The notes under the pieces: generated by a model
Told to the model about the DNA's origin: nothing
Database searches by the model: none
The model's input: the letters and a program-made list of their open reading frames with translations, nothing else
Translations under genes and position numbers: made by a program
Shown here: positions 1-64,000 of the stretch, in pieces
How the letters are laid out: the number at the start of each line of letters is the position of its first letter
Numbering within the stretch: position 1 is the first letter of the stretch
Assembly: GCA_044892525.1 (NCBI GenBank)
Contig: CM097885.1
Span: forward strand, 36,272,001 to 36,336,000
Source: Schmidtea polychroa
Taxonomy: Eukaryota
Reading direction: 5' to 3'
DNA length: 64,000 nucleotides

Positions 1-305
1 CTTCCTTAGTTATCGTTCTCTAATTACTTGTTTCTGTTGACCCTTTTATTCCCCTTCTTTTTTTTACACTTGTTTATCAGACTGTTTAGCTAATTACTCT
101 CTAAATTCCCAGTTATTTTATTCTTCCTAATTGCCGCGCTCCAGTTTTCTTCATCGCTCGGGTTCTTCATTGGTTCGGATTTCCCATTAGCTTGGTTTTT
201 CCATAAGCCAATTAATTAATTAATTGTTTTTCATATTTGCCTGTTTTTCGACCCTTTTTAAACATTTTCTAACAATTTCTTGCTCATTGTCTTCATCACC
301 ATTCT
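1..305. repeat. Partial inverted, diverged copy of the LTR-like repeat at 8124-9183
   Basis: Reverse complement of about 140-300 aligns by eye with 8385-8570 (e.g. AGCTAATGGGAAA.CCGA.CCAATG.A.AACCCGAG.GATGAAG). Confidence 0.6.
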
Positions 306-308
306 GTT

Positions 309-1620
309 GGCGCTTAGGGTTGTGTCAATCAAATGTTTTAGGATTACTTATGGATTTTGAATCGACTCCTTTCTAAACGCCTTCATGACTATTTTACTTT
401 ATACCATCTGCGTACCCATGGTGACAACCATGTTTGTGATGTACACAATGGCTGAAAATCAATGAGCAGGTGAGCTCTACTGCTAAAACTACTCCTTACT
501 GTATTTTCATTTTCGCGTTCTGGACTGCCAATAGAAGGTCTTACGTCAATGTTCAATATCTATTCCTTTCTTAGATTGTTGTCATTTATTTATTCTTTTA
601 ATTGTGCTCGTCAATACAGGATGTTTTCTAATGTTATTTTCGAAAATTTTGCGCAGAGATCTGTCCTAATTTTCCGATTCATAAATCTTTCTATACTTTT
701 CGAAATACTTGAGGATATTCGACTTATTCTTCGAAATATTTGAGCAGGGATCTCCCTATATTTCTAATTCTGACCTTTTTCAATACTAGTTACTCGAGGA
801 TTCTCTAATATCAGCCAAAGTAAGTCTCTTTTACTCACAATCGATCTTCTTTTTCATATTACTAGCCTAACTCACTATAATACATAAAAGGATGTCAGCG
901 ATCGACTCTACGGAGGCCCTCTATGACAAATCAAATCAGGTAGGTGTTTGGAACTGCCTTTAACCCACAAGATCAGAAGACAGATAATTTCATCTGATCC
1001 TTTGGTAATGGTATATTCCAATCCACCATAACTATTAAAATTACTCAAAAAACATAAATATTTAAACTAGAAACGAAAAATTAAAAAAACTAAATCGAAT
1101 GTAAAGCTTTATTAACTTAAAAGATTTTTCACACAAAACAAACTTAACACAATGACTTAAACCGAAAACTGAGAACATGACAACAAAAAAATTGTGTCTA
1201 AAATTTCATAATAAAAACTTTTTTTTCAAATGAATTTTACGTCAGTATTTATACTGATTTTGAGTGTACGCCTTCACATTCTCTGCCACTATATCCAATT
1301 GGAATGCGATTAATTTTGAATTACTTTACACACATACATGAGTGCATGCGTTTATATTTAATTTAATTAATTGTTCTAAATAATCGAATTATTTAAATAA
1401 TTTTATTTTTTATTACTTTTATTTATCAATTTTAATGGAATTTTTAACTTATTTATTTATAACGTTTTCCTGCTCTTAACGTATGCACTCTTTGCCATAA
1501 CTCCTTCGTGTGTAAATACAAGCTATAATAGCCCTAATTAATTTAATTATGGTCTTTCGTATGTAAATATGACCAACAATCATTCTTAATTTTTTATATT
1601 ATCAATTATTTATTTTATCT
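309..1620. repeat. Unclassified long interspersed repeat (copy 1), continuing at 8026-8123 and 9188-~9280 after two insertions
   Basis: Aligns by eye with 19050-20790 (direct) and 21620-23003 plus 24816-24900 (inverted). An example shared motif is CTAAACGCCTTCATGA...GTACACAATGG.TGAAAATCAATGAGCA. Confidence 0.75.
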
Positions 1621-2264
1621 ATTATTAGTAGTATGTAGTAAGGACTCCAGGACACTTTCAAGGTCATCCCAATGTCCAGATCAAATATAAGTCAATCGAA
1701 TCATTTTATTTATTTATTTTTTTTTTATTTATCTAATTACTTCTATTTAATTTTTTTTTTTTTAAATTTATTAATTAATTATTTTATTATGTTTTTTGTT
1801 TTAATTAATTACTTTAGTTAATTTTCAATTTATTACATTTAATTAATTAATTATTTATTAATATTTTATTTTAATTACTTACTTTATTTAATTGATTTTT
1901 TTTTTAATTTTTTTTTATTTATTTATTTATTTTTTTTTATTTATTATTATTATTATTTTTTTTTTATTGTTATTATTTTACATTTACATTTAATATATTC
2001 TAACAAGAGTGTAAATTGTAACTATAATATTTCAATTTGAATAAAGTTTTAATAATCATAAAATAAAGCTGTGTTAATTTAAAATAAAATGGGCATTAAT
2101 TTTTCAAAACAAAGCAAAGTTTTTCATGATAAATAATAATTCTTACTTAAAACTAATTATCTAAATTAATTGGACAAATGAATTATTAAATGATAAAACA
2201 TATTTTAATTAACGAAGTCAAATAATTCACAATATATATTTTATTATTCACATAAATTTAATTG

Positions 2265-4979
2265 TTAAAGTGCTTGTTTCGATTTGCATTCATTTCTAGA
2301 CATAGCAGTTGCAATATGCATTTGACGAATCTTATAGTGACCGTAGGCATAGCTTTCATTAGAATTGAACCAATACCTTTTATCATCCAAACATTGGAGA
2401 GCTCGTTTTTCTGTAATGAAAGTATACAACTGATGATTAACACTTCCTATTCTCTTTTGTTGGATGCTCACTGTTCCACCATCAGTATACACTTTTTTAT
2501 AGGCTTCATGGGTGATATTAGAATTTGTAAGACTTATTCCTTTGGCTTTTAGAGTGTTTTTATCGCCTTGGAGTGAGTAGCACTTGGGTCGAAGAAACAC
2601 CCATTCTTTATATTGATTTCCTTTATTCTCATCCTTAACTTTCCCGATTACCGAACAAATTTTATCTGAGAACAATGGATCAGTCACTGGATAATTTGAA
2701 GTATCTAGGAGCCCATCGGCAATCATTTTTGGATACAGTTGTAAGCGTAAATCAACATTTTTACACTCTAAAAAGAAGGAATCTGTGTCACCAGCTACGA
2801 TATTAATTTGACAATTGAATTCTTCTCTATAACTCTGTAGTTCTTTATATTGAAACTGGTACATGCGAAGTTTAGATAAATCAAGTACGGTTTGTCCAAT
2901 ATACATTGGTCTATCTAAACACACCATTTCCTTATCAAGTATAACAGCAATGAGATCATCCGCAATCTTGATGCTACGACGAAACATAGGATGACTACAA
3001 TAAGTTATCAATCTTTTGCTTTTGTTGCATAATCTCAAATTTATACGTTTCTTCAAGTTTTCCACAGTTTTACCGTATAAACTGTTGTTCTTTAACTTAT
3101 AATAATCTCGCTGAAACGAATCCGTACTAGCTGCTCTCATTTTGGTATTGTAATCAATATATCCTTTGAAAATAGCCACTTGCTTGAATTCTACAGCACG
3201 ATTAACTTTTGTGACTTTTGCGCCGTAACTCAGCCACTCTGTCAAAACTCTACCATTAACTACATAGTTTTTCTTAGGCTCATGAGTTAACAACAGCTTT
3301 TCAACTTTACTACCAGGCGGATAACAAAGCTCAGGAGCTATAGGTAAATCATCTAGTTTATCTTGTATACTATCAGGAATGACGATGTTAACCTCTAGAA
3401 CATATCCACGATCTCCATCAAACTCATCCCCATTTGCACATCTTTCAACAATACCGTTCATTTCAGTCTGATCATTTATCCATCTAAATTCACCAACAGG
3501 AAGTTTTTGCGACAGCGCCCATCCATATAAATTATTAACATCTAGGTATGACATTTGTGTTGATTCATCAGCTTCAACATGATGTTTGTTGATAAATGTC
3601 ATTCCACCACGAATACCAGCTTCAAATAAACGGTAAAACTCTGGATCTTGAATAAGTTCTACCGGTTCAGGTAACTGTTTAATAGCTGATGCCCAACTTA
3701 ATCCGGGTATGGAAACAAACGATAGAGCCTCAAGTCCATCTTCGTCAAATGTTTTTTCTCTGAAAGCTTCAAAAACATCGGCCAACAGAAAAACATCCAG
3801 CTTGAGATATACTAGCATGTAATCTAGCAGTGTCTCACAGTTGTATTGTTGCCAGATTCGATTTGCATGTATATAATCTTCTTGACTAACTCCCTCCCAA
3901 ATCGGTGGTAATTCTGTTATTGACTGTAAAACATCCATTGATGTAGCCATATCATAAGGAAAAATAGTTTTACAAGTCATCATCTGCGATTCGAAAACAT
4001 CTGAGGTCAGTGGAAGACATGGTAAATTTTTTGATAAATTTGCCAAGCTGCTATTTAAAAATTGTAAAGAATCAATGAATCTAATTCTTCTGCCTTTCAA
4101 TGTCGCTGTAAGTGTGAGAAACTTTTCTGTTGATTGAGGAATAACATTTAAATTCCAATCGGGGAATTTTCCAATTGCATATTTTAATATATGATGAATG
4201 TCATATCCACGAAGATTATGAAATACAACAGGTAAAGACGGATTGATTCTTCTAGCCAAATTACAATCTTGACACGCTGCTCCGAGATATTGACCAGTAA
4301 AATGATCATGATCTCGAACAGGTATATTGATAATCTTTTTACAAAGGTAGCAATGAGTTTGAGTCGTGAATTCTTCCTGCTGTTCCCAAGTGAGTTCCAT
4401 CATTTCCTTTGATCCATTAATTTTATACCACGGATAAACTATGTCTGTAGCTATATCATCCAATGCTTGTATGAACTGAATGATACAGTTTTCCCCAACA
4501 AATGTTTCATTTCGGATCGGACAACCTTGATGAAGAAGCACAAATTCAGATGCAATCGGCTCATGTTTTTGGAAGTGTTTGTCATCTAGAGGTAATATCG
4601 ATTCAAAGTCCGCGTAGACAACAAACTGCTGTTTTATAGTTTTACTCCAGTCTTTAAATTCGATATATTTATTCTCTGGCATTGAGTATAGAGTCGTCCG
4701 CTCCACATTCTTCCTACAAAGACCTATATGTCTTTCAAAAGCAGGACGCTTTCGAAACCCATGAAGACATGTATGACACCATTGTGATTGGATTCTGACT
4801 CCTTCTACTCTATCTCTGTAATTCAGCAGTCGATCGAGATTGGTTACAGCCAAAAAATGATAATTTAATTCTAAAATTTAGTTAATATTTTTAATGATTA
4901 AAAGAAATATTACCTTCTTCAATCAATAGGAGATATATCTGAGATCCCGTCGAAGTACTTCTATATACCAAGTCAACGA
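2265..4979 (-). CDS. Protein-primed family B DNA polymerase (Polinton type), left-arm copy; 5'-truncated; exons 4979-4914 and 4870-2265
   Basis: 862-aa ORF with exonuclease motifs YADFES, FHNLRGYD and YLKLDV, an endonuclease VII-like insert (CYLC...DHDH.TG...AC..CN), and polymerase motifs DVNNLYG, KLKNNSLYGK, GDTDS, PKCYS and KAKGI. A 43-nt GT-AG intron (4913-4871) joins upstream YLLLIEE to ELNYHFLAV in frame. Confidence 0.93.
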
Positions 4980-5032
4980 ATATACAATGTAAATAAACTT
5001 ACAAGATACATGTATTATGTCTGATAATTTAG

Positions 5033-7308
5033 TTAAAATCTGCTTATATAGCATACTGGCCGTATTACATTATGATGACATACTTCGGGATAGAGAAAGA
5101 ACAACAAAATATAACTTAAGTGGTAATATATATATTTATAAATGTCATAAATCATTGAAATTTGTTTTTAAGACTTAAAATGGAAATTTGAATGGTTTCC
5201 GATGAAGTTGGTTAACATTTGCCAATTTGAAGCAATGAATCCAAATCTAGCGATCAATGTTCTCAAATATAATAAAGATCCAATTAAACAAAAAACTAAT
5301 GATATTTTCAAGAATCCGATCGTTGACTTGGTATATAGAAGTACTTCGACGGGATCTCAGATATATCTCCTATTGATTGAATTTATTAAAATATGCAATT
5401 GGAAAATTCCCCGATTGGAATTTAAATGTTATTCCTCAATCAACAGAAAAGTTTCTCACACTTACAGCGACATTGAAAGGCAGAAGAATTAGATTCATTG
5501 ATTCTTTACAATTTTTAAATAGCAGCTTGACAAATTTATCAAAAAATTTACCATGTCTTCCACTGACCTCAGATGTTTTCGAATCGCAGATGATGACTTG
5601 TAAAACTATTTTTCCTTATGATATGGCTACATCAATGGATGTTTTACAGTCAATAACAGAATTACCACCGATTTGGGAGGGAGTTAGTCAAGAAGATTAT
5701 ATACATGCAAATCGAATCTGGCAACAATACAACTGTGAGACACTGCTAGATTACATGCTAGTATATCTCAAGCTGGATGTTTTTCTGTTGGCCGATGTTT
5801 TTGAAGCTTTCAGAGAAAAAACATTTGACGAAGATGGACTTGAGGCTCTATCGTTTGTTTCCATACCCGGATTAAGTTGGGCATCAGCTATTAAACAGTT
5901 ACCTGAACCGGTAGAACTTATTCAAGATCCAGAGTTTTACCGTTTATTTGAAGCTGGTATTCGTGGTGGAATGACATTTATCAACAAACATCATGTTGAA
6001 GCTGATGAATCAACACAAATGTCATACCTAGATGTTAATAATTTATATGGATGGGCGCTGTCGCAAAAACTTCCTGTTGGTGAATTTAGATGGATAAATG
6101 ATCAGACTGAAATGAACGGTATTGTTGAAAGATGTGCAAATGGGGATGAGTTTGATGGAGATCGTGGATATGTTCTAGAGGTTAACATCGTCATTCCTGA
6201 TAGTATACAAGATAAACTAGATGATTTACCTATAGCTCCTGAGCTTTGTTATCCGCCTGGTAGTAAAGTTGAAAAGCTGTTGTTAACTCATGAGCCTAAG
6301 AAAAACTATGTAGTTAATGGTAGAGTTTTGACAGAGTGGCTGAGTTACGGCGCAAAAGTCACAAAAGTTAATCGTGCTGTAGAATTCAAGCAAGTGGCTA
6401 TTTTCAAAGGATATATTGATTACAATACCAAAATGAGAGCAGCTAGTACGGATTCGTTTCAGCGAGATTATTATAAGTTAAAGAACAACAGTTTATACGG
6501 TAAAACTGTGGAAAACTTGAAGAAACGTATAAATTTGAGATTATGCAACAAAAGCAAAAGATTGATAACTTATTGTAGTCATCCTATGTTTCGTCGTAGC
6601 ATCAAGATTGCGGATGATCTCATTGCTGTTATACTTGATAAGGAAATGGTGTGTTTAGATAGACCAATGTATATTGGACAAACCGTACTTGATTTATCTA
6701 AACTTCGCATGTACCAGTTTCAATATAAAGAACTACAGAGTTATAGAGAAGAATTCAATTGTCAAATTAATATCGTAGCTGGTGACACAGATTCCTTCTT
6801 TTTAGAGTGTAAAAATGTTGATTTACGCTTACAACTGTATCCAAAAATGATTGCCGATGGGCTCCTAGATACTTCAAATTATCCAGTGACTGATCCATTG
6901 TTCTCAGATAAAATTTGTTCGGTAATCGGGAAAGTTAAGGATGAGAATAAAGGAAATCAATATAAAGAATGGGTGTTTCTTCGACCCAAGTGCTACTCAC
7001 TCCAAGGCGATAAAAACACTCTAAAAGCCAAAGGAATAAGTCTTACAAATTCTAATATCACCCATGAAGCCTATAAAAAAGTGTATACTGATGGTGGAAC
7101 AGTGAGCATCCAACAAAAGAGAATAGGAAGTGTTAATCATCAGTTGTATACTTTCATTACAGAAAAACGAGCTCTCCAATGTTTGGATGATAAAAGGTAT
7201 TGGTTCAATTCTAATGAAAGCTATGCCTACGGTCACTATAAGATTCGTCAAATGCATATTGCAACTGCTATGTCTAGAAATGAATGCAAATCGAAACAAG
7301 CACTTTAA
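5033..7308 (+). pseudogene. Protein-primed family B DNA polymerase, right-arm inverted copy with internal deletion of about 730 bp and a frameshift
   Basis: 5384-7308 mirrors 4189-2265, and the translations are identical except one A>T. Upstream 5041-5381 encodes N-terminal pPolB-like sequence (CLYSILAVLH...FPMKLVNICQFEAMNPNLAINV...YLLLIE) with a 50-nt GT-AG intron at 5123-5172. Sequence equivalent to 4190-4917 (Zn finger, exo I, endo VII insert, exo II) is missing. Confidence 0.9.
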
Positions 7309-8123
7309 CAATTAAATTTATGTGAATAATAAAATATATATTGTGAATTATTTGACTTCGTTAATTAAAATATGTTTTATCATTTAATAATTCATTTGTC
7401 CAATTAATTTAGATAATTAGTTTTAAGTAAGAATTATTATTTATCATGAAAAACTTTGCTTTGTTTTGAAAAATTAATGCCCATTTTATTTTAAATTAAC
7501 ACAGCTTTATTTTATGATGATTAAAACTTTATTCAAATTGAAATATTATAGTTACAATTTACACTCTTGTTAGAATATATTAAATGTAAATGTAAAATAA
7601 TAACAATAAAAAAAATAAAGAAATAAATAAAGAAATAAATAAAAAAAAAATAATAATAATAATAATAAATAAAAAAAAAAAAATTAAATTAAAAAAAAAT
7701 TTTAAAGAAAAAATAATAATAATAATAATAATAATTAGTTTAATAATTAATTAAAAAAAAATCAATTAAATAACGTAAGTAATTAAAATAAAATATTAAT
7801 AAATAATTAATTAATTAAATGTAATATATTGAAAATTAACTAAAGTAATTAATTAAAACAAAAAACATAATAAAATAATTAATTATTAAATTAAAAAAAA
7901 AATTAAATAGAATTAAATAAATTTAAAAAAAAAATAAATAAAATATTTCGATTGACCTATATTTGATCTTGATATTCCATGACCTTGAAAGTGCGCTGGA
8001 GTCCTTACTACATACTACTATTATTCTTATATTTTCAAGTTGGCAGATTTTTCGTATGCGCTATTTTTCTCTTAACTTTGTTGATTGAAACTTCTTGCGC
8101 TCCTTTGATTTATTATATATGTT

Positions 8124-9183
8124 TGTTGAGGTCCGTAAATTAAAATAAATTTAAATGAAATTTAAGTTAATAATTTAAATAAAAAGTAAGTGAAGAAAAA
8201 AGACAAATAAAAGCGTGATCATGCACAGAATTGATAGAAAAAGAAAGTGTGATGGAAGCAGTATTAGAAAATGCCAAAAGCAATTACAAAAGGCAAGAAT
8301 CCGGAAATCCAAGAAAAATCAATAAATTGAAAAATCATAGAAATCGAATTGGGAAAATGGGACAGGTATAGAGTAGCTAATGGTCAACAAGATGATGGTT
8401 AGGGATTTATCAGAAAATGGTTAGGAATGGTCGAAAAGCGTTCAAATGTGTAAAAACAAAAAAAGTTAATTAATTAAATAATTGGCTAATAGAAAACCCG
8501 AGCTAATGGGAAACCCGAGCCAATGGAAAACCCGAGAGATGAAGGAAACCCGGCTGGGTAAACAAGAAGAAAAGTAAACAGAAGGAAGATTTTGGCCCAT
8601 TAGCTTGACACAATGATTAATTGGAAAAGAGCAAGGAGAAGATAGTGCGTGTAGAAAGGCCGGACGGGCCAATAATTATCTTGGTTCGTTGGACCATTAT
8701 GGGTGACAGCCGAGGCAGATAACTGGAAGCAAATGTCAAGTGAAAGATTGGCTCGGCAATAACCATTTGTCATCCCGATTTCGAGGAGTATATAAGGAAG
8801 GAGAAACTCAGAACAAATCGGCATTTGCCTCAGCTAGGGTTAGAAGAAACCGAGTTAGAAATAGGTAAAAACGAATTAAGGAGATTAGGGAAAAGAAGAT
8901 ATAGAATAGGAATACGAAAAGGTGAAAAAGAATCAAATCAAACAGAAAAAGAGGAAAACGTGGGTCAAGAGAATCTAAAGAAATAAAAGGTGAATATTAT
9001 CTATTTACAAAGCATCAACGCCGAGCGGAGAATCGGTCAAACGTAACTTTGATTATTGATTGTAAAGTGGTGAGAAAAGATTGTGAATTTTGTTATTTCA
9101 ATATATGTTGGGTCGTTATTGTTTTGATTTAAAGGGCACGAGGAGTCAGAGGTACCCAACTTAAATTAACCAAAAACCCAACA
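8124..9183. mobile_element. Probable solo LTR
   Basis: TGTTG...CAACA termini and a 4-bp direct repeat TGTT (8120-8123, 9184-9187). Removing it restores continuity with the homologous repeat at about 20630-20700. No ORF. Confidence 0.65.
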
Positions 9184-10666
9184 TGTTTTATTTATTCTCA
9201 GTGTGTTGTGTACTTTACTTTGTATTATTTGGTGTATAATCATAGATTTTAATTCAAATTGGGCCCTAGCCCAACAATTCCCAAATTTAAACCTCTCTCG
9301 TTTCCCAGTTTCAATTTCAATAACATTTCACTTTGATTCAATTGTCGTATCTGATTGTAATTTTTTACAGTTCTCTTTTTTTCGTATCTTTCTTTGACAT
9401 TAATTCTCTGCTTATTCGCCATTCTCTTTCGTTCAATTCCAGTTTTCTTTATGCTCGAAACTGTTCAATTTTACTTTTACAAACTTAACAAAACTAAAAA
9501 GTATTTTAATAAAATCTTTACTTTTTTTGAAAATAAAATTTTTTATTCAATTAAATATTTTTTAAAAAAACGTACAAAATTGTTATCCTTTTCATACAAG
9601 TTTTCTTTTAAAATTAAAATAAAAAAATTAATATAAAATTTAAAGACTGCTTTCATACAAAAAAATTATTTAACAAACATTAACATTATCTCTGTTGGGG
9701 TTGGGCTTGCTCAGGGAGCAATTTTGAAAGCCAGGCTAGGGTTGTAAATATAAGAATAACAAGTATAAATAATTAATAATTACTAAAAATAGAAATAATT
9801 ACTATAAATAAGTTAGGATAAGAAATAAATACCAGCTGTGGATATTAACTCAAGCTGTCACTCATTTAGAATTGTATAAAAACAGTTTCTCAAATCGAGA
9901 ATTAGAACAGGGAGAAAACTATAAAAGCTATATGAAATCTGAAAGAAAATTAAAGGGCTAATTAAAGGTTATTTGAATTCTATTTGATAATAATTTTGTT
10001 AATTTAAAAATTACACAACCCGACCACGAGAAGCAGCAATTCGGTCTGAATTACTAGTTGGCTTAAAATTTTAGAAAGGGATCACTTTAGGAAACGTTAG
10101 ACCGACCTTGGTCTAATCGATAGTGCAAACTTCGAGAAATCCCTCCATCTTGACCCATTCTTTTATACAGCGCTGAGAGGCATTAGTTCCAGCGTTTGTG
10201 CTTTATCTGAGGACAGTTCGAATAACCGATTTCTTTGCTTAGTATTTAGCGGCATTTATGAGTTACACAATTTTCAATTTTGTATATTTTGTGCATAACA
10301 AATAGATCTTTAAAAAAAGTATCAAAGTCTTGGTTAAATCATATTTATTTATTTATCTATTTACACGCACATATTTTTATATCTTTTGAGTCAGATATAG
10401 TCTGTGTTAGGAAGAATCTATCCACCAGATCAGAACCTCACATCCCCACTAAAAACTATACAACGTTAAATTATTTAAATACATTCAAAATCCTTGTAGA
10501 CTGTGGACTTTAAATATTAATCAGAGGATTTAACGATCTAATATGCAACGCCTCGCACTTTACTCGTTCCCAGTAATTACTCAAATTTTTAGCCAAAATC
10601 TAAAAATCAGAAATATTTAGTTATATGCAATGTTATACTTAGTTGGCGTTTTTCAAAATTATTAAT

Positions 10667-10693
10667 TTTATTATTTTTATTATAATTATTATT

Positions 10694-10724
<31 letters not shown>

Positions 10725-10730
10725 TTATTA

Positions 10731-10814
<84 letters not shown>
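10667..10814. repeat. (TAT)n microsatellite
   Basis: Direct inspection; source of the spurious poly-I and poly-N ORFs. Confidence 0.97.
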
Positions 10815-10816
<2 letters not shown>

Positions 10817-12103
10817 CCTAATGTTATAGATAGAGCGTTCGTAAGAATAATCAAGATCGAATTTCAACTTCTAGGTGAGTTTCGTTAAATTTTTAAATAT
10901 AATAATATAAGCGCGAGCCAAAACTTTCATCTTCCGGCAACCCTACTTTCTACACCACATATTCGCTCTGCATTGACCCAGGAAATGTTTGGAAATATAG
11001 TAGACCCTGCACCGTCCCTTACTTTTGCTTTAACTCAATTTCTCACGGCATTTAAGATGTTCAGTATTTTCATTAGCCTATGTATGGCAGCAAAAACAAA
11101 CACAAGCAATATTATATATTAATAATTATATGTAATCAGAGGCCAACTTGCGAGATTTCATTTCAACTCTATTAAAGTTTTCTCAGGCCATGAATTTAGT
11201 AGAGTTTCAATAATATATTTTCTGCAATATGTCAAGCAGTTAATGTAAAACTCCAAAAACCAGATTAAATTAATTTGAGCAATTACTATCATAACATTAA
11301 AAGATTATATCCTAAATGTATGATGAAAGAAGGCATTTTAGGAGAAATGTTAAGTTTTTGTTTCATGTTAAAATTGTTGGGTTATTGGGTTGGTAATAAA
11401 ATTAAAATTCTTACTATGACTCCAAGCGTGTCTTTGACTGATCCAGAAATAACACTTGACAACAGAAATCCTGATTGGTAATCACAAAAAACTTTCACTT
11501 TACACTGACAATCAATTCAACACTCTGCTTGGTGACTATACAATGCTTATTACAACACTCAGTGAGGAATAGCACTTGCGTATAACACCGTATTGAAAGA
11601 TCACTAATTACTGATTGGTTTAAATAAATTCATTTTAAAAGCTATATTTACATGACAATTTATTGAATCACACCATTTTTGAAAATTAACCATAAACCAC
11701 CGAAAATTCATAATAAATACGAAGATTTAATTTTAATAGAAATATTTTTAAAAATGAAAATTTAATAATGAATGAAACTTTTAACTTACCAACTGTCCAT
11801 AATGAGTATATTTCTAGGCTTTGGTATAGAATTTCATTTTCGCCACATTTAATGTTTTTACTAAATCTTTGAAAAGAGGATATAATTGGCTTAATAATTT
11901 TTTTAAATTATGATAATATATACTTAATTATATAGATAGTATTTTCATCAATTATTTCACAGTTGATAATTCCGATAATTTAATAAGTAAATAATAGAAA
12001 CAACGACATGAATGATATATTATGAAAAGTTAAATTCCTTGCTTATAAAATCTCACAGAAAACCGATGAAAATGTCAATGTAAGAATGGAATATGAATGA
12101 TGC

Positions 12104-18402
<6,299 letters not shown>

Positions 18403-19049
18403 ACTAAATTTTATAAAATTCGATGTTATACGTGAATAACTTCATATAACATAAATCAGAAATCTTAATATGTATGAATTAAAATAAGATTATTATTACA
18501 GTTTAAATTTTATTTAAAAATTAAATTAAATTAAATAACCGATTACTATTATTGTTGGTTTTATTAAGAGACCTTGCTACAAAGTGATTTCTTCAAATTA
18601 TTTGTAATTAATCAATTTAAAGTTAGAAATTATATCAAATTTTTATATTTAAAATAAATAGTTTTAAAACAAAAAAGTAATTTTTGGCATTTAAAATTAA
18701 AATATTAAAATTATTTTTAATGATTATACAGAGTTTACAACCTGGTTTAATCTATTTTCAACTTCACTTAATCAATTTAATTTTATATTGAGGAAAAATT
18801 TAAAGAGAGTGGGAGTATAAATTTTTCGTTTTCTTAAGTAATAATAGTACTTAAGTAATACATAGTACTTATTTATGATTATGAAAATCTTTTAAAATTT
18901 TTATTTATTTTAATTATAATTTTTATATTGAATCAAAAAAATATAAATTATAAATTAAAAATTAAGAAAATAAGTAAGACAAATATTGTTTATTTAAAAA
19001 TTCTCTCGTCGCAGTGCTTTTACACCAAAATCTCTTACATGGAACTATT

Positions 19050-20790
19050 GGTCGCTTAGTGGTGTGACATTTTATTTTTAAATGTGTTATGGGTAATTAT
19101 AGATGTTAAATTGACTCCATCCTAAACGCCTTCATGAATATTGTACTTTAGACCACCTGTGTAGCCAGGGCAACGACCATGTTGGTATTGTACACAATGG
19201 TTGAAAATCAATGAGCAAGTGAGTTCCATTGCTAAAACTACTCCTCATTGTAATTTCCGTTCGGACTGCCGATGAAAATTCTTACGTCATTATTCATTGT
19301 CTATTTCTGTTCTTGGATCATTGACATGTCTTCATTTAACTATGGTTCTCATTTCTGAATATTTTCTATAGTTCTCTTCAAAAAATGTTTGTGCAAGGAT
19401 CCGCCTTAATTTTCCGTCCTATTTATGAAGATTTAACTTATCTTCCAAAAGATTTGAGCACGGATCAGCCCTTATTTCCAAATTAATAAATGTGGTTCCT
19501 CACTTCCTATAAAATTTAAGCAGGGGTCTGCCTGTATCTCTAATTCTGCCCTATTTGACATCTTTATCCTTAGTAGATTCTATAAGATTACCCAAACTGA
19601 ACCTTATCTACCTACAACCGATCTTAGTTTCTTTGTCACTACTTCTAACTAAATAATATTCATAAAGGTAATGGTGACGGACTCGTTCTATGCTATCTAT
19701 ATTTAAAACAAGGCTCCAAACTGTCAAAAACGACTCTATGTCCTCCAATTGACTTTATCTCTAACTATACCCCATCAAAAGATATGTCAAACTGGTTAGT
19801 ATCTGCTGTTCATCGGCATGAGTGACTACGGTTCACAAACGCATTCCAATCTGGGAGCATCTATAAATCAGTAAAATATTCATAAAAATCAAAAATAATA
19901 ACATTCATGTTGATCGTAAGTATTTCTCAAATTCAAAAAAACAAAACACAAAAAATTAACTAAACTAAATTAAATGTAAAGTTTTTTTAAACTATGACAT
20001 TACATTAGTTTACATAAAATTCCCAAATTTCAATTCAAATCACCGCGATGGCATGAACCGAAAACAGAGAGCGTCTAGCAATGTCTGACAAAATAAAGTT
20101 GATTTCAAGTTAAAACTAGTTGTTTAATTGAATTTTCAATCAGTATTTACACTTATTTTGACTGTGCATTCATGTATTCTCTGCCTTTAGATCCAATCAG
20201 AATGCAATAAATTTTTATTTACTTTTGCATGCATGCAAGAGAGTGTGTAATTATTTATTTTTACTATAACTAATTTAATTAATCAAATATTTTTAATTTT
20301 TAATAATTTTTACGATTTAGTTTTATAAATTTTATAATTTAAATATTTTTAGTTAGTTTTATTTTAGTTTTCATTGATTTAAACAACTTAGTTTTATAAA
20401 TTTTATAATTTACATAATTACTACTTTTATTTTAATTTTTTATTATTTAATCAGTTTACTGGATATATTATTTTCAATTTTCAATTTATTTATTTAAAAC
20501 ATTTTCATATCATTAATTAATTTATTACCGATTATTTTATGTATTATTTTTTTATTTACTAGTTGTTAGATTTTTCGAATGCGATATTTTTCCTAACCGT
20601 GTTGGTGATTGCAACTTCTTGCGTTCCTTTATTTTATTATTCAGTTTTATTTAGCCTCAATGTATTATGCATTTTATTTTGTATTATTTGGTGTATGACC
20701 ATGAATTTTAATTCAACTTGTTGCGGTTTTTATGTTATGTATTTTCGATTCATTAAAAAAAACTCACCAATTTTAGCCCAACAGAACCCA
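19050..20790. repeat. Unclassified long interspersed repeat (copy 2)
   Basis: Direct homology to 309-1620, 8026-8123 and 9188-9280. Represents the empty site for the Polinton and solo-LTR insertions. Confidence 0.75.
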
Positions 20791-21619
20791 ATGCAATCAT
20801 CTTCAGAAATGCTTGTCATATTATACATAATTGCCCGTATTAACTTTTCATTTTCATATTTACGTTTGATTAGAGCTCGCTCATTGTATGTTACTCTAAG
20901 AATGCATTTGCTTGATGTTGGCATTAAATATTTTTTGTTTCAGGTATATCTAAAATGATTTTAATATAAAATTAAATTGATTAAGTTAAGTTGAAAAAGG
21001 ATTAAATCAAGTTTTAAACCCGGTATTATTACTTTTAAAGATAAGAATATTTTTGATTTAAAAATGTTTTAACATAATTTTAAACGAAATTTTTCAAATA
21101 TAAATGAATAATGTTATACTTTTGTAAGACGTTTCGATTATAATTTGATATTTTTTGGATAGTACTTTTGGCTGGATATACGGATATCTTATCTCTGTGC
21201 GTAGTTATGTTTTACAATACCGCAGATGTAGTATTATAGACTACAGTAGAAGGACTTTAGCTGGGAAATTGTTCTATTCAAATAATTCTATTCACAACAT
21301 TCTATTAGCTTCTGTTTTTAATTCGTTTCCATGTTTCTTCACGAATCTTCCTTGTATTATGTCTTTGTAAGTCTTTTTACTGGATATATCCTGTATACAT
21401 CTTACCGCATTGGCAGGTTTAACGACTCTGTTTATTTTATCTATCATTTTTACTATTTCTTTATTCTTCTCTGTGGTGTTCTTCTTTATCTTTAACATAG
21501 CATTTTTTAAGTTTTAATCAATTATTTCAAAACTTGTTTGTTAATTTACGACAATGTTTCTCTGTTGATTTCTTAAGATATTATAGTAGTTTTTAATTAC
21601 AAATACATTGGGAATAAAT

Positions 21620-24600
21620 AAAGCAAGTATAACAAAATCAAGAAACGCAAGAAGTTGCAATCACATACACAGTTAAGAGAAATATCACATTCGAAAAATC
21701 TGCCAACAAGGAAATAAAATAATAATAAATAAAATAATTGATAATAAATTAATTAATAATATGAAAAGAAATTTTTAGAAGGATTATTGATCGTATTTAC
21801 CTACAAAATACCATAATCGAATTAATTAGGGATGTTATGGCTTGTATTTACACACTAAGAAGCTATGGCAATGAGCGTATACTTTAAGAAAAGGAAAAGG
21901 AAAAGGAAAAGGAAAAGGAAAAGGAAAAGGAAAAGGAAAATTTATTTAAAAAATTAAATGAAATAAAATAAAGAAATAAATAAATTGAAACTAAAGATTT
22001 CTATTAACATGGATAAAATAATAAAATTTAAAATAAAATTAGTTAAAAATTATTTAGATTATAAAATTTATAAAATTAAATTGTTAAAACTAATAAAAAT
22101 TAAATAAATTGATTCATTAAATCAATTGGATTAAAACAATTTTCGGTGTCGTTGTAACCTAATCTCAATTTTCGGTCTATGCCATTGTGTTAAGCTTAAA
22201 TTGGATTTGGTAATTTTATGTAATGTTATGAGTTAATAAAACTTTATATGCAATTTAGTTTAGTTAATTTTTTTTCTTTTGTTTTTTTAATCGGATGATT
22301 TTAAGTTTTAAATTTTGAGGAATATTTACAGTTTGTATGAACGTTATTTTATTCGATTTTATTTGGGAGTTAGTGCAAATAGATTTTGAAAGTGTTCCAT
22401 TGATGCTAAGTCGGATGCTGGATAGCTCTACGAACTTGGTTGAGTGGATCCCTTCGGATGACCACCTCCGACAGGGTTCGTCACTGCACCTTTTTATGAA
22501 TTTTACTGAGTTAGGAGCGATAATATAGAAAGGTTAGATCGTTTATAAGTATAAAAGGTTCAGTTTGGGGTAATGTTATTGAATCACGAGGAAATTTGAA
22601 TCAGTTTGGCACAGAGTTAGAAATACAGGCAGATACCTGCTCAAAATAATTGAGGAATAAGTCGAATTTCATCTAATATTGTCGGAGGTATAGAACAACA
22701 TTTAATTACCGGGAAATAGAGGCGGATCCCTGCTCAAAATTTTGAAAATAACCTTGGAAAACATCCAGAAAAGAGGACCACAATTAAATGAATAAAGGGC
22801 AATGATCTAACACAAGAATTGGTAGAAAACAATAACGTAAGACCTTCTATCAGCAGTCCAGAATCCAAAAATGAAAATACAATGAGGAGTAATTTAGGAA
22901 ATGTAGATCACCTGCTCATTAATTTTTAACCATTGTATACAGCACCAACATGGTCGTCACCATGGCTACACAGATGGTCTAAACTTTAGACTCTAAAGTA
23001 TAATACAGTAAAACCTCTACTTAAGACCACCTCCCTAAAGAGACCACCTCTAGTTAAGACCTCTATTTCTTCGGAACCAAATTTACACAGTAGTTTACTG
23101 GGACAAATAACCCTCCATAATAGGACCACCCCTCTCGTTAAGACCACTTTTCGTAAAAACTATTTTTAGTTTAAATATTTTTTGTTTAAATATTTTTTGT
23201 TTAAATATTTTTTTAAAATTAAAATGGGAGTTAAAAAAACGAGAAAGGAGCTTACATTGAGCGAGAAGATGGATGTTATTAAATCTTCTGAGCGAGGAGA
23301 AGGACAGAGACTTATTGCAAGACGATTTTCTTGTAGTAAAACGCAAGTCCACAATATCATTGTTAACAAAGAAGAAATAAAGGAGCTTTGGAACAATAAT
23401 GCAAATAAAAAACTAAAACGACTAACAAATAAGCAGTTTAAACTTATCAATGAGTATGTTCTAGAGTGGTATGAAAACAAAGTGCTGCGAGGCTTTCCTA
23501 TTAACGGAGAGTTGTTGAAAGCATCAGCTAAGAAGATAGCTATTAATCTAAACAACAATGTGTTTAAAGCTAGAAATGGCTAGTTGGAGAAATTCCTCAA
23601 GAGAAACAATATTACTTTGAGGGTTTTATCAGGTGAATCTGCTTCCGTAGAACCATCTGTGCTATCAGATTGGTTTTCGAAAATCCCAGATGTTATTACA
23701 AACTATGAAAAGAAAGATATCTACAACATAGATGAGACTGCTTTATTCTATAAAATGTTGCCAGGGAAATCTTTGGGTCGTGCCAGAGAAAAAACATATG
23801 GAAGTAAAAAATCCAAACAAAGAATAACAATCATGCTTTGTGTTAATATGTTGGGAGAAAAAGAGCCACCGGTCATAATTAATAAATCTTTAAGGCCTAG
23901 GTGCCTCAAAAACATCGATTTCAAGGAATGGTGTACCAAGTTCAATGAGAAGCTTTTAAAAGAAAAGAGAAGAATCCTGATAGTATTGGATAATGCAACG
24001 TGTCATCCTAAAATGGATTTAAGCAATATAAAATTTGCATTTCTTCCTGCAAATACTACCAGCAAATCTCAGCCTTTAGACCAAGGTATAATTAGATCTT
24101 TCAAGCTGGAATATCAAAAAAGAATGCTCTCTTCATTATTGTCGTTTTATGAAACAACTGCCAATGTAGAAGAGTTGTTGAAAAAAATCAATCTCTCTAA
24201 TGTTGTTGAGTTTGTAAAGGAGTCTTGGAATGCTGTTAAGCCGTCAACAGTTGAGAGCTGTTTTAAAAAATGTTGGTTCTGCTCGGATATCACGGTTAAA
24301 CCAGATATTATAACTGAGATCGAACAAGACGTAACAGATTTAGCTAAGAAGCTTGATTTCGACTTTGACCTTAGTGAGCTTGACATTTCTCTTGAACAAA
24401 ACTGTTTTGAGAGTGACTGGGAAGAAAAACTGATTTCTTCTTACACTAGTTTGGATGATGCATCAAGTGAGGTTTCTGAACCAAACGAAGAAGAATCTGA
24501 TTTACCAAAAATTGATTTAAAAACATCTTTATCTTATATTCAGCAGATTAAGAATCTTGGAATGGAACTGGGTGACAATAAATTAGTTGACATAATGTTT

Positions 24601-24900
24601 CAAGCTGAACAAAAGTTGACGAATATGATAGTTTTTGATAACAGTGAAGCCAAATCGAAGAGACAAACAACATTAGATGAGTTTTTATAATAAAATCTTC
24701 AATTTAAGTCTAGTTTTCTTTATAAAAATAAAATCCTCTCTAATAGGACCACCTCTAGTAAAGACCACTTTTGGTCCGGAACCAAGGGTGGTCCTATTAG
24801 AGAGGTTTCACTGTAGTCATGAAGGCGTTTAGGAATGGTTCGATTCAAAATTCATAAATACCTTTAACACATTTAAAAAATGACACCTCTAAGCGATCAA
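21620..24900. repeat. Unclassified long interspersed repeat (copy 3, inverted), interrupted by a Tigger at 23006-24813
   Basis: 21631-21760 is the reverse complement of about 20520-20640. 22830-23003 plus 24816-24860 is the reverse complement of about 350-545. Includes a (GGAAAA)n tract at 21887-21938. Confidence 0.75.
23006..24813 (+). mobile_element. Tigger/pogo DNA transposon with disrupted transposase (23224-24690)
   Basis: TIRs CAGTAAAACCTCT / AGAGGTTTCACTG with TA duplication (23004-5, 24814-5). HTH-psq/CENP-B and DDE_1 motifs (YNIDET, LDNATCH, QPLDQG). In-frame TAG at 23581 replaces the conserved W, and the usual segment before EWC appears deleted. Confidence 0.93.
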
Positions 24901-25480
24901 ACATAACAATGCAATTCACATTTGTTTAAAATCTAAACCAGTTGGTATAACACCAAGGTCTTTTAGTGAATACTGTCATTTGAATAAATCAAATTATGCG
25001 CTTTCCTAATTGCTATAGGTAAGTTGACAAAATAAAAATTTTAACCGACCTTAAATTAACATGAGATTTGTCTATTTACAATTACTAAAATTTAATGAAA
25101 AATACACTTGTCACACTAAAAATAAATATTAATTTCGGAAATAATAATAATTTAATGAGTATCAAAAAAATAACTTATTTATAAACAAGATTTATTATAA
25201 AAACTTTTTTTCCAAATTTCACCATTGATTTCTTTTCCATTGTATTTATTAATATTTAGGAAGTAAAAAGAAACATTACCAAAATAGAAGAAAAACTTTG
25301 TAATGACATTATAATTCTAAAAAAATAAGTTGATTAAGTTTTAGACTATTTCAAAAATAATTATTAGGTAGACAGGGACAATTTGTTTGGTCAAATAGAA
25401 TTAATTAATATTATATTGCTAATTTTAAATAAGGCATTTCGAAAAAATTATTTTTTGAAAAAATTATCTTAAACATATCG

Positions 25481-28400
25481 ATGAATGACAAGCTAAAGGA
25501 TATCATAAATTCAAATGATATTCATGATTCGTGCAAGTCAATGCCTTATGGAACAGCAGGTTATAGAATGGATTCAAAATATTTAAACGGGTTTACTGTT
25601 CGAATGAGCCTTCTTGCCGCAATGAGATCTATGTATAAAGTAATTTAAATTTTTTTTTAAAGTAATAGATATGGATTAGGCTAAAACTGTCGGAATTATG
25701 ATTACTGCTTCTCATAATCCCGAACATGATAATGGCATTAAGTTAGTTGATCCAGATGGTGAAATGCTTACAATGGAATGGGAATTTATTGCCATGGAAT
25801 TTGTTGAATGGATTTCGAACGACTTTTGCAATAAATTCATTAACAAATGTTCAGGACTAAAAATAGATTTAAACAGTAAATGTAATTTCTAAAAACTTAA
25901 TATTTTTAATTTAAACGATTACTCATTATATAAATATTTATCTAAGTTTTTCTGTCACATTTAGATTAAATCCGAAAATATTTTAGAAATTGATCAATAA
26001 GTATTATATAATGACTACATCCAACCGGATTTTTAAAAAGGAGACAAAAAATTAGTTTTGCTGATAATTTAATAAACTTTACATAAATTATTTCATTATT
26101 CCTTTAATTTGTTCTATTTGAAAGTAATTTATATTCATAATGGAAATTATATTTATCCTATTATATTTAATATTATAAAACCAAATGACTTTTTGTCATA
26201 ATAAATTGTGACATTCGGTGGTAAATCCTAAAATTTCTTTCCTAATTTACTAGCAATCTGTTTTTTATTAACATTTTTACTGCAATTTATAACTACGCAA
26301 CTCCTGAATTATCAAAGGATTCATCAATCAATGAATGAGAAAAATGCATTATTTTTACTAGATAACATTATGACTTCCACTTCCACTCAATGCTTTGAGT
26401 ATGTATTAGAGTAGAGCCGCGTTAAGCGGGGATGCATGGAACTCGGGTGGCACGTATGGGGTAGCAGGCGGGAAATTGTTTAGTGAATAAATACCAATTG
26501 TCCAATCTTTATTACGTTCATAATGTTTTAAACCTAGTGATTATTAATTAAATAGGTAAAACTTGTAAGTATATTATTTATTTATGTACGTAAATAAATA
26601 GTACACAAAATACATCTTTCGTAATAATGTTAAGATATTATTTATTGCTCGTATAAAGATATAAGACGATGGTTATTATTATTTTACGTTAAATATTAAA
26701 TTTAAACTGATAAATTTTAGCCTATTAGGAGCGGCAAACAACTTCACGGGGAAGATTCACTTGTTAGTGATTGTGCACAAAATCTGATAACCTTGAATAT
26801 ATATTTGTATTCCATATATCTGTACACACTGTTGACCTTTCATTTACTTTATCTATAATATATCTTGAGCTTCTTATCGCATAATTACGAGATCATGCCA
26901 CAAGAAATCTTAATTCCTTCTTTTCTCTACCTTTTGTTCCTAATTACCCAATATATTTAACCTTTATAAAGATGGGTTTCGTCTACTTATACAGTATAGC
27001 CTGGACCATCTAATCTATATATCATAAAACATCAACCACCTTAAAGGTGACTCGTACTTAATAATTCGGTGGCGGAACAAAATGGTACGGACAAAATGGT
27101 ATGGACAAAATGAATAAAAAAATAACGAACTAAACTGATAGAATAACCAATAAAAATGCATTTTGATAAATACCATGTCACTTTAGATAGGCTAATTGTT
27201 ATTAGAAAATTAGCTCAATTGGAAGTTTAAAATGTTAACAACCTGCATATTTAAGACAACGGCCAAATATAAGTTATTTTTAATATTCTTTATTGCAAAA
27301 AATCGTAATCAACAAAATCAATCTACCGTGAATAATAATAATAATAATACACATATTTGCTAACGCGTCAGTGTAAACCGGGCTAACGTAAGAGAAAGCC
27401 TGGTGAACTTCAGTCACATGAACTGAATCTGAGGCGCATGAAGCAGATGAACTAAAGCAGATGAAGCCCATGCTTGAACACAGAATTGGAATCAGATTAG
27501 CAGGCAAAATTTGAAAGCCTTTTTGAAAGCCTTTTTGAAAGCCTTTTTATAGGGACTGTAAGATTATTGAAGCGTACAACAGACTGTCACATCAAGAAGA
27601 AAGAATACGTCCGCATAAATGAAGCATGTGTAGTCGATTATAACAACCGAGATCTGGTTACATATTTGGGAGATATTGCGCGTGTGCTCAATATAAATGT
27701 TGTCTGAGAGACACTGTATTGCAAGTGTTTACTGTTTAAGCATAAACGAAACATTGTAACTGAGTAGGCCTATAGTCTTAGATGTTTGACACTAGTTTTT
27801 TTTAATTTATTTATTCATTATAATTTATATATTGTCTAGATTTTTGGATTGCTTTTAATATTATTAAACGAAAGACGGAAAAACTCAGACATTTATGCTA
27901 AATAAAAACAACTTACTTATGTGTTAGGGCAATAATTAATTAAATGCATTTGAAAAAAAAATAAACTTATTATTCTATTTAAACAAAGTTAAATCTATAT
28001 AATTTAATACTAGTACCATTTTGTCCTAGAACCAATAATTCCCCTTGTTTTTTGGATATAAGTCAATGTATCTAAATATAATTTTAAAAAATTCTTACCT
28101 GTCTCAATAGAAATCTAATAAATTTTTAAATATTTTATGATTTAAATCTCTATTTCTTATTGTAAGAACATGTGAATCGATTTGTATAATCACATCCGGG
28201 TTTAGGTTTTCAATTATTTTAATAAAATTATTTACACTTAACAATGACTTACAATGCCATTTCGATGGTATTAACTGCTTAATAGTGACATGCAAATATT
28301 TATATTTTCTAAACTCCTTTAGAATGAAGCTGCTCTGAAATCCTTTGTAAACGTGCAGAATAATATTTAAAAATCAGATTTATTACAAAAATATAATTAT

Positions 28401-29012
28401 CAATTTTTGAACTTATATATAAGATTAATGTCGAATGGTGGTTTAATTTTGTAATTTAAATTGCATTAAAAAATTATATTTCCAACTAGCTGAAATACCC
28501 TGCGTTGCATTGAAGTAAAAAAAATTAAATCCCTTGTTTATCCCGGGTAATCCGTTCCAGACTCTACCGCGATAAGTGAATTTCCGCGAAATTTGATTCT
28601 TTGTTAATAAATTGAATATTTTTGTAGACAGATCATAGAAAACCTATTTACGGCACTTTAAATAATGGTATTAACATTATGGACATGAAATAAAACCCCT
28701 CTAGTCATCATTATATAGTAGTATGTATTACCCATTATTACATACATAGGTCAGACAAAACAAGAGAAAATAAGACAAGACATATAATATATTACATAAT
28801 ATATTAATATATCTATTAGGCACGTAGTGTGTCTAACTGCATGGCTGAAGAACATCGGGATAGACAATTGTTGGCGCTTTCTTTTCATATGAATGAGGAA
28901 ACTTTTGTAGGGTTTTATCGCACCATCAAGGGCATTATGAAACTACATTGCACGTATAATTTGTTTAGGAGCCATTTCCGTAAAATTAAAATTCGGTTGA
29001 GATATGAAAATG

Positions 29013-29088
<76 letters not shown>

Positions 29089-32000
29089 CAATGAATTTTT
29101 ATATTTTTATGAAGTATGTATCTACCCGCATGATTCGCGCGAGCATTGTGTTGATTATGTACTTTTATTTGGAATACATATTTGAAAAAAATTGCGATAG
29201 AGTAAAGCCGCGAAATGGTGATGGATTACTGTAAATACATATAATAATCCAATCTTGTTTTATTTTGCTATCTCCCAATTTCAACAACCATCCAGCAACT
29301 AAACCAGCACTAATATCTTCTGATAATTCAGGTCTCACAATTCTTGTAAATGATAGTTTTTTGAATAGATATAATAGATAGAATTAATAGCGGGAGTACT
29401 CGAAAATGCCCGGATATAAGAATTAATTTTCAAGATATGTTGGGCTTATTATTTAGATTTATAGTGAAATTCCCGGTGCAGGTACCCGAAACCACCAAGT
29501 TGAAGCCTCGAGATTTTGCAAAATCAATGGCCCTATTTCTAAAAACTTACTTGTAAAATTTCAATAGTCTAGCTTTATTATATTTTGAGATTTTTAAATT
29601 TAATTATATATTTTATTTATAAATTTTAATATTAATATAATCTTATAGATATTTTTAAAAAATTGAAATTTAAAAAAGCCAAATGAATAAAGATAATTTA
29701 AATTTCTTGATATAAGATTTTTAGGTGTACAATTTCACAGAAAGGTGTGAAAAGATAAAATGCAATTCACGAATGATAATTTATTTTTGACTAGTCCAAT
29801 GTTAAATAATAAAAAATGAATTTTCGTTGTCTTACGAATTATTGAGATATTTTTACATTAATCCAAAGATTACATTTGTCATAATTTCATTGGTATATTT
29901 ATTCTTTTCGTTACTATAAATAATAGAAGTGTGCATGGGAAAATTTACACATATGTCGCCTTTAGACATTATTAAAAAATTGTCTGAAAATTCTGAAAGT
30001 GCTTTCTACATTTTGAAACTAGTTACCATATCCGCATAAAAATAAAAACAAAAATTGATTTGCAATGTTTTTCTCAGAATCAGGAATGGCACATTTCTCT
30101 AGAAACACTTTAAAATAGAGTATTTTTCTATTAGAAACTCTGTCCAAATCGCTTTCACAAAATTCGTAGTTATTTTAATGTTTTTTATAATATCAACATC
30201 ACAAACATTTTAAAGATATCCAAACTTTTCATATAAAATCCTATGCGTATTCTTATGCTTTTCTAATTCTTTTTATCTAAACCAAAATAGTTTTTTCGAA
30301 TACATTGTCTTAAAATAATTCGTTTGGACTACCTACGGACTCATCAAAATGCAGATTCAGCAAAATATTCAGTAGCTAAATTTAAAGAATGGCAAGCACA
30401 TATAACGAAAATTATAAGTGAATTTATTCCTAAAATCTTTGCGTTTAAGTCGCTGTAGGCATTTTTATCATTGGCATTTTCATAAGATTATTATCGGCAA
30501 TCGGTTAAATTTATTTTAAATTGAAAAAAAGGCTCAAAATTTTCAATTTTCTCAATCTTTATGATTTATTGTTTGAATTTTGGCTTTCACTGTTTTATAC
30601 GATTGCCACCTATAATTATTCATAATAATATACACTTCATTATTATTCCAAATAATTTGCCGGCATAGGCTCGTGCCTAATTTGTAAATTTAGTGTAGGT
30701 AGTATTTATAAAAATATTAATGTGAATAAACTTAATAAACAAGGTCCAGTAAATCATGACAATAATCTATATTTACTGACCTAGAAAGGTTTATGTTATT
30801 TAAATAATATCAAAAACCTTACATTACTCAATACAATGATACTTTTGATATAGAAATACATTTTCAAGAGTGTTATTTTTATAAAAATAACATTGGTATA
30901 ACTTAATTGTCAATGTAAACTTATTATTATAACATTACAGCAAAATATAATATATTTCATTTTGTAATATTTGAATGACTTTCATATTATGGAATGTACA
31001 TGTGACTACCATCTATTCTTGCATTTTCTTTTAGAAACAATTTTATTACCGGGTTATTAAGGAATATTGTTAACAGATAATCCAAATTTCAACTTGGCCG
31101 AAAATTTCAGTTTTTAGATTAAATTTAATTTATAGCGCTATATATTAATGATAATAAGATGCTATAAAAGCTATAAAAGGATGTCTAGCAAAGAAATGAA
31201 TATATGAAATAATGGAAATATTACTTTGTTGGCCTCTATAGATTTCACCATAACTTATAGATTCTAAATAATTACATAATATATTCACTTCTTCCCCTTC
31301 ATTAATAATAACATCGGTGCTAATCTCAATCGTAACATTTTGTATCACATAATGGAACATGATTAGTGAGTAATTTCATTTCAATTTTACCATTCGTTTG
31401 AATTTATTGATAAGGCTTTGGAAAACTACGGCCTGCGACCCTTTGATGACAACTAAGAATAATTGTAAAAAATTAATTTTTGTGGCAAAAATGTTGTTTG
31501 AAAATGGATGTATAGTACCATTTTAACATCAACCAGGGCCAATGTCACTGATACATTCTCTTATCAAAGCTATTTATTAATATCTATTTTTTCGCTTGGC
31601 CGACGGTGATGTATCGATGTGACGTTAAATTTTCAAAGAAAACGAAGCTATACTAATATATACTAATATATACTCTATCAATTTTTTGGTGACCCTCCAT
31701 TTTAATTCTAAATTTTATGCTGCTCTCCATCCTAATAGTTTGCACAGACCTGATATTGGTAATTTTGTGAAATTCTGTCATTCTCTAGCTTTATCATGCA
31801 ATTCAATAAAATGTGCTAATTGAAGAGCTGCCAAGAAATATCTTATTTGTTCTAACGATGAATTATTTAAATCATTTAAAGAATTAGATGTAAATTTCAC
31901 ATTCGTAGTAGCATTTTGGTTGTTTATTAATTTTAGGTGCCTCATAATAATTTTTTTGAGCGTCCCATATTCGGGTTGTTTATTTGTAAATGTATTTTAC

Positions 32001-35000
32001 TTGGTATCCATCCACTTAATAATTCTATTACAAGTGTTCATAACGATTAACATGGCGCGCTATGTTGAAATTATTTAGAAGAAACATTAGGCATATGATT
32101 AATTGTAAATAGCCTAATGTCTGTATATTATTGCATTTTCTATTTGTATAACATCATAATTTTCAGTGCTATCTAAATAAGTACATTTGATAATTATGCC
32201 ATGAAATTACTAGTTTTATTAAAAATATCGATTTTCTAGTATTTTTAATTTAAAAATTCTTTTGCAACAATATGGATAAATTAATGAAAAATATTTTATT
32301 TTGACATTAAGTGAATCTAGTTATTTACTTTTCGGATTTACTGGAACTTTGGAAAGGACAAATAAACAAATTATAATAAAAGAAATCGACACTAAAAATT
32401 ATAGAATATGAAATATGAAAATTGGGCTAATAATTTGAAACACATTAGGAATTATTTTTCATTTATTTTCACTACGATTACAGATAAAATTTTTATTTTT
32501 CAATACAACATTAATTTTTGTGTCTGCCTTTCTCAAGTGTTATTTGATAAAGGAAAACTTGTTACTTAGGAAAATAAAAATGTTTGATCTATAACTGTAT
32601 GAAATGTTTTAAAAATGGGTCAAAGATGAAAAAATATATAAGATTTTATTGATATAATTTCATTTATTTTCAATACCATCATATCAATTGTTTTCCAATT
32701 TAACAAATATTTAACCTTTTGCGGTCCTATGTCGAGTCTGACTAGATATCGACTTTTTCCACGCAGGTCCTATGTCGAGTCTTTTTGAATGATTATTTAT
32801 AATGTATGGTTGTCATAAAATAAAATTTTACTTCCAAAAAATACCTTTTATTAAAAAAAACCCAATTTAGTTCAAGAAAATCATTAAAACAATTGGGAAC
32901 CTGACGGGTAACTTTTTTTACGGACCGCAAAGGGTTAAGCACCTTCGAAAATTTATGTTAAATAGGAAAAAAATGATCTATAATCGTAATAAAGATAAAG
33001 AAAATTTTAAAAGAAAATCAAATCAGATCAAAGATGAATAAAAAAGTAAATGATTTTATCAGGGCTGTGGAGTCGGACTCGGAGTTAGAGTCGCGGTGTT
33101 TTGGCCGGAGTCGGAGTTGTGAAACATAAGGGACTCCGATATTTTTTCTATAAAATTCATAGTTTTAATTACGAAATTTTAATTGCGTAATTTGTATGTG
33201 TATAGCATATGAATATTTAACACGTGGGTGCCATGAGTTACGACAAGACAGTGAGTCACCAAAATCCAATGCATACAAGTCAACGCAAGTTTTTTTTGTA
33301 TCTTTCTTACACTTGTTTGCATGGAACAAGAGCATATATAACAAGGATGTCAAACTCAAAAGACACCAAGAGCCGTATAAGGTATTTTGAGTACGCCGCG
33401 GGTCACATAAAAAAACTTAATAAGCACTTTAACATTTTGTATTATATTTAATTAATTTGCATACATACTACAACGGCTACAAAAATATAATAATTCTGAT
33501 CGAAATTTTGAAAGATGGGATGAAAAAAAATAATTATTTTTTCCCTGAGGTTTGATGCCTCTTTTTCATAACAATTGTTTTTATATTCGGCTTAAATGCA
33601 TTTCTCATTCCCACCTTTATTAAGTATAAGAAATGTTTATCATTAAGCTTTGTTCTTTGGGAGTTTTTGGTTAATTTCATAAATGAAAATAACTGTTCGC
33701 ACAAATAAGTGGAACCGAACATTACCATGATTTTTAACGGACAGTTTTTTTAAGTTCGGATAACTTTTGTGAAGGTTTGAATAAAAACCAGGTATCCCCA
33801 CTTCTAGATACTTAGCTCTGAGCGTAGAATCTGATTGTATTTCAAATAATTCCTTCTGCAAGTTTTTCTTTTTTTTTGCTTTTACAAAGTCAAAGTTGAA
33901 TGGTTCCGAGAATAATGGAAATTGTATTTAGACTCCACAGCCCTAGATTTAACTTTAATGTTTGAATTGCACTATATTTGACTTTTAAATAAGCAATTCC
34001 ATAACAGCTGGTTAAAATATTTTTTTGTAAATTACTTACACTCTTCAATTATATTGATCCTAGTGCATTTTAAACCAAATTTGAATACTTGAAGTGAAAT
34101 TACATCCAAATTACTTATAATTAAAACATTTATGAATTTTTTCCTTATATTAGTTTAATTTTGGACTTTTTTATTCGTTCACAAATGATATTTTTCAGTT
34201 GATTTAAATGAAATCATGACTTTTGAATCATTTGACAATTTTAATTTAATTTTTTTCATTAATGTTATTTAAATACTTCAAAGATTAATAAATGATTGTG
34301 CATTTCACCTTTAGATAAAGGTAGTGTGCTAATTGGATTTGATACCAGAAACAGCAGTCCTCTTTTAGCCGAAATTGCGACATCTGTATTAAAAGAATTT
34401 GGATGTGAATATTTCTTGTTTGAATATATTACTACTCCCCAGTTGCATTTTTTCGTTAAATATTATGTAAATATTGTCTATCAAAATAAAGGATAATTAA
34501 TGTGTGCTAGAATGAAAATCCAAATACAATCTATAATAACCTTATTGAACATTATTTTGACAAACTATCTAACGCATTCTGTATGTATAAATCAACCCCG
34601 GAAGTACCACCAGTTTTAAATGTGGACTGTGCCAATGGAGTAGGAGCGACACACTTGGAGCGCTTATCAAAATTAATTACTAATCAATTGAATTTAAAAC
34701 TGCATAATATTTCCAAAGAGAATCTCAACTTTGACTGTGGTGCTGATTATGTAAAGGTAAGTTTTTTGATTTCATTAAAGGTTTCTTTTGTTAAAAATTA
34801 ACTATATTTCTTTATTTTATAAAGAATTAACAATTGGCATTATATTTATTAAAAAATTGACTATGAATCAGTTAAGATATCCAAAAAAACATCGATATAT
34901 TTACTGATTCATAGTCAATTTTTTAATAAATATAATGTCAATTGAAAATAAATCAGATGTGAAAATAGGGTGGAGGTTATTTTTGAACTTTCAAAATATT

Positions 35001-38000
35001 ACCTTCTTACCCTCCCATTCTGTTCCTATATATGAAAGAAAAATTCAGGCAAAATATGAACACAATTGAACAATATTTAGGGGTAGCTCAAGGACAGAGA
35101 AGTTTCTGATACTCTTAAGCAGCGGCCGCCCATTTATTTACGGTACTTTACTATAGTAACTGAGAACTAAGTAAATTGAGACTTTCTCAGACTCTGATAA
35201 TCATACAACATTTCAATCCTATTTTTACAATATACAATTAACACAAATTCTTCATAGTCCAGGCATGATCAGACTTGTTTAGTATGTTTACTGTGTGGAC
35301 TGGCTATTGCAGGAGTTTGACAAATGTGTTTATAAATTTAAATTGTAAACAGTTGATAACACTACTATTAAAGTGAGCATTAAATTGCTGGTAGGCCACT
35401 GAAGTGAAGCAAGCCTTCCTGAATCTATAGCTGCTGGTAAGTTAGTTGAATGTTATTTGAATATTGAATATTATTTTCAATGTTTAAGTGTGAATAGTAA
35501 TTAAATGAAGATATAGATTAGTTAGATAAGTAAATGTGAATTTTGTAATACAATTATTCAAATTAACATATCAATCCATGATTCCAAAGTCAATGCTATT
35601 TTTATAATATTCATTTCAGATTCATTTCTGTAAGAAAATGTCATCAGTTGCAAAAGCAACACGATCTCAAACTGAGTTGTATCTTCTTGGCGATTCCGTG
35701 ACTCAGTTACGTGGCAGCAAGCTGCCATCTTTACGTATGGCTCTTGGACTCTTCCTACATCACCATCTGAAACTGAAAGAGACAATAAGACAATCATCGG
35801 CTGTTACCATTACAGAAGTATCGAAGTTTTGGCAGAAAGCGAGGATCCCGATGAGAGATCATCAAAACTGCCAAACCAAGGTTGAGCATGCATTTGAAGA
35901 ATGGCGTCTTCTGAAAAAGAACAAGGCACGATTATCAGCAACTCAACTAGCGAGAGAATCAGCTTTTAGTTCCAAGCTCGAAGATCTCTTTGATCTTGCT
36001 CATGCTGATGCACTGACCAGCCCCTCGGTACTACAGGAAGATAAAAATTTCTTGTTAGCCCAGAGAGAAAAAGGAAGAAGGGGGTCGATGACTGGTGCAG
36101 ATGAAAAACTTGCTGCTAAGAAGAAAAGATCATTTGAACGAGATGAGCAAATGCTTGCGAGGCGACAGCGAATGGAGCAAGTGAAGCAGTTAGCAGCTTC
36201 TACCGCTGAACTGATATCGTCATCTTCTGAAACCAGCTTAGATGGTGGAAACATGAAAAGTGGAGAAAATCTGAGTGATGATGCTGCAGGAGGCAGCACA
36301 TTTCGGACGCCAAAAAGAGGGGGCGAAAAACTGTTATTACTCCAGAACTTGCAGTAGCTTTAGATAGAACTAAAGTGTCAGATCGCAAGGCTGTTTTCGT
36401 TATTGCAGAAACTGCTAAAAGCCTGGGACAGAACATCGATGAACTTGCTCTAAACAGAGACTCGATTCGACGACTTAGGGTAGAACATCGAGTTCAGAGA
36501 GCTGCCAACATAAAAGCAAAGTTCCAGGATAATGTACCACTTGTAGTTCATTGGGACGGCAAACTGATTCCTGATCTGATTGGAAAGGAGAAGGTTGATC
36601 GACTGCCGGTTTTGGTTTCTGGAAAAGGAGTATCTCAGCTACTTACAGTTGCTAAGCTTCCATCTGGAACAGGCGAAGCTCAGGCTGCTGCTGTATATGA
36701 AGCCATCAAAGACTGGGGCATAGCCAAGAGTATCCGAGCTATGTGTTTTGACACTACTAGCTCAAATACTGGTCGGATTGCTGGTGCTTGTGTACTGTTA
36801 GAGCAGAAGCTTCAGTAGGAGTTGTTATCACTGGCTTGTAGGCACCACATTATGGAACTGATAATTGGGGCAGTTTTCCAGGTCTGCATGGGAGCCTCAT
36901 CCTCCCCAGAAGTTGCACTCTTCAAACGCTTTCAAGAGTTCTGGAGATTTATAGATACGGCTAAGTATGAAGCAGGCACTACAGCTGATGACGTAGCAAG
37001 TTTACTGGAGGATATAAAGCAAGACACCGTCGATTATGCCAACAAGTATCTTGAACAGAGTCAGCCGAGAAATGACTATAAAGAATTCTTGGAACTTGTA
37101 ATTGTCTTCCTCGGTGCTGCTCCTCCCAGAGGTGTACGGTTCATGGCACCTGGTGCAATGCACCATGCTCGTTGGATGTCCAAGGTGATATACAGCCTAA
37201 AAATTTGGATGTTCAAGGCGCAGTTCAAGCTGACTACTGCAGAAGAGCGAGGGTTGCGTGATGTTTGTGTATTTGCAGTACGAGTGTACCTGAAAGCTTG
37301 GATATCTGCACCTCAAGCAGCAGGTGCTCCATTCAGTGACTTGCTGCTGCTGAAGTCGCTGCTCGAGTACTCATCAATACATGCAGCCATTTCAAAGGCA
37401 ACATCTCGCAAGTTTGCAAATCATTTGTGGTACTTATCTGAGAAACTGGTAAGCTTGACTTTTTTCGACAGTCGGGTCAGTTCGTCAACCAAACGACTGA
37501 TGGTGAGTGCCATGCAAAATGATGAAAACCAGGATTCTGATCATTGCAGACGTATCACAGTTGCTCTTGGTTCATTCAAAGAGAAAAACTTGGAAGATTT
37601 TGTCACAGCTAAATCAATGATTCTGCTTCAACAGCTTGAACTGCCAGATGGATTTCTTGCAGTTGACCCAGGCTTGTGGGGAGACAGAGATGATTACAAA
37701 CAAGCTGCAGAAACAGTTACATCTCTAAAAGTTGTAAATGACCATGCTGAGCGTGGAGTGGCCCTCATTCAGGAATACAGTGGATTAATCACCCGTGATG
37801 AAACACAACTTCAATTCTTGCTGCAAGTTGTCCAGGACCATCGCAAAATGTATCCCGACAGCAGGAAAAAGACTCTGTCCGCCATCTCTGGGTTTACATA
37901 ATAACAGTTAATTTCAAGTTTGCTGGACATTTACAGATTGTTTGTGTCAGAAGCTAAAGAAACATTTCACTATTAATGTCTATGTGTGTAACACTGAAGT

Positions 38001-38394
38001 TTGCAAAAAAATAAAATAGAATCAGAATTTGTTGAATTTACAAAAATTTTATCATATTTCAGGCACTTGAGCTACCTCTAAACATAAAAATTTATTGCTT
38101 AAACTTTTTATACAGTGTTTCTATACCATAAGGAACAGATTAGGGGGGTAAGACTTTCAAAAATTTTTTTTTTATTTTTTAAGCTCCACCCTAGTGAAAA
38201 TCAAAAAAAAAGAATTAACAGTTAATAACTTCAATGTTACTGTAGGAACATAAGACTAATTGGTAAAATATATTGATCATTATTGATTTATTCAATTTCT
38301 TCATAGGTAGATCGAGTAGATTTGAGCAGTCTCCATCGCTTTTCATCTCTCGATACGCTCCGCGTACTTCGACAGGGGTTATTGTAATGCGTTT

Positions 38395-38476
<82 letters not shown>

Positions 38477-40971
38477 TAGAGCCTCGAGTTGCGTTGTCCC
38501 AACTTGCGTCCTTTCGAGTTGCGCCAAAAAATTTTCGATACCATAATTTTGAGTTGCGTTGCTAATTTTCGAAATGCGTCGAAAAAAAGTTTTAAAATAA
38601 AATTTAATCAAAAAATAGCATAACGTCTATATTCAAAAATTAAACTTTAAACCGAAACTAGAATGCCATGATTTATTTTTAAATGCAGCTGCAAATGAAA
38701 TAATTTTTTATTGTGTATTTATTAGTATAAAAGTCTAGTTCTTAGTTGTTTGCATAACTTATAACTCATAACGTTTAAGTGTTTCTTGCTTTTTTAATAA
38801 TAATTGTTTTAAATTCTAAAAACTCAATTACAATATATATACATTTCTCAAAGGTATTACATTTTGTTTATTGTTTTTTATTATTTTTTTGGTTTGTAAT
38901 TGATTTTTTGAAATATTTTTTATTGCCCTATTGTAGAATAGAATTATGAATCGTAAACGATCGTCAGATTAAAATGGTGAAAAATCTACGAAAAGAAATA
39001 AAAAAGTAATATCTTTGGACGTAAAACATGATATTTTACAACGTTTCCAAGCGGGAGAAAAAGCGGTTTTCATTGGCAGAGCTCTCGGGCTAGCTCCAAC
39101 GACAATAAGAACTATCTGCAATCGCGATGCAAAACAAATCAAAACATTATATGAAGCAGCAACAGATTCCCAATTAAAAAGTACTGTTATAAATCGAAAT
39201 GCATTAATAGTTAAAATGGAATCTCTACTTTTAATTTGGATTGAACATCAAACTCAAAAAAGTATGCCGCCGAGCAAAATGGTTATTCAAGCCAAAGCCA
39301 AATCTTTTTACGATGATCTGCAAGAAAAACTTCCAATATCGAATAAAGCAATTTATGAACAATTTAACGCTAGTGGTGGATGGTTTGAGCGTTTTAAATT
39401 TCGCGGAAATCTGCACAACATTTGTTTGAAAGGTGAGGCAGCTAGTGCAGATCTCACAGCAGCAAATGATTTTAATAAAATATTGAAGGCTGTTATACAG
39501 GAAGGTGGCTACAGTTCTAAACAGGTTTAATATTGATGAAACAGGTTTGTTTTGGAAACGTCTGCCGAAAAGAACCTATATAGCAAAAACAGAATCTTCT
39601 GCACCTGGTTTTAAAGTAAGTAAAGATCGCCTAACTATACTTCTTGGAGGCAATGCCAATGGTGACTTCAAACTAAAACCATTGTTAGTTTATCAGACTG
39701 AGAATCCTAGAGCTCTAAAAGGTGTTGATAAAAGAAATCTTCCTGTGCATTGGCGATCTAATAAAAAAGCTTGGGTCACTGTTTCTTTGTTTGTTGATTG
39801 GTTGGTCAAATGCGCCATTCCTGAGTTCAAAAACTATTGCAAACGGGAAAATTTAACTTTTAAAATATTGGTACTACTGGATAATGCACCGGGACATCCA
39901 AAATATATAGATGATCTATCAGATAATGTAAAATTTTTATTTATGCCTCCAAACACAACTTCACTTATTCAACCAATGGATCAAGGAGTAATCTCAAATT
40001 TTAAGTCATACTATATTCGCCGGACATTTAAACAGCTACTGCATGCTGCCGATGCAAATGAAGAAACTTCTATGGCTGTATTTTGGAAAAACTACAATGT
40101 ATTGAAAGCTGTTAAAAATATTGGTGATTCTTGGGCAGAAGTAAAATCCTCTTGTATGAATGGTGTATGGCAAAAAATATGGCCAGAATGTACAGCAACT
40201 TTTACGGAAGTTGACGATGTGCCATTAGTTCGGGCAGAAATAGTTAACTTAGCCCAAGAAGCTCATTTCGAAGGATTGGACGAGGCCGATTTCGATGAAA
40301 TTTTAAATGTAGAAGAGGATTTTAATGTTAGTACCGCAGATTTAATTGAAATGGCTCAAAATATTTATGAGAATGACGACAATTCCGTAGAAGTACCAGA
40401 AGTGAAACAATTAACAACAAAGGATATGGGGAAAGCAATTAAATTAATATCTGAGGCATTAGAAATATTTGTTGCAGAAGATCCAGATACTGATCAAAGT
40501 ATAAAGGTTACTCAAGCTGTAGAGGCCTCCATCAGCTGTTATAAAAATATTTATTTGGATAAAAAACAAAAGGCAGTTCAAATAACTCTGAATAATTTTA
40601 TAATAAAACAACCAAAAGAAAAGCAAACGCCAAGTCCTGAACCAACTTATGAATAAGAATCTGAATAAATTCTATAAATTTATGTTGCTTCATTATTTTA
40701 CATTATTTTAAAATTCTATTAATGTTTGCATTAGTTTTTGGTTTAATAAAACTTATTAAATAATAGTTAATCTATTCATACCTATTTTTTATTTAAATAT
40801 GTAGCAATATAACTAATTTTTATTTAAAAACATGGATTTCAGATTTTATCGGAACCTATTATATAAAAACAAATACATATGTCTACAAAATTAAAATTCG
40901 AATTGCGTTGTTTCGAGATGCGTCGCGATTTATTGGAACGCATTAACGACGCAACTCGAGGCTCTTGTATA

Positions 40972-41041
<70 letters not shown>

Positions 41042-44000
41042 TTCTCAAACAGGATCATTTCTTTTTTAGGCATTTGGTTGGATCCCCTGTGGACTCTGAT
41101 AGTTTTCCTACTTTAAATTTTTTTGATTCAAAATGGTTGTGTGTAACTGCTTCTTCAATAAAATTTCAGACTTTTCTGTTTCATCAATTTCAACTTCAAT
41201 GACTTCTGAATGTATAGTTTCATCAGGATCTGTGTTTTGATTCCAAAGTTCCATTTGATTCACAATACCCAACAGTGAATTGAGAATACATGAGAAAACT
41301 TGAAATTTATTAAGTTTGTGGTCACTTTTTGACAATCATCTCCAAGAGCTTTATGCAGATAGCAAATTAGATCAGACAATTCCGTTCTTCTACCATGTAT
41401 GATTTCTTTCAACGCACTAAAAAGTTCTTCGCTCAGTGATCACCTAATTTCATTTAGCCTGTCAAACATAAATTTGATGCAGAAAGTTGGCGTCAATTTT
41501 ACCGGCAGAAGTGCTGAGATTGTGATGAAAAAATTGAAAGAAAAGTAAAGATTGAAATTCCGAAATACAGGTATTTAACCTTTGAATACCGGTATTTAAT
41601 ACCGTAAAAATTTGCCCGGTATCCCCGTATTGCATTCCCTATGCGTGACATTGATCTCGTCCCACGGTGAGTGATAATAAAGATCGATGAGTTCGTTGGG
41701 CATGAAAGTGTTTGATTCAAACAAATGTTGTGAAGGAAACACCCGCTTGAACGATTGGGATTATTTCCATTTTTATTTCATTATTTAATTAAATATTCAT
41801 TACTATTCTTTTAAAATGTCTCATCTCTGGTTTTAACACAATCTTAGAATTATTTCTGATAATCACAAACCAAAATGAAATAGCAGCTATTATGAATGAT
41901 GCGAAAACATAATCCAAATCTCCAAACAATATTTTATTAAACCGTGGGATAATTCTCTTTTATATGACGCTGAAGAAATTAAGTTAATTATTCCGATTTT
42001 GAAATCATCTGAATTATCCTCCTGAATATAACTAAGCGTGTATTTCATTTTCAGTGTTTGCACATTATTTTTCAAATTTGATAATTTTTATTCAGAAAAA
42101 AAATTCTTCAAAATGATTTATTTTCGTCCATTAAAATATTTTCAAACCCTAAGGAAAGGTTCATAGATAATTTGTCATCTTTACAAAATTATTCATAGAG
42201 TGTATCGAGCTGTATTTTCATAAAATTATAGTACCTGAGAAATCCTTATAGCTTTGCATTTAGTCAGGGAAAAATTATTAGTATTAATTCTTAAAAGATC
42301 ATTTTTATCATGATAATTGAATTGATTTTTCACTGTCTCGCACAATAACCCAATTTGAGCATATGTTTCGATGCTTTCATCTTTAAAAGAACAATGTCAC
42401 ATCTTAGCACCAAACGGTAGACACGATTTGTGCAATACTTTTGATAAACAATTTTCAATATTTTCATCCTTTAATTTTTGTTTTCGAAGTTAATTATAAA
42501 TATTATAATTGCAACAATACTTGCATTAAATCCTCGAAATGCATCTATGTTGATTTGATTAATTCAAATAATTTAGCATTGTAACTGTAGCGAAACACAA
42601 ATTTTCGGATTGGATCAAGGCTAGCCGAAAATTTGTGTTACAGAAAATTAATTTTTTGTCTATTGTCATAATGTAAATGAAATGATTAGCATGAATAACT
42701 TTAATTTCAAATGATTACCCATTCTCTTTTCTTTGTTATTTTTCAAATTTAGTTGCATTCATTCACACTTCTTACCATAAAATAAAAACTTGCTTCATTA
42801 ATGTTATTTAAACATCATCAAATTCTTAGAATAACTAACTATATGTTATCAATCCAAATACATAATTCTCCATAGATGTTCAAAAAATAATTAAAACTGT
42901 TATATTACATATTTAATGTAGTATAACAGTTAAAAAAGGAATAATGGTCCAAATTGGAGAAATTATGCATCATTCGATTGAAGAAAGTCAATTTTCAGAT
43001 AACATTAAAATAAAAATGTCATGTTGTCGATAAAAATTTAAAGTTATAATAAAATTTGCCACTTGGTGATTTTAATTAAGTATTATTCCATAATCACTAA
43101 TTCACATACTTACATAGAGAATTATGTATGTTAGATTCACTAAAATTAAGATTTATACATCTGGAAAAAAACTTTAAAATCATATTTTAGAATTGAACAA
43201 TTGGTTTTTTATTCTATTGAATAATCTGATTTCATTGGGTTTTTCTTTTCTTTAAGTTATGTAGGTAAATTTACTCTGATATGATTTTGATTTAACGTGT
43301 TGCAAAAATAACAAAATCTATTCATGAGATCTCAAATGTCACAAAAATTTTAATTTCTATTAAAAATGTCATCTAAATAATAATTTTTTAAACACGAAAC
43401 TCAGATTGGATAATTTTTCTATATTTATCATAAAAATCATATTTTCGTATAATTTTCAAATTATTAGACTGAATCAGCATAGAAGATACATTAGGAAAAA
43501 GTGACATATATATTGCTTACACACTAGTTTTAAATTTATTACACAAATCACAGAAAATTACATTTTCATTTATATTAACACTCTGGTTTGCTCATAAATT
43601 TAGATCAAGCAATCAGTTCCAGTGATCCATAATGGCGATTGTAGTGAATTAGTTCCAGGCAGTCGTTGGTGCTCAATTGATGGAGATGCAGATCGAATTG
43701 TTTATTTTTCCATTAACCGTCTGAATAAAATGCAACTGTTCGACGGTGATAAAATTGCTGTTTTGATGGCCGATTATCTGACGGATATTTTGAAAACTGA
43801 ATTGGAATTGAACCATTTTTCAATGGCTATTATTCAGACTGCTTATGCTAATTCTGCCAGCACTGAATATATTGAAAATCGATTGAAAATTAAAACAGAA
43901 TGCGTTCCAACCGGTGTGAAATATTTACACAAAGCAGCAAAAGGATATGATATCGGGATTTATTTCGAGGTCATTAATTTTGTTTAAAAAATGATTTTAA

Positions 44001-47000
44001 TTAATATTCGTTTAATAAAAATGTAAATGAAAAAAAATACAAAAAATATAAATATATTCTTCCAAACATAATGGGTTTTCTATATATTTTCTATTTCGCC
44101 ATTCAGATTTGAGAATATAACGAAATGTAAAAATAATCACAAAAATATGAAAATCATTATTTAAATATCAATTAATGCGGCCTCCTTCATTACAAACTGA
44201 TTTGAATGTGGCCTGATAAAGACTTTAATATGTAAACCGCCTCAACTATAAATTTATTTTAAATATCATATCAGGCTTATTTTGCAACTATTGCTAAATT
44301 TATAACTGAAAATTAACTCAAAGATTGTTTTTATTTACAATCATTAATATATTATTTATAAATTGAATTTCTTAGGAGTAGGAAAGTGTGAAAAATACTT
44401 GATTCATGCAAACATTCACATTAGTAGTACGTGTTGCGTTCAATAAGTACTCGAACTTTCCCCAGAGCCGGCTCAGAACTCGGGACTTCGGGGATCTTTC
44501 CCAAAGCCCCGCGCTTTTATGTTTCTAACAATTATTAGTAGTTATGGCAAGTTTTTGACATCAAATACGTTTTTTTACAAGTCGGATGTTAACGTAGGTA
44601 TTTCCCTGCATTAACATCTCGTTCGTTAAGGCTGTTTCTTTACATATATGTACATGTCATGCCATCTACTGCCTCCTTGTCTTCTGCAGCTGCTGCGTAA
44701 ACGAATTTACAAAGATAATACAGACGTTGTATATCCCATTAGCATTGAGGATAATGCTAACAACGTCTGTTTCAGTAGCTTCCATCAAACCCAGCTTTTG
44801 CAAATTAAAGTTAATTAAAAATTATCTAAGATCAACTATATCTATATGGATCTATAGCTTTTTTGTCTGGAGAAGTTTCTTTAATAAGGAAGTAGACGTC
44901 CAATGAGACCAATAATATGATAATAACAAATGTCATTAAGCTTAGATTGATAATTAAATGAATTATATTATCATTGCTTATGTTGCATCGGTGCACAATC
45001 GTAAAATCCAACAATTCCTAATAGAAGTAGATAAAATATCTGGTAGATCATTGTAACAGTTAATACAGTTGATAATAAAATATAACAATCTTAAAAATTT
45101 AATTACAAAAATTTGACAGTAAGTTATATTTAAAAAATAATACAAAAAACTCAATATTAAAACAACCGTTTTAATACATATTTAATTATTTCTTAAAAAT
45201 AAAAAAAACAAAACCTGGAAAATCACTGCAGATGTTGACAGTTTTTTGTGATCAAAGATGCATAACTTGTGCGGATTTCGCTCAAAAGCACTATGAATTA
45301 ATTCCACATACTACAACAACATTGTGGACACATGCAAGCGTAATATCCAGTTAAAAATTACTTCAAAGCAAATTAGGGATTTTAAAATAATTGATTATAC
45401 TTAATAAATAAAAAAAATTTCATTGTAAATTTATGTTATGTTATGCTAGTTTTATTAAGAATAAATTTGATGTGGTTGAAATTATAAATGTAAAATTAGA
45501 ATTTTTGGAATGGGGTTAAAAACAACTCCTAACTCATTTTGAGGTAAAAAACGAAATTCAGTTTGAGTATTAATTCAGTGTTTCCCAAATATTTGGAGCT
45601 GCTGACGCCTCCAAAGCATAAAAATATACATGAAGCCAACTGGTTCACTAATTGTCTGTTGTCAATTGACAATGACTAGCGTGGAAATGTTGTTTAATAA
45701 TTAAATGTATATCACATACATTAAATTTTATAACAAAATTCCCTTAATTTCAAAATAAAAGTTTAAAAAATAATTGTTTCTAAGTGCAGAAGCCAAAATG
45801 TATATATAAATTTCAGCAAATGATTTTAATTTTTACATAAAAATTTCAGAAATATTTCGTGGAACCATTGTAATCCTTTTGATGCTACAAGTGTAAACTC
45901 GTTTAGTAATTGACACTATGGGTGCTCTATAGATTTATATGCTGCTCCCTATTTTCAATTGTATCATTCACTTCTGAATTAATGAAACTTAAATATTTTT
46001 AAAAATGAAAAATACCGAATAAATCTTTTTTTTTATTTTTAAACCTTTCAAATTTTAATTAATAAAAAAACCTTTTTGATATTCTTCGATGCAATGTTTA
46101 AACTTTAAAGTATTTAGCGCTAAGATGTGCTATATGCAGTACACAATTCTGCGCATATTGGACACATTCGTCAAAATTATGTAGTGCCGAAAAGGTTATT
46201 GCGAACTTTATCTTCTATTTACACGGGAGATTTCTCTCTAGTTTTGTTTTGTTATATTTCTCTATAATAGTTCATTGAACATTTTGACTACCCAAAACTG
46301 ACTTTTATTTTATAATTAGGCAAATGGTCATGGAACAGTTTTATTTTCTGAGAAGTTGAGAGATTATTCTGCAACTTTAAGTCAAAACCATGAATTGTGC
46401 CGTTTTATTAATATAATCAATGAAGCGGATGGCGATGCCATTTCAGATCTACTAATTATCGAACATATACTTTCTGTGCGCAATTGGAACCTAGATCTTT
46501 GGTATATGCTATATACTGATTACCCAAGTCGCCAATTGAAAGTTACAGTGCCCGATAGGAATGTTTTTATCACCACTGATGCAGAGAGGAAATTAGAGTC
46601 ACCAATAATTTTACAAGTAAATAAATACTATTAATGAAAATATAGTTAAAAGATCTATTTAGACAAAAGTTCAAATATTACTGTTGATAACTGATATTTT
46701 AATATATTTCGATTATAAAATTATCTTAACCTATTGTCTAGATAAAAATATCTTTTCTAGATTAAAATCAATAATCAGCAATTTAAATTTTTCGTAGATA
46801 TTAATTTAAGTCAACATATTGAATTAGCACATTTTTTGTTTAAATTTTGATGATATTCTTGCTATTTTAAGCAATTTATTTAATAATAATGTTATTATAT
46901 GAAATTATATTGTACTCTTCATTTACTCATATGCAGGGTCTAGTGCGGGGCCCGGGCCAAATTTTTTTTGGGGCCCCTTTTTAATAATAAAAAATATATA

Positions 47001-50000
47001 TAGTTAGCGACAACACAATATAAAAACAAATTTTATTATATTAATGATTTACGGACTTTTGAAATTGCAAATTTATCAATTATTTCACTAAAATTTAGGT
47101 TTCTTGCAATATCGTTATTAATATGCAGCATTGCTTATCCATTTGGCCGCTCTTGTGTCTTTTCATCTAAAATAAATATTCATTAAATTAAGGGATATAT
47201 TTCAATCGAAAAAAATTTTCATACCTTTTGTTCACTTCTTTTAGTATTAAAATTTATTGAAATTAATTTTTATCAAATAAAAGCACAAACAATATAAACA
47301 AACTTTAATTCAGTTTAACACCGACAATTTTAAATTTAAAACTTCAATGAGACATTTTCGAAATATTTCAAGCCGTTTCATTTCATTTTTTTAGTAAAGA
47401 AATTTTAATGAAATTTAAAATATTCTTTCGAATTCCACGCTAGTTGGGTTTTAATTAAGGGCCCCAATATCATATCATTAATAAACGGATATTTTTAAAA
47501 ATATTTTTAAAAATCTCTTATTCGTGGATTTTAATGACGATCAAGCAATTTTAAATGACAAATTCCTAATCTTAGATCAATCTGATTTATTTAAAAACAT
47601 GTTAGATTGATATATAAGAGCAAAGAAGTTATATATATATATCATTAGTCCATTTTCAAATTGTTGAATTTTTTAAAATTAATTTTTGTTTCCAAAAAAA
47701 ATTCTTCAAATAAAATTTTGAAGAATTGGGGCCAGTGGTCCCTCTGACCCCGCCTCTCCTAGGACTTGCTCATATGCTGTAGAAAACAATTAATAATACA
47801 ATACAACAATATTATTGAAATAATTTTAAGGCATTTAAATCACGATTATTGACATCAGTAAAGGATATTGTTTTTCTCTGAATATAGTGGCACGTGAAAG
47901 ATTTTTAGATGGCATGCCTCGAAAGTGATAATTTATGGAAATTTTAGTACTTTAATCTTCCACTTATTGTGAATAAGTAAAACTATATATTTGCCTGAAA
48001 CCGGGCGATAGATTTTACAAGAAACTCTCATCTCAGGTCATTTGCGTTGATGTTTTTATGTATATTTAAGCCAAGTAAAATTGTCTTAGTATAGGTTTTT
48101 AGCTTTATTTCAGTGGCACGCGTAGTTAGTACTTTTAATTATACTAGGGGCTCTGCCCCTGTTCGCTTCGCTTCACCAACCCCGTTAGAACGTGTGGTTA
48201 ATGTTAAAGTTAATATCCAGGGTATTCTTGGACATGAGTAAGATTCAGTTTATTAATGTTTACATAACTATGATAAAAGATAATAGCATAAACCGTTTCT
48301 AAGTAATATAGAACGATAAGTACAAAAGAATAAATACTTCATAGAAAAAATAAAAATAAAAAAATAAAATAAAATTCGGATGGCTTTTTAATATATAGAG
48401 AGATGTTTTGTGACCGCTGATTTAGTTTATATTTTGCAGAAAATGCATCATAATTAAAAAGTTACCGTTATATTGGAAAATTATCTGTGCCTATAGTTTT
48501 TCTATCATTTCAAATTGTTAATCTACAACAGTGGTTCTCTTGAAAAATATTCTGTTTCATTTAAGCTACAATTTTTTCTCTAGATAGTGCCAATCAGGAA
48601 ATTAGATTTAAGGTAAGTAGAGCAGTTTTCGAAAATACAAACTTCTTAAATGAAATAACTCGCTAAAACAACCAACAACACACAATTCTGGAGCTGTATT
48701 TTAATAATAATTTAGTTTGAATTTATTAATTAATTTAATCTAATATTAAGCATAATGAATTGTTTATTTTAAAATATAAATGAATTATTTTATATTAGAA
48801 AGCTCGATTCCAACATAAGTTTTACGATATATTTTAACAGTTTTTTTGTAATCATCGGTTAGAATAGAATAAAACTATAGGCGTTATAGATTTAATAAAT
48901 GGATTATCAATTATTTTTCAAATTAAACTATTTTTAAAAAATTTTAATGATATAAATTTATTTTCTTTTTGACAAGAAATCAAATATTCAACACAAACTT
49001 TCGCCTTTTTTGTCTTTAACAAGTGTTAATAAAATAATATATTGTATTAATATAAAAGCCGAGGCCAAAATATTCTGTGGAGTATAATAAAAATATGAAA
49101 ATACATGAAATATCATCAAAAACAGATCAAATGTCGCGAAAAGATTTTGGATTCAGCTATCTTATCAATAACGCTTTACATATGGCACGTTCCCAATAAT
49201 TATTCAAATGTTTTAATATAATTTCAAAACTTTAAATGACTATTTTACTCATACAGCACTTATTCGGATCGCTAATATTGGTAAATCTCTAATGTTCAAG
49301 AACTCGAGTAGAGTATTATTGATTTTGTCAAATATAAAACACCTACAGTATGAAAAAAAATAAAGATAAAAGAAATAGAAAATAAAAACAGATTAGTGCT
49401 GAAAAGGATAAATGATCAAAAATTGAAGAATAATCAAAAAAAATATTTTTTCCCAAGGAAGTATTATTGCAGAAATAACTGGTGCTCAGTTGCCAGACTG
49501 AAATAATACAAATACTGATAGTAATAATTAATTTTTTCACGATATTTTTATGTCGATTTAATATTTTTCCAAGCCTGGTGCAATTCTTTCATAAAAATTT
49601 TGCATTAGGTTTTTCTGCCTAAATCAATAAAGCAATTGAGGCGTTTATTTTGAAAGTAGAGCAAGACCATATTTCCATGTTTTTCAGAGATTTTTAATAA
49701 GCATTATTAGATAATAAATGTTCACCATCTATAAGTTCTAAAGACATGAAAGTTGGCTGCTAAAACTTATCCAATATTTTCCAGTTTTTTAAAAAACGCA
49801 AATCTTTAACTAGTTCAATTTAAAATGTTTATTCAGTTAATTTTCTGTTAAACTTTACAGAATGCTATTGATAAGGCGATTGAAAATCAACTAATTATGG
49901 GTTTCAAACATTCCCGCGCGTTTGTTCGACCGTCAGGAACTGAAGATATCGTGCGCATTTATGTGGAATCTTCTAATCAAGAAGGCACTGATCAATTAGC

Positions 50001-50040
50001 ACACTCATTAGAAAAATTCATTAATGAAATGAGCAAATAA
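25481..50040 (+). CDS. PGM3: Phosphoacetylglucosamine mutase, paralogue 1 (about 531 aa, 7 exons)
   Basis: Exons 25481-25639, 25680-25875 (or 25881), 34315-34466, 34511-34756, 43604-43969, 46320-46616 and 49861-50040; all GT-AG and phase-compatible. Motifs YGTAG, TASHNP, DTR, TTPQLH, DCANGVG, CGADYVK, DGDADR, QTAYAN, YFEANGHG and RPSGTED. Confidence 0.93.
27068..28033. mobile_element. Non-autonomous TIR element, probably Mutator-like
   Basis: Imperfect TIRs GGTGGCGGAACAAAATGGTAC / GTACCATTTTGTCCTAGAACC with tandem ACAAAATGGTA subrepeats. 8-bp TSD AATAATTC (27060-67, 28034-41). Confidence 0.7.
28530..29231. mobile_element. Degenerate Tigger-like MITE containing a (TA)n tract (29016-29085)
   Basis: Right end ...GGATTACTG-TA and repeated CCGCGA motifs near both ends; left terminus is degraded. 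Confidence 0.4.
32715..32934. mobile_element. piggyBac-type MITE
   Basis: TIRs CCTTTTGCGGTCC / GGACCGCAAAGGG flanked by TTAA on both sides. Confidence 0.85.
33060..33945. mobile_element. hAT-like non-autonomous element enclosing a minus-strand 3' fragment of a Charlie/GTF2IRD2-type transposase (about 33534-33920)
   Basis: TIRs CAGGGCTGTGGAGTC / GACTCCACAGCCCTA, with an imperfect 8-bp TSD (GATTTTAT/GATTTAAC). Internal [17 protein letters not shown]...RTKL is the hAT dimerization motif. Confidence 0.7.
34831..34944. repeat. Short hairpin (arms about 50 bp), MITE-like
   Basis: CAATTGGCATTATATTTATTAAAAAATTGACTATGAATCAGT is followed by its near-perfect reverse complement. Confidence 0.8.
34966..38193 (+). 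mobile_element. hATm/hATw-like DNA transposon with near-intact transposase (35638-37901; one frameshift near 36330, one TAG at 36816)
   Basis: TIRs TAGGGTGGAG / CTCCACCCTA and direct repeat GTGAAAA (34959-65, 38194-200). Motifs [30 protein letters not shown] and [10 protein letters not shown]. Confidence 0.85.
38476..40967 (+). mobile_element. Tigger1-like transposon embedded in a (TA)n tract; transposase 38946-40656 disrupted
   Basis: TIRs CTAGAGCCTCGAGTTGCGT / ACGCAACTCGAGGCTCTTG, with (TA)n on both sides (38398-38475, 40968-41037). Motifs [32 protein letters not shown] and QPMDQG. Early TAA and a frameshift near 39525. Confidence 0.93.
41642..41760 (-). repeat. Short fragment homologous to the Gypsy remnant at about 51665-51780
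   Basis: Shared ATTGATCTCGTC...GTTCGTTGGGCATGAAAGTGTT...CGCTTGAA.GATTGGG. Confidence 0.7.
46934..47768 (-). mobile_element. Non-autonomous hAT element (Tip100-like C-terminal remnant)
   Basis: Perfect 8-bp TSD CTCATATG (46926-33, 47769-76), imperfect TIRs CAGGGTCTAG / CTAGGACTTG, and GGGGCCC subterminal motifs. Minus-strand remnant [29 protein letters not shown]. Confidence 0.8.
48144..48403 (-). mobile_element. Short non-autonomous Helitron
   Basis: On the minus strand it starts TCTCTCTATATATT after an A and ends in a GC-rich hairpin (GGGGCAGAGCCCC) plus CTAG before a T. No TSD. Confidence 0.7.
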
Positions 50041-50218
50041 TAATTATATTTTAGCTTTGGATCAATTGGTTTCTACGGGATTTTATTTTTAAATATAGAT
50101 TTAGTGGTCTTTTTGATTTTTTTAAAAAAATTTATGTTCATTTCAAAAAAATTGTTTGAAAGTGTATTATTTCCTTCTATTCCAACAGTTATTGAGCTAT
50201 TTAAATGTCAATTTAGGT

Positions 50219-53200
50219 ATGTCGTTTGATAAAGAAGAATTAATCCAACAGTTAAATCATTATGTTATCGGTGAAGAAGACAAAAACTTTATTTATGGAA
50301 CAGCTGGATTTCGAACTGCAGCAACTCGATTAGTTGGAATTGCATTTCGAATAGGTATTATGGCTGTTCTAAGATCTATGCAAGAGGTTTATCGTTACGA
50401 TTGAAATATGAGATAAAATGTATTCAGATGGGTATGGTAATTGGTATCATGGTTACTGCTTCACACAATGAGGCTAGTGATAATGGGTTAAAGGTTGTTG
50501 ATAAAGGCGGCGAAATGTTGGATGAGTCATGGGAAGAAATAGCAGTGCAATTTATTCGAACTCATGTTGACGACGTTCCAGATTTTATAAATGCAATTTG
50601 TATTAATAGAAATATTGATATTTCCATTAGAGGTAATAAATTTTTATTTATTTTGATTCTTTTATCTATTTTACATTTTTTAATTGCATATAGTGATTGT
50701 AAAAAACTTTCTCGCAGAGCTCCATATTAGTGATAATTTTGGTGATGTTAACGTGTTCTTTTAAATTGCTAATATTCTCGATAATTGTGAACTTTCAAGT
50801 CAATCATAAATTTTTTTTAATTTCAATAAAATAAACATTTACACTATGAAATTTTTCTAATTTTGTATCATTATTTATGATCAAAAGTCAACAATCAACA
50901 AAAACTGAAATCTTCAAATCGGTTAGAAAATTTTCTCGAGGAATTTATTCTACAGTTCATCCGAGTATTTCTGTCCGATCTTTTTGTATTTTCATTCTAA
51001 TCGCTGTTTGCATATTTGTCGGAAAAAATAATAATCTGGCAAATGATGTTTATTAAACCTTTAAGTAAAAATAAAAATACTTTTCTGGTGAAATCCGAAA
51101 TTCATTGTAAAATGTATAATGCAAGGTCTTTTTCATATAATTCCACTTTGAAACAATTACAATTGTTTAAACTCAATCTTGAATGTTCTCGAACTCGTTT
51201 ACAAGGACGGTGGCAATTTTGAAATCGTTTTAACATTGACACTTTAAATATTTTAGGGAGTTTACATGTTCGACTGGAGGGGAATGGTGGATTTTTTTGA
51301 AGGCGCTGAACTTTTTGGTGTGTCTGGTAGTGTTGTCGGTTGTTCCATGTCTTCTAATATGTCTTCGTTTATGTTATAGTCTTTTGTAATATGGCTGTTT
51401 GGGATTTCATCGTATTCAAGGGTGCAAAACGCTGGTTTAAATCTGTAAAGGTTGATCATGACGTGGTTGTTGTCAATCTCGAGTTTCGCTGTATTTTTGT
51501 ACAGCTCTATGATGCGAAACGGACCTTTGAATCTGGGTTTGAGGTTTGAAGAGTCGATAGTTCTCATCCATTGTGAGTTGCTGAGGAAAGGAACTGTGGT
51601 ATATATGGTTTGTACGACGTGGAATATGTGAACGACGGATTTGTATCTAAGCTCAAAAAATTCGTACGTGTTAGATTGATCTCGTCTAATGGTGAGTTAT
51701 TGTAAAGATGTTCGTTGGGCATGAAAGTGTTGTATCCAAACAAAGGTTTTGAAGGAGACACGTCGCTTGAATGATTGGGTTGTTGTGCCATCCTAGTAAA
51801 ACAAATGATAGGTGTGTTATCTGACGGTGTGCCCTGTTTGATGGGTCTTTCATGGAGAAGCAGTGGATAAGAGGTTTGTGATCAGTGAAGACTGTGAATT
51901 GTCTACCTTCTAAAATGTGACATCTAGAAAAATAGCAAGTAATTCTCTGTTGAATGCAATGTACTTTGACTCTGCCTATGAAAATTTTCTAGAGAAAAAT
52001 TTTATTTGGAGTAAAATTTTGTCTTTAATTTGATGAAGGACTGCGGCGGCGGCGATATTTGATGCATCTGTTGTGAGGGTGAATAGGCGGTCATGACTCG
52101 GGTAGTGAAGAGTTGTAATCTTGGATAGAGCGTCTTTGACTGTGTTGAATGTGTCACGTGTTGTGTCGGACTAGTTAATGGTGGAGTTTTTCTTTCCTTT
52201 GTTCAGTGCTGAAAGAGGTGCCGTTATGTGTAATGCATTTTTTATGAATCTGTGACAGAAATTGACGATGCCCAAAAAGCTACGTAGTTGTGTTAAGGTG
52301 GCGAGTAATGGACAGCTGCGGATTACGTCAAGTTGTTCAGGAAAAGGTTCGCAACCCATAGATGAGAGTATGTGACCAAGGAATCTGACGTGTTTTTGAA
52401 AGAATTTGCATTTATTTACATTGATCTGTAAGCTATAACGGTTCAATATGTCAAGAACAGTGTGTAGGTCTTTGTTGTGGGTGTCGCGGTAGGGTGATGC
52501 TACGATTATATCGTCGAAGTATGCAAAAGCGTGGTGGACGTCCCGGAAAATTGTGTCTATGAAGAGTTTTAAAGACTGAGTTGCATTCCTTAAGCTGAAA
52601 GGCATGAACATGTATTCGAAATTTCCAAATGGTGTGGTTACAGCGGTTTTGGGAACGTCATCGATATGGACAGGAAATTGATTGTAGGCTTTCGAGAGGT
52701 CAATAGTTGAAAATATGGTTGATTGTGAAAGGCGGGTTATTAAATCTTTGATAAGTGGCATTGGGTATGTATCGTGAACGGTCACTTGATTGAGTTGACG
52801 TTAGTCGCCGCACGGACTGAGGCAATCGTCTTTCTTGATGATTACATGTATTGGTGAATTCGGCTTTTACTGCGTCGAGTTTGATGGGTGGGAGGGGTCT
52901 GGCTCGGTTGTGTTGTGGTATCCACGGTAATGTCGGAATATAATGAATCGATAGAGTTGTAGGTGGTATGATAGGGGATTTTGTGATGAGGTTTGGGTAT
53001 GTGGTTGAGATTGTCTCGATTATTTCGTACATTGGCTCTGAATTAGGTGAGTGTTGGATATCTGACATGTGAATATTGCGTTCCATCGTGTCAGTAGATT
53101 GGATAAAGCTAAGTTGGGTCGTTGGAGATGTCTGCGTAGAGATTGATGTTCTGTTTGGTGATACATTTATGGATATAGGATTGAGATGTCGGTTTATAGT

Positions 53201-56200
53201 GAATAGTCGTCTATTTCTGCAGTCTATCATGAGGAATTGTTCGCTGAGGAAATCGGAGCCTAGTATTGGAAGAATTGTGTCTGCTATGTGGAAGTTGTGA
53301 GTGAAAGTTCAGTTCAGTGTCGGTAGCTTGAATAAAAGTTTTTTTATTCCCAAAAATTGTATCGGTGTGTCGTTGGCTGCCAATACGGTGAAAGGAGATT
53401 TGAGATCTGGGGTTATAGTGGTTAGGAATTTTCGAAAATGATGATCCGGAGTTGACGAGGAAGTGAATTGATGAGCTCGAATTAAATGTTGCTTCAACGG
53501 TAAGGATGTTGTTGATCGCGAAGGCACCGCCTGAAAATCCAGGGTTTACAGACGGTGAAGTTAGTTTTAGGGGGATTGAAGTAGTCTTTGTCGTATTATG
53601 GTTTGTTTGAGTGACGATTCACAAAAGTGCAGCCTGGAAGGCATTTTTGTTCGTGTAACCCGAAGAGGTTGTGGTAAATGCAGGTGGGAATAAATTGATA
53701 TTTTTATGACAGAAAAGTTAAAACTCGTTGCAGAACTATCTGATCCTGCATGGTTATGGGATCTAGCCTTTTTAACAGATATAACCGAACATCTCAATAT
53801 CCTCAATTTAAAATTGCAAGGCAAAGGTAAACTTATACATGAACTATTTATTGATGTCAAATCTTTCAGATCAAGATTGAAATTTTTTAAAAGGCAATTT
53901 CGACAAAATAATTTCACACATTTTCAATCTTGTGAATATTTATGGAATAATGGATCAAAAGATAAGAATAGTTTTTCTATTAATAGAAGTATCGACAATA
54001 TTGCATTGCTTCAAAATGAATTTAACAAAAGATTTTCTGATTTCTTTTGGAATGAAACAATATTTACTTTGTTCCAAAATCCTTTTGAAGTAAACGTGGA
54101 TGACATGGATCCCAATTTACAATTAGAATTAATTGATTTGCAATCAAACGATACAGTGAAATCACTCTTTAAAATTGAAAACATAAGCACATTTTATTCA
54201 CTTTTGCTGGAAAATACTTTCAGCAATATTAAAAATTTTCCCATGAAAATAATTTCAATATTTGGAAGTACCTATATCTGCGAGCAAGCCTTTTCACGAA
54301 TGAAATATATAAAATCAAAATTACGATCAAGACTGACGGATGACCATTTGAAGGATTTTTTAAAAATAAGCGTATCTAATTTCAAAGCAAATATAAATAA
54401 TTTCATTGAAAGATCAAACAATCAGGCTCATTGTTCACATTAATTTTTTTTAATAATAATATATGTCTTAACTTTTTTTTGTAGTTTTTTATGTGCGAAT
54501 ATTTTAAATAAAACATAATTTTTCTTAAATTGATTTATATTTCTTTATAATATAACAACGGTGGGCAAATGCGGCTCTTGGAGCCGCATGCGGCTCTTCG
54601 TTGAGTAAACTGCGGCTCATTGATAATTGAATTCTTGATAATCGAATTCGATTTTTTATTTTGAAATTTTTCACTAAATGTTTTGAGAAAAAATTTTTTG
54701 TTGCAATTGTATTTTCATAAATGTCAAAACTTAACGAAACATTGTTTTTCACATTTTACTGCTTTTTAAAATTATTTTGTAGTAGGCGGCGCTTTGTTAT
54801 AACAACGAGAGAGAAGCATCAAAAATAAATTTAGTGAATTTTGATTGGTTATTATTTTGTTTGTTCAAGATTGCGGTCGTTTGTATATTTTAGTATAGTT
54901 TTCTATTCGTGTTTTTTGAAAAATTTGGTAAGAAGATTTTTTTATGAAGCATTTTAAAATTTTAAACTAATTCAAATTAAATTAATGTCTTTTATTTATT
55001 TTGTTTAAATTTCAGCCATATAGTTATTTAAATTTATTATTATAATGACATCAGAAAACATCAAAAAACGAAAATACAGACAAGAAAATAGAACTTTTCA
55101 AGAAGAATGGACAGAAAAGTTTTTTTATTGACAATAATGGTAAATCGTTGTGTCTTATTTGTAAAGGTACAATTTCCAACTACAAAGTAACCAATTTACG
55201 TCGACACTATGAAGTAAGTCATCCACACTTATCAATTCAATATCCACTCAATTCAAACTTGCGGACAGAAAAACTTAAGTCATTGCAATCAGGGCTTCAA
55301 GCCCAACAAGGACTATTATCTACTTTTAGTCGAGAAGATGACAGTGCCAACGAAGCTAGTTTTTTGATAGCTTGGAATATAGCTCGTGCTAAACGTCCAT
55401 ATGGAAAAGGTGAATTTATTAAGAGAAACTTGGAAGAAGTGATTAAAGTTTTGGATCCGGACAACTCAAAACTACATAAATTAATCTCACGTATTCCTAT
55501 TTCACGTCGTACAACTGAGCGTCGAATTGGCCAAATTAGCGAAAATGTTGAAAATAATTTGATGTGTGATTTAAAAAATTGTACAGCATTCAGTTTAGCT
55601 CTCGACGAGTCTACTGACATTCAGGATGTTCCACAATTAGCCGTTTTTGTCTACATTTGCATTTTTTGTGAACCCATTTATTTGTGATATTATTGAAGAT
55701 GGATTTCCAATTTCTGAAGTAATACTTGTTAAAAAAGCGGTTGGGGAATTGGAGTTATTAGATATGAAAGAGGACCAGGCTTTGCAAATGCACCATAAAT
55801 CTACTTCTATAGTTGAATTTTGGAAACTCGTACCAGAGGCAAAATATCCACACTTAAAACAAGCTGCTTGCCGTCTAATTTCAATTTTTGGTACAACATA
55901 TTGTTGTGAATCTTTGTACTCCACAATGAAGTTCGTAAATTCGAAATATCGTTCACAGTTGACCAATCAGCATCTTACAGAATTGCTGCGAACAGCTTTA
56001 ACAAAGTATACACCAAATTTCAAAGATTTGACCAAAAGTCTTCGTTAATTCAAGAAATTTTATTACTTTTTATTAATGGATTTTTATGTTTGTTACTTAA
56101 TGTTTGAAATAATTATTTTGTTTTTTTTTAATAGCGTTTTAGTCTCTTTAATCAAATTAATGAAATAAAAAAAAATATGTACTTTACTATGGTGGCTCTG

Positions 56201-59200
56201 TAAAAAATAAATTTTCGGAAAATGGCTCTTATTGAACCCATGCGTGCCCACCCTTGTAATATAATATTATAGTAGTAATTGTTGGGAAGCATTCCATGGT
56301 TTCCCGATGGAGGTGAAGATGCAGGAGAGTCGTTATTCATAATGTTTATTTAAATTCGTCGTCTATTTATAGATGTTATTATCCAATCACATTTGACTTC
56401 TGATGGAACGATAACCAATAATCTTAAAGGGGTAATAATGATGGGACCGATTAAGAAACTAACTTTAAGTTAATGATTAGTTATGCTAAACCTCTAATTG
56501 GTTCCAACAGTAATATATAAAATATTGAAAACTTTGATACGGCCCGTTGAACTCATGAAAATTTTTATGTGGCCCTCTTCTTTAAAACATTGGGGACCTC
56601 TGGTGTAATACCAAAAAACGATAGACCAATCTTATCATATTTCTTTTGTATTTAAATATCACAAAAACTTCCTGGTGATGTATACAGACCAGTATTTGTT
56701 GATATTCTATAAATTCTTCTTTTTAACATTTAGATTCGGATTATACGGTTGAAATGATAATTGGCAGACATTGACCAAAATTTTCATTGTAAATATTTTT
56801 TTTTCTTATTGGAATAAAATATATTATTGGTTTGGATTTAAATCAAGTATTTGGATACCACAAATTTATACAATCAATATGTATTACTTAGTTAAAAAGA
56901 ATATAATCACACTACAGATATTGTAAAATATATTTTATTAAAATTTTCATAAAATTTTCATATTTCTTCTACTTTCAAGTCAAGTATATCTAATGAAGTG
57001 GAATAAAATATTACAATTACATTTTTTAATTTCATTGCCCAATAATGAAATTACTGAATAATTTCCATTAACCCTTAAGTGAACAAGAAAAATTAAAGAT
57101 AAAATAAATCCAATGATCATATTCAACTAATATCATTGTTTTGTAATCATTGAGATTATTATGCACATATACCTTTAATTATTTTATCTTTATGTGGATT
57201 GATATAATATATATCAGGGGTAGCCAAAGCGTCGACCGCGTAACATTTTCTAGTCGCCAGCCTATCTAATATCTACATATCTCTGTCATTCCGGGAATCA
57301 GCTGCTAAGCGCACGTGCGACAGATATGACGCGCTACAAAGCCGAAGCTAACCGATTATCGACGACAGTCTCTTTCTGAAAGCCGACACGCATACTTATT
57401 GTCGGGTATAACCATCCCATGGGCAGTGATGTAACAAGAGTTGACTTTTAGGTTATAAGAGCTCGCGGGCGACCGTAGCGTAGTTTTACAAGTGACACTA
57501 CGCTATAATTCGCTACATTTGGTTTTGCATGCAGTGTCATACTCATCAGTGGTCCGCTCGTCAGTGTATGGTTCAATTACGACGTGTTAGTATCGAACCC
57601 AAATGAAAGTTATTAATAGTAACAGTAGGCGTCATTTCATGTAAGATTCAGCTTTAATTATCATGATCTTTTATTTTATTGATAAAGAAATCGATTTATT
57701 TTAGTTTCATTATTTGGCCCACAATGAGTCATCCGACCACAAATTCAAAAAAGCCGAAAATATATGATTATAATGATAAATGGAATTTTTTTTTACGATG
57801 AAAAATGATAAATGTATTTGCATTATTTGTCTTTCAATCGTAGCACTTCCTAAAAGGGCCAATGTTGAAAGACATTTTAAAACAGTCCATAAACAATTCG
57901 AAAATAATTATTCACCTGGGACTAAGTTACGGAAAGCAAAATTGCAACAATTAATGACACAATTATCTAACCAACATTCATTTCATTTGAGATCAAGTAC
58001 GTAGTCGAAGACAGCCACCATGGCCTCATTCAAGGTAGCTGAAATTTTATTAAAACATAAGAAGCCCTTTTAAGACGGCGAAATATGGAAGGAGAGTTAT
58101 ATTAAAGCTGGAGAATTTTTATTTCAAAATTTTAAAAATAAATCTGAAATAATCGCTCCCATTAAAGAAATGTCACAGTCGCGAAACACCATTATGCGCA
58201 GAACAGAAGCGATGAGTAAAAATTTAGAAGTGATTCTGAAAGAAAATATTAATGAACGCAGGTTCCTATCCTTACAATTCGACGAATCAACGGATGTCAC
58301 TGGTACCACACAGCTATGTATATTTATTCGAATGTGTTTCCATGATATGTCTGTTAGAGAAGAATTGTTAACAATTTTACCGATGAAGGGCCAAACGAGA
58401 GGTCAATACATATATAATTCGTTAAAATTTTTCATCAATATAACAGAATTTCCAATACATAAACTGGTGTCGATTACGACTGATGGAGCTCCTGCTATGG
58501 TTGAGAATCATAATGGGTTCATAACTCTTTGTAAGAATGATGATGATATTTCAAGTTTTACCCATTACCATTGCATTATCCATCAGCAGGCTTTGTGCTC
58601 AAAGATATTAAATTCAGACGATGTGATGAATGTCACATTCAAAATAGTTAATTCTATTCGTGGAAGCAGTTTTGCAAAGACACAGATTTAGAGCATTACT
58701 AGAGGAATGTGAATCTGATCTCGGGGAATTACTATTACACACTATTACAAGGTGGTTAAGCCGTGCTAAGTTTTTAAAAAGATTATTCGATCTTTTACCT
58801 GAAATAAAAGAGTTTATGGCAACTCTTAATAAAAGATATCCTCAATTGGAAGATGATAAGTGGTTGCAAGATCTTGCTTTTCTCTCTGACATTACAGGAA
58901 AGCTAAATGAATTAAATTTGCAACTTCAGGGAAAGAACAAAACATTGACTGACATGGTTAGCGACGTGAATGCATTCAAGGGAAAGCTTTCTCTCCTAGA
59001 AGCACAATTGAGGCGAGGGGACTTTAAACAATTTGAAAATATGGCAGGTAAATCTACAGATAGAAGCTCACAGGAATATGATCAATATGCTAATAAGATG
59101 TCTCTGTTACGAAATGAGTTTGTTAGAAGATTTAAAGATATTTCAAAAATAGAAGATATAATATCATTCATGTCATTCACATTCAATGATGAAATTCAAA

Positions 59201-62200
59201 TAGAAGAAATATCAATAAAATTAAAAGAATTTCTAGATGTGGACCAAATACTAGTTAAAAATGAAATCCTTAACTTAAAATGCGACGTATTTTTGAAATC
59301 AAGAACTTGTTCTCAAAGGTTATTGGGATTTACTCTGTAACGAAAAATATCCATGTTTCTGGAGATTTGCGGCATATTTAACAACTTTTTTTGGTTCTAC
59401 TTACCTCTGTGAAACAACATTTTCTATTATGAATGCAATCAAAACAAAACATCGCTCCCGTTTGACAGATGATCATTTGGCAGCATATGAACCACAATAT
59501 GATATACTTGCCGAAAATATGCAATATCAAGTTTCCAGCGCGTTCTTTGATACGACCTAAATAATAAAGTTCATATTTACAAGCACATTGTTTGCATTAA
59601 TAAAAATAAAATAAAAAAACATATTGTTTTATTAATTTCTGTTATTAAAATAACTTGATATTGAATAGGTATTGATATTATCTATGTTTATATGAAATTT
59701 AAACATATTTTTTGCTATAAATTACTACTTTTCGGTATTAGTCGACCGCCGGCAATAATTTTAGAAGCAAGTCGTCCGTGGTCATCAAAGGTTTGGCCAC
59801 CCCTGATATATATCATGTAGTATCTAAATTCTAGATGTACTAACAGTCGATAAAGATTCAAAAAAAGTTTATTTGACAGTTTATTAACACATTTTTGTTT
59901 TGATAATCATTATTATCTTGTTCAACTATAGTTTTTATCAGAAATTGTAATTTTGTGATATAGATTTAAATTGTTAATTAGGATCAGTTTTTTTGGGCGA
60001 AGACAATCGAAATACTTCGAATACGATTTCTAAAATCGTAGCTCGAGGCATCCAATCTTTATCTGGAAAGTGCACTTATTTTGGGAAAATTACAACACCG
60101 CAACTTCATTTTCTGGTTCGAAAACAAGTAAAATAGTGATTCGGAATGTTTTTTTGTATATTAATTATGACAGAATAATCTTGAATCAGGCAAATCCATT
60201 ACAAATATATATTCATACTTTCACCAGATTTGTGGAAGCTTTGAACGATTGATATATCCAGAAAAGATTATTTGCAATTCTTCTCTTTATGTCGATTGCG
60301 CTAATGGAATCGGTGCAAAGCATTTATCATCTATTATACAGTTTCTCCAGCCTCATTTAAATTATATCCACGTTTGCAATTCAGATCCAACTGGAAATAT
60401 TATCAATTTGAAATGTGGTGCCGATTTCATTAAGGTTTTATCAGAAATATTTCATTTTCATTGAAATTTCTTTATTTGTTTGTTTTTTGTTGCTTTTTAA
60501 TTCATTTTTACCTTCTCAATCAAATATTAACTTTTTTGTTATTATTTATCGTTTCGTTGACACATGAATCTTTTTCTTATTTACATTTATATTTTATTAA
60601 ATAAATATTCAATTTAGTCAAAAATGCAATTCCCCACTATACACAATGGTGATATTTGCGATATTAATGAAGATGACCGGTGGGCCAGTATTGATGGAGA
60701 TGCGGATAGATTGATTTATTTTTTCAAAAAAAACGGGGTAATTTTAAATTAATTTTATTAATTAATTTTGATTTTTATAAGCTCATAAATTTAATTATTT
60801 ATGTTGGGTTATTGGGTTGGTGACAATGTTTGTAAATTCAAACTTTTACTCTGAATTATACATAAAATCAAAGAGGCTTTTTTTAGTAGTGTGTAAAAAC
60901 TTATCTGTTGGTTATCTGTATATTTCGGTTTCAAAATCCTTAAGAGTCCTTTCCACCTACATAAGTAGATATTTAATGTACTAAATTTTGCTCCTCTTCA
61001 CATTGACTTGTCGTAATGGCTTCATGCTCTATATAAAAAAATTACTGAGCCTCAAATTTACTTAGCCTGATGGTCCACTGATTCATATAGAAAAAGCCTG
61101 ATCCAAAAATAGATCTCTATAGTCAGAGTTTTACATTGACATAAAACTCTGTGTTATTTAGTGAGGTTTAAAATTTAACGCAAAGGAAGTCTGAGGCCAT
61201 AATACTCTCTTACTATAATCAGAGTTTCCCATGGACTTAAAAATTATTGCTCTATACTTTAGTAACTATAGTGTGACCAAGAAAACTAATTGAATAATAT
61301 GTAATATAATATTTTAATTGAACTTACATAATCCGGAATTAATTACCTAATCTTGGTGGGAGGGGCACTGAGATTGGTGCACATTAATTACATCCTTACA
61401 TATTCGAAATTGGAAAACAATTATGTACTTAATCCACTATATAGAGCCGTAACAAGGCATTATTGCGCCCTGTGCGATTCGTATATCTGGCGCCCCCAAT
61501 ACGCGAATTCAAAACACCCCTACTATAATAATTATTGTGCTGAATCGAAAAATCACATTGATTTTGTTTAGTGAGGTCAATTTCTTTATATGGCACCACA
61601 TGAACGTTTTACGTGTCTATGCTTGCCATCGATATAATAGTAAATGAGATATCTATGCGTTTTAACTCTAGATTCTAGTTGGATATTTTATTTATTCAAT
61701 TTTTGTTGCAATGAAAAGATGGCTTCAGGTAGAAAATCTTGTAAAAATAAACCTGACGTATTTTGCTACATATATTGTGAATACACTCTTATGCAAACAG
61801 GAACCCAGTCACCAACTTTGTAAAGTGTGTTTATCATCATATTTCGGTATGAAGCTGGGTGATCAAGATAAACTTTGGGCACGTCACATGATATGTAAGA
61901 TCTGCATAGAGCATCTTCGTCAGTGGAGCAAAGGAACAAGGAGTTCTTTGGAATTTGGAATACCTATGGTTTGGAGAGAACCTTCCAACCATGAAACTTC
62001 TGTGTCATTGATGTAACAGGAATAATCAAGAAAAACCGGAGCTGCCTCAAATATCTTGATCTGGAATGTGCACGTCGTCCTATGCCCCACTATACCCCAA
62101 GGAACTATGAAGAACTTGTTACCAAGATGCAAACTACTTTTAGAAACCTTGAATACAACATGAGCATCAAAATACACTACTTTTTCTCCCATTTGAGTTC

Positions 62201-64000
62201 GTTTCCTGAGTATCTTGGATCAATAAGTGACGAACAGGGGGAGAGGTTCCATCAATACCTGAAAGAGGTGGAGACAAGGTATCAAGAGCGTTGTGATTCA
62301 GTAACGATCTCTTATTCCTGCTGGACCTTGAAAAAAAGACGTCCCTTTTGTTAATTTTTCAAGGACTTACAAGAAACTCAAGTTCAAGCCATTAATTTGT
62401 TACCATGATGCTGAAAAACATCAGCTTCTGTAACTTTTTGATATAATATGTTAAGAAATACAAGGTTCTTGTTGAAATCAGATATCTGATTTCCGACTTT
62501 CTAATGATTTCTTTAAAATCGAGTTAGCAGGAAAACATTACTTGATACAGAAAAATGGGTATCATTCTTAGATTCAGCTTTGCCAAATTACTATAAATCA
62601 GTTAAAAAAGACACCAGACCAAAAAAAATTTTTTGTAGACCAGTGTAATTATAATGTTCATGTTAAGATTGTAAACTATGTATTCATCTCAAGCTATTAT
62701 AATAGGTAGGAATGCTCTTAAAAATCGGTTGCTAATTGAAAAAATGACAGGAATCCATTTTGTGGATTAAGATTTTACAAAATACACACATACGATGGCA
62801 CGCTAATGAGCCAGTCCAACCAGTAATGTTAAAGATAGACTATCTAGGGTGTCGTTTTTTTTCGTGCATGGCATTTGATAAAATTTTTTATTTTTTAATA
62901 ACATTAAAAAAATGTTACATCCCAATTTTGCGCCCCTTTCAGATGTGCGTCCTGTGTGACTGCGCCGCTAGCATCACCCTTGTTACGGCCTTGCCACTAT
63001 GTACTTAATATTGAAATGAAGCATATTTACATAAATTAGGAACATCACAATTCAAAACCAAGGAAGATATGATCAAGTTATTTTAGACGTTTAGCAAAAT
63101 TCGAGATATTATTATTATTATTATTTTCAAATTATTCACAAAGCGAAGAAAGTAAAACGTGACATAAAGTGGAGGGAATAAAACATAAGAAAATTGCATG
63201 AATATAATACTAAATCAATTATTATTATCATAATAATAATTATATGTTGATCTAATAAATTATCTATCTGCAATTTAAATCAATTTATAAAATAAATTTT
63301 CATTTTGTTTAGAAATTATGTATATTGGATGGCGATAAACAGGCAGTTTTAATATCCAAATTTTTAAAAGAACTTCTAGAGAGTATAGGTTATTGGAATC
63401 CTGAAGATATCAAATTGGGAGTTGTTCAAACTGCATATGCTAATTTTAATTGTACTAAGACCTTAATTGAAAATATTGGTGTTCCAGTAGTTTGTGTCCC
63501 AACCGGTGTCAAATACTTACATCACACCGGAAAGGAGTTAGACATAAGAATTTATTTCGAGGTAATTTCTTGCAATATATAGCATATCATTACTTATAAC
63601 ATAACATTACTTCTAGACTAATGGTCATGGCTCTATATTATTATCAAAAAGAGCTAGAATTTTTCTTAACAAATACCTTGATTCAGAACATCCTTTGAGA
63701 TTTATACTATTGAATGGACTGATTAATGAAGCCGTTGGTGACTCATTTTCAATTTTGTTATTAATTGAACATATTCTTTCGTGTTCTAATTTGTCACTAA
63801 ATTCTTGGTTTGATATGTATCATGATTTTCCATCATCTTTGCTTCAAGTTCAGATAAGAGATCGTCGGGCTATATCAACAACAAATTGTGAGAGAACTGT
63901 GTCAAGGCCAGCTAAATTGCAACAAAATATTAATGAGAAAATGTTGGAATTTAGTAAAGAGTTTATGTCACGAGTATTCGTTAGACCTTCTGGAACTGAA
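50219..64000 (+). CDS. PGM3: Phosphoacetylglucosamine mutase-like, paralogue 2 (3' end beyond the window)
   Basis: Exons 50219-50386, 50428-50632, 59982-60127, 60174-60434, 60618-60737, 63313-63561 and 63617->64000; all GT-AG, in phase, no stops. Motifs YGTAG, TASHN, TTPQLH, DCANGIG, CGADFIK, DGDADR, QTAYAN, YFETNGHG and RPSGTE. Confidence 0.9.
51262..53690 (-). mobile_element. Degenerate Ty3/Gypsy LTR retrotransposon internal region
   Basis: Gag Cys/His motif CIYH..FG....KC..GC; RT motifs ([32 protein letters not shown]); RNase H (TDAS, FTDHKPL); integrase GPF tail ([11 protein letters not shown]). Many frameshifts, and the integrase core is deleted. Confidence 0.88.
53690..54443 (+). pseudogene. 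3' half of a Charlie/GTF2IRD2-type hAT transposase; probable right terminus at about 56540-56602
   Basis: [23 protein letters not shown]...[24 protein letters not shown]. Confidence 0.85.
54556..56256 (+). mobile_element. Internally deleted Charlie-type hAT transposon
   Basis: TIRs CAACGGTGGGCA / TGCCCACCCTTG and 8-bp TSD TAATATAA (54548-55, 56257-64). BED finger and LALDESTD are fused directly to C-terminal [12 protein letters not shown] near 55650. Confidence 0.88.
57215..59805 (+). mobile_element. Full-length but degenerate Charlie/GTF2IRD2-type hAT transposon
   Basis: TIRs CAGGGGTAGCCAAA / TTTGGCCACCCCTG and 8-bp TSD ATATATAT. Motifs [28 protein letters not shown] and FGSTYLCE. Several stops and frameshifts. 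Confidence 0.92.
61442..62993. mobile_element. hAT-type MITE with a nested Chapaev3-like fragment
   Basis: TIRs TAGAGCCGTAACAAGG / CCTTGTTACGGCCTTG, TSD CCACTATA/CCACTATG, and GCGCCC subterminal motifs. Confidence 0.78.
61700..62645 (+). mobile_element. Internally deleted Chapaev3-like (CMC superfamily) transposon fragment
   Basis: Motifs [18 protein letters not shown]...[13 protein letters not shown] and MSIKIH...[18 protein letters not shown]. Right end ...CAGTG followed by TAA; left end not resolved. Confidence 0.72.

What the first reader, a model, noticed from the sequence alone, without database searches (positions are those of the whole stretch)
1627..8019. A palindromic mini-Polinton: an integrated 6.4-kb element made of two inverted pPolB arms and nothing else
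Seen: Polinton-type termini, a perfect 6-bp TSD, and two inverted arms (about 1970-4189 vs 5384-7603, plus 4918-4979 vs 5320-5381) around a 340-bp single-copy spacer that simply continues the right-arm gene. No integrase, ATPase, protease or capsid ORFs. Known: autonomous Polintons are typically 15-25 kb, carry one pPolB, and make 6-bp TSDs with their own retroviral-like integrase. Inference: this is a fold-back or defective-interfering-like replicon. Either it kept only the cis-acting ends and was integrated in trans by a helper, or it was rearranged in place after integration. It may represent a family of satellite elements parasitising full Polintons.
Basis: partly seen in the sequence, partly recalled or inferred. 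Interest (0 to 1): 0.9.

Follow-up and report, generated by a model that had tools for sequence, protein, structure and literature searches.

The report
Polymerase-only palindromic Maverick satellite family
This 6.4-kb mirror-image stretch is a dead, cut-down copy of an abundant 12-14.5-kb mobile element that carries only its own DNA polymerase gene, twice, and seems to borrow its insertion enzyme from virus-like Maverick transposons in the same animal genome.

Summary
The structure is real: ends at 1627 and 8019, a 6-bp TSD, arms identical at 2218 of 2220 bases, and no integrase or virion genes. It is not a one-off fold-back of an ordinary Polinton. It is a thrice-deleted, dead copy of a family in this genome (597 exact matches of one polymerase 22-mer). 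Long copies are 11.9-14.5-kb palindromes: end, spliced pPolB, promoter, repeat-rich centre, then the mirror image. 12 of 15 other two-ended copies have their own perfect 6-bp TSD. Variants shared between copies show purifying selection on pPolB (pN/pS about 0.18). This polymerase is only 54-57% identical to those of the capsid-bearing Mavericks read here. Best reading (0.75): a replicase-only satellite that copies itself with its own polymerase and is integrated in trans by a co-resident Maverick integrase. Copy-private, near-neutral mutations sit in both arms, which suggests arm-to-arm conversion after insertion. Polymerase-less Mavericks with integrase and capsid genes also occur, but most Mavericks read carry their own polymerase. 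The window's three junctions are unique and not confirmed by reads. My literature searches found no such element; this scan earlier noted gene-less palindromic Maverick satellites here and in another genome.

The parts
1621..1626 (+). Left copy of the 6-bp target-site duplication (ATTATT)
1627..1969 (+). Left terminal segment, 5'-AGTAGT end of terminus subtype A, then AT-rich
1970..4189 (-). Left arm of the palindrome (3' part of pPolB and its downstream region); 2218 of 2220 bases match the right arm
2265..4870 (-). Last exon of pPolB, left arm; uninterrupted frame (870 codons stop to stop, to 4877); PF03175 and endonuclease-VII-like domain
4190..4917 (-). Part of pPolB present only in the left arm, because the right arm lost it
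4871..4913 (-). 43-nt GT-AG intron (third intron of the family's pPolB); a loose end that fits the spliced form is in run X9
4918..4979 (-). 62-bp pPolB piece present in both arms (partner 5320-5381)
4980..5040 (-). Further upstream pPolB piece in left-arm orientation, after a 385-450-bp deletion at about 4980
5040..5044 (.). Strand-switch junction: centre of the parent palindrome, both promoters and both 5' gene ends are missing
5044..5381 (+). Upstream pPolB piece in right-arm orientation, with a 50-nt GT-AG intron at 5123-5172 that a contig of run X9 skips
5381..5384 (+). Junction of a 726-bp deletion in the right-arm pPolB
5384..7603 (+). Right arm; truncated pPolB frame of 643 codons (5377-7308)
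7604..8019 (-). Right terminal segment, ACTACT-3' end of terminus subtype B
8020..8025 (+). Right copy of the target-site duplication (ATTATT)
21628..21898 (-). Uninterrupted relative (79-80% identical) of the repeat into which the element inserted; stands in for an empty site

Best explanation
The window holds a dead deletion derivative of a replicase-only, palindromic Maverick-derived element. SHOWN: long copies are 11.9-14.5-kb palindromes (end, pPolB pointing outward, promoter, repeat-rich centre, mirror image) with no integrase or virion genes, inserted at many sites with 6-bp TSDs. The pPolB has three short GT-AG introns and is under purifying selection in the lineages that spread. This copy lost its centre, both promoters and two gene pieces, so it cannot make the polymerase. 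INFERRED: an active copy is spliced and translated, and replicates itself as linear DNA by protein priming from its two AGTAGT ends. The product is inserted by the retroviral-like integrase of a co-resident Maverick. It works like a self-replicating satellite: it keeps replication and borrows integration, and perhaps packaging. After insertion the two arms keep being copied onto each other, and the palindrome decays by deletions that remove its centre or most of one arm.
For: Family size and layout: 597 exact matches of one pPolB 22-mer; of the first 100, 48 form 24 divergent pairs under 10 kb and none a convergent pair. Ten long two-armed copies are collinear, with arms 99.0-99.96% identical within a copy. 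12 of 15 other copies read at both ends have a perfect 6-bp direct repeat, each a different hexamer. No INT, ATPase, protease or capsid hit in 16 of 17 elements; the one hit is a nested LTR retrotransposon. Selection: variants shared by 2-9 of 10 copies are 53 synonymous to 38 non-synonymous, pN/pS about 0.18, P = 3.5e-15 against neutrality; pairwise ratios between copies 0.14-0.34. 9 of 20 arms keep an uninterrupted last exon. Splicing: one contig of run X9 (RNA only by a guess) skips the 50-nt GT-AG intron, and a loose end fits removal of the 43-nt intron. Helpers exist: a 17.65-kb Maverick with pPolB, INT, ATPase, protease, capsids, an AGTAGT end and a 6-bp TSD, and 1176 exact matches of a 22-mer of its major capsid gene. 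Arm copying: 136 copy-private differences lie in both arms and 32 in one; those in both arms are near neutral (pN/pS about 0.72, P = 0.10) and include stops and indels.
Against: No free linear DNA, terminal protein or trans-integration was observed. The family's ends share only about AGTAGTA with the helpers read; its first 620 bases had no blastn hit in four helper-type elements, so the cognate integrase is not identified. The ten long copies were picked because they showed inverted pairs. 52 of the first 100 matches of the 22-mer are unpaired, and 6 of 8 elements picked by paired ends have only part of a second arm, so a one-armed form could also be mobile. Only the first 49 Mb of contig C1 was checked for a capsid-bearing Maverick with this polymerase (0 of 40 matches). 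The purifying signal could partly predate loss of the other genes. Two of 15 copies have no TSD, one has 5 of 6, and two of the 12 hexamers are self-complementary. No contig in four public runs was seen to bridge this copy's own junctions (tables cut, inconclusive).
Confidence: 0.75

Rival explanations
1. Two-part Maverick: the polymerase-only palindrome and the polymerase-less Mavericks that keep integrase, ATPase, protease and capsid genes are complementary halves of one split element, each supplying what the other lacks.
For: Polymerase-less elements of 14.5 and 15.5 kb with open INT, ATPase, capsid and protease frames exist; the 14.5-kb one has a 6-bp TSD. All 3 such loci read carry a piece of about 120 bp, 78-82% like the palindrome's pPolB promoter region, just inside the end where the polymerase would be; no such hit in five polymerase-bearing Mavericks. 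The centre of one palindrome subtype is built of the polymerase-less family's terminal repeats (79% over 1 kb).
Against: 8 of 12 capsid-module loci read carry their own polymerase and a ninth a remnant, so neither partner needs the other. The ends of polymerase-less elements resemble the autonomous Maverick's (AGTAGTAGGAT) more than the palindrome's. The shared promoter-like piece is also inside a gene-less palindrome, and the sequence behind the protease gene is shared with another inverted-repeat family. Segments of bidnaviruses have matching termini (PMC8502044, passage); these do not.
Confidence: 0.12
2. Defective-interfering fold-back: the palindromes are passive snap-back products of a complete Maverick that supplies both polymerase and integrase, and the pPolB copies are passengers.
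For: The strand switch at 5040/5044 is nearly symmetric (the two halves lie about 125 bp apart in the gene), as a fold-back would be. Snap-back genomes are known in AAV (PMC8235507, abstract). The closest outside relatives with context are complete Mavericks (L172, L174). Copies with broken polymerase in both arms exist.
Against: Purifying selection on shared variants. No parent with this polymerase was found: helper polymerases are 54-57% identical and fall in another starred clade. Long copies share one arm layout and inner boundary rather than random fold-back points.
Confidence: 0.08
3. Local rearrangement or assembly artefact: the second arm arose in place after insertion, or the assembler duplicated or homogenised it.
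For: Near-neutral private mutations are shared by both arms, which collapse during assembly would also give. In two copies the inversion runs on into the flanks. The window's junctions were not seen bridged in public contigs.
Against: Different perfect TSDs around the same layout at many loci; 24 divergent and 0 convergent pairs; arm-private differences and discordant ends are preserved; the flanks join up as one older repeat.
Confidence: 0.05

Closest known systems
Maverick/Polinton elements (Barreat and Katzourakis 2021, PMC8097293; Jeong et al., 10.1101/2023.08.22.554363; passages seen)
   Same: pPolB with an endonuclease-VII/HNH-like insert, (AGT)2 ends, 6-bp TSD; nearest relatives with context are complete Mavericks (52-57% identical polymerase).
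   Different: No integrase, ATPase, protease or capsid genes. Inverted arms of 5-6.7 kb hold the whole gene, against TIRs of 46-1447 bp (vertebrates) or 100-1500 bp. The polymerase has introns, whereas intact vertebrate Mavericks were reported intronless.
Polintons with gene-bearing TIRs and polB-lacking polintons in butterflies (Pannagram preprint, 10.1101/2025.02.07.637071; passages seen)
   Same: TIRs of about 2 kb can hold genes in two copies; polB-less elements stay mobile, as the polymerase-less elements here seem to.
   Different: There the duplicated genes are hexon and protease inside otherwise gene-rich elements; the passages I saw describe no polymerase-only element.
Proposed free replicase modules of Polisuviricotina, and transpovirons as defined there (10.64898/2026.10.13.758929, section 13 read)
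   Same: A replicase that moves without the virion module; the paper suggests that replicases may act as mobile elements of their own.
   Different: [quoted passage not shown] Here pPolB is alone, doubled, and amplified to hundreds of chromosomal copies.
Alphasatellites of plant ssDNA viruses (PMC10868553, start of abstract in a search listing)
   Same: Works like them: encodes only a replication protein, replicates on its own and depends on a helper for the rest.
   Different: They are circular ssDNA with a rolling-circle Rep (recalled); this is a linear-type, integrating, pPolB element. Not a member.
AAV snap-back genomes (PMC8235507, abstract) and sex-chromosome palindromes with arm-to-arm conversion (PMC3723533, start of abstract in a listing)
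   Same: Palindromic genome with one kind of end twice; arms kept alike by copying.
   Different: Snap-back genomes are by-products of each infection, not a lineage under selection; sex-chromosome palindromes are not mobile.
Gene-less palindromic Maverick satellites noted earlier by this scan (e1-7908075, e1-7907779, e1-7882895; unchecked AI notes)
   Same: Giant palindromes of 13-17.5 kb, said to carry Maverick-type ends, two of them in this genome.
   Different: They carry no genes and need helper polymerase; this family carries and maintains its own. One of the two regions I read had no DNA match to this family, the other only the 120-bp promoter-like piece.

Membership tests
Maverick/Polinton (autonomous) | [quoted passage not shown] | tested here: met
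   PF03175, E 1.8e-30; 5514 homologues among 8000 scored. In this copy both genes are truncated.
Maverick/Polinton (autonomous) | Retroviral-like integrase (by definition, PMC5499653 abstract) | tested here: not met
   No hit in the window element or in 15 of 16 other copies; the one hit is a nested LTR element.
Maverick/Polinton (autonomous) | ATPase, protease, major and minor capsid genes | tested here: not met
   No tblastn hit in 17 of 17 elements.
Maverick/Polinton (autonomous) | (AGT)2 end motif and 6-bp TSD | tested here: met
   Window; 12 of 15 other two-ended copies perfect, 1 with 5 of 6, 2 none.
Maverick/Polinton (autonomous) | TIRs of about 0.05-1.5 kb around a 13-25-kb unique body | tested here: not met
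   Arms of 5-6.7 kb around a centre of 0.4-2.6 kb; nine long copies 11.9-14.5 kb.
Defective-interfering or snap-back genome | Replicated by the helper's polymerase; own coding sequence not under selection | tested here: not met
   pN/pS about 0.18 for shared variants. The window copy itself is defective.
Defective-interfering or snap-back genome | A near-identical complete parent in the same host | tested here: inconclusive
   None among 12 capsid-module loci read, and 0 of 40 polymerase matches in Maverick layout over 49 Mb; the genome was not scanned whole.
Transpoviron-like replication-integration module (as worded in 10.64898/2026.10.13.758929) | pPolB together with a DDE transposase, no virion module | tested here: not met
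   No integrase hit and no other long frame in the long copies.
Self-replicating satellite (functional class) | Own replicase maintained; other steps borrowed from a helper | tested here: inconclusive
   Replicase maintained and TSDs without own integrase; helper dependence not shown by experiment.
Self-replicating satellite (functional class) | Free replicating form and packaging in helper particles | not testable with these tools
   Needs DNA from tissue or particles.
Segmented (bidnavirus-like) genome | Matching termini on complementary segments | tested here: not met
   Outer ends of the palindrome had no blastn hit in polymerase-less or autonomous elements.

The most novel reading that the evidence does not exclude
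Mavericks in this genome have split into free modules: a self-replicating, polymerase-only palindrome, and polymerase-less integrase-plus-capsid elements that it complements. The palindromic doubling brings the molecule to helper size (12-14.5 kb against 14.5-17.7 kb) so that it is packaged. The free polymerase module would also be a vehicle for the polymerase swapping seen among the local Mavericks.
Probability: 0.2. Interest if true: 0.9.

Novelty: new variant of a known kind. Interest (0 to 1): 0.72.

Why it matters
Polintons are defined by polymerase plus integrase, and genome surveys filter on that pair (Jeong et al., passage), so a polymerase-only lineage would be missed. Here one has spread to hundreds of sites while its polymerase stayed under selection. 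That is indirect evidence that Maverick replication favours the molecule that encodes the polymerase, while the integrase works in trans on ends that differ beyond the first seven or so bases. How Mavericks replicate and integrate is still largely inferred from sequence (my knowledge). This genome holds complete, polymerase-less, polymerase-only and (per earlier scan notes) gene-less forms side by side, which makes the cis and trans needs testable by comparison. It also warns that arm identity in such elements is no insertion clock.

Tried and rejected
(1) Same 6.4-kb form elsewhere: none; each junction matched in full only here. (2) The PF21738 capsid family in this genome as parent: 126 matches among 126 scored of 2527 candidates; its polymerase is about 26% identical and its ends differ. 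Rejected as parent, not excluded as integrase donor. (3) A 22-mer behind the protease gene as a marker of polymerase-less elements: not specific, since most listed matches are inverted pairs about 3.3 kb apart. (4) An integrase 22-mer as such a marker (694 matches): of 5 linked loci read, 3 have a full polymerase, 1 a remnant, 1 none. This lowered the two-part reading. (5) IMG/VR: no relative with the alignment, one weak hit with P0001, no match to the end motif. (6) Metagenome relatives: 37 loci; none showed a palindrome, but most contigs are under 5 kb, so this says little. (7) Read support for the window's junctions: four runs, all kept as contigs, tables cut; inconclusive. No holder is on record as RNA. 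(8) Arm identity as an age: rejected. (9) The first tree run did not finish; the tree cited is FastTree on 39 rows, midpoint-rooted, with P0006, most lower-ranked homologues and the distant G000 polymerase left out; no clade test was run. (10) My first fetch of the two earlier-noted satellites missed them; refetched. (11) Literature searches that found no polymerase-only or fully palindromic Maverick: (listings; passages read; one section; one abstract). Subscription papers, Repbase and Dfam entries and bioRxiv supplements were not seen and may describe such a family. The host was not determined; one search used a guess at the host group.
Full report
OBSERVATION. The element runs from 1627 to 8019, begins and ends with the (AGT)2 motif and is flanked by ATTATT on both sides. 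The inner arms differ at 2 of 2220 bases. They hold pPolB frames of 870 and 643 codons and nothing like integrase, ATPase, protease or capsid. The flanks are the two halves of one older repeat, and an uninterrupted relative lies at 21628-21898. So this is an insertion, not a join of two loci.

THE FAMILY. The window lies in a 781-Mb genome, G000. One 22-mer of this polymerase occurs exactly at 597 places, with none for the reversed control. Of the first 100, 48 form 24 divergent pairs under 10 kb apart; none is convergent. Extrapolated, that is roughly 450 loci, a lower bound. I read 8 elements chosen by paired ends and 8 chosen by inverted pairs. Ten are long two-armed copies; the nine read at both ends are 11.9-14.5 kb. 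Their layout is end, pPolB pointing outward, promoter region with a doubled CCAAT-type word, repeats of about 140 bp, a centre of 0.4-2.6 kb, and the mirror image. The other six have one near-full arm and 0.3-2.6 kb of the second, each broken at a different point. Of 15 other copies read at both ends, 12 have a perfect 6-bp direct repeat, each a different hexamer (two are self-complementary), one has 5 of 6 and two have none. The window copy maps onto the long form with three losses: 385-450 bp at about 4980, the centre at 5040/5044, and 726 bp at about 5381. Each junction was matched in full only here. It lacks both promoters and both 5' gene ends, so it is dead.

THE POLYMERASE IS MAINTAINED. 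The 5' part of the gene continues the homology to full-length relatives across three short GT-AG introns. One contig of run X9, RNA only by a guess, skips the second intron, and a loose end fits removal of the third. 9 of 20 arms keep an open last exon. Variants shared by 2-9 of 10 copies are 53 synonymous to 38 non-synonymous (pN/pS about 0.18, P = 3.5e-15). Variants private to one copy but present in both its arms are 34 to 95, with stops and indels (about 0.72, P = 0.10 against neutrality; each site was classed singly against the window's frame). So lineages that spread had a working polymerase. Copies then decayed in place while their arms were copied onto each other: 136 private differences lie in both arms, 32 in one. 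Assembly collapse, or trans-replication of defective molecules, could give the same pattern; preserved arm-private differences argue against the first but do not exclude it.

NO PARENT FOUND, BUT HELPERS. The best outside homologues are 61-63% identical; those with context are complete Mavericks (L172, L174). G000 holds a large family with the same gene set, including a 17.65-kb copy with TSD; a capsid 22-mer occurs 1176 times. Of 12 such loci read over the polymerase position, 8 carry a polymerase, 1 a remnant and 3 none (two of the three were not picked at random). All of these polymerases are 54-57% identical to the palindrome's, and the three put in the tree fall in another starred clade (FastTree). 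None of 40 palindrome-type matches in the first 49 Mb of C1 lies in Maverick layout with this capsid gene. A second capsid family is more distant still. The 6-bp TSDs therefore need an integrase from outside; which one is not known, as the ends share only about seven bases.

MECHANISM. Most likely (0.75) this is a replicase-only satellite. Shown: layout, mobility, selection on the polymerase, absence of other genes. Inferred: protein-primed replication from both ends, trans-integration, and arm conversion after insertion. A possible origin, which is inference only: the centres are bounded by inward-facing AGTAG-type motifs, and in one subtype consist of the polymerase-less family's terminal repeats. 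A small element nested upstream of a polymerase gene would offer an inverted repeat at which copying could turn back and duplicate the arm. The window's strand switch is nearly symmetric, as expected for loss of a hairpin centre, though a fresh fold-back would look the same. Its two ends are of different subtypes while the inner arm is closest to subtype A copies (up to 99.4%), so ends are exchanged between subfamilies. The two-part reading (0.12) rests on the polymerase-less elements and a shared 120-bp promoter-like piece. It is weakened because most Mavericks read are complete, the ends do not match, and the piece also lies in a gene-less palindrome.

COMPARISON WITH WHAT IS KNOWN. It fails membership of autonomous Polintons (no integrase, no virion genes, arms far longer than the 46-1447-bp TIRs in PMC8097293; passages seen) but is clearly derived from them. 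Gene-bearing TIRs and polB-less polintons are reported (10.1101/2025.02.07.637071; passages). Free replicase modules are proposed, with pPolB always beside a DDE integrase (10.64898/2026.10.13.758929; section 13 read). It works like an alphasatellite (listing abstracts). Searches found no polymerase-only palindromic element; Repbase, Dfam, subscription papers and preprint supplements were not seen. Earlier notes of this scan describe gene-less palindromic Maverick satellites; none matched this polymerase by sequence or by words. Polymerase motif names and the replication model of Polintons are from my own knowledge.

VERDICT. The window copy is an ordinary dead derivative; the family behind it is the finding. 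New variant of a known kind; interest 0.72.

Noticed in passing
G000:C1:71880724-71895225 (L224-L225), C2:30007004-30022527 (L228-L229), L231: Polymerase-less Mavericks of 14.5-15.5 kb; the two read whole have open integrase, ATPase, capsid, protease and TBP-like frames and are 98.6% identical over the gene block.
   Followed up: partly
G000:C1:165718433-165735219 (L131-L133): A 16.8-kb Maverick of another family with 3.2-kb TIRs (99.9%) that hold the capsid gene twice; TSD TGTAAG.
   Followed up: partly
L215-L223, L230-L234: A near-identical capsid module is paired with several polymerase types (61-79% identical to each other), a sign of polymerase swapping within one genome.
   Followed up: partly
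G000 C1, list: A further inverted-repeat family: a 22-mer with 663 matches, many in inverted pairs about 3.3 kb apart, shares sequence with the region behind the protease gene of polymerase-less Mavericks.
   Followed up: no
L182:1-1200 and L185:1-1210: Metagenome polymerases with apparent introns at the first and third positions and a similar doubled CCAAT-type word upstream; the contigs are too short to show the layout.
   Followed up: partly
L032-L033 and L154-L155: In two copies the inversion continues beyond the element ends into the flanks (at least 340 bp and about 260 bp); L014-L016 share the same flank, so that locus is multiplied.
   Followed up: no
window 1651-1669 and 7978-7990; subterminal regions of L215-L216, L224-L225: The word TCAAGGTCA recurs near the ends of the palindrome and many times in the helper families; it resembles a nuclear-receptor half-site (recalled, not tested).
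   Followed up: no
L039:3581-7557: An LTR retrotransposon (zinc knuckle, RT, RNase H, integrase) nested in a family copy.
   Followed up: yes
window 23584-24687, 35608-40653, 52174-53308, 53694-59337: Long frames that look like DNA-transposon and retrotransposon remnants by eye; no family search was run.
   Followed up: no
window 13715-15327: An AT-rich inverted repeat of about 700 bp per arm, 80% identical.
   Followed up: no

Follow-up and report, generated by a model that had tools for sequence, protein, structure and literature searches.

Two short AT-rich GT-AG segments, A and B, in the protein-primed DNA polymerase (pPolB) gene of a Polinton-derived element of Schmidtea polychroa are very probably introns present family-wide. 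They are likely removed by the spliceosome and were likely gained after the Polinton lineage had become established in a host whose introns are short and AT-rich, and splicing would be needed to obtain the full polyprotein. The segments had been predicted from a single copy in a 64,000-nucleotide stretch of genomic DNA (the window) at 4913–4871 of the minus strand (43 nt) and 5123–5172 of the plus strand (50 nt), and these coordinates were confirmed; neither length is a multiple of three (remainders 1 and 2, respectively). The proposed resemblance to host introns of 40–55 nt was also borne out, namely by GT-AG introns of 40 nt (25640–25679), 46 nt (60128–60173) and 55 nt (63562–63616) in the host PGM3-like genes of the window. 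A search with a host gene gave two fungal PGM3 proteins as matches, at about 42%.

The copy of the element in the window

The window copy is a scrambled fold-back with a rearranged centre and both polymerase genes broken (Table 1), and for this reason introns A and B lie on opposite strands. Positions 5044–5381 (plus strand) and 4980–1699 (minus strand) were found to be consecutive parts of one gene in 10 of the 10 family elements compared. The placement of both introns in a single gene therefore fails in the window, where the parts are not colinear, but is correct for other copies, in which A and B are the last two of six. The window copy is unable to make the pPolB protein and is a dead passenger of the family with an internal deletion. 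Its left-arm exon 7 encodes the OTU-like His together with exonuclease and polymerase motifs (PF03175, E = 1.8e-30), as well as an Endonuclease_7-like insert whose match was below the cut-off (PF02945, E = 3e-4).

Table 1. Parts of the element copy located in the window.
Feature	Position	Strand	Remarks
Left target-site duplication	1621–1626	+	6 bp, ATTATT
Whole element	1627–8019	.	fold-back Polinton-type copy; ends AGTAGT...ACTACT
pPolB exon 7 (last), left arm	2265–4870	-	reaches stop
Intron A	4871–4913	-	43 nt, GT-AG, phase 1, 12% GC; immediately 5' of invariant His
Exon 6, 3' part	4914–4979	-	second copy of 5320–5381 plus donor flank
Displaced piece	4986–5040	-	exon 4 end (5040–5003) and first 17 nt of intron C (5002–4986)
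Exon 5, 3' part	5039–5122	+	OTU-like Cys motif, changed in the window copy
Intron B	5123–5172	+	50 nt, GT-AG, phase 1, 14% GC; within OTU-like domain
Exon 6, almost complete	5173–5381	+	enters right arm out of frame; stop at 5490–5492
Exon 7, 3' part, right-arm copy	5381–7308	+	2 differences in 1928 nt versus left arm
Right target-site duplication	8020–8025	+	6 bp, ATTATT

Gene structure and protein domains

The single pPolB gene of other copies contains six short AT-rich GT-AG segments, whose lengths across the family are 47–51 (F), 41–45 (E), 41 (D), 46–58 (C), 41–107 (B) and 42–43 nt (A). They are separated by in-frame exons of 228, 57, 444, 162 and 213 nt. AT-rich GT..AG windows of 40–60 nt were absent from the last exon (2.6 kb), whereas 11 overlapping ones were found in the N-terminal region (1.4 kb), so the segments are not due to chance. 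All six predicted introns of the family are in phase 1. Further phase-1 introns of the clade are four in the metagenome contig L138 and one common to two sister families.

Comparison with uninterrupted homologues supported the claim that removal of the segments restores the frame, as the homologue P0003 continues across both A and B. In the family copy L050, residue 287 of P0003 ends at the donor of B, and the match resumes with residue 288 at the acceptor of B in a different frame; the frame shifts again at the 43-nt segment A, near residue 360. Removal of A, B and C gives colinearity with the uninterrupted homologues. The borders of D, E and F, which are in a linker of poor alignment, are predicted. 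Intron F appears to be inside the start codon, and intron C is probably located at the border of the terminal-protein and protease domains. At lengths of 48 and 54 nt, intron C is in frame and contains no stop. Failure to remove A, B, D, E or F would be expected to introduce a stop or a frameshift ahead of the polymerase.

The OTU-like Cys and His are conserved without exception in the 68 homologues compared and occur in exons 5 and 7 of the family; introns A and B appear to split the predicted OTU-protease domain between these two residues. As a result, the zinc-finger, terminal-protein and protease parts would be lost in ORF calling, which would begin at Met 66 of the frame of the last exon; the true N-terminus is thus missed, as had been anticipated. 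The catalytic polymerase motifs are present in the family pPolB. A Pfam search with the four N-terminal exons gave no match, and the terminal-protein and OTU domains were assigned as in PMC11161782 (TP-vOTU-exonuclease-palm pPolB). Folds were predicted for the relatives P0002 and L140 and not for the protein of the family itself. OTU folds were found throughout the top 25 rows for a relative's model, with Z scores of 4.3–6.6 (values below 8 are middling for this tool) and rmsd of 3.2–4.9; here Foldseek gave no match at E ≤ 0.001. Residues 84–193 of a relative's model matched the little-finger fold of PolIV (4ir1, Z 8.3); this match and that to OTU folds agree with the domain assignments of PMC11161782. 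Comparison of a relative with the phi29 polymerase gave Z 20.8. The best Foldseek matches of a relative were bidnavirus-like and adintovirus PolBs.

Relatives and origin of the introns

In the phylogenetic tree, the family nests among uninterrupted ORFs with a sister-group support of 0.92. Families 2 and 4, which belong to the same genome, have no interruption across A–C and share one phase-1 intron position at a site other than those of the family, with unrelated intron sequences. L138 carries its four introns at other sites too, including a pair of tandem-duplicate introns. The proteins P0008, P0014, P0010, P0034 and others begin near intron A or B, being either split by introns or cut by contig ends. 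Scans for related loci with P0001 revealed nothing, and the clade alignment gave distant loci only. Because close relatives are continuous at the sites, A, B and C were likely gained on the family lineage, as judged from the alignments and the tree.

Alternatively, the introns could be ancient and have disappeared from the relatives, or the uninterrupted homologues could be spliced metatranscriptome cDNA. The position common to families 2 and 4, with its unrelated sequences, indicates that some pPolB introns are old, and several top homologues are on contigs barely exceeding the gene. However, the uninterrupted gene of L140 is preceded by intergenic DNA and another ORF, full-length homologues also occur on contigs of 10–19 kb, and the sequences of families 2 and 4 come from the genome and run uninterrupted through A–C. 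Since the tree would in addition require many repeated losses, we consider this explanation improbable.

It is also quite improbable that the introns, although spliced, arose as copies of an introner (an intron-making transposon). Several gains in one gene of a young family would fit such an origin, as would the precedent in dinoflagellates (10.1101/2025.03.18.643946) and a faint resemblance of A to the second allele of B (z 1.9). Nevertheless, of the 105 pairs of introns compared, the tandem duplicate of L138 alone stood out (z 4.4), no family-1 pair rose above chance after 105 tests, and the flanks have no common target duplication.

Fixation, selection and splicing

Of the two outcomes named in advance as refuting the original prediction, the first, family members that lack the segments in their DNA, was not obtained: 674 genomic matches contain intron A and none has a gap of 0–6 nt in its place. 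One donor allele of intron B gave 357 genomic matches, and a form joined across B was found for neither of the two flank alleles; a search of the assembly for the joined, intron-less form of C was likewise negative. GT..AG was found at 276 of 276 intron ends in 46 arms from 28 loci, which are related and not independent, and all 46 arms conserve it. At the same time, intron interiors drift in length and sequence, as is typical of U2-type spliceosomal introns, and two dissimilar sequences occupy the site of intron B. Relative to the reference, introns differed in length by something other than a multiple of three in 38 of 276 cases, and internal exons in 1 of 230. The shared variants of exons 2–6 comprise 16 synonymous and 18 non-synonymous changes (pN/pS 0.28, binomial P 3e-4); by this measure, the exons flanking the family introns are under purifying selection.

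The sequencing runs were available as contigs only, and the RNA nature of run X1 is a guess. One X1 contig skips exactly intron B at its GT..AG borders (depth 14, short side of 29 nt), and in another the final 15 nt of exon 6 run straight into exon 7; the predicted junctions at B and A were thus each seen in one contig of this guessed-RNA run, so the second refuting outcome, a lack of spliced sequences, was not obtained there either. The intron-B joint was absent among the 15 of 23 joints listed in a repeat X1 comparison. Most X1 contigs retain introns (depth 113.6 across D), and the contigs of X2 that span D, like those of X4 that span both E and D, are unspliced as well. Exact junctions at C, D, E and F were not seen among the run contigs; X6 contributed a single contig. 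For X7 (6530 contigs of unknown type), the first 15 of 23 joints include none at an intron. We infer nuclear transcription and spliceosome dependence of the family pPolB.

It is very unlikely that the segments represent neutral AT-rich insertions, or the decay of dead copies, that carry GT-AG ends by chance and are never spliced. The window copy is indeed broken in both arms and the contigs of the guessed-RNA runs are mostly unspliced, but one and the same site in all intron-A arms, invariant ends on drifting interiors, constrained adjoining exons and the exact-junction contigs all speak against it.

Composition of the element family

The genome contains 690 matches to the end motif. Apart from the window copy, both ends were located for 19 copies, of which 17 are flanked by distinct 6-bp target duplications. 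Arms are 97.5–99.96% identical and 4.6–6.5 kb long, each with a whole polymerase gene. An integrase gene was found in none of 22 copies (one match lay beyond the element end; controls were positive), and neither were genes for the packaging ATPase, protease, and major and minor capsid proteins. These end matches, duplications and near-identical arms leave practically no room for a domesticated host gene with ordinary introns outside any mobile element, for which the six introns and the missing integrase and capsid genes could be cited. On the sequence data, the family is a Polinton-derived, palindromic, non-autonomous polymerase-only element. The original prediction that the lineage has acquired its introns is supported by the tree; the lineage itself is a derivative and not a complete Polinton.

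Two candidates for an autonomous partner were rejected. A partner segment with integrase and capsid genes under the same ends was not found, as all 11 additional end-pairs examined also proved to be palindromes of the polymerase. At locus L060, a polymerase arm adjoins a capsid-integrase module, but the module has its own polymerase, which is 27–30% identical and present in 7 of 10 other copies.

Comparison with known systems and implications

The element shares with animal Polintons/Mavericks (adintovirus-like) the pPolB (PF03175), the AGT...ACT ends, the 6-bp target duplication, and the terminal-protein-like and OTU-like N-terminal domains. It differs from them in lacking the integrase, ATPase, protease and capsid genes and in having six predicted pPolB introns, whereas core genes are reported to be intronless in vertebrate Polintons (PMC8097293) and nematode Mavericks (10.1101/2022.07.12.499685). 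Introns also travel within the nematode Mavericks (wasp and krma cargo), but in captured host genes and not in the replicase itself. Dinoflagellate Maverick/Polinton-like elements bear spliceosomal introns, mostly gained after integration (10.1101/2025.03.18.643946); those introners are copies of transposon families, whereas the six introns here are dissimilar, all in phase 1 and fixed over hundreds of new insertions. A passage in PMC11304566 describes adenovirus E2B pTP and Ad-pol as products of spliced mRNAs, i.e., a protein-primed polymerase expressed via host nuclear splicing. The long E2B introns select between genes from one promoter, while the short, host-sized introns of the family cut one coding region and a conserved domain. 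In human adenovirus, the start codon is supplied by a small upstream exon.

RNA polymerase II may transcribe the gene from the middle of integrated palindromic copies towards their ends, and intron removal would yield a zinc-finger/terminal-protein/OTU-protease/polymerase polyprotein. The element would copy as DNA by protein priming without a reverse-transcription step to purge introns, so every intron gain would be inherited. Integrase could be supplied in trans by complete Polintons of the same genome. A more speculative and rather doubtful extension is that the pPolB clade gains short phase-1 introns repeatedly and that the family is a spliceosome-gated replicase satellite borrowing integrase from complete Polintons. 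If so, intron retention would turn the polymerase off and, the exons being symmetric, the host spliceosome would control the element; skipping of exons 5–6 would give an in-frame polymerase that retains its terminal protein without the protease. On this view, the family would also offer a convenient system for the study of recent intron gain under a phase rule that still lacks an explanation.

Splicing by a nuclear DNA element is unsurprising in itself, as adenovirus and many DNA transposons do so; the data support nuclear, Pol II-type expression of the lineage. For a planarian, PMC8532177 reports de-repression of Polintons in the context of the PIWI pathway. Surveys requiring intronless ORFs or a polymerase together with an integrase would miss this active-looking family or score it as degraded, and would cut off the terminal-protein and protease domains. 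The all-phase-1 pattern, unexplained, recurs in separate lineages. Recent intron gain with close intron-free relatives is rarely caught, and here one gene would have at least three lineage-specific gains in or beside a conserved domain, with hundreds of copies as replicates.

The polymerase element in the window and in the genome

Both AT-rich GT..AG segments that the original prediction placed in the polymerase gene were present, namely intron A (43 nt, 12% GC) and intron B (50 nt, 14% GC). The claimed size match with host introns also held, since PGM3-like genes in the window contain introns of 40, 46 and 55 nt. A match to PF03175 (E 1.8e-30) identified the minus-strand frame at 2265–4877 (870 codons, first Met at residue 66) as a protein-primed B polymerase. 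The window copy is a fold-back, in which 1627–4192 is mirrored by 5381–8019, with 2 differences in 1928 bases between the coding parts of its arms. The left arm retains exon 7 and intron A, together with 66 nt of the preceding exon. In the scrambled centre, the donor of a third intron lies in a displaced piece; this is followed, on the plus strand, by part of exon 5, intron B and exon 6, which enter the right arm out of frame. The whole protein is not encodable by either arm.

Coordinates of the element copy and of the introns in its polymerase gene (L050, the reference copy)
Feature	L050	Window	Remarks
Element copy		1627–8019	AGTAGT...ACTACT ends; 6-bp duplication ATTATT
Intron F	708–754		
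Intron E	983–1024		
Intron D	1082–1122		
Intron C	1567–1620		
Intron B	1783–1832	5123–5172	plus strand
Intron A	2046–2088	4871–4913	minus strand (4913–4871)

Elsewhere in the window, at least two tandem PGM3/AGM1-like genes (25547–64000) have exons scattered between transposons. Two DDE_1 transposase frames, a reverse-transcriptase fragment, a SPIN-type zinc finger and a ZZ zinc-finger frame were found (23584–24690, 39487–40656, 52171–52800, 55049–55687 and 12104–12928). Of two MITE-like short inverted-repeat elements (14060–14938 and 20502–21767), the second is similar to the DNA immediately right of the end of the Polinton copy.

A search of the assembly (781 Mb, 1012 contigs) revealed 690 exact matches of the family end motif. 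Twenty-one family regions were selected, each defined by a pair of inverted hits or a pair of ends, and polymerase matches were found on both strands in all of them. No integrase, ATPase, protease or capsid matches were found within the element in these regions or in the window copy, while the controls were positive. The arms were 4.6–6.4 kb long and 97.5–99.96% identical in the first ten copies, and 17 of the 19 copies with both ends found had a 6-bp target duplication; 20 unpaired matches were mainly nested or truncated copies. Because of the arm identity, the target duplications and the absent matches to the other core genes, the family (family 1) is a young, palindromic, polymerase-only Polinton derivative. 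Integrase would be supplied in trans. Two complete Polinton families occur in the same genome: Pfam identified an integrase, an A32 ATPase and a C5 protease in family 2, which presumably also has capsid genes, and family 3 contains a double jelly-roll capsid, integrase and ATPase.

Several individual copies showed further features. The palindrome centre (L049:5932–6440, L060:7673–8803) is similar to subterminal repeats of families 2 and 3, possibly a trace of the helper. The two arms of a single palindromic copy (L130/L131) carry a transposase-like insertion (225-aa frame) at an identical position, which suggests that one arm was copied from the other after insertion. Within the polymerase gene of L064 (4993–7409), the right arm changes from family 1 to family 2, which looks like either a chimera or a nested insertion. 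At L063/L073, a polymerase arm is enclosed by another inverted-repeat element with AT-hook-like and RING-like ORFs. A 1053-nt contig of run X8, labelled as another organism, was ~99% identical to L050:605–1660, introns included, which may reflect interspecies transfer, a mixed sample or contamination.

Exon–intron structure and variation among copies

The gene of L050, used as coordinate reference only, contains six short AT-rich GT-AG segments. The exons between introns F and A (228, 57, 444, 162 and 213 nt) all have open frames and lengths divisible by three, which puts all six introns in phase 1 (chance 0.004, assuming equal phases). Intron F would lie inside the predicted start codon. When 13 uninterrupted homologues were aligned to L050, the frame switched at B and A, and the ten alignments shown across intron C had a gap of 18 residues, which corresponds to its 54 nt. 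Among 68 aligned homologues, no intron-size insertion was found at C (59 scored) or A (68 scored). Introns D, E and F are located in a poorly aligned linker; intron E contains an in-frame stop, and E, the following exon and D could be skipped as a single unit.

In total, 48 loci were screened, and the 46 arms (28 loci) with both anchors were scored, the remainder being left out. GT..AG was found at 276 of 276 intron ends. Frame-shifting length differences occurred in 38 of 276 intron cases versus 1 of 230 internal-exon cases, counted over related copies and not as independent events. Intron B has two dissimilar alleles and varies from 41 to 107 nt. The 42-nt form of intron A also retains a stop: the stop was found in the 43-nt form, and the opening codons of the two forms are the same. 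Exons 2–6 contained 16 synonymous and 18 non-synonymous variants common to at least three arms, the threshold for counting (pN/pS 0.28, P 3e-4). Genome-wide, the flanks of intron A gave 674 matches with a 38–48 nt gap and none with a 0–6 nt gap; joined forms of B and C were likewise not found genome-wide.

Junctions in run contigs

In run X1, one contig (depth 14, short side 29 nt) omits precisely intron B, the omitted segment having GT..AG ends, and in a different one exon 7 directly follows the final 15 nt of exon 6. Both predicted junctions were thus seen, each in a single contig of a run only guessed to be RNA (none of the runs is recorded as RNA), and the majority of X1 contigs were unspliced. 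Neither junction occurs in the genome assembly. Of 23 joints in a second comparison, 15 were displayed, and these did not include the B joint. Contigs of runs X2 and X4 span D or E–D unspliced, and no junction contigs for introns C–F were found in the runs compared. Contigs with retained introns may represent pre-mRNA, antisense transcripts or DNA.

Protein domains and intron positions

The predicted model of the relative P0002 (pLDDT 87.8) matched phi29 polymerase (Z 20.8), and its residues 84–193 matched 4ir1 (Z 8.3), the PolIV little-finger fold that PMC11161782 ties to terminal proteins. For the predicted model of the next domain, from the uninterrupted relative L140, OTU proteases were found in the top 25 rows (Z 4.3–6.6); Foldseek gave the same trend, which was non-significant. 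The Cys and His of the putative protease were invariant in 68 of 68 homologues. Domains were mapped to exons by alignment of uninterrupted homologues to L050. On this mapping, exon 4 is the predicted terminal-protein part and intron C its border to the putative protease, whose Cys lies within exon 5 and whose His lies at the start of exon 7, so introns B and A would split the protease between its catalytic residues.

Probable intron gain and published context

In a tree of 66 sequences (last-exon region), family 1 was nested among full-length ORFs, as sister (support 0.92) to a group with the uninterrupted L140, P0002 and P0003. Two other families from this genome, 2 and 4 (~54% identical), are uninterrupted over A–C and have in common a phase-1 intron located in the codon for the first zinc-finger Cys. 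In family 2 (L098–L117), this intron was 57–58 nt long in 10 of 10 loci, one with a mutated acceptor. Its sequences in families 2 and 4 (L265) are unrelated, and family 4 seems to have additional upstream mini-exons.

L138, a metagenome contig with 52% identity and the sister of the uninterrupted P0030, is continuous at A–C. It contains four introns of 46–50 nt around 66-nt exons (positions 80–469), all in phase 1. Two of its intron–exon units are a tandem duplicate, each encoding a Q-T-G-G motif, and the common phase is due to this duplication. Such duplication does not account for the phase of A, B and C in family 1, which are unlike one another.

According to PMC8097293, intact vertebrate Mavericks have no introns, which is said to agree with Kapitonov and Jurka 2006; in nematode Mavericks, 10.1101/2022.07.12.499685 describes intronless core genes and introns in cargo genes. 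Spliceosomal introns in pPolB were not reported in the portions consulted of 10.1101/2023.08.22.554363, PMC8502044, PMC11296320, PMC12220804, PMC6431247, PMC8532177 and 10.1101/2024.01.15.575659. Among the related systems, introners in dinoflagellate Polinton-like elements (10.1101/2025.03.18.643946) and expression of adenovirus pTP and polymerase via splicing (PMC11304566) are already published. The literature search found neither an intron-split animal Polinton polymerase nor a polymerase-only palindromic Polinton family; the 2006 paper, Repbase and supplements lay outside its coverage and might already record such exons.

New findings are the A and B junction contigs, the assignment of domains to exons and the phase-1 introns gained separately in L138. 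The introns are real and very likely spliced; they were likely gained on the family 1 lineage, and introns were likely gained more than once.
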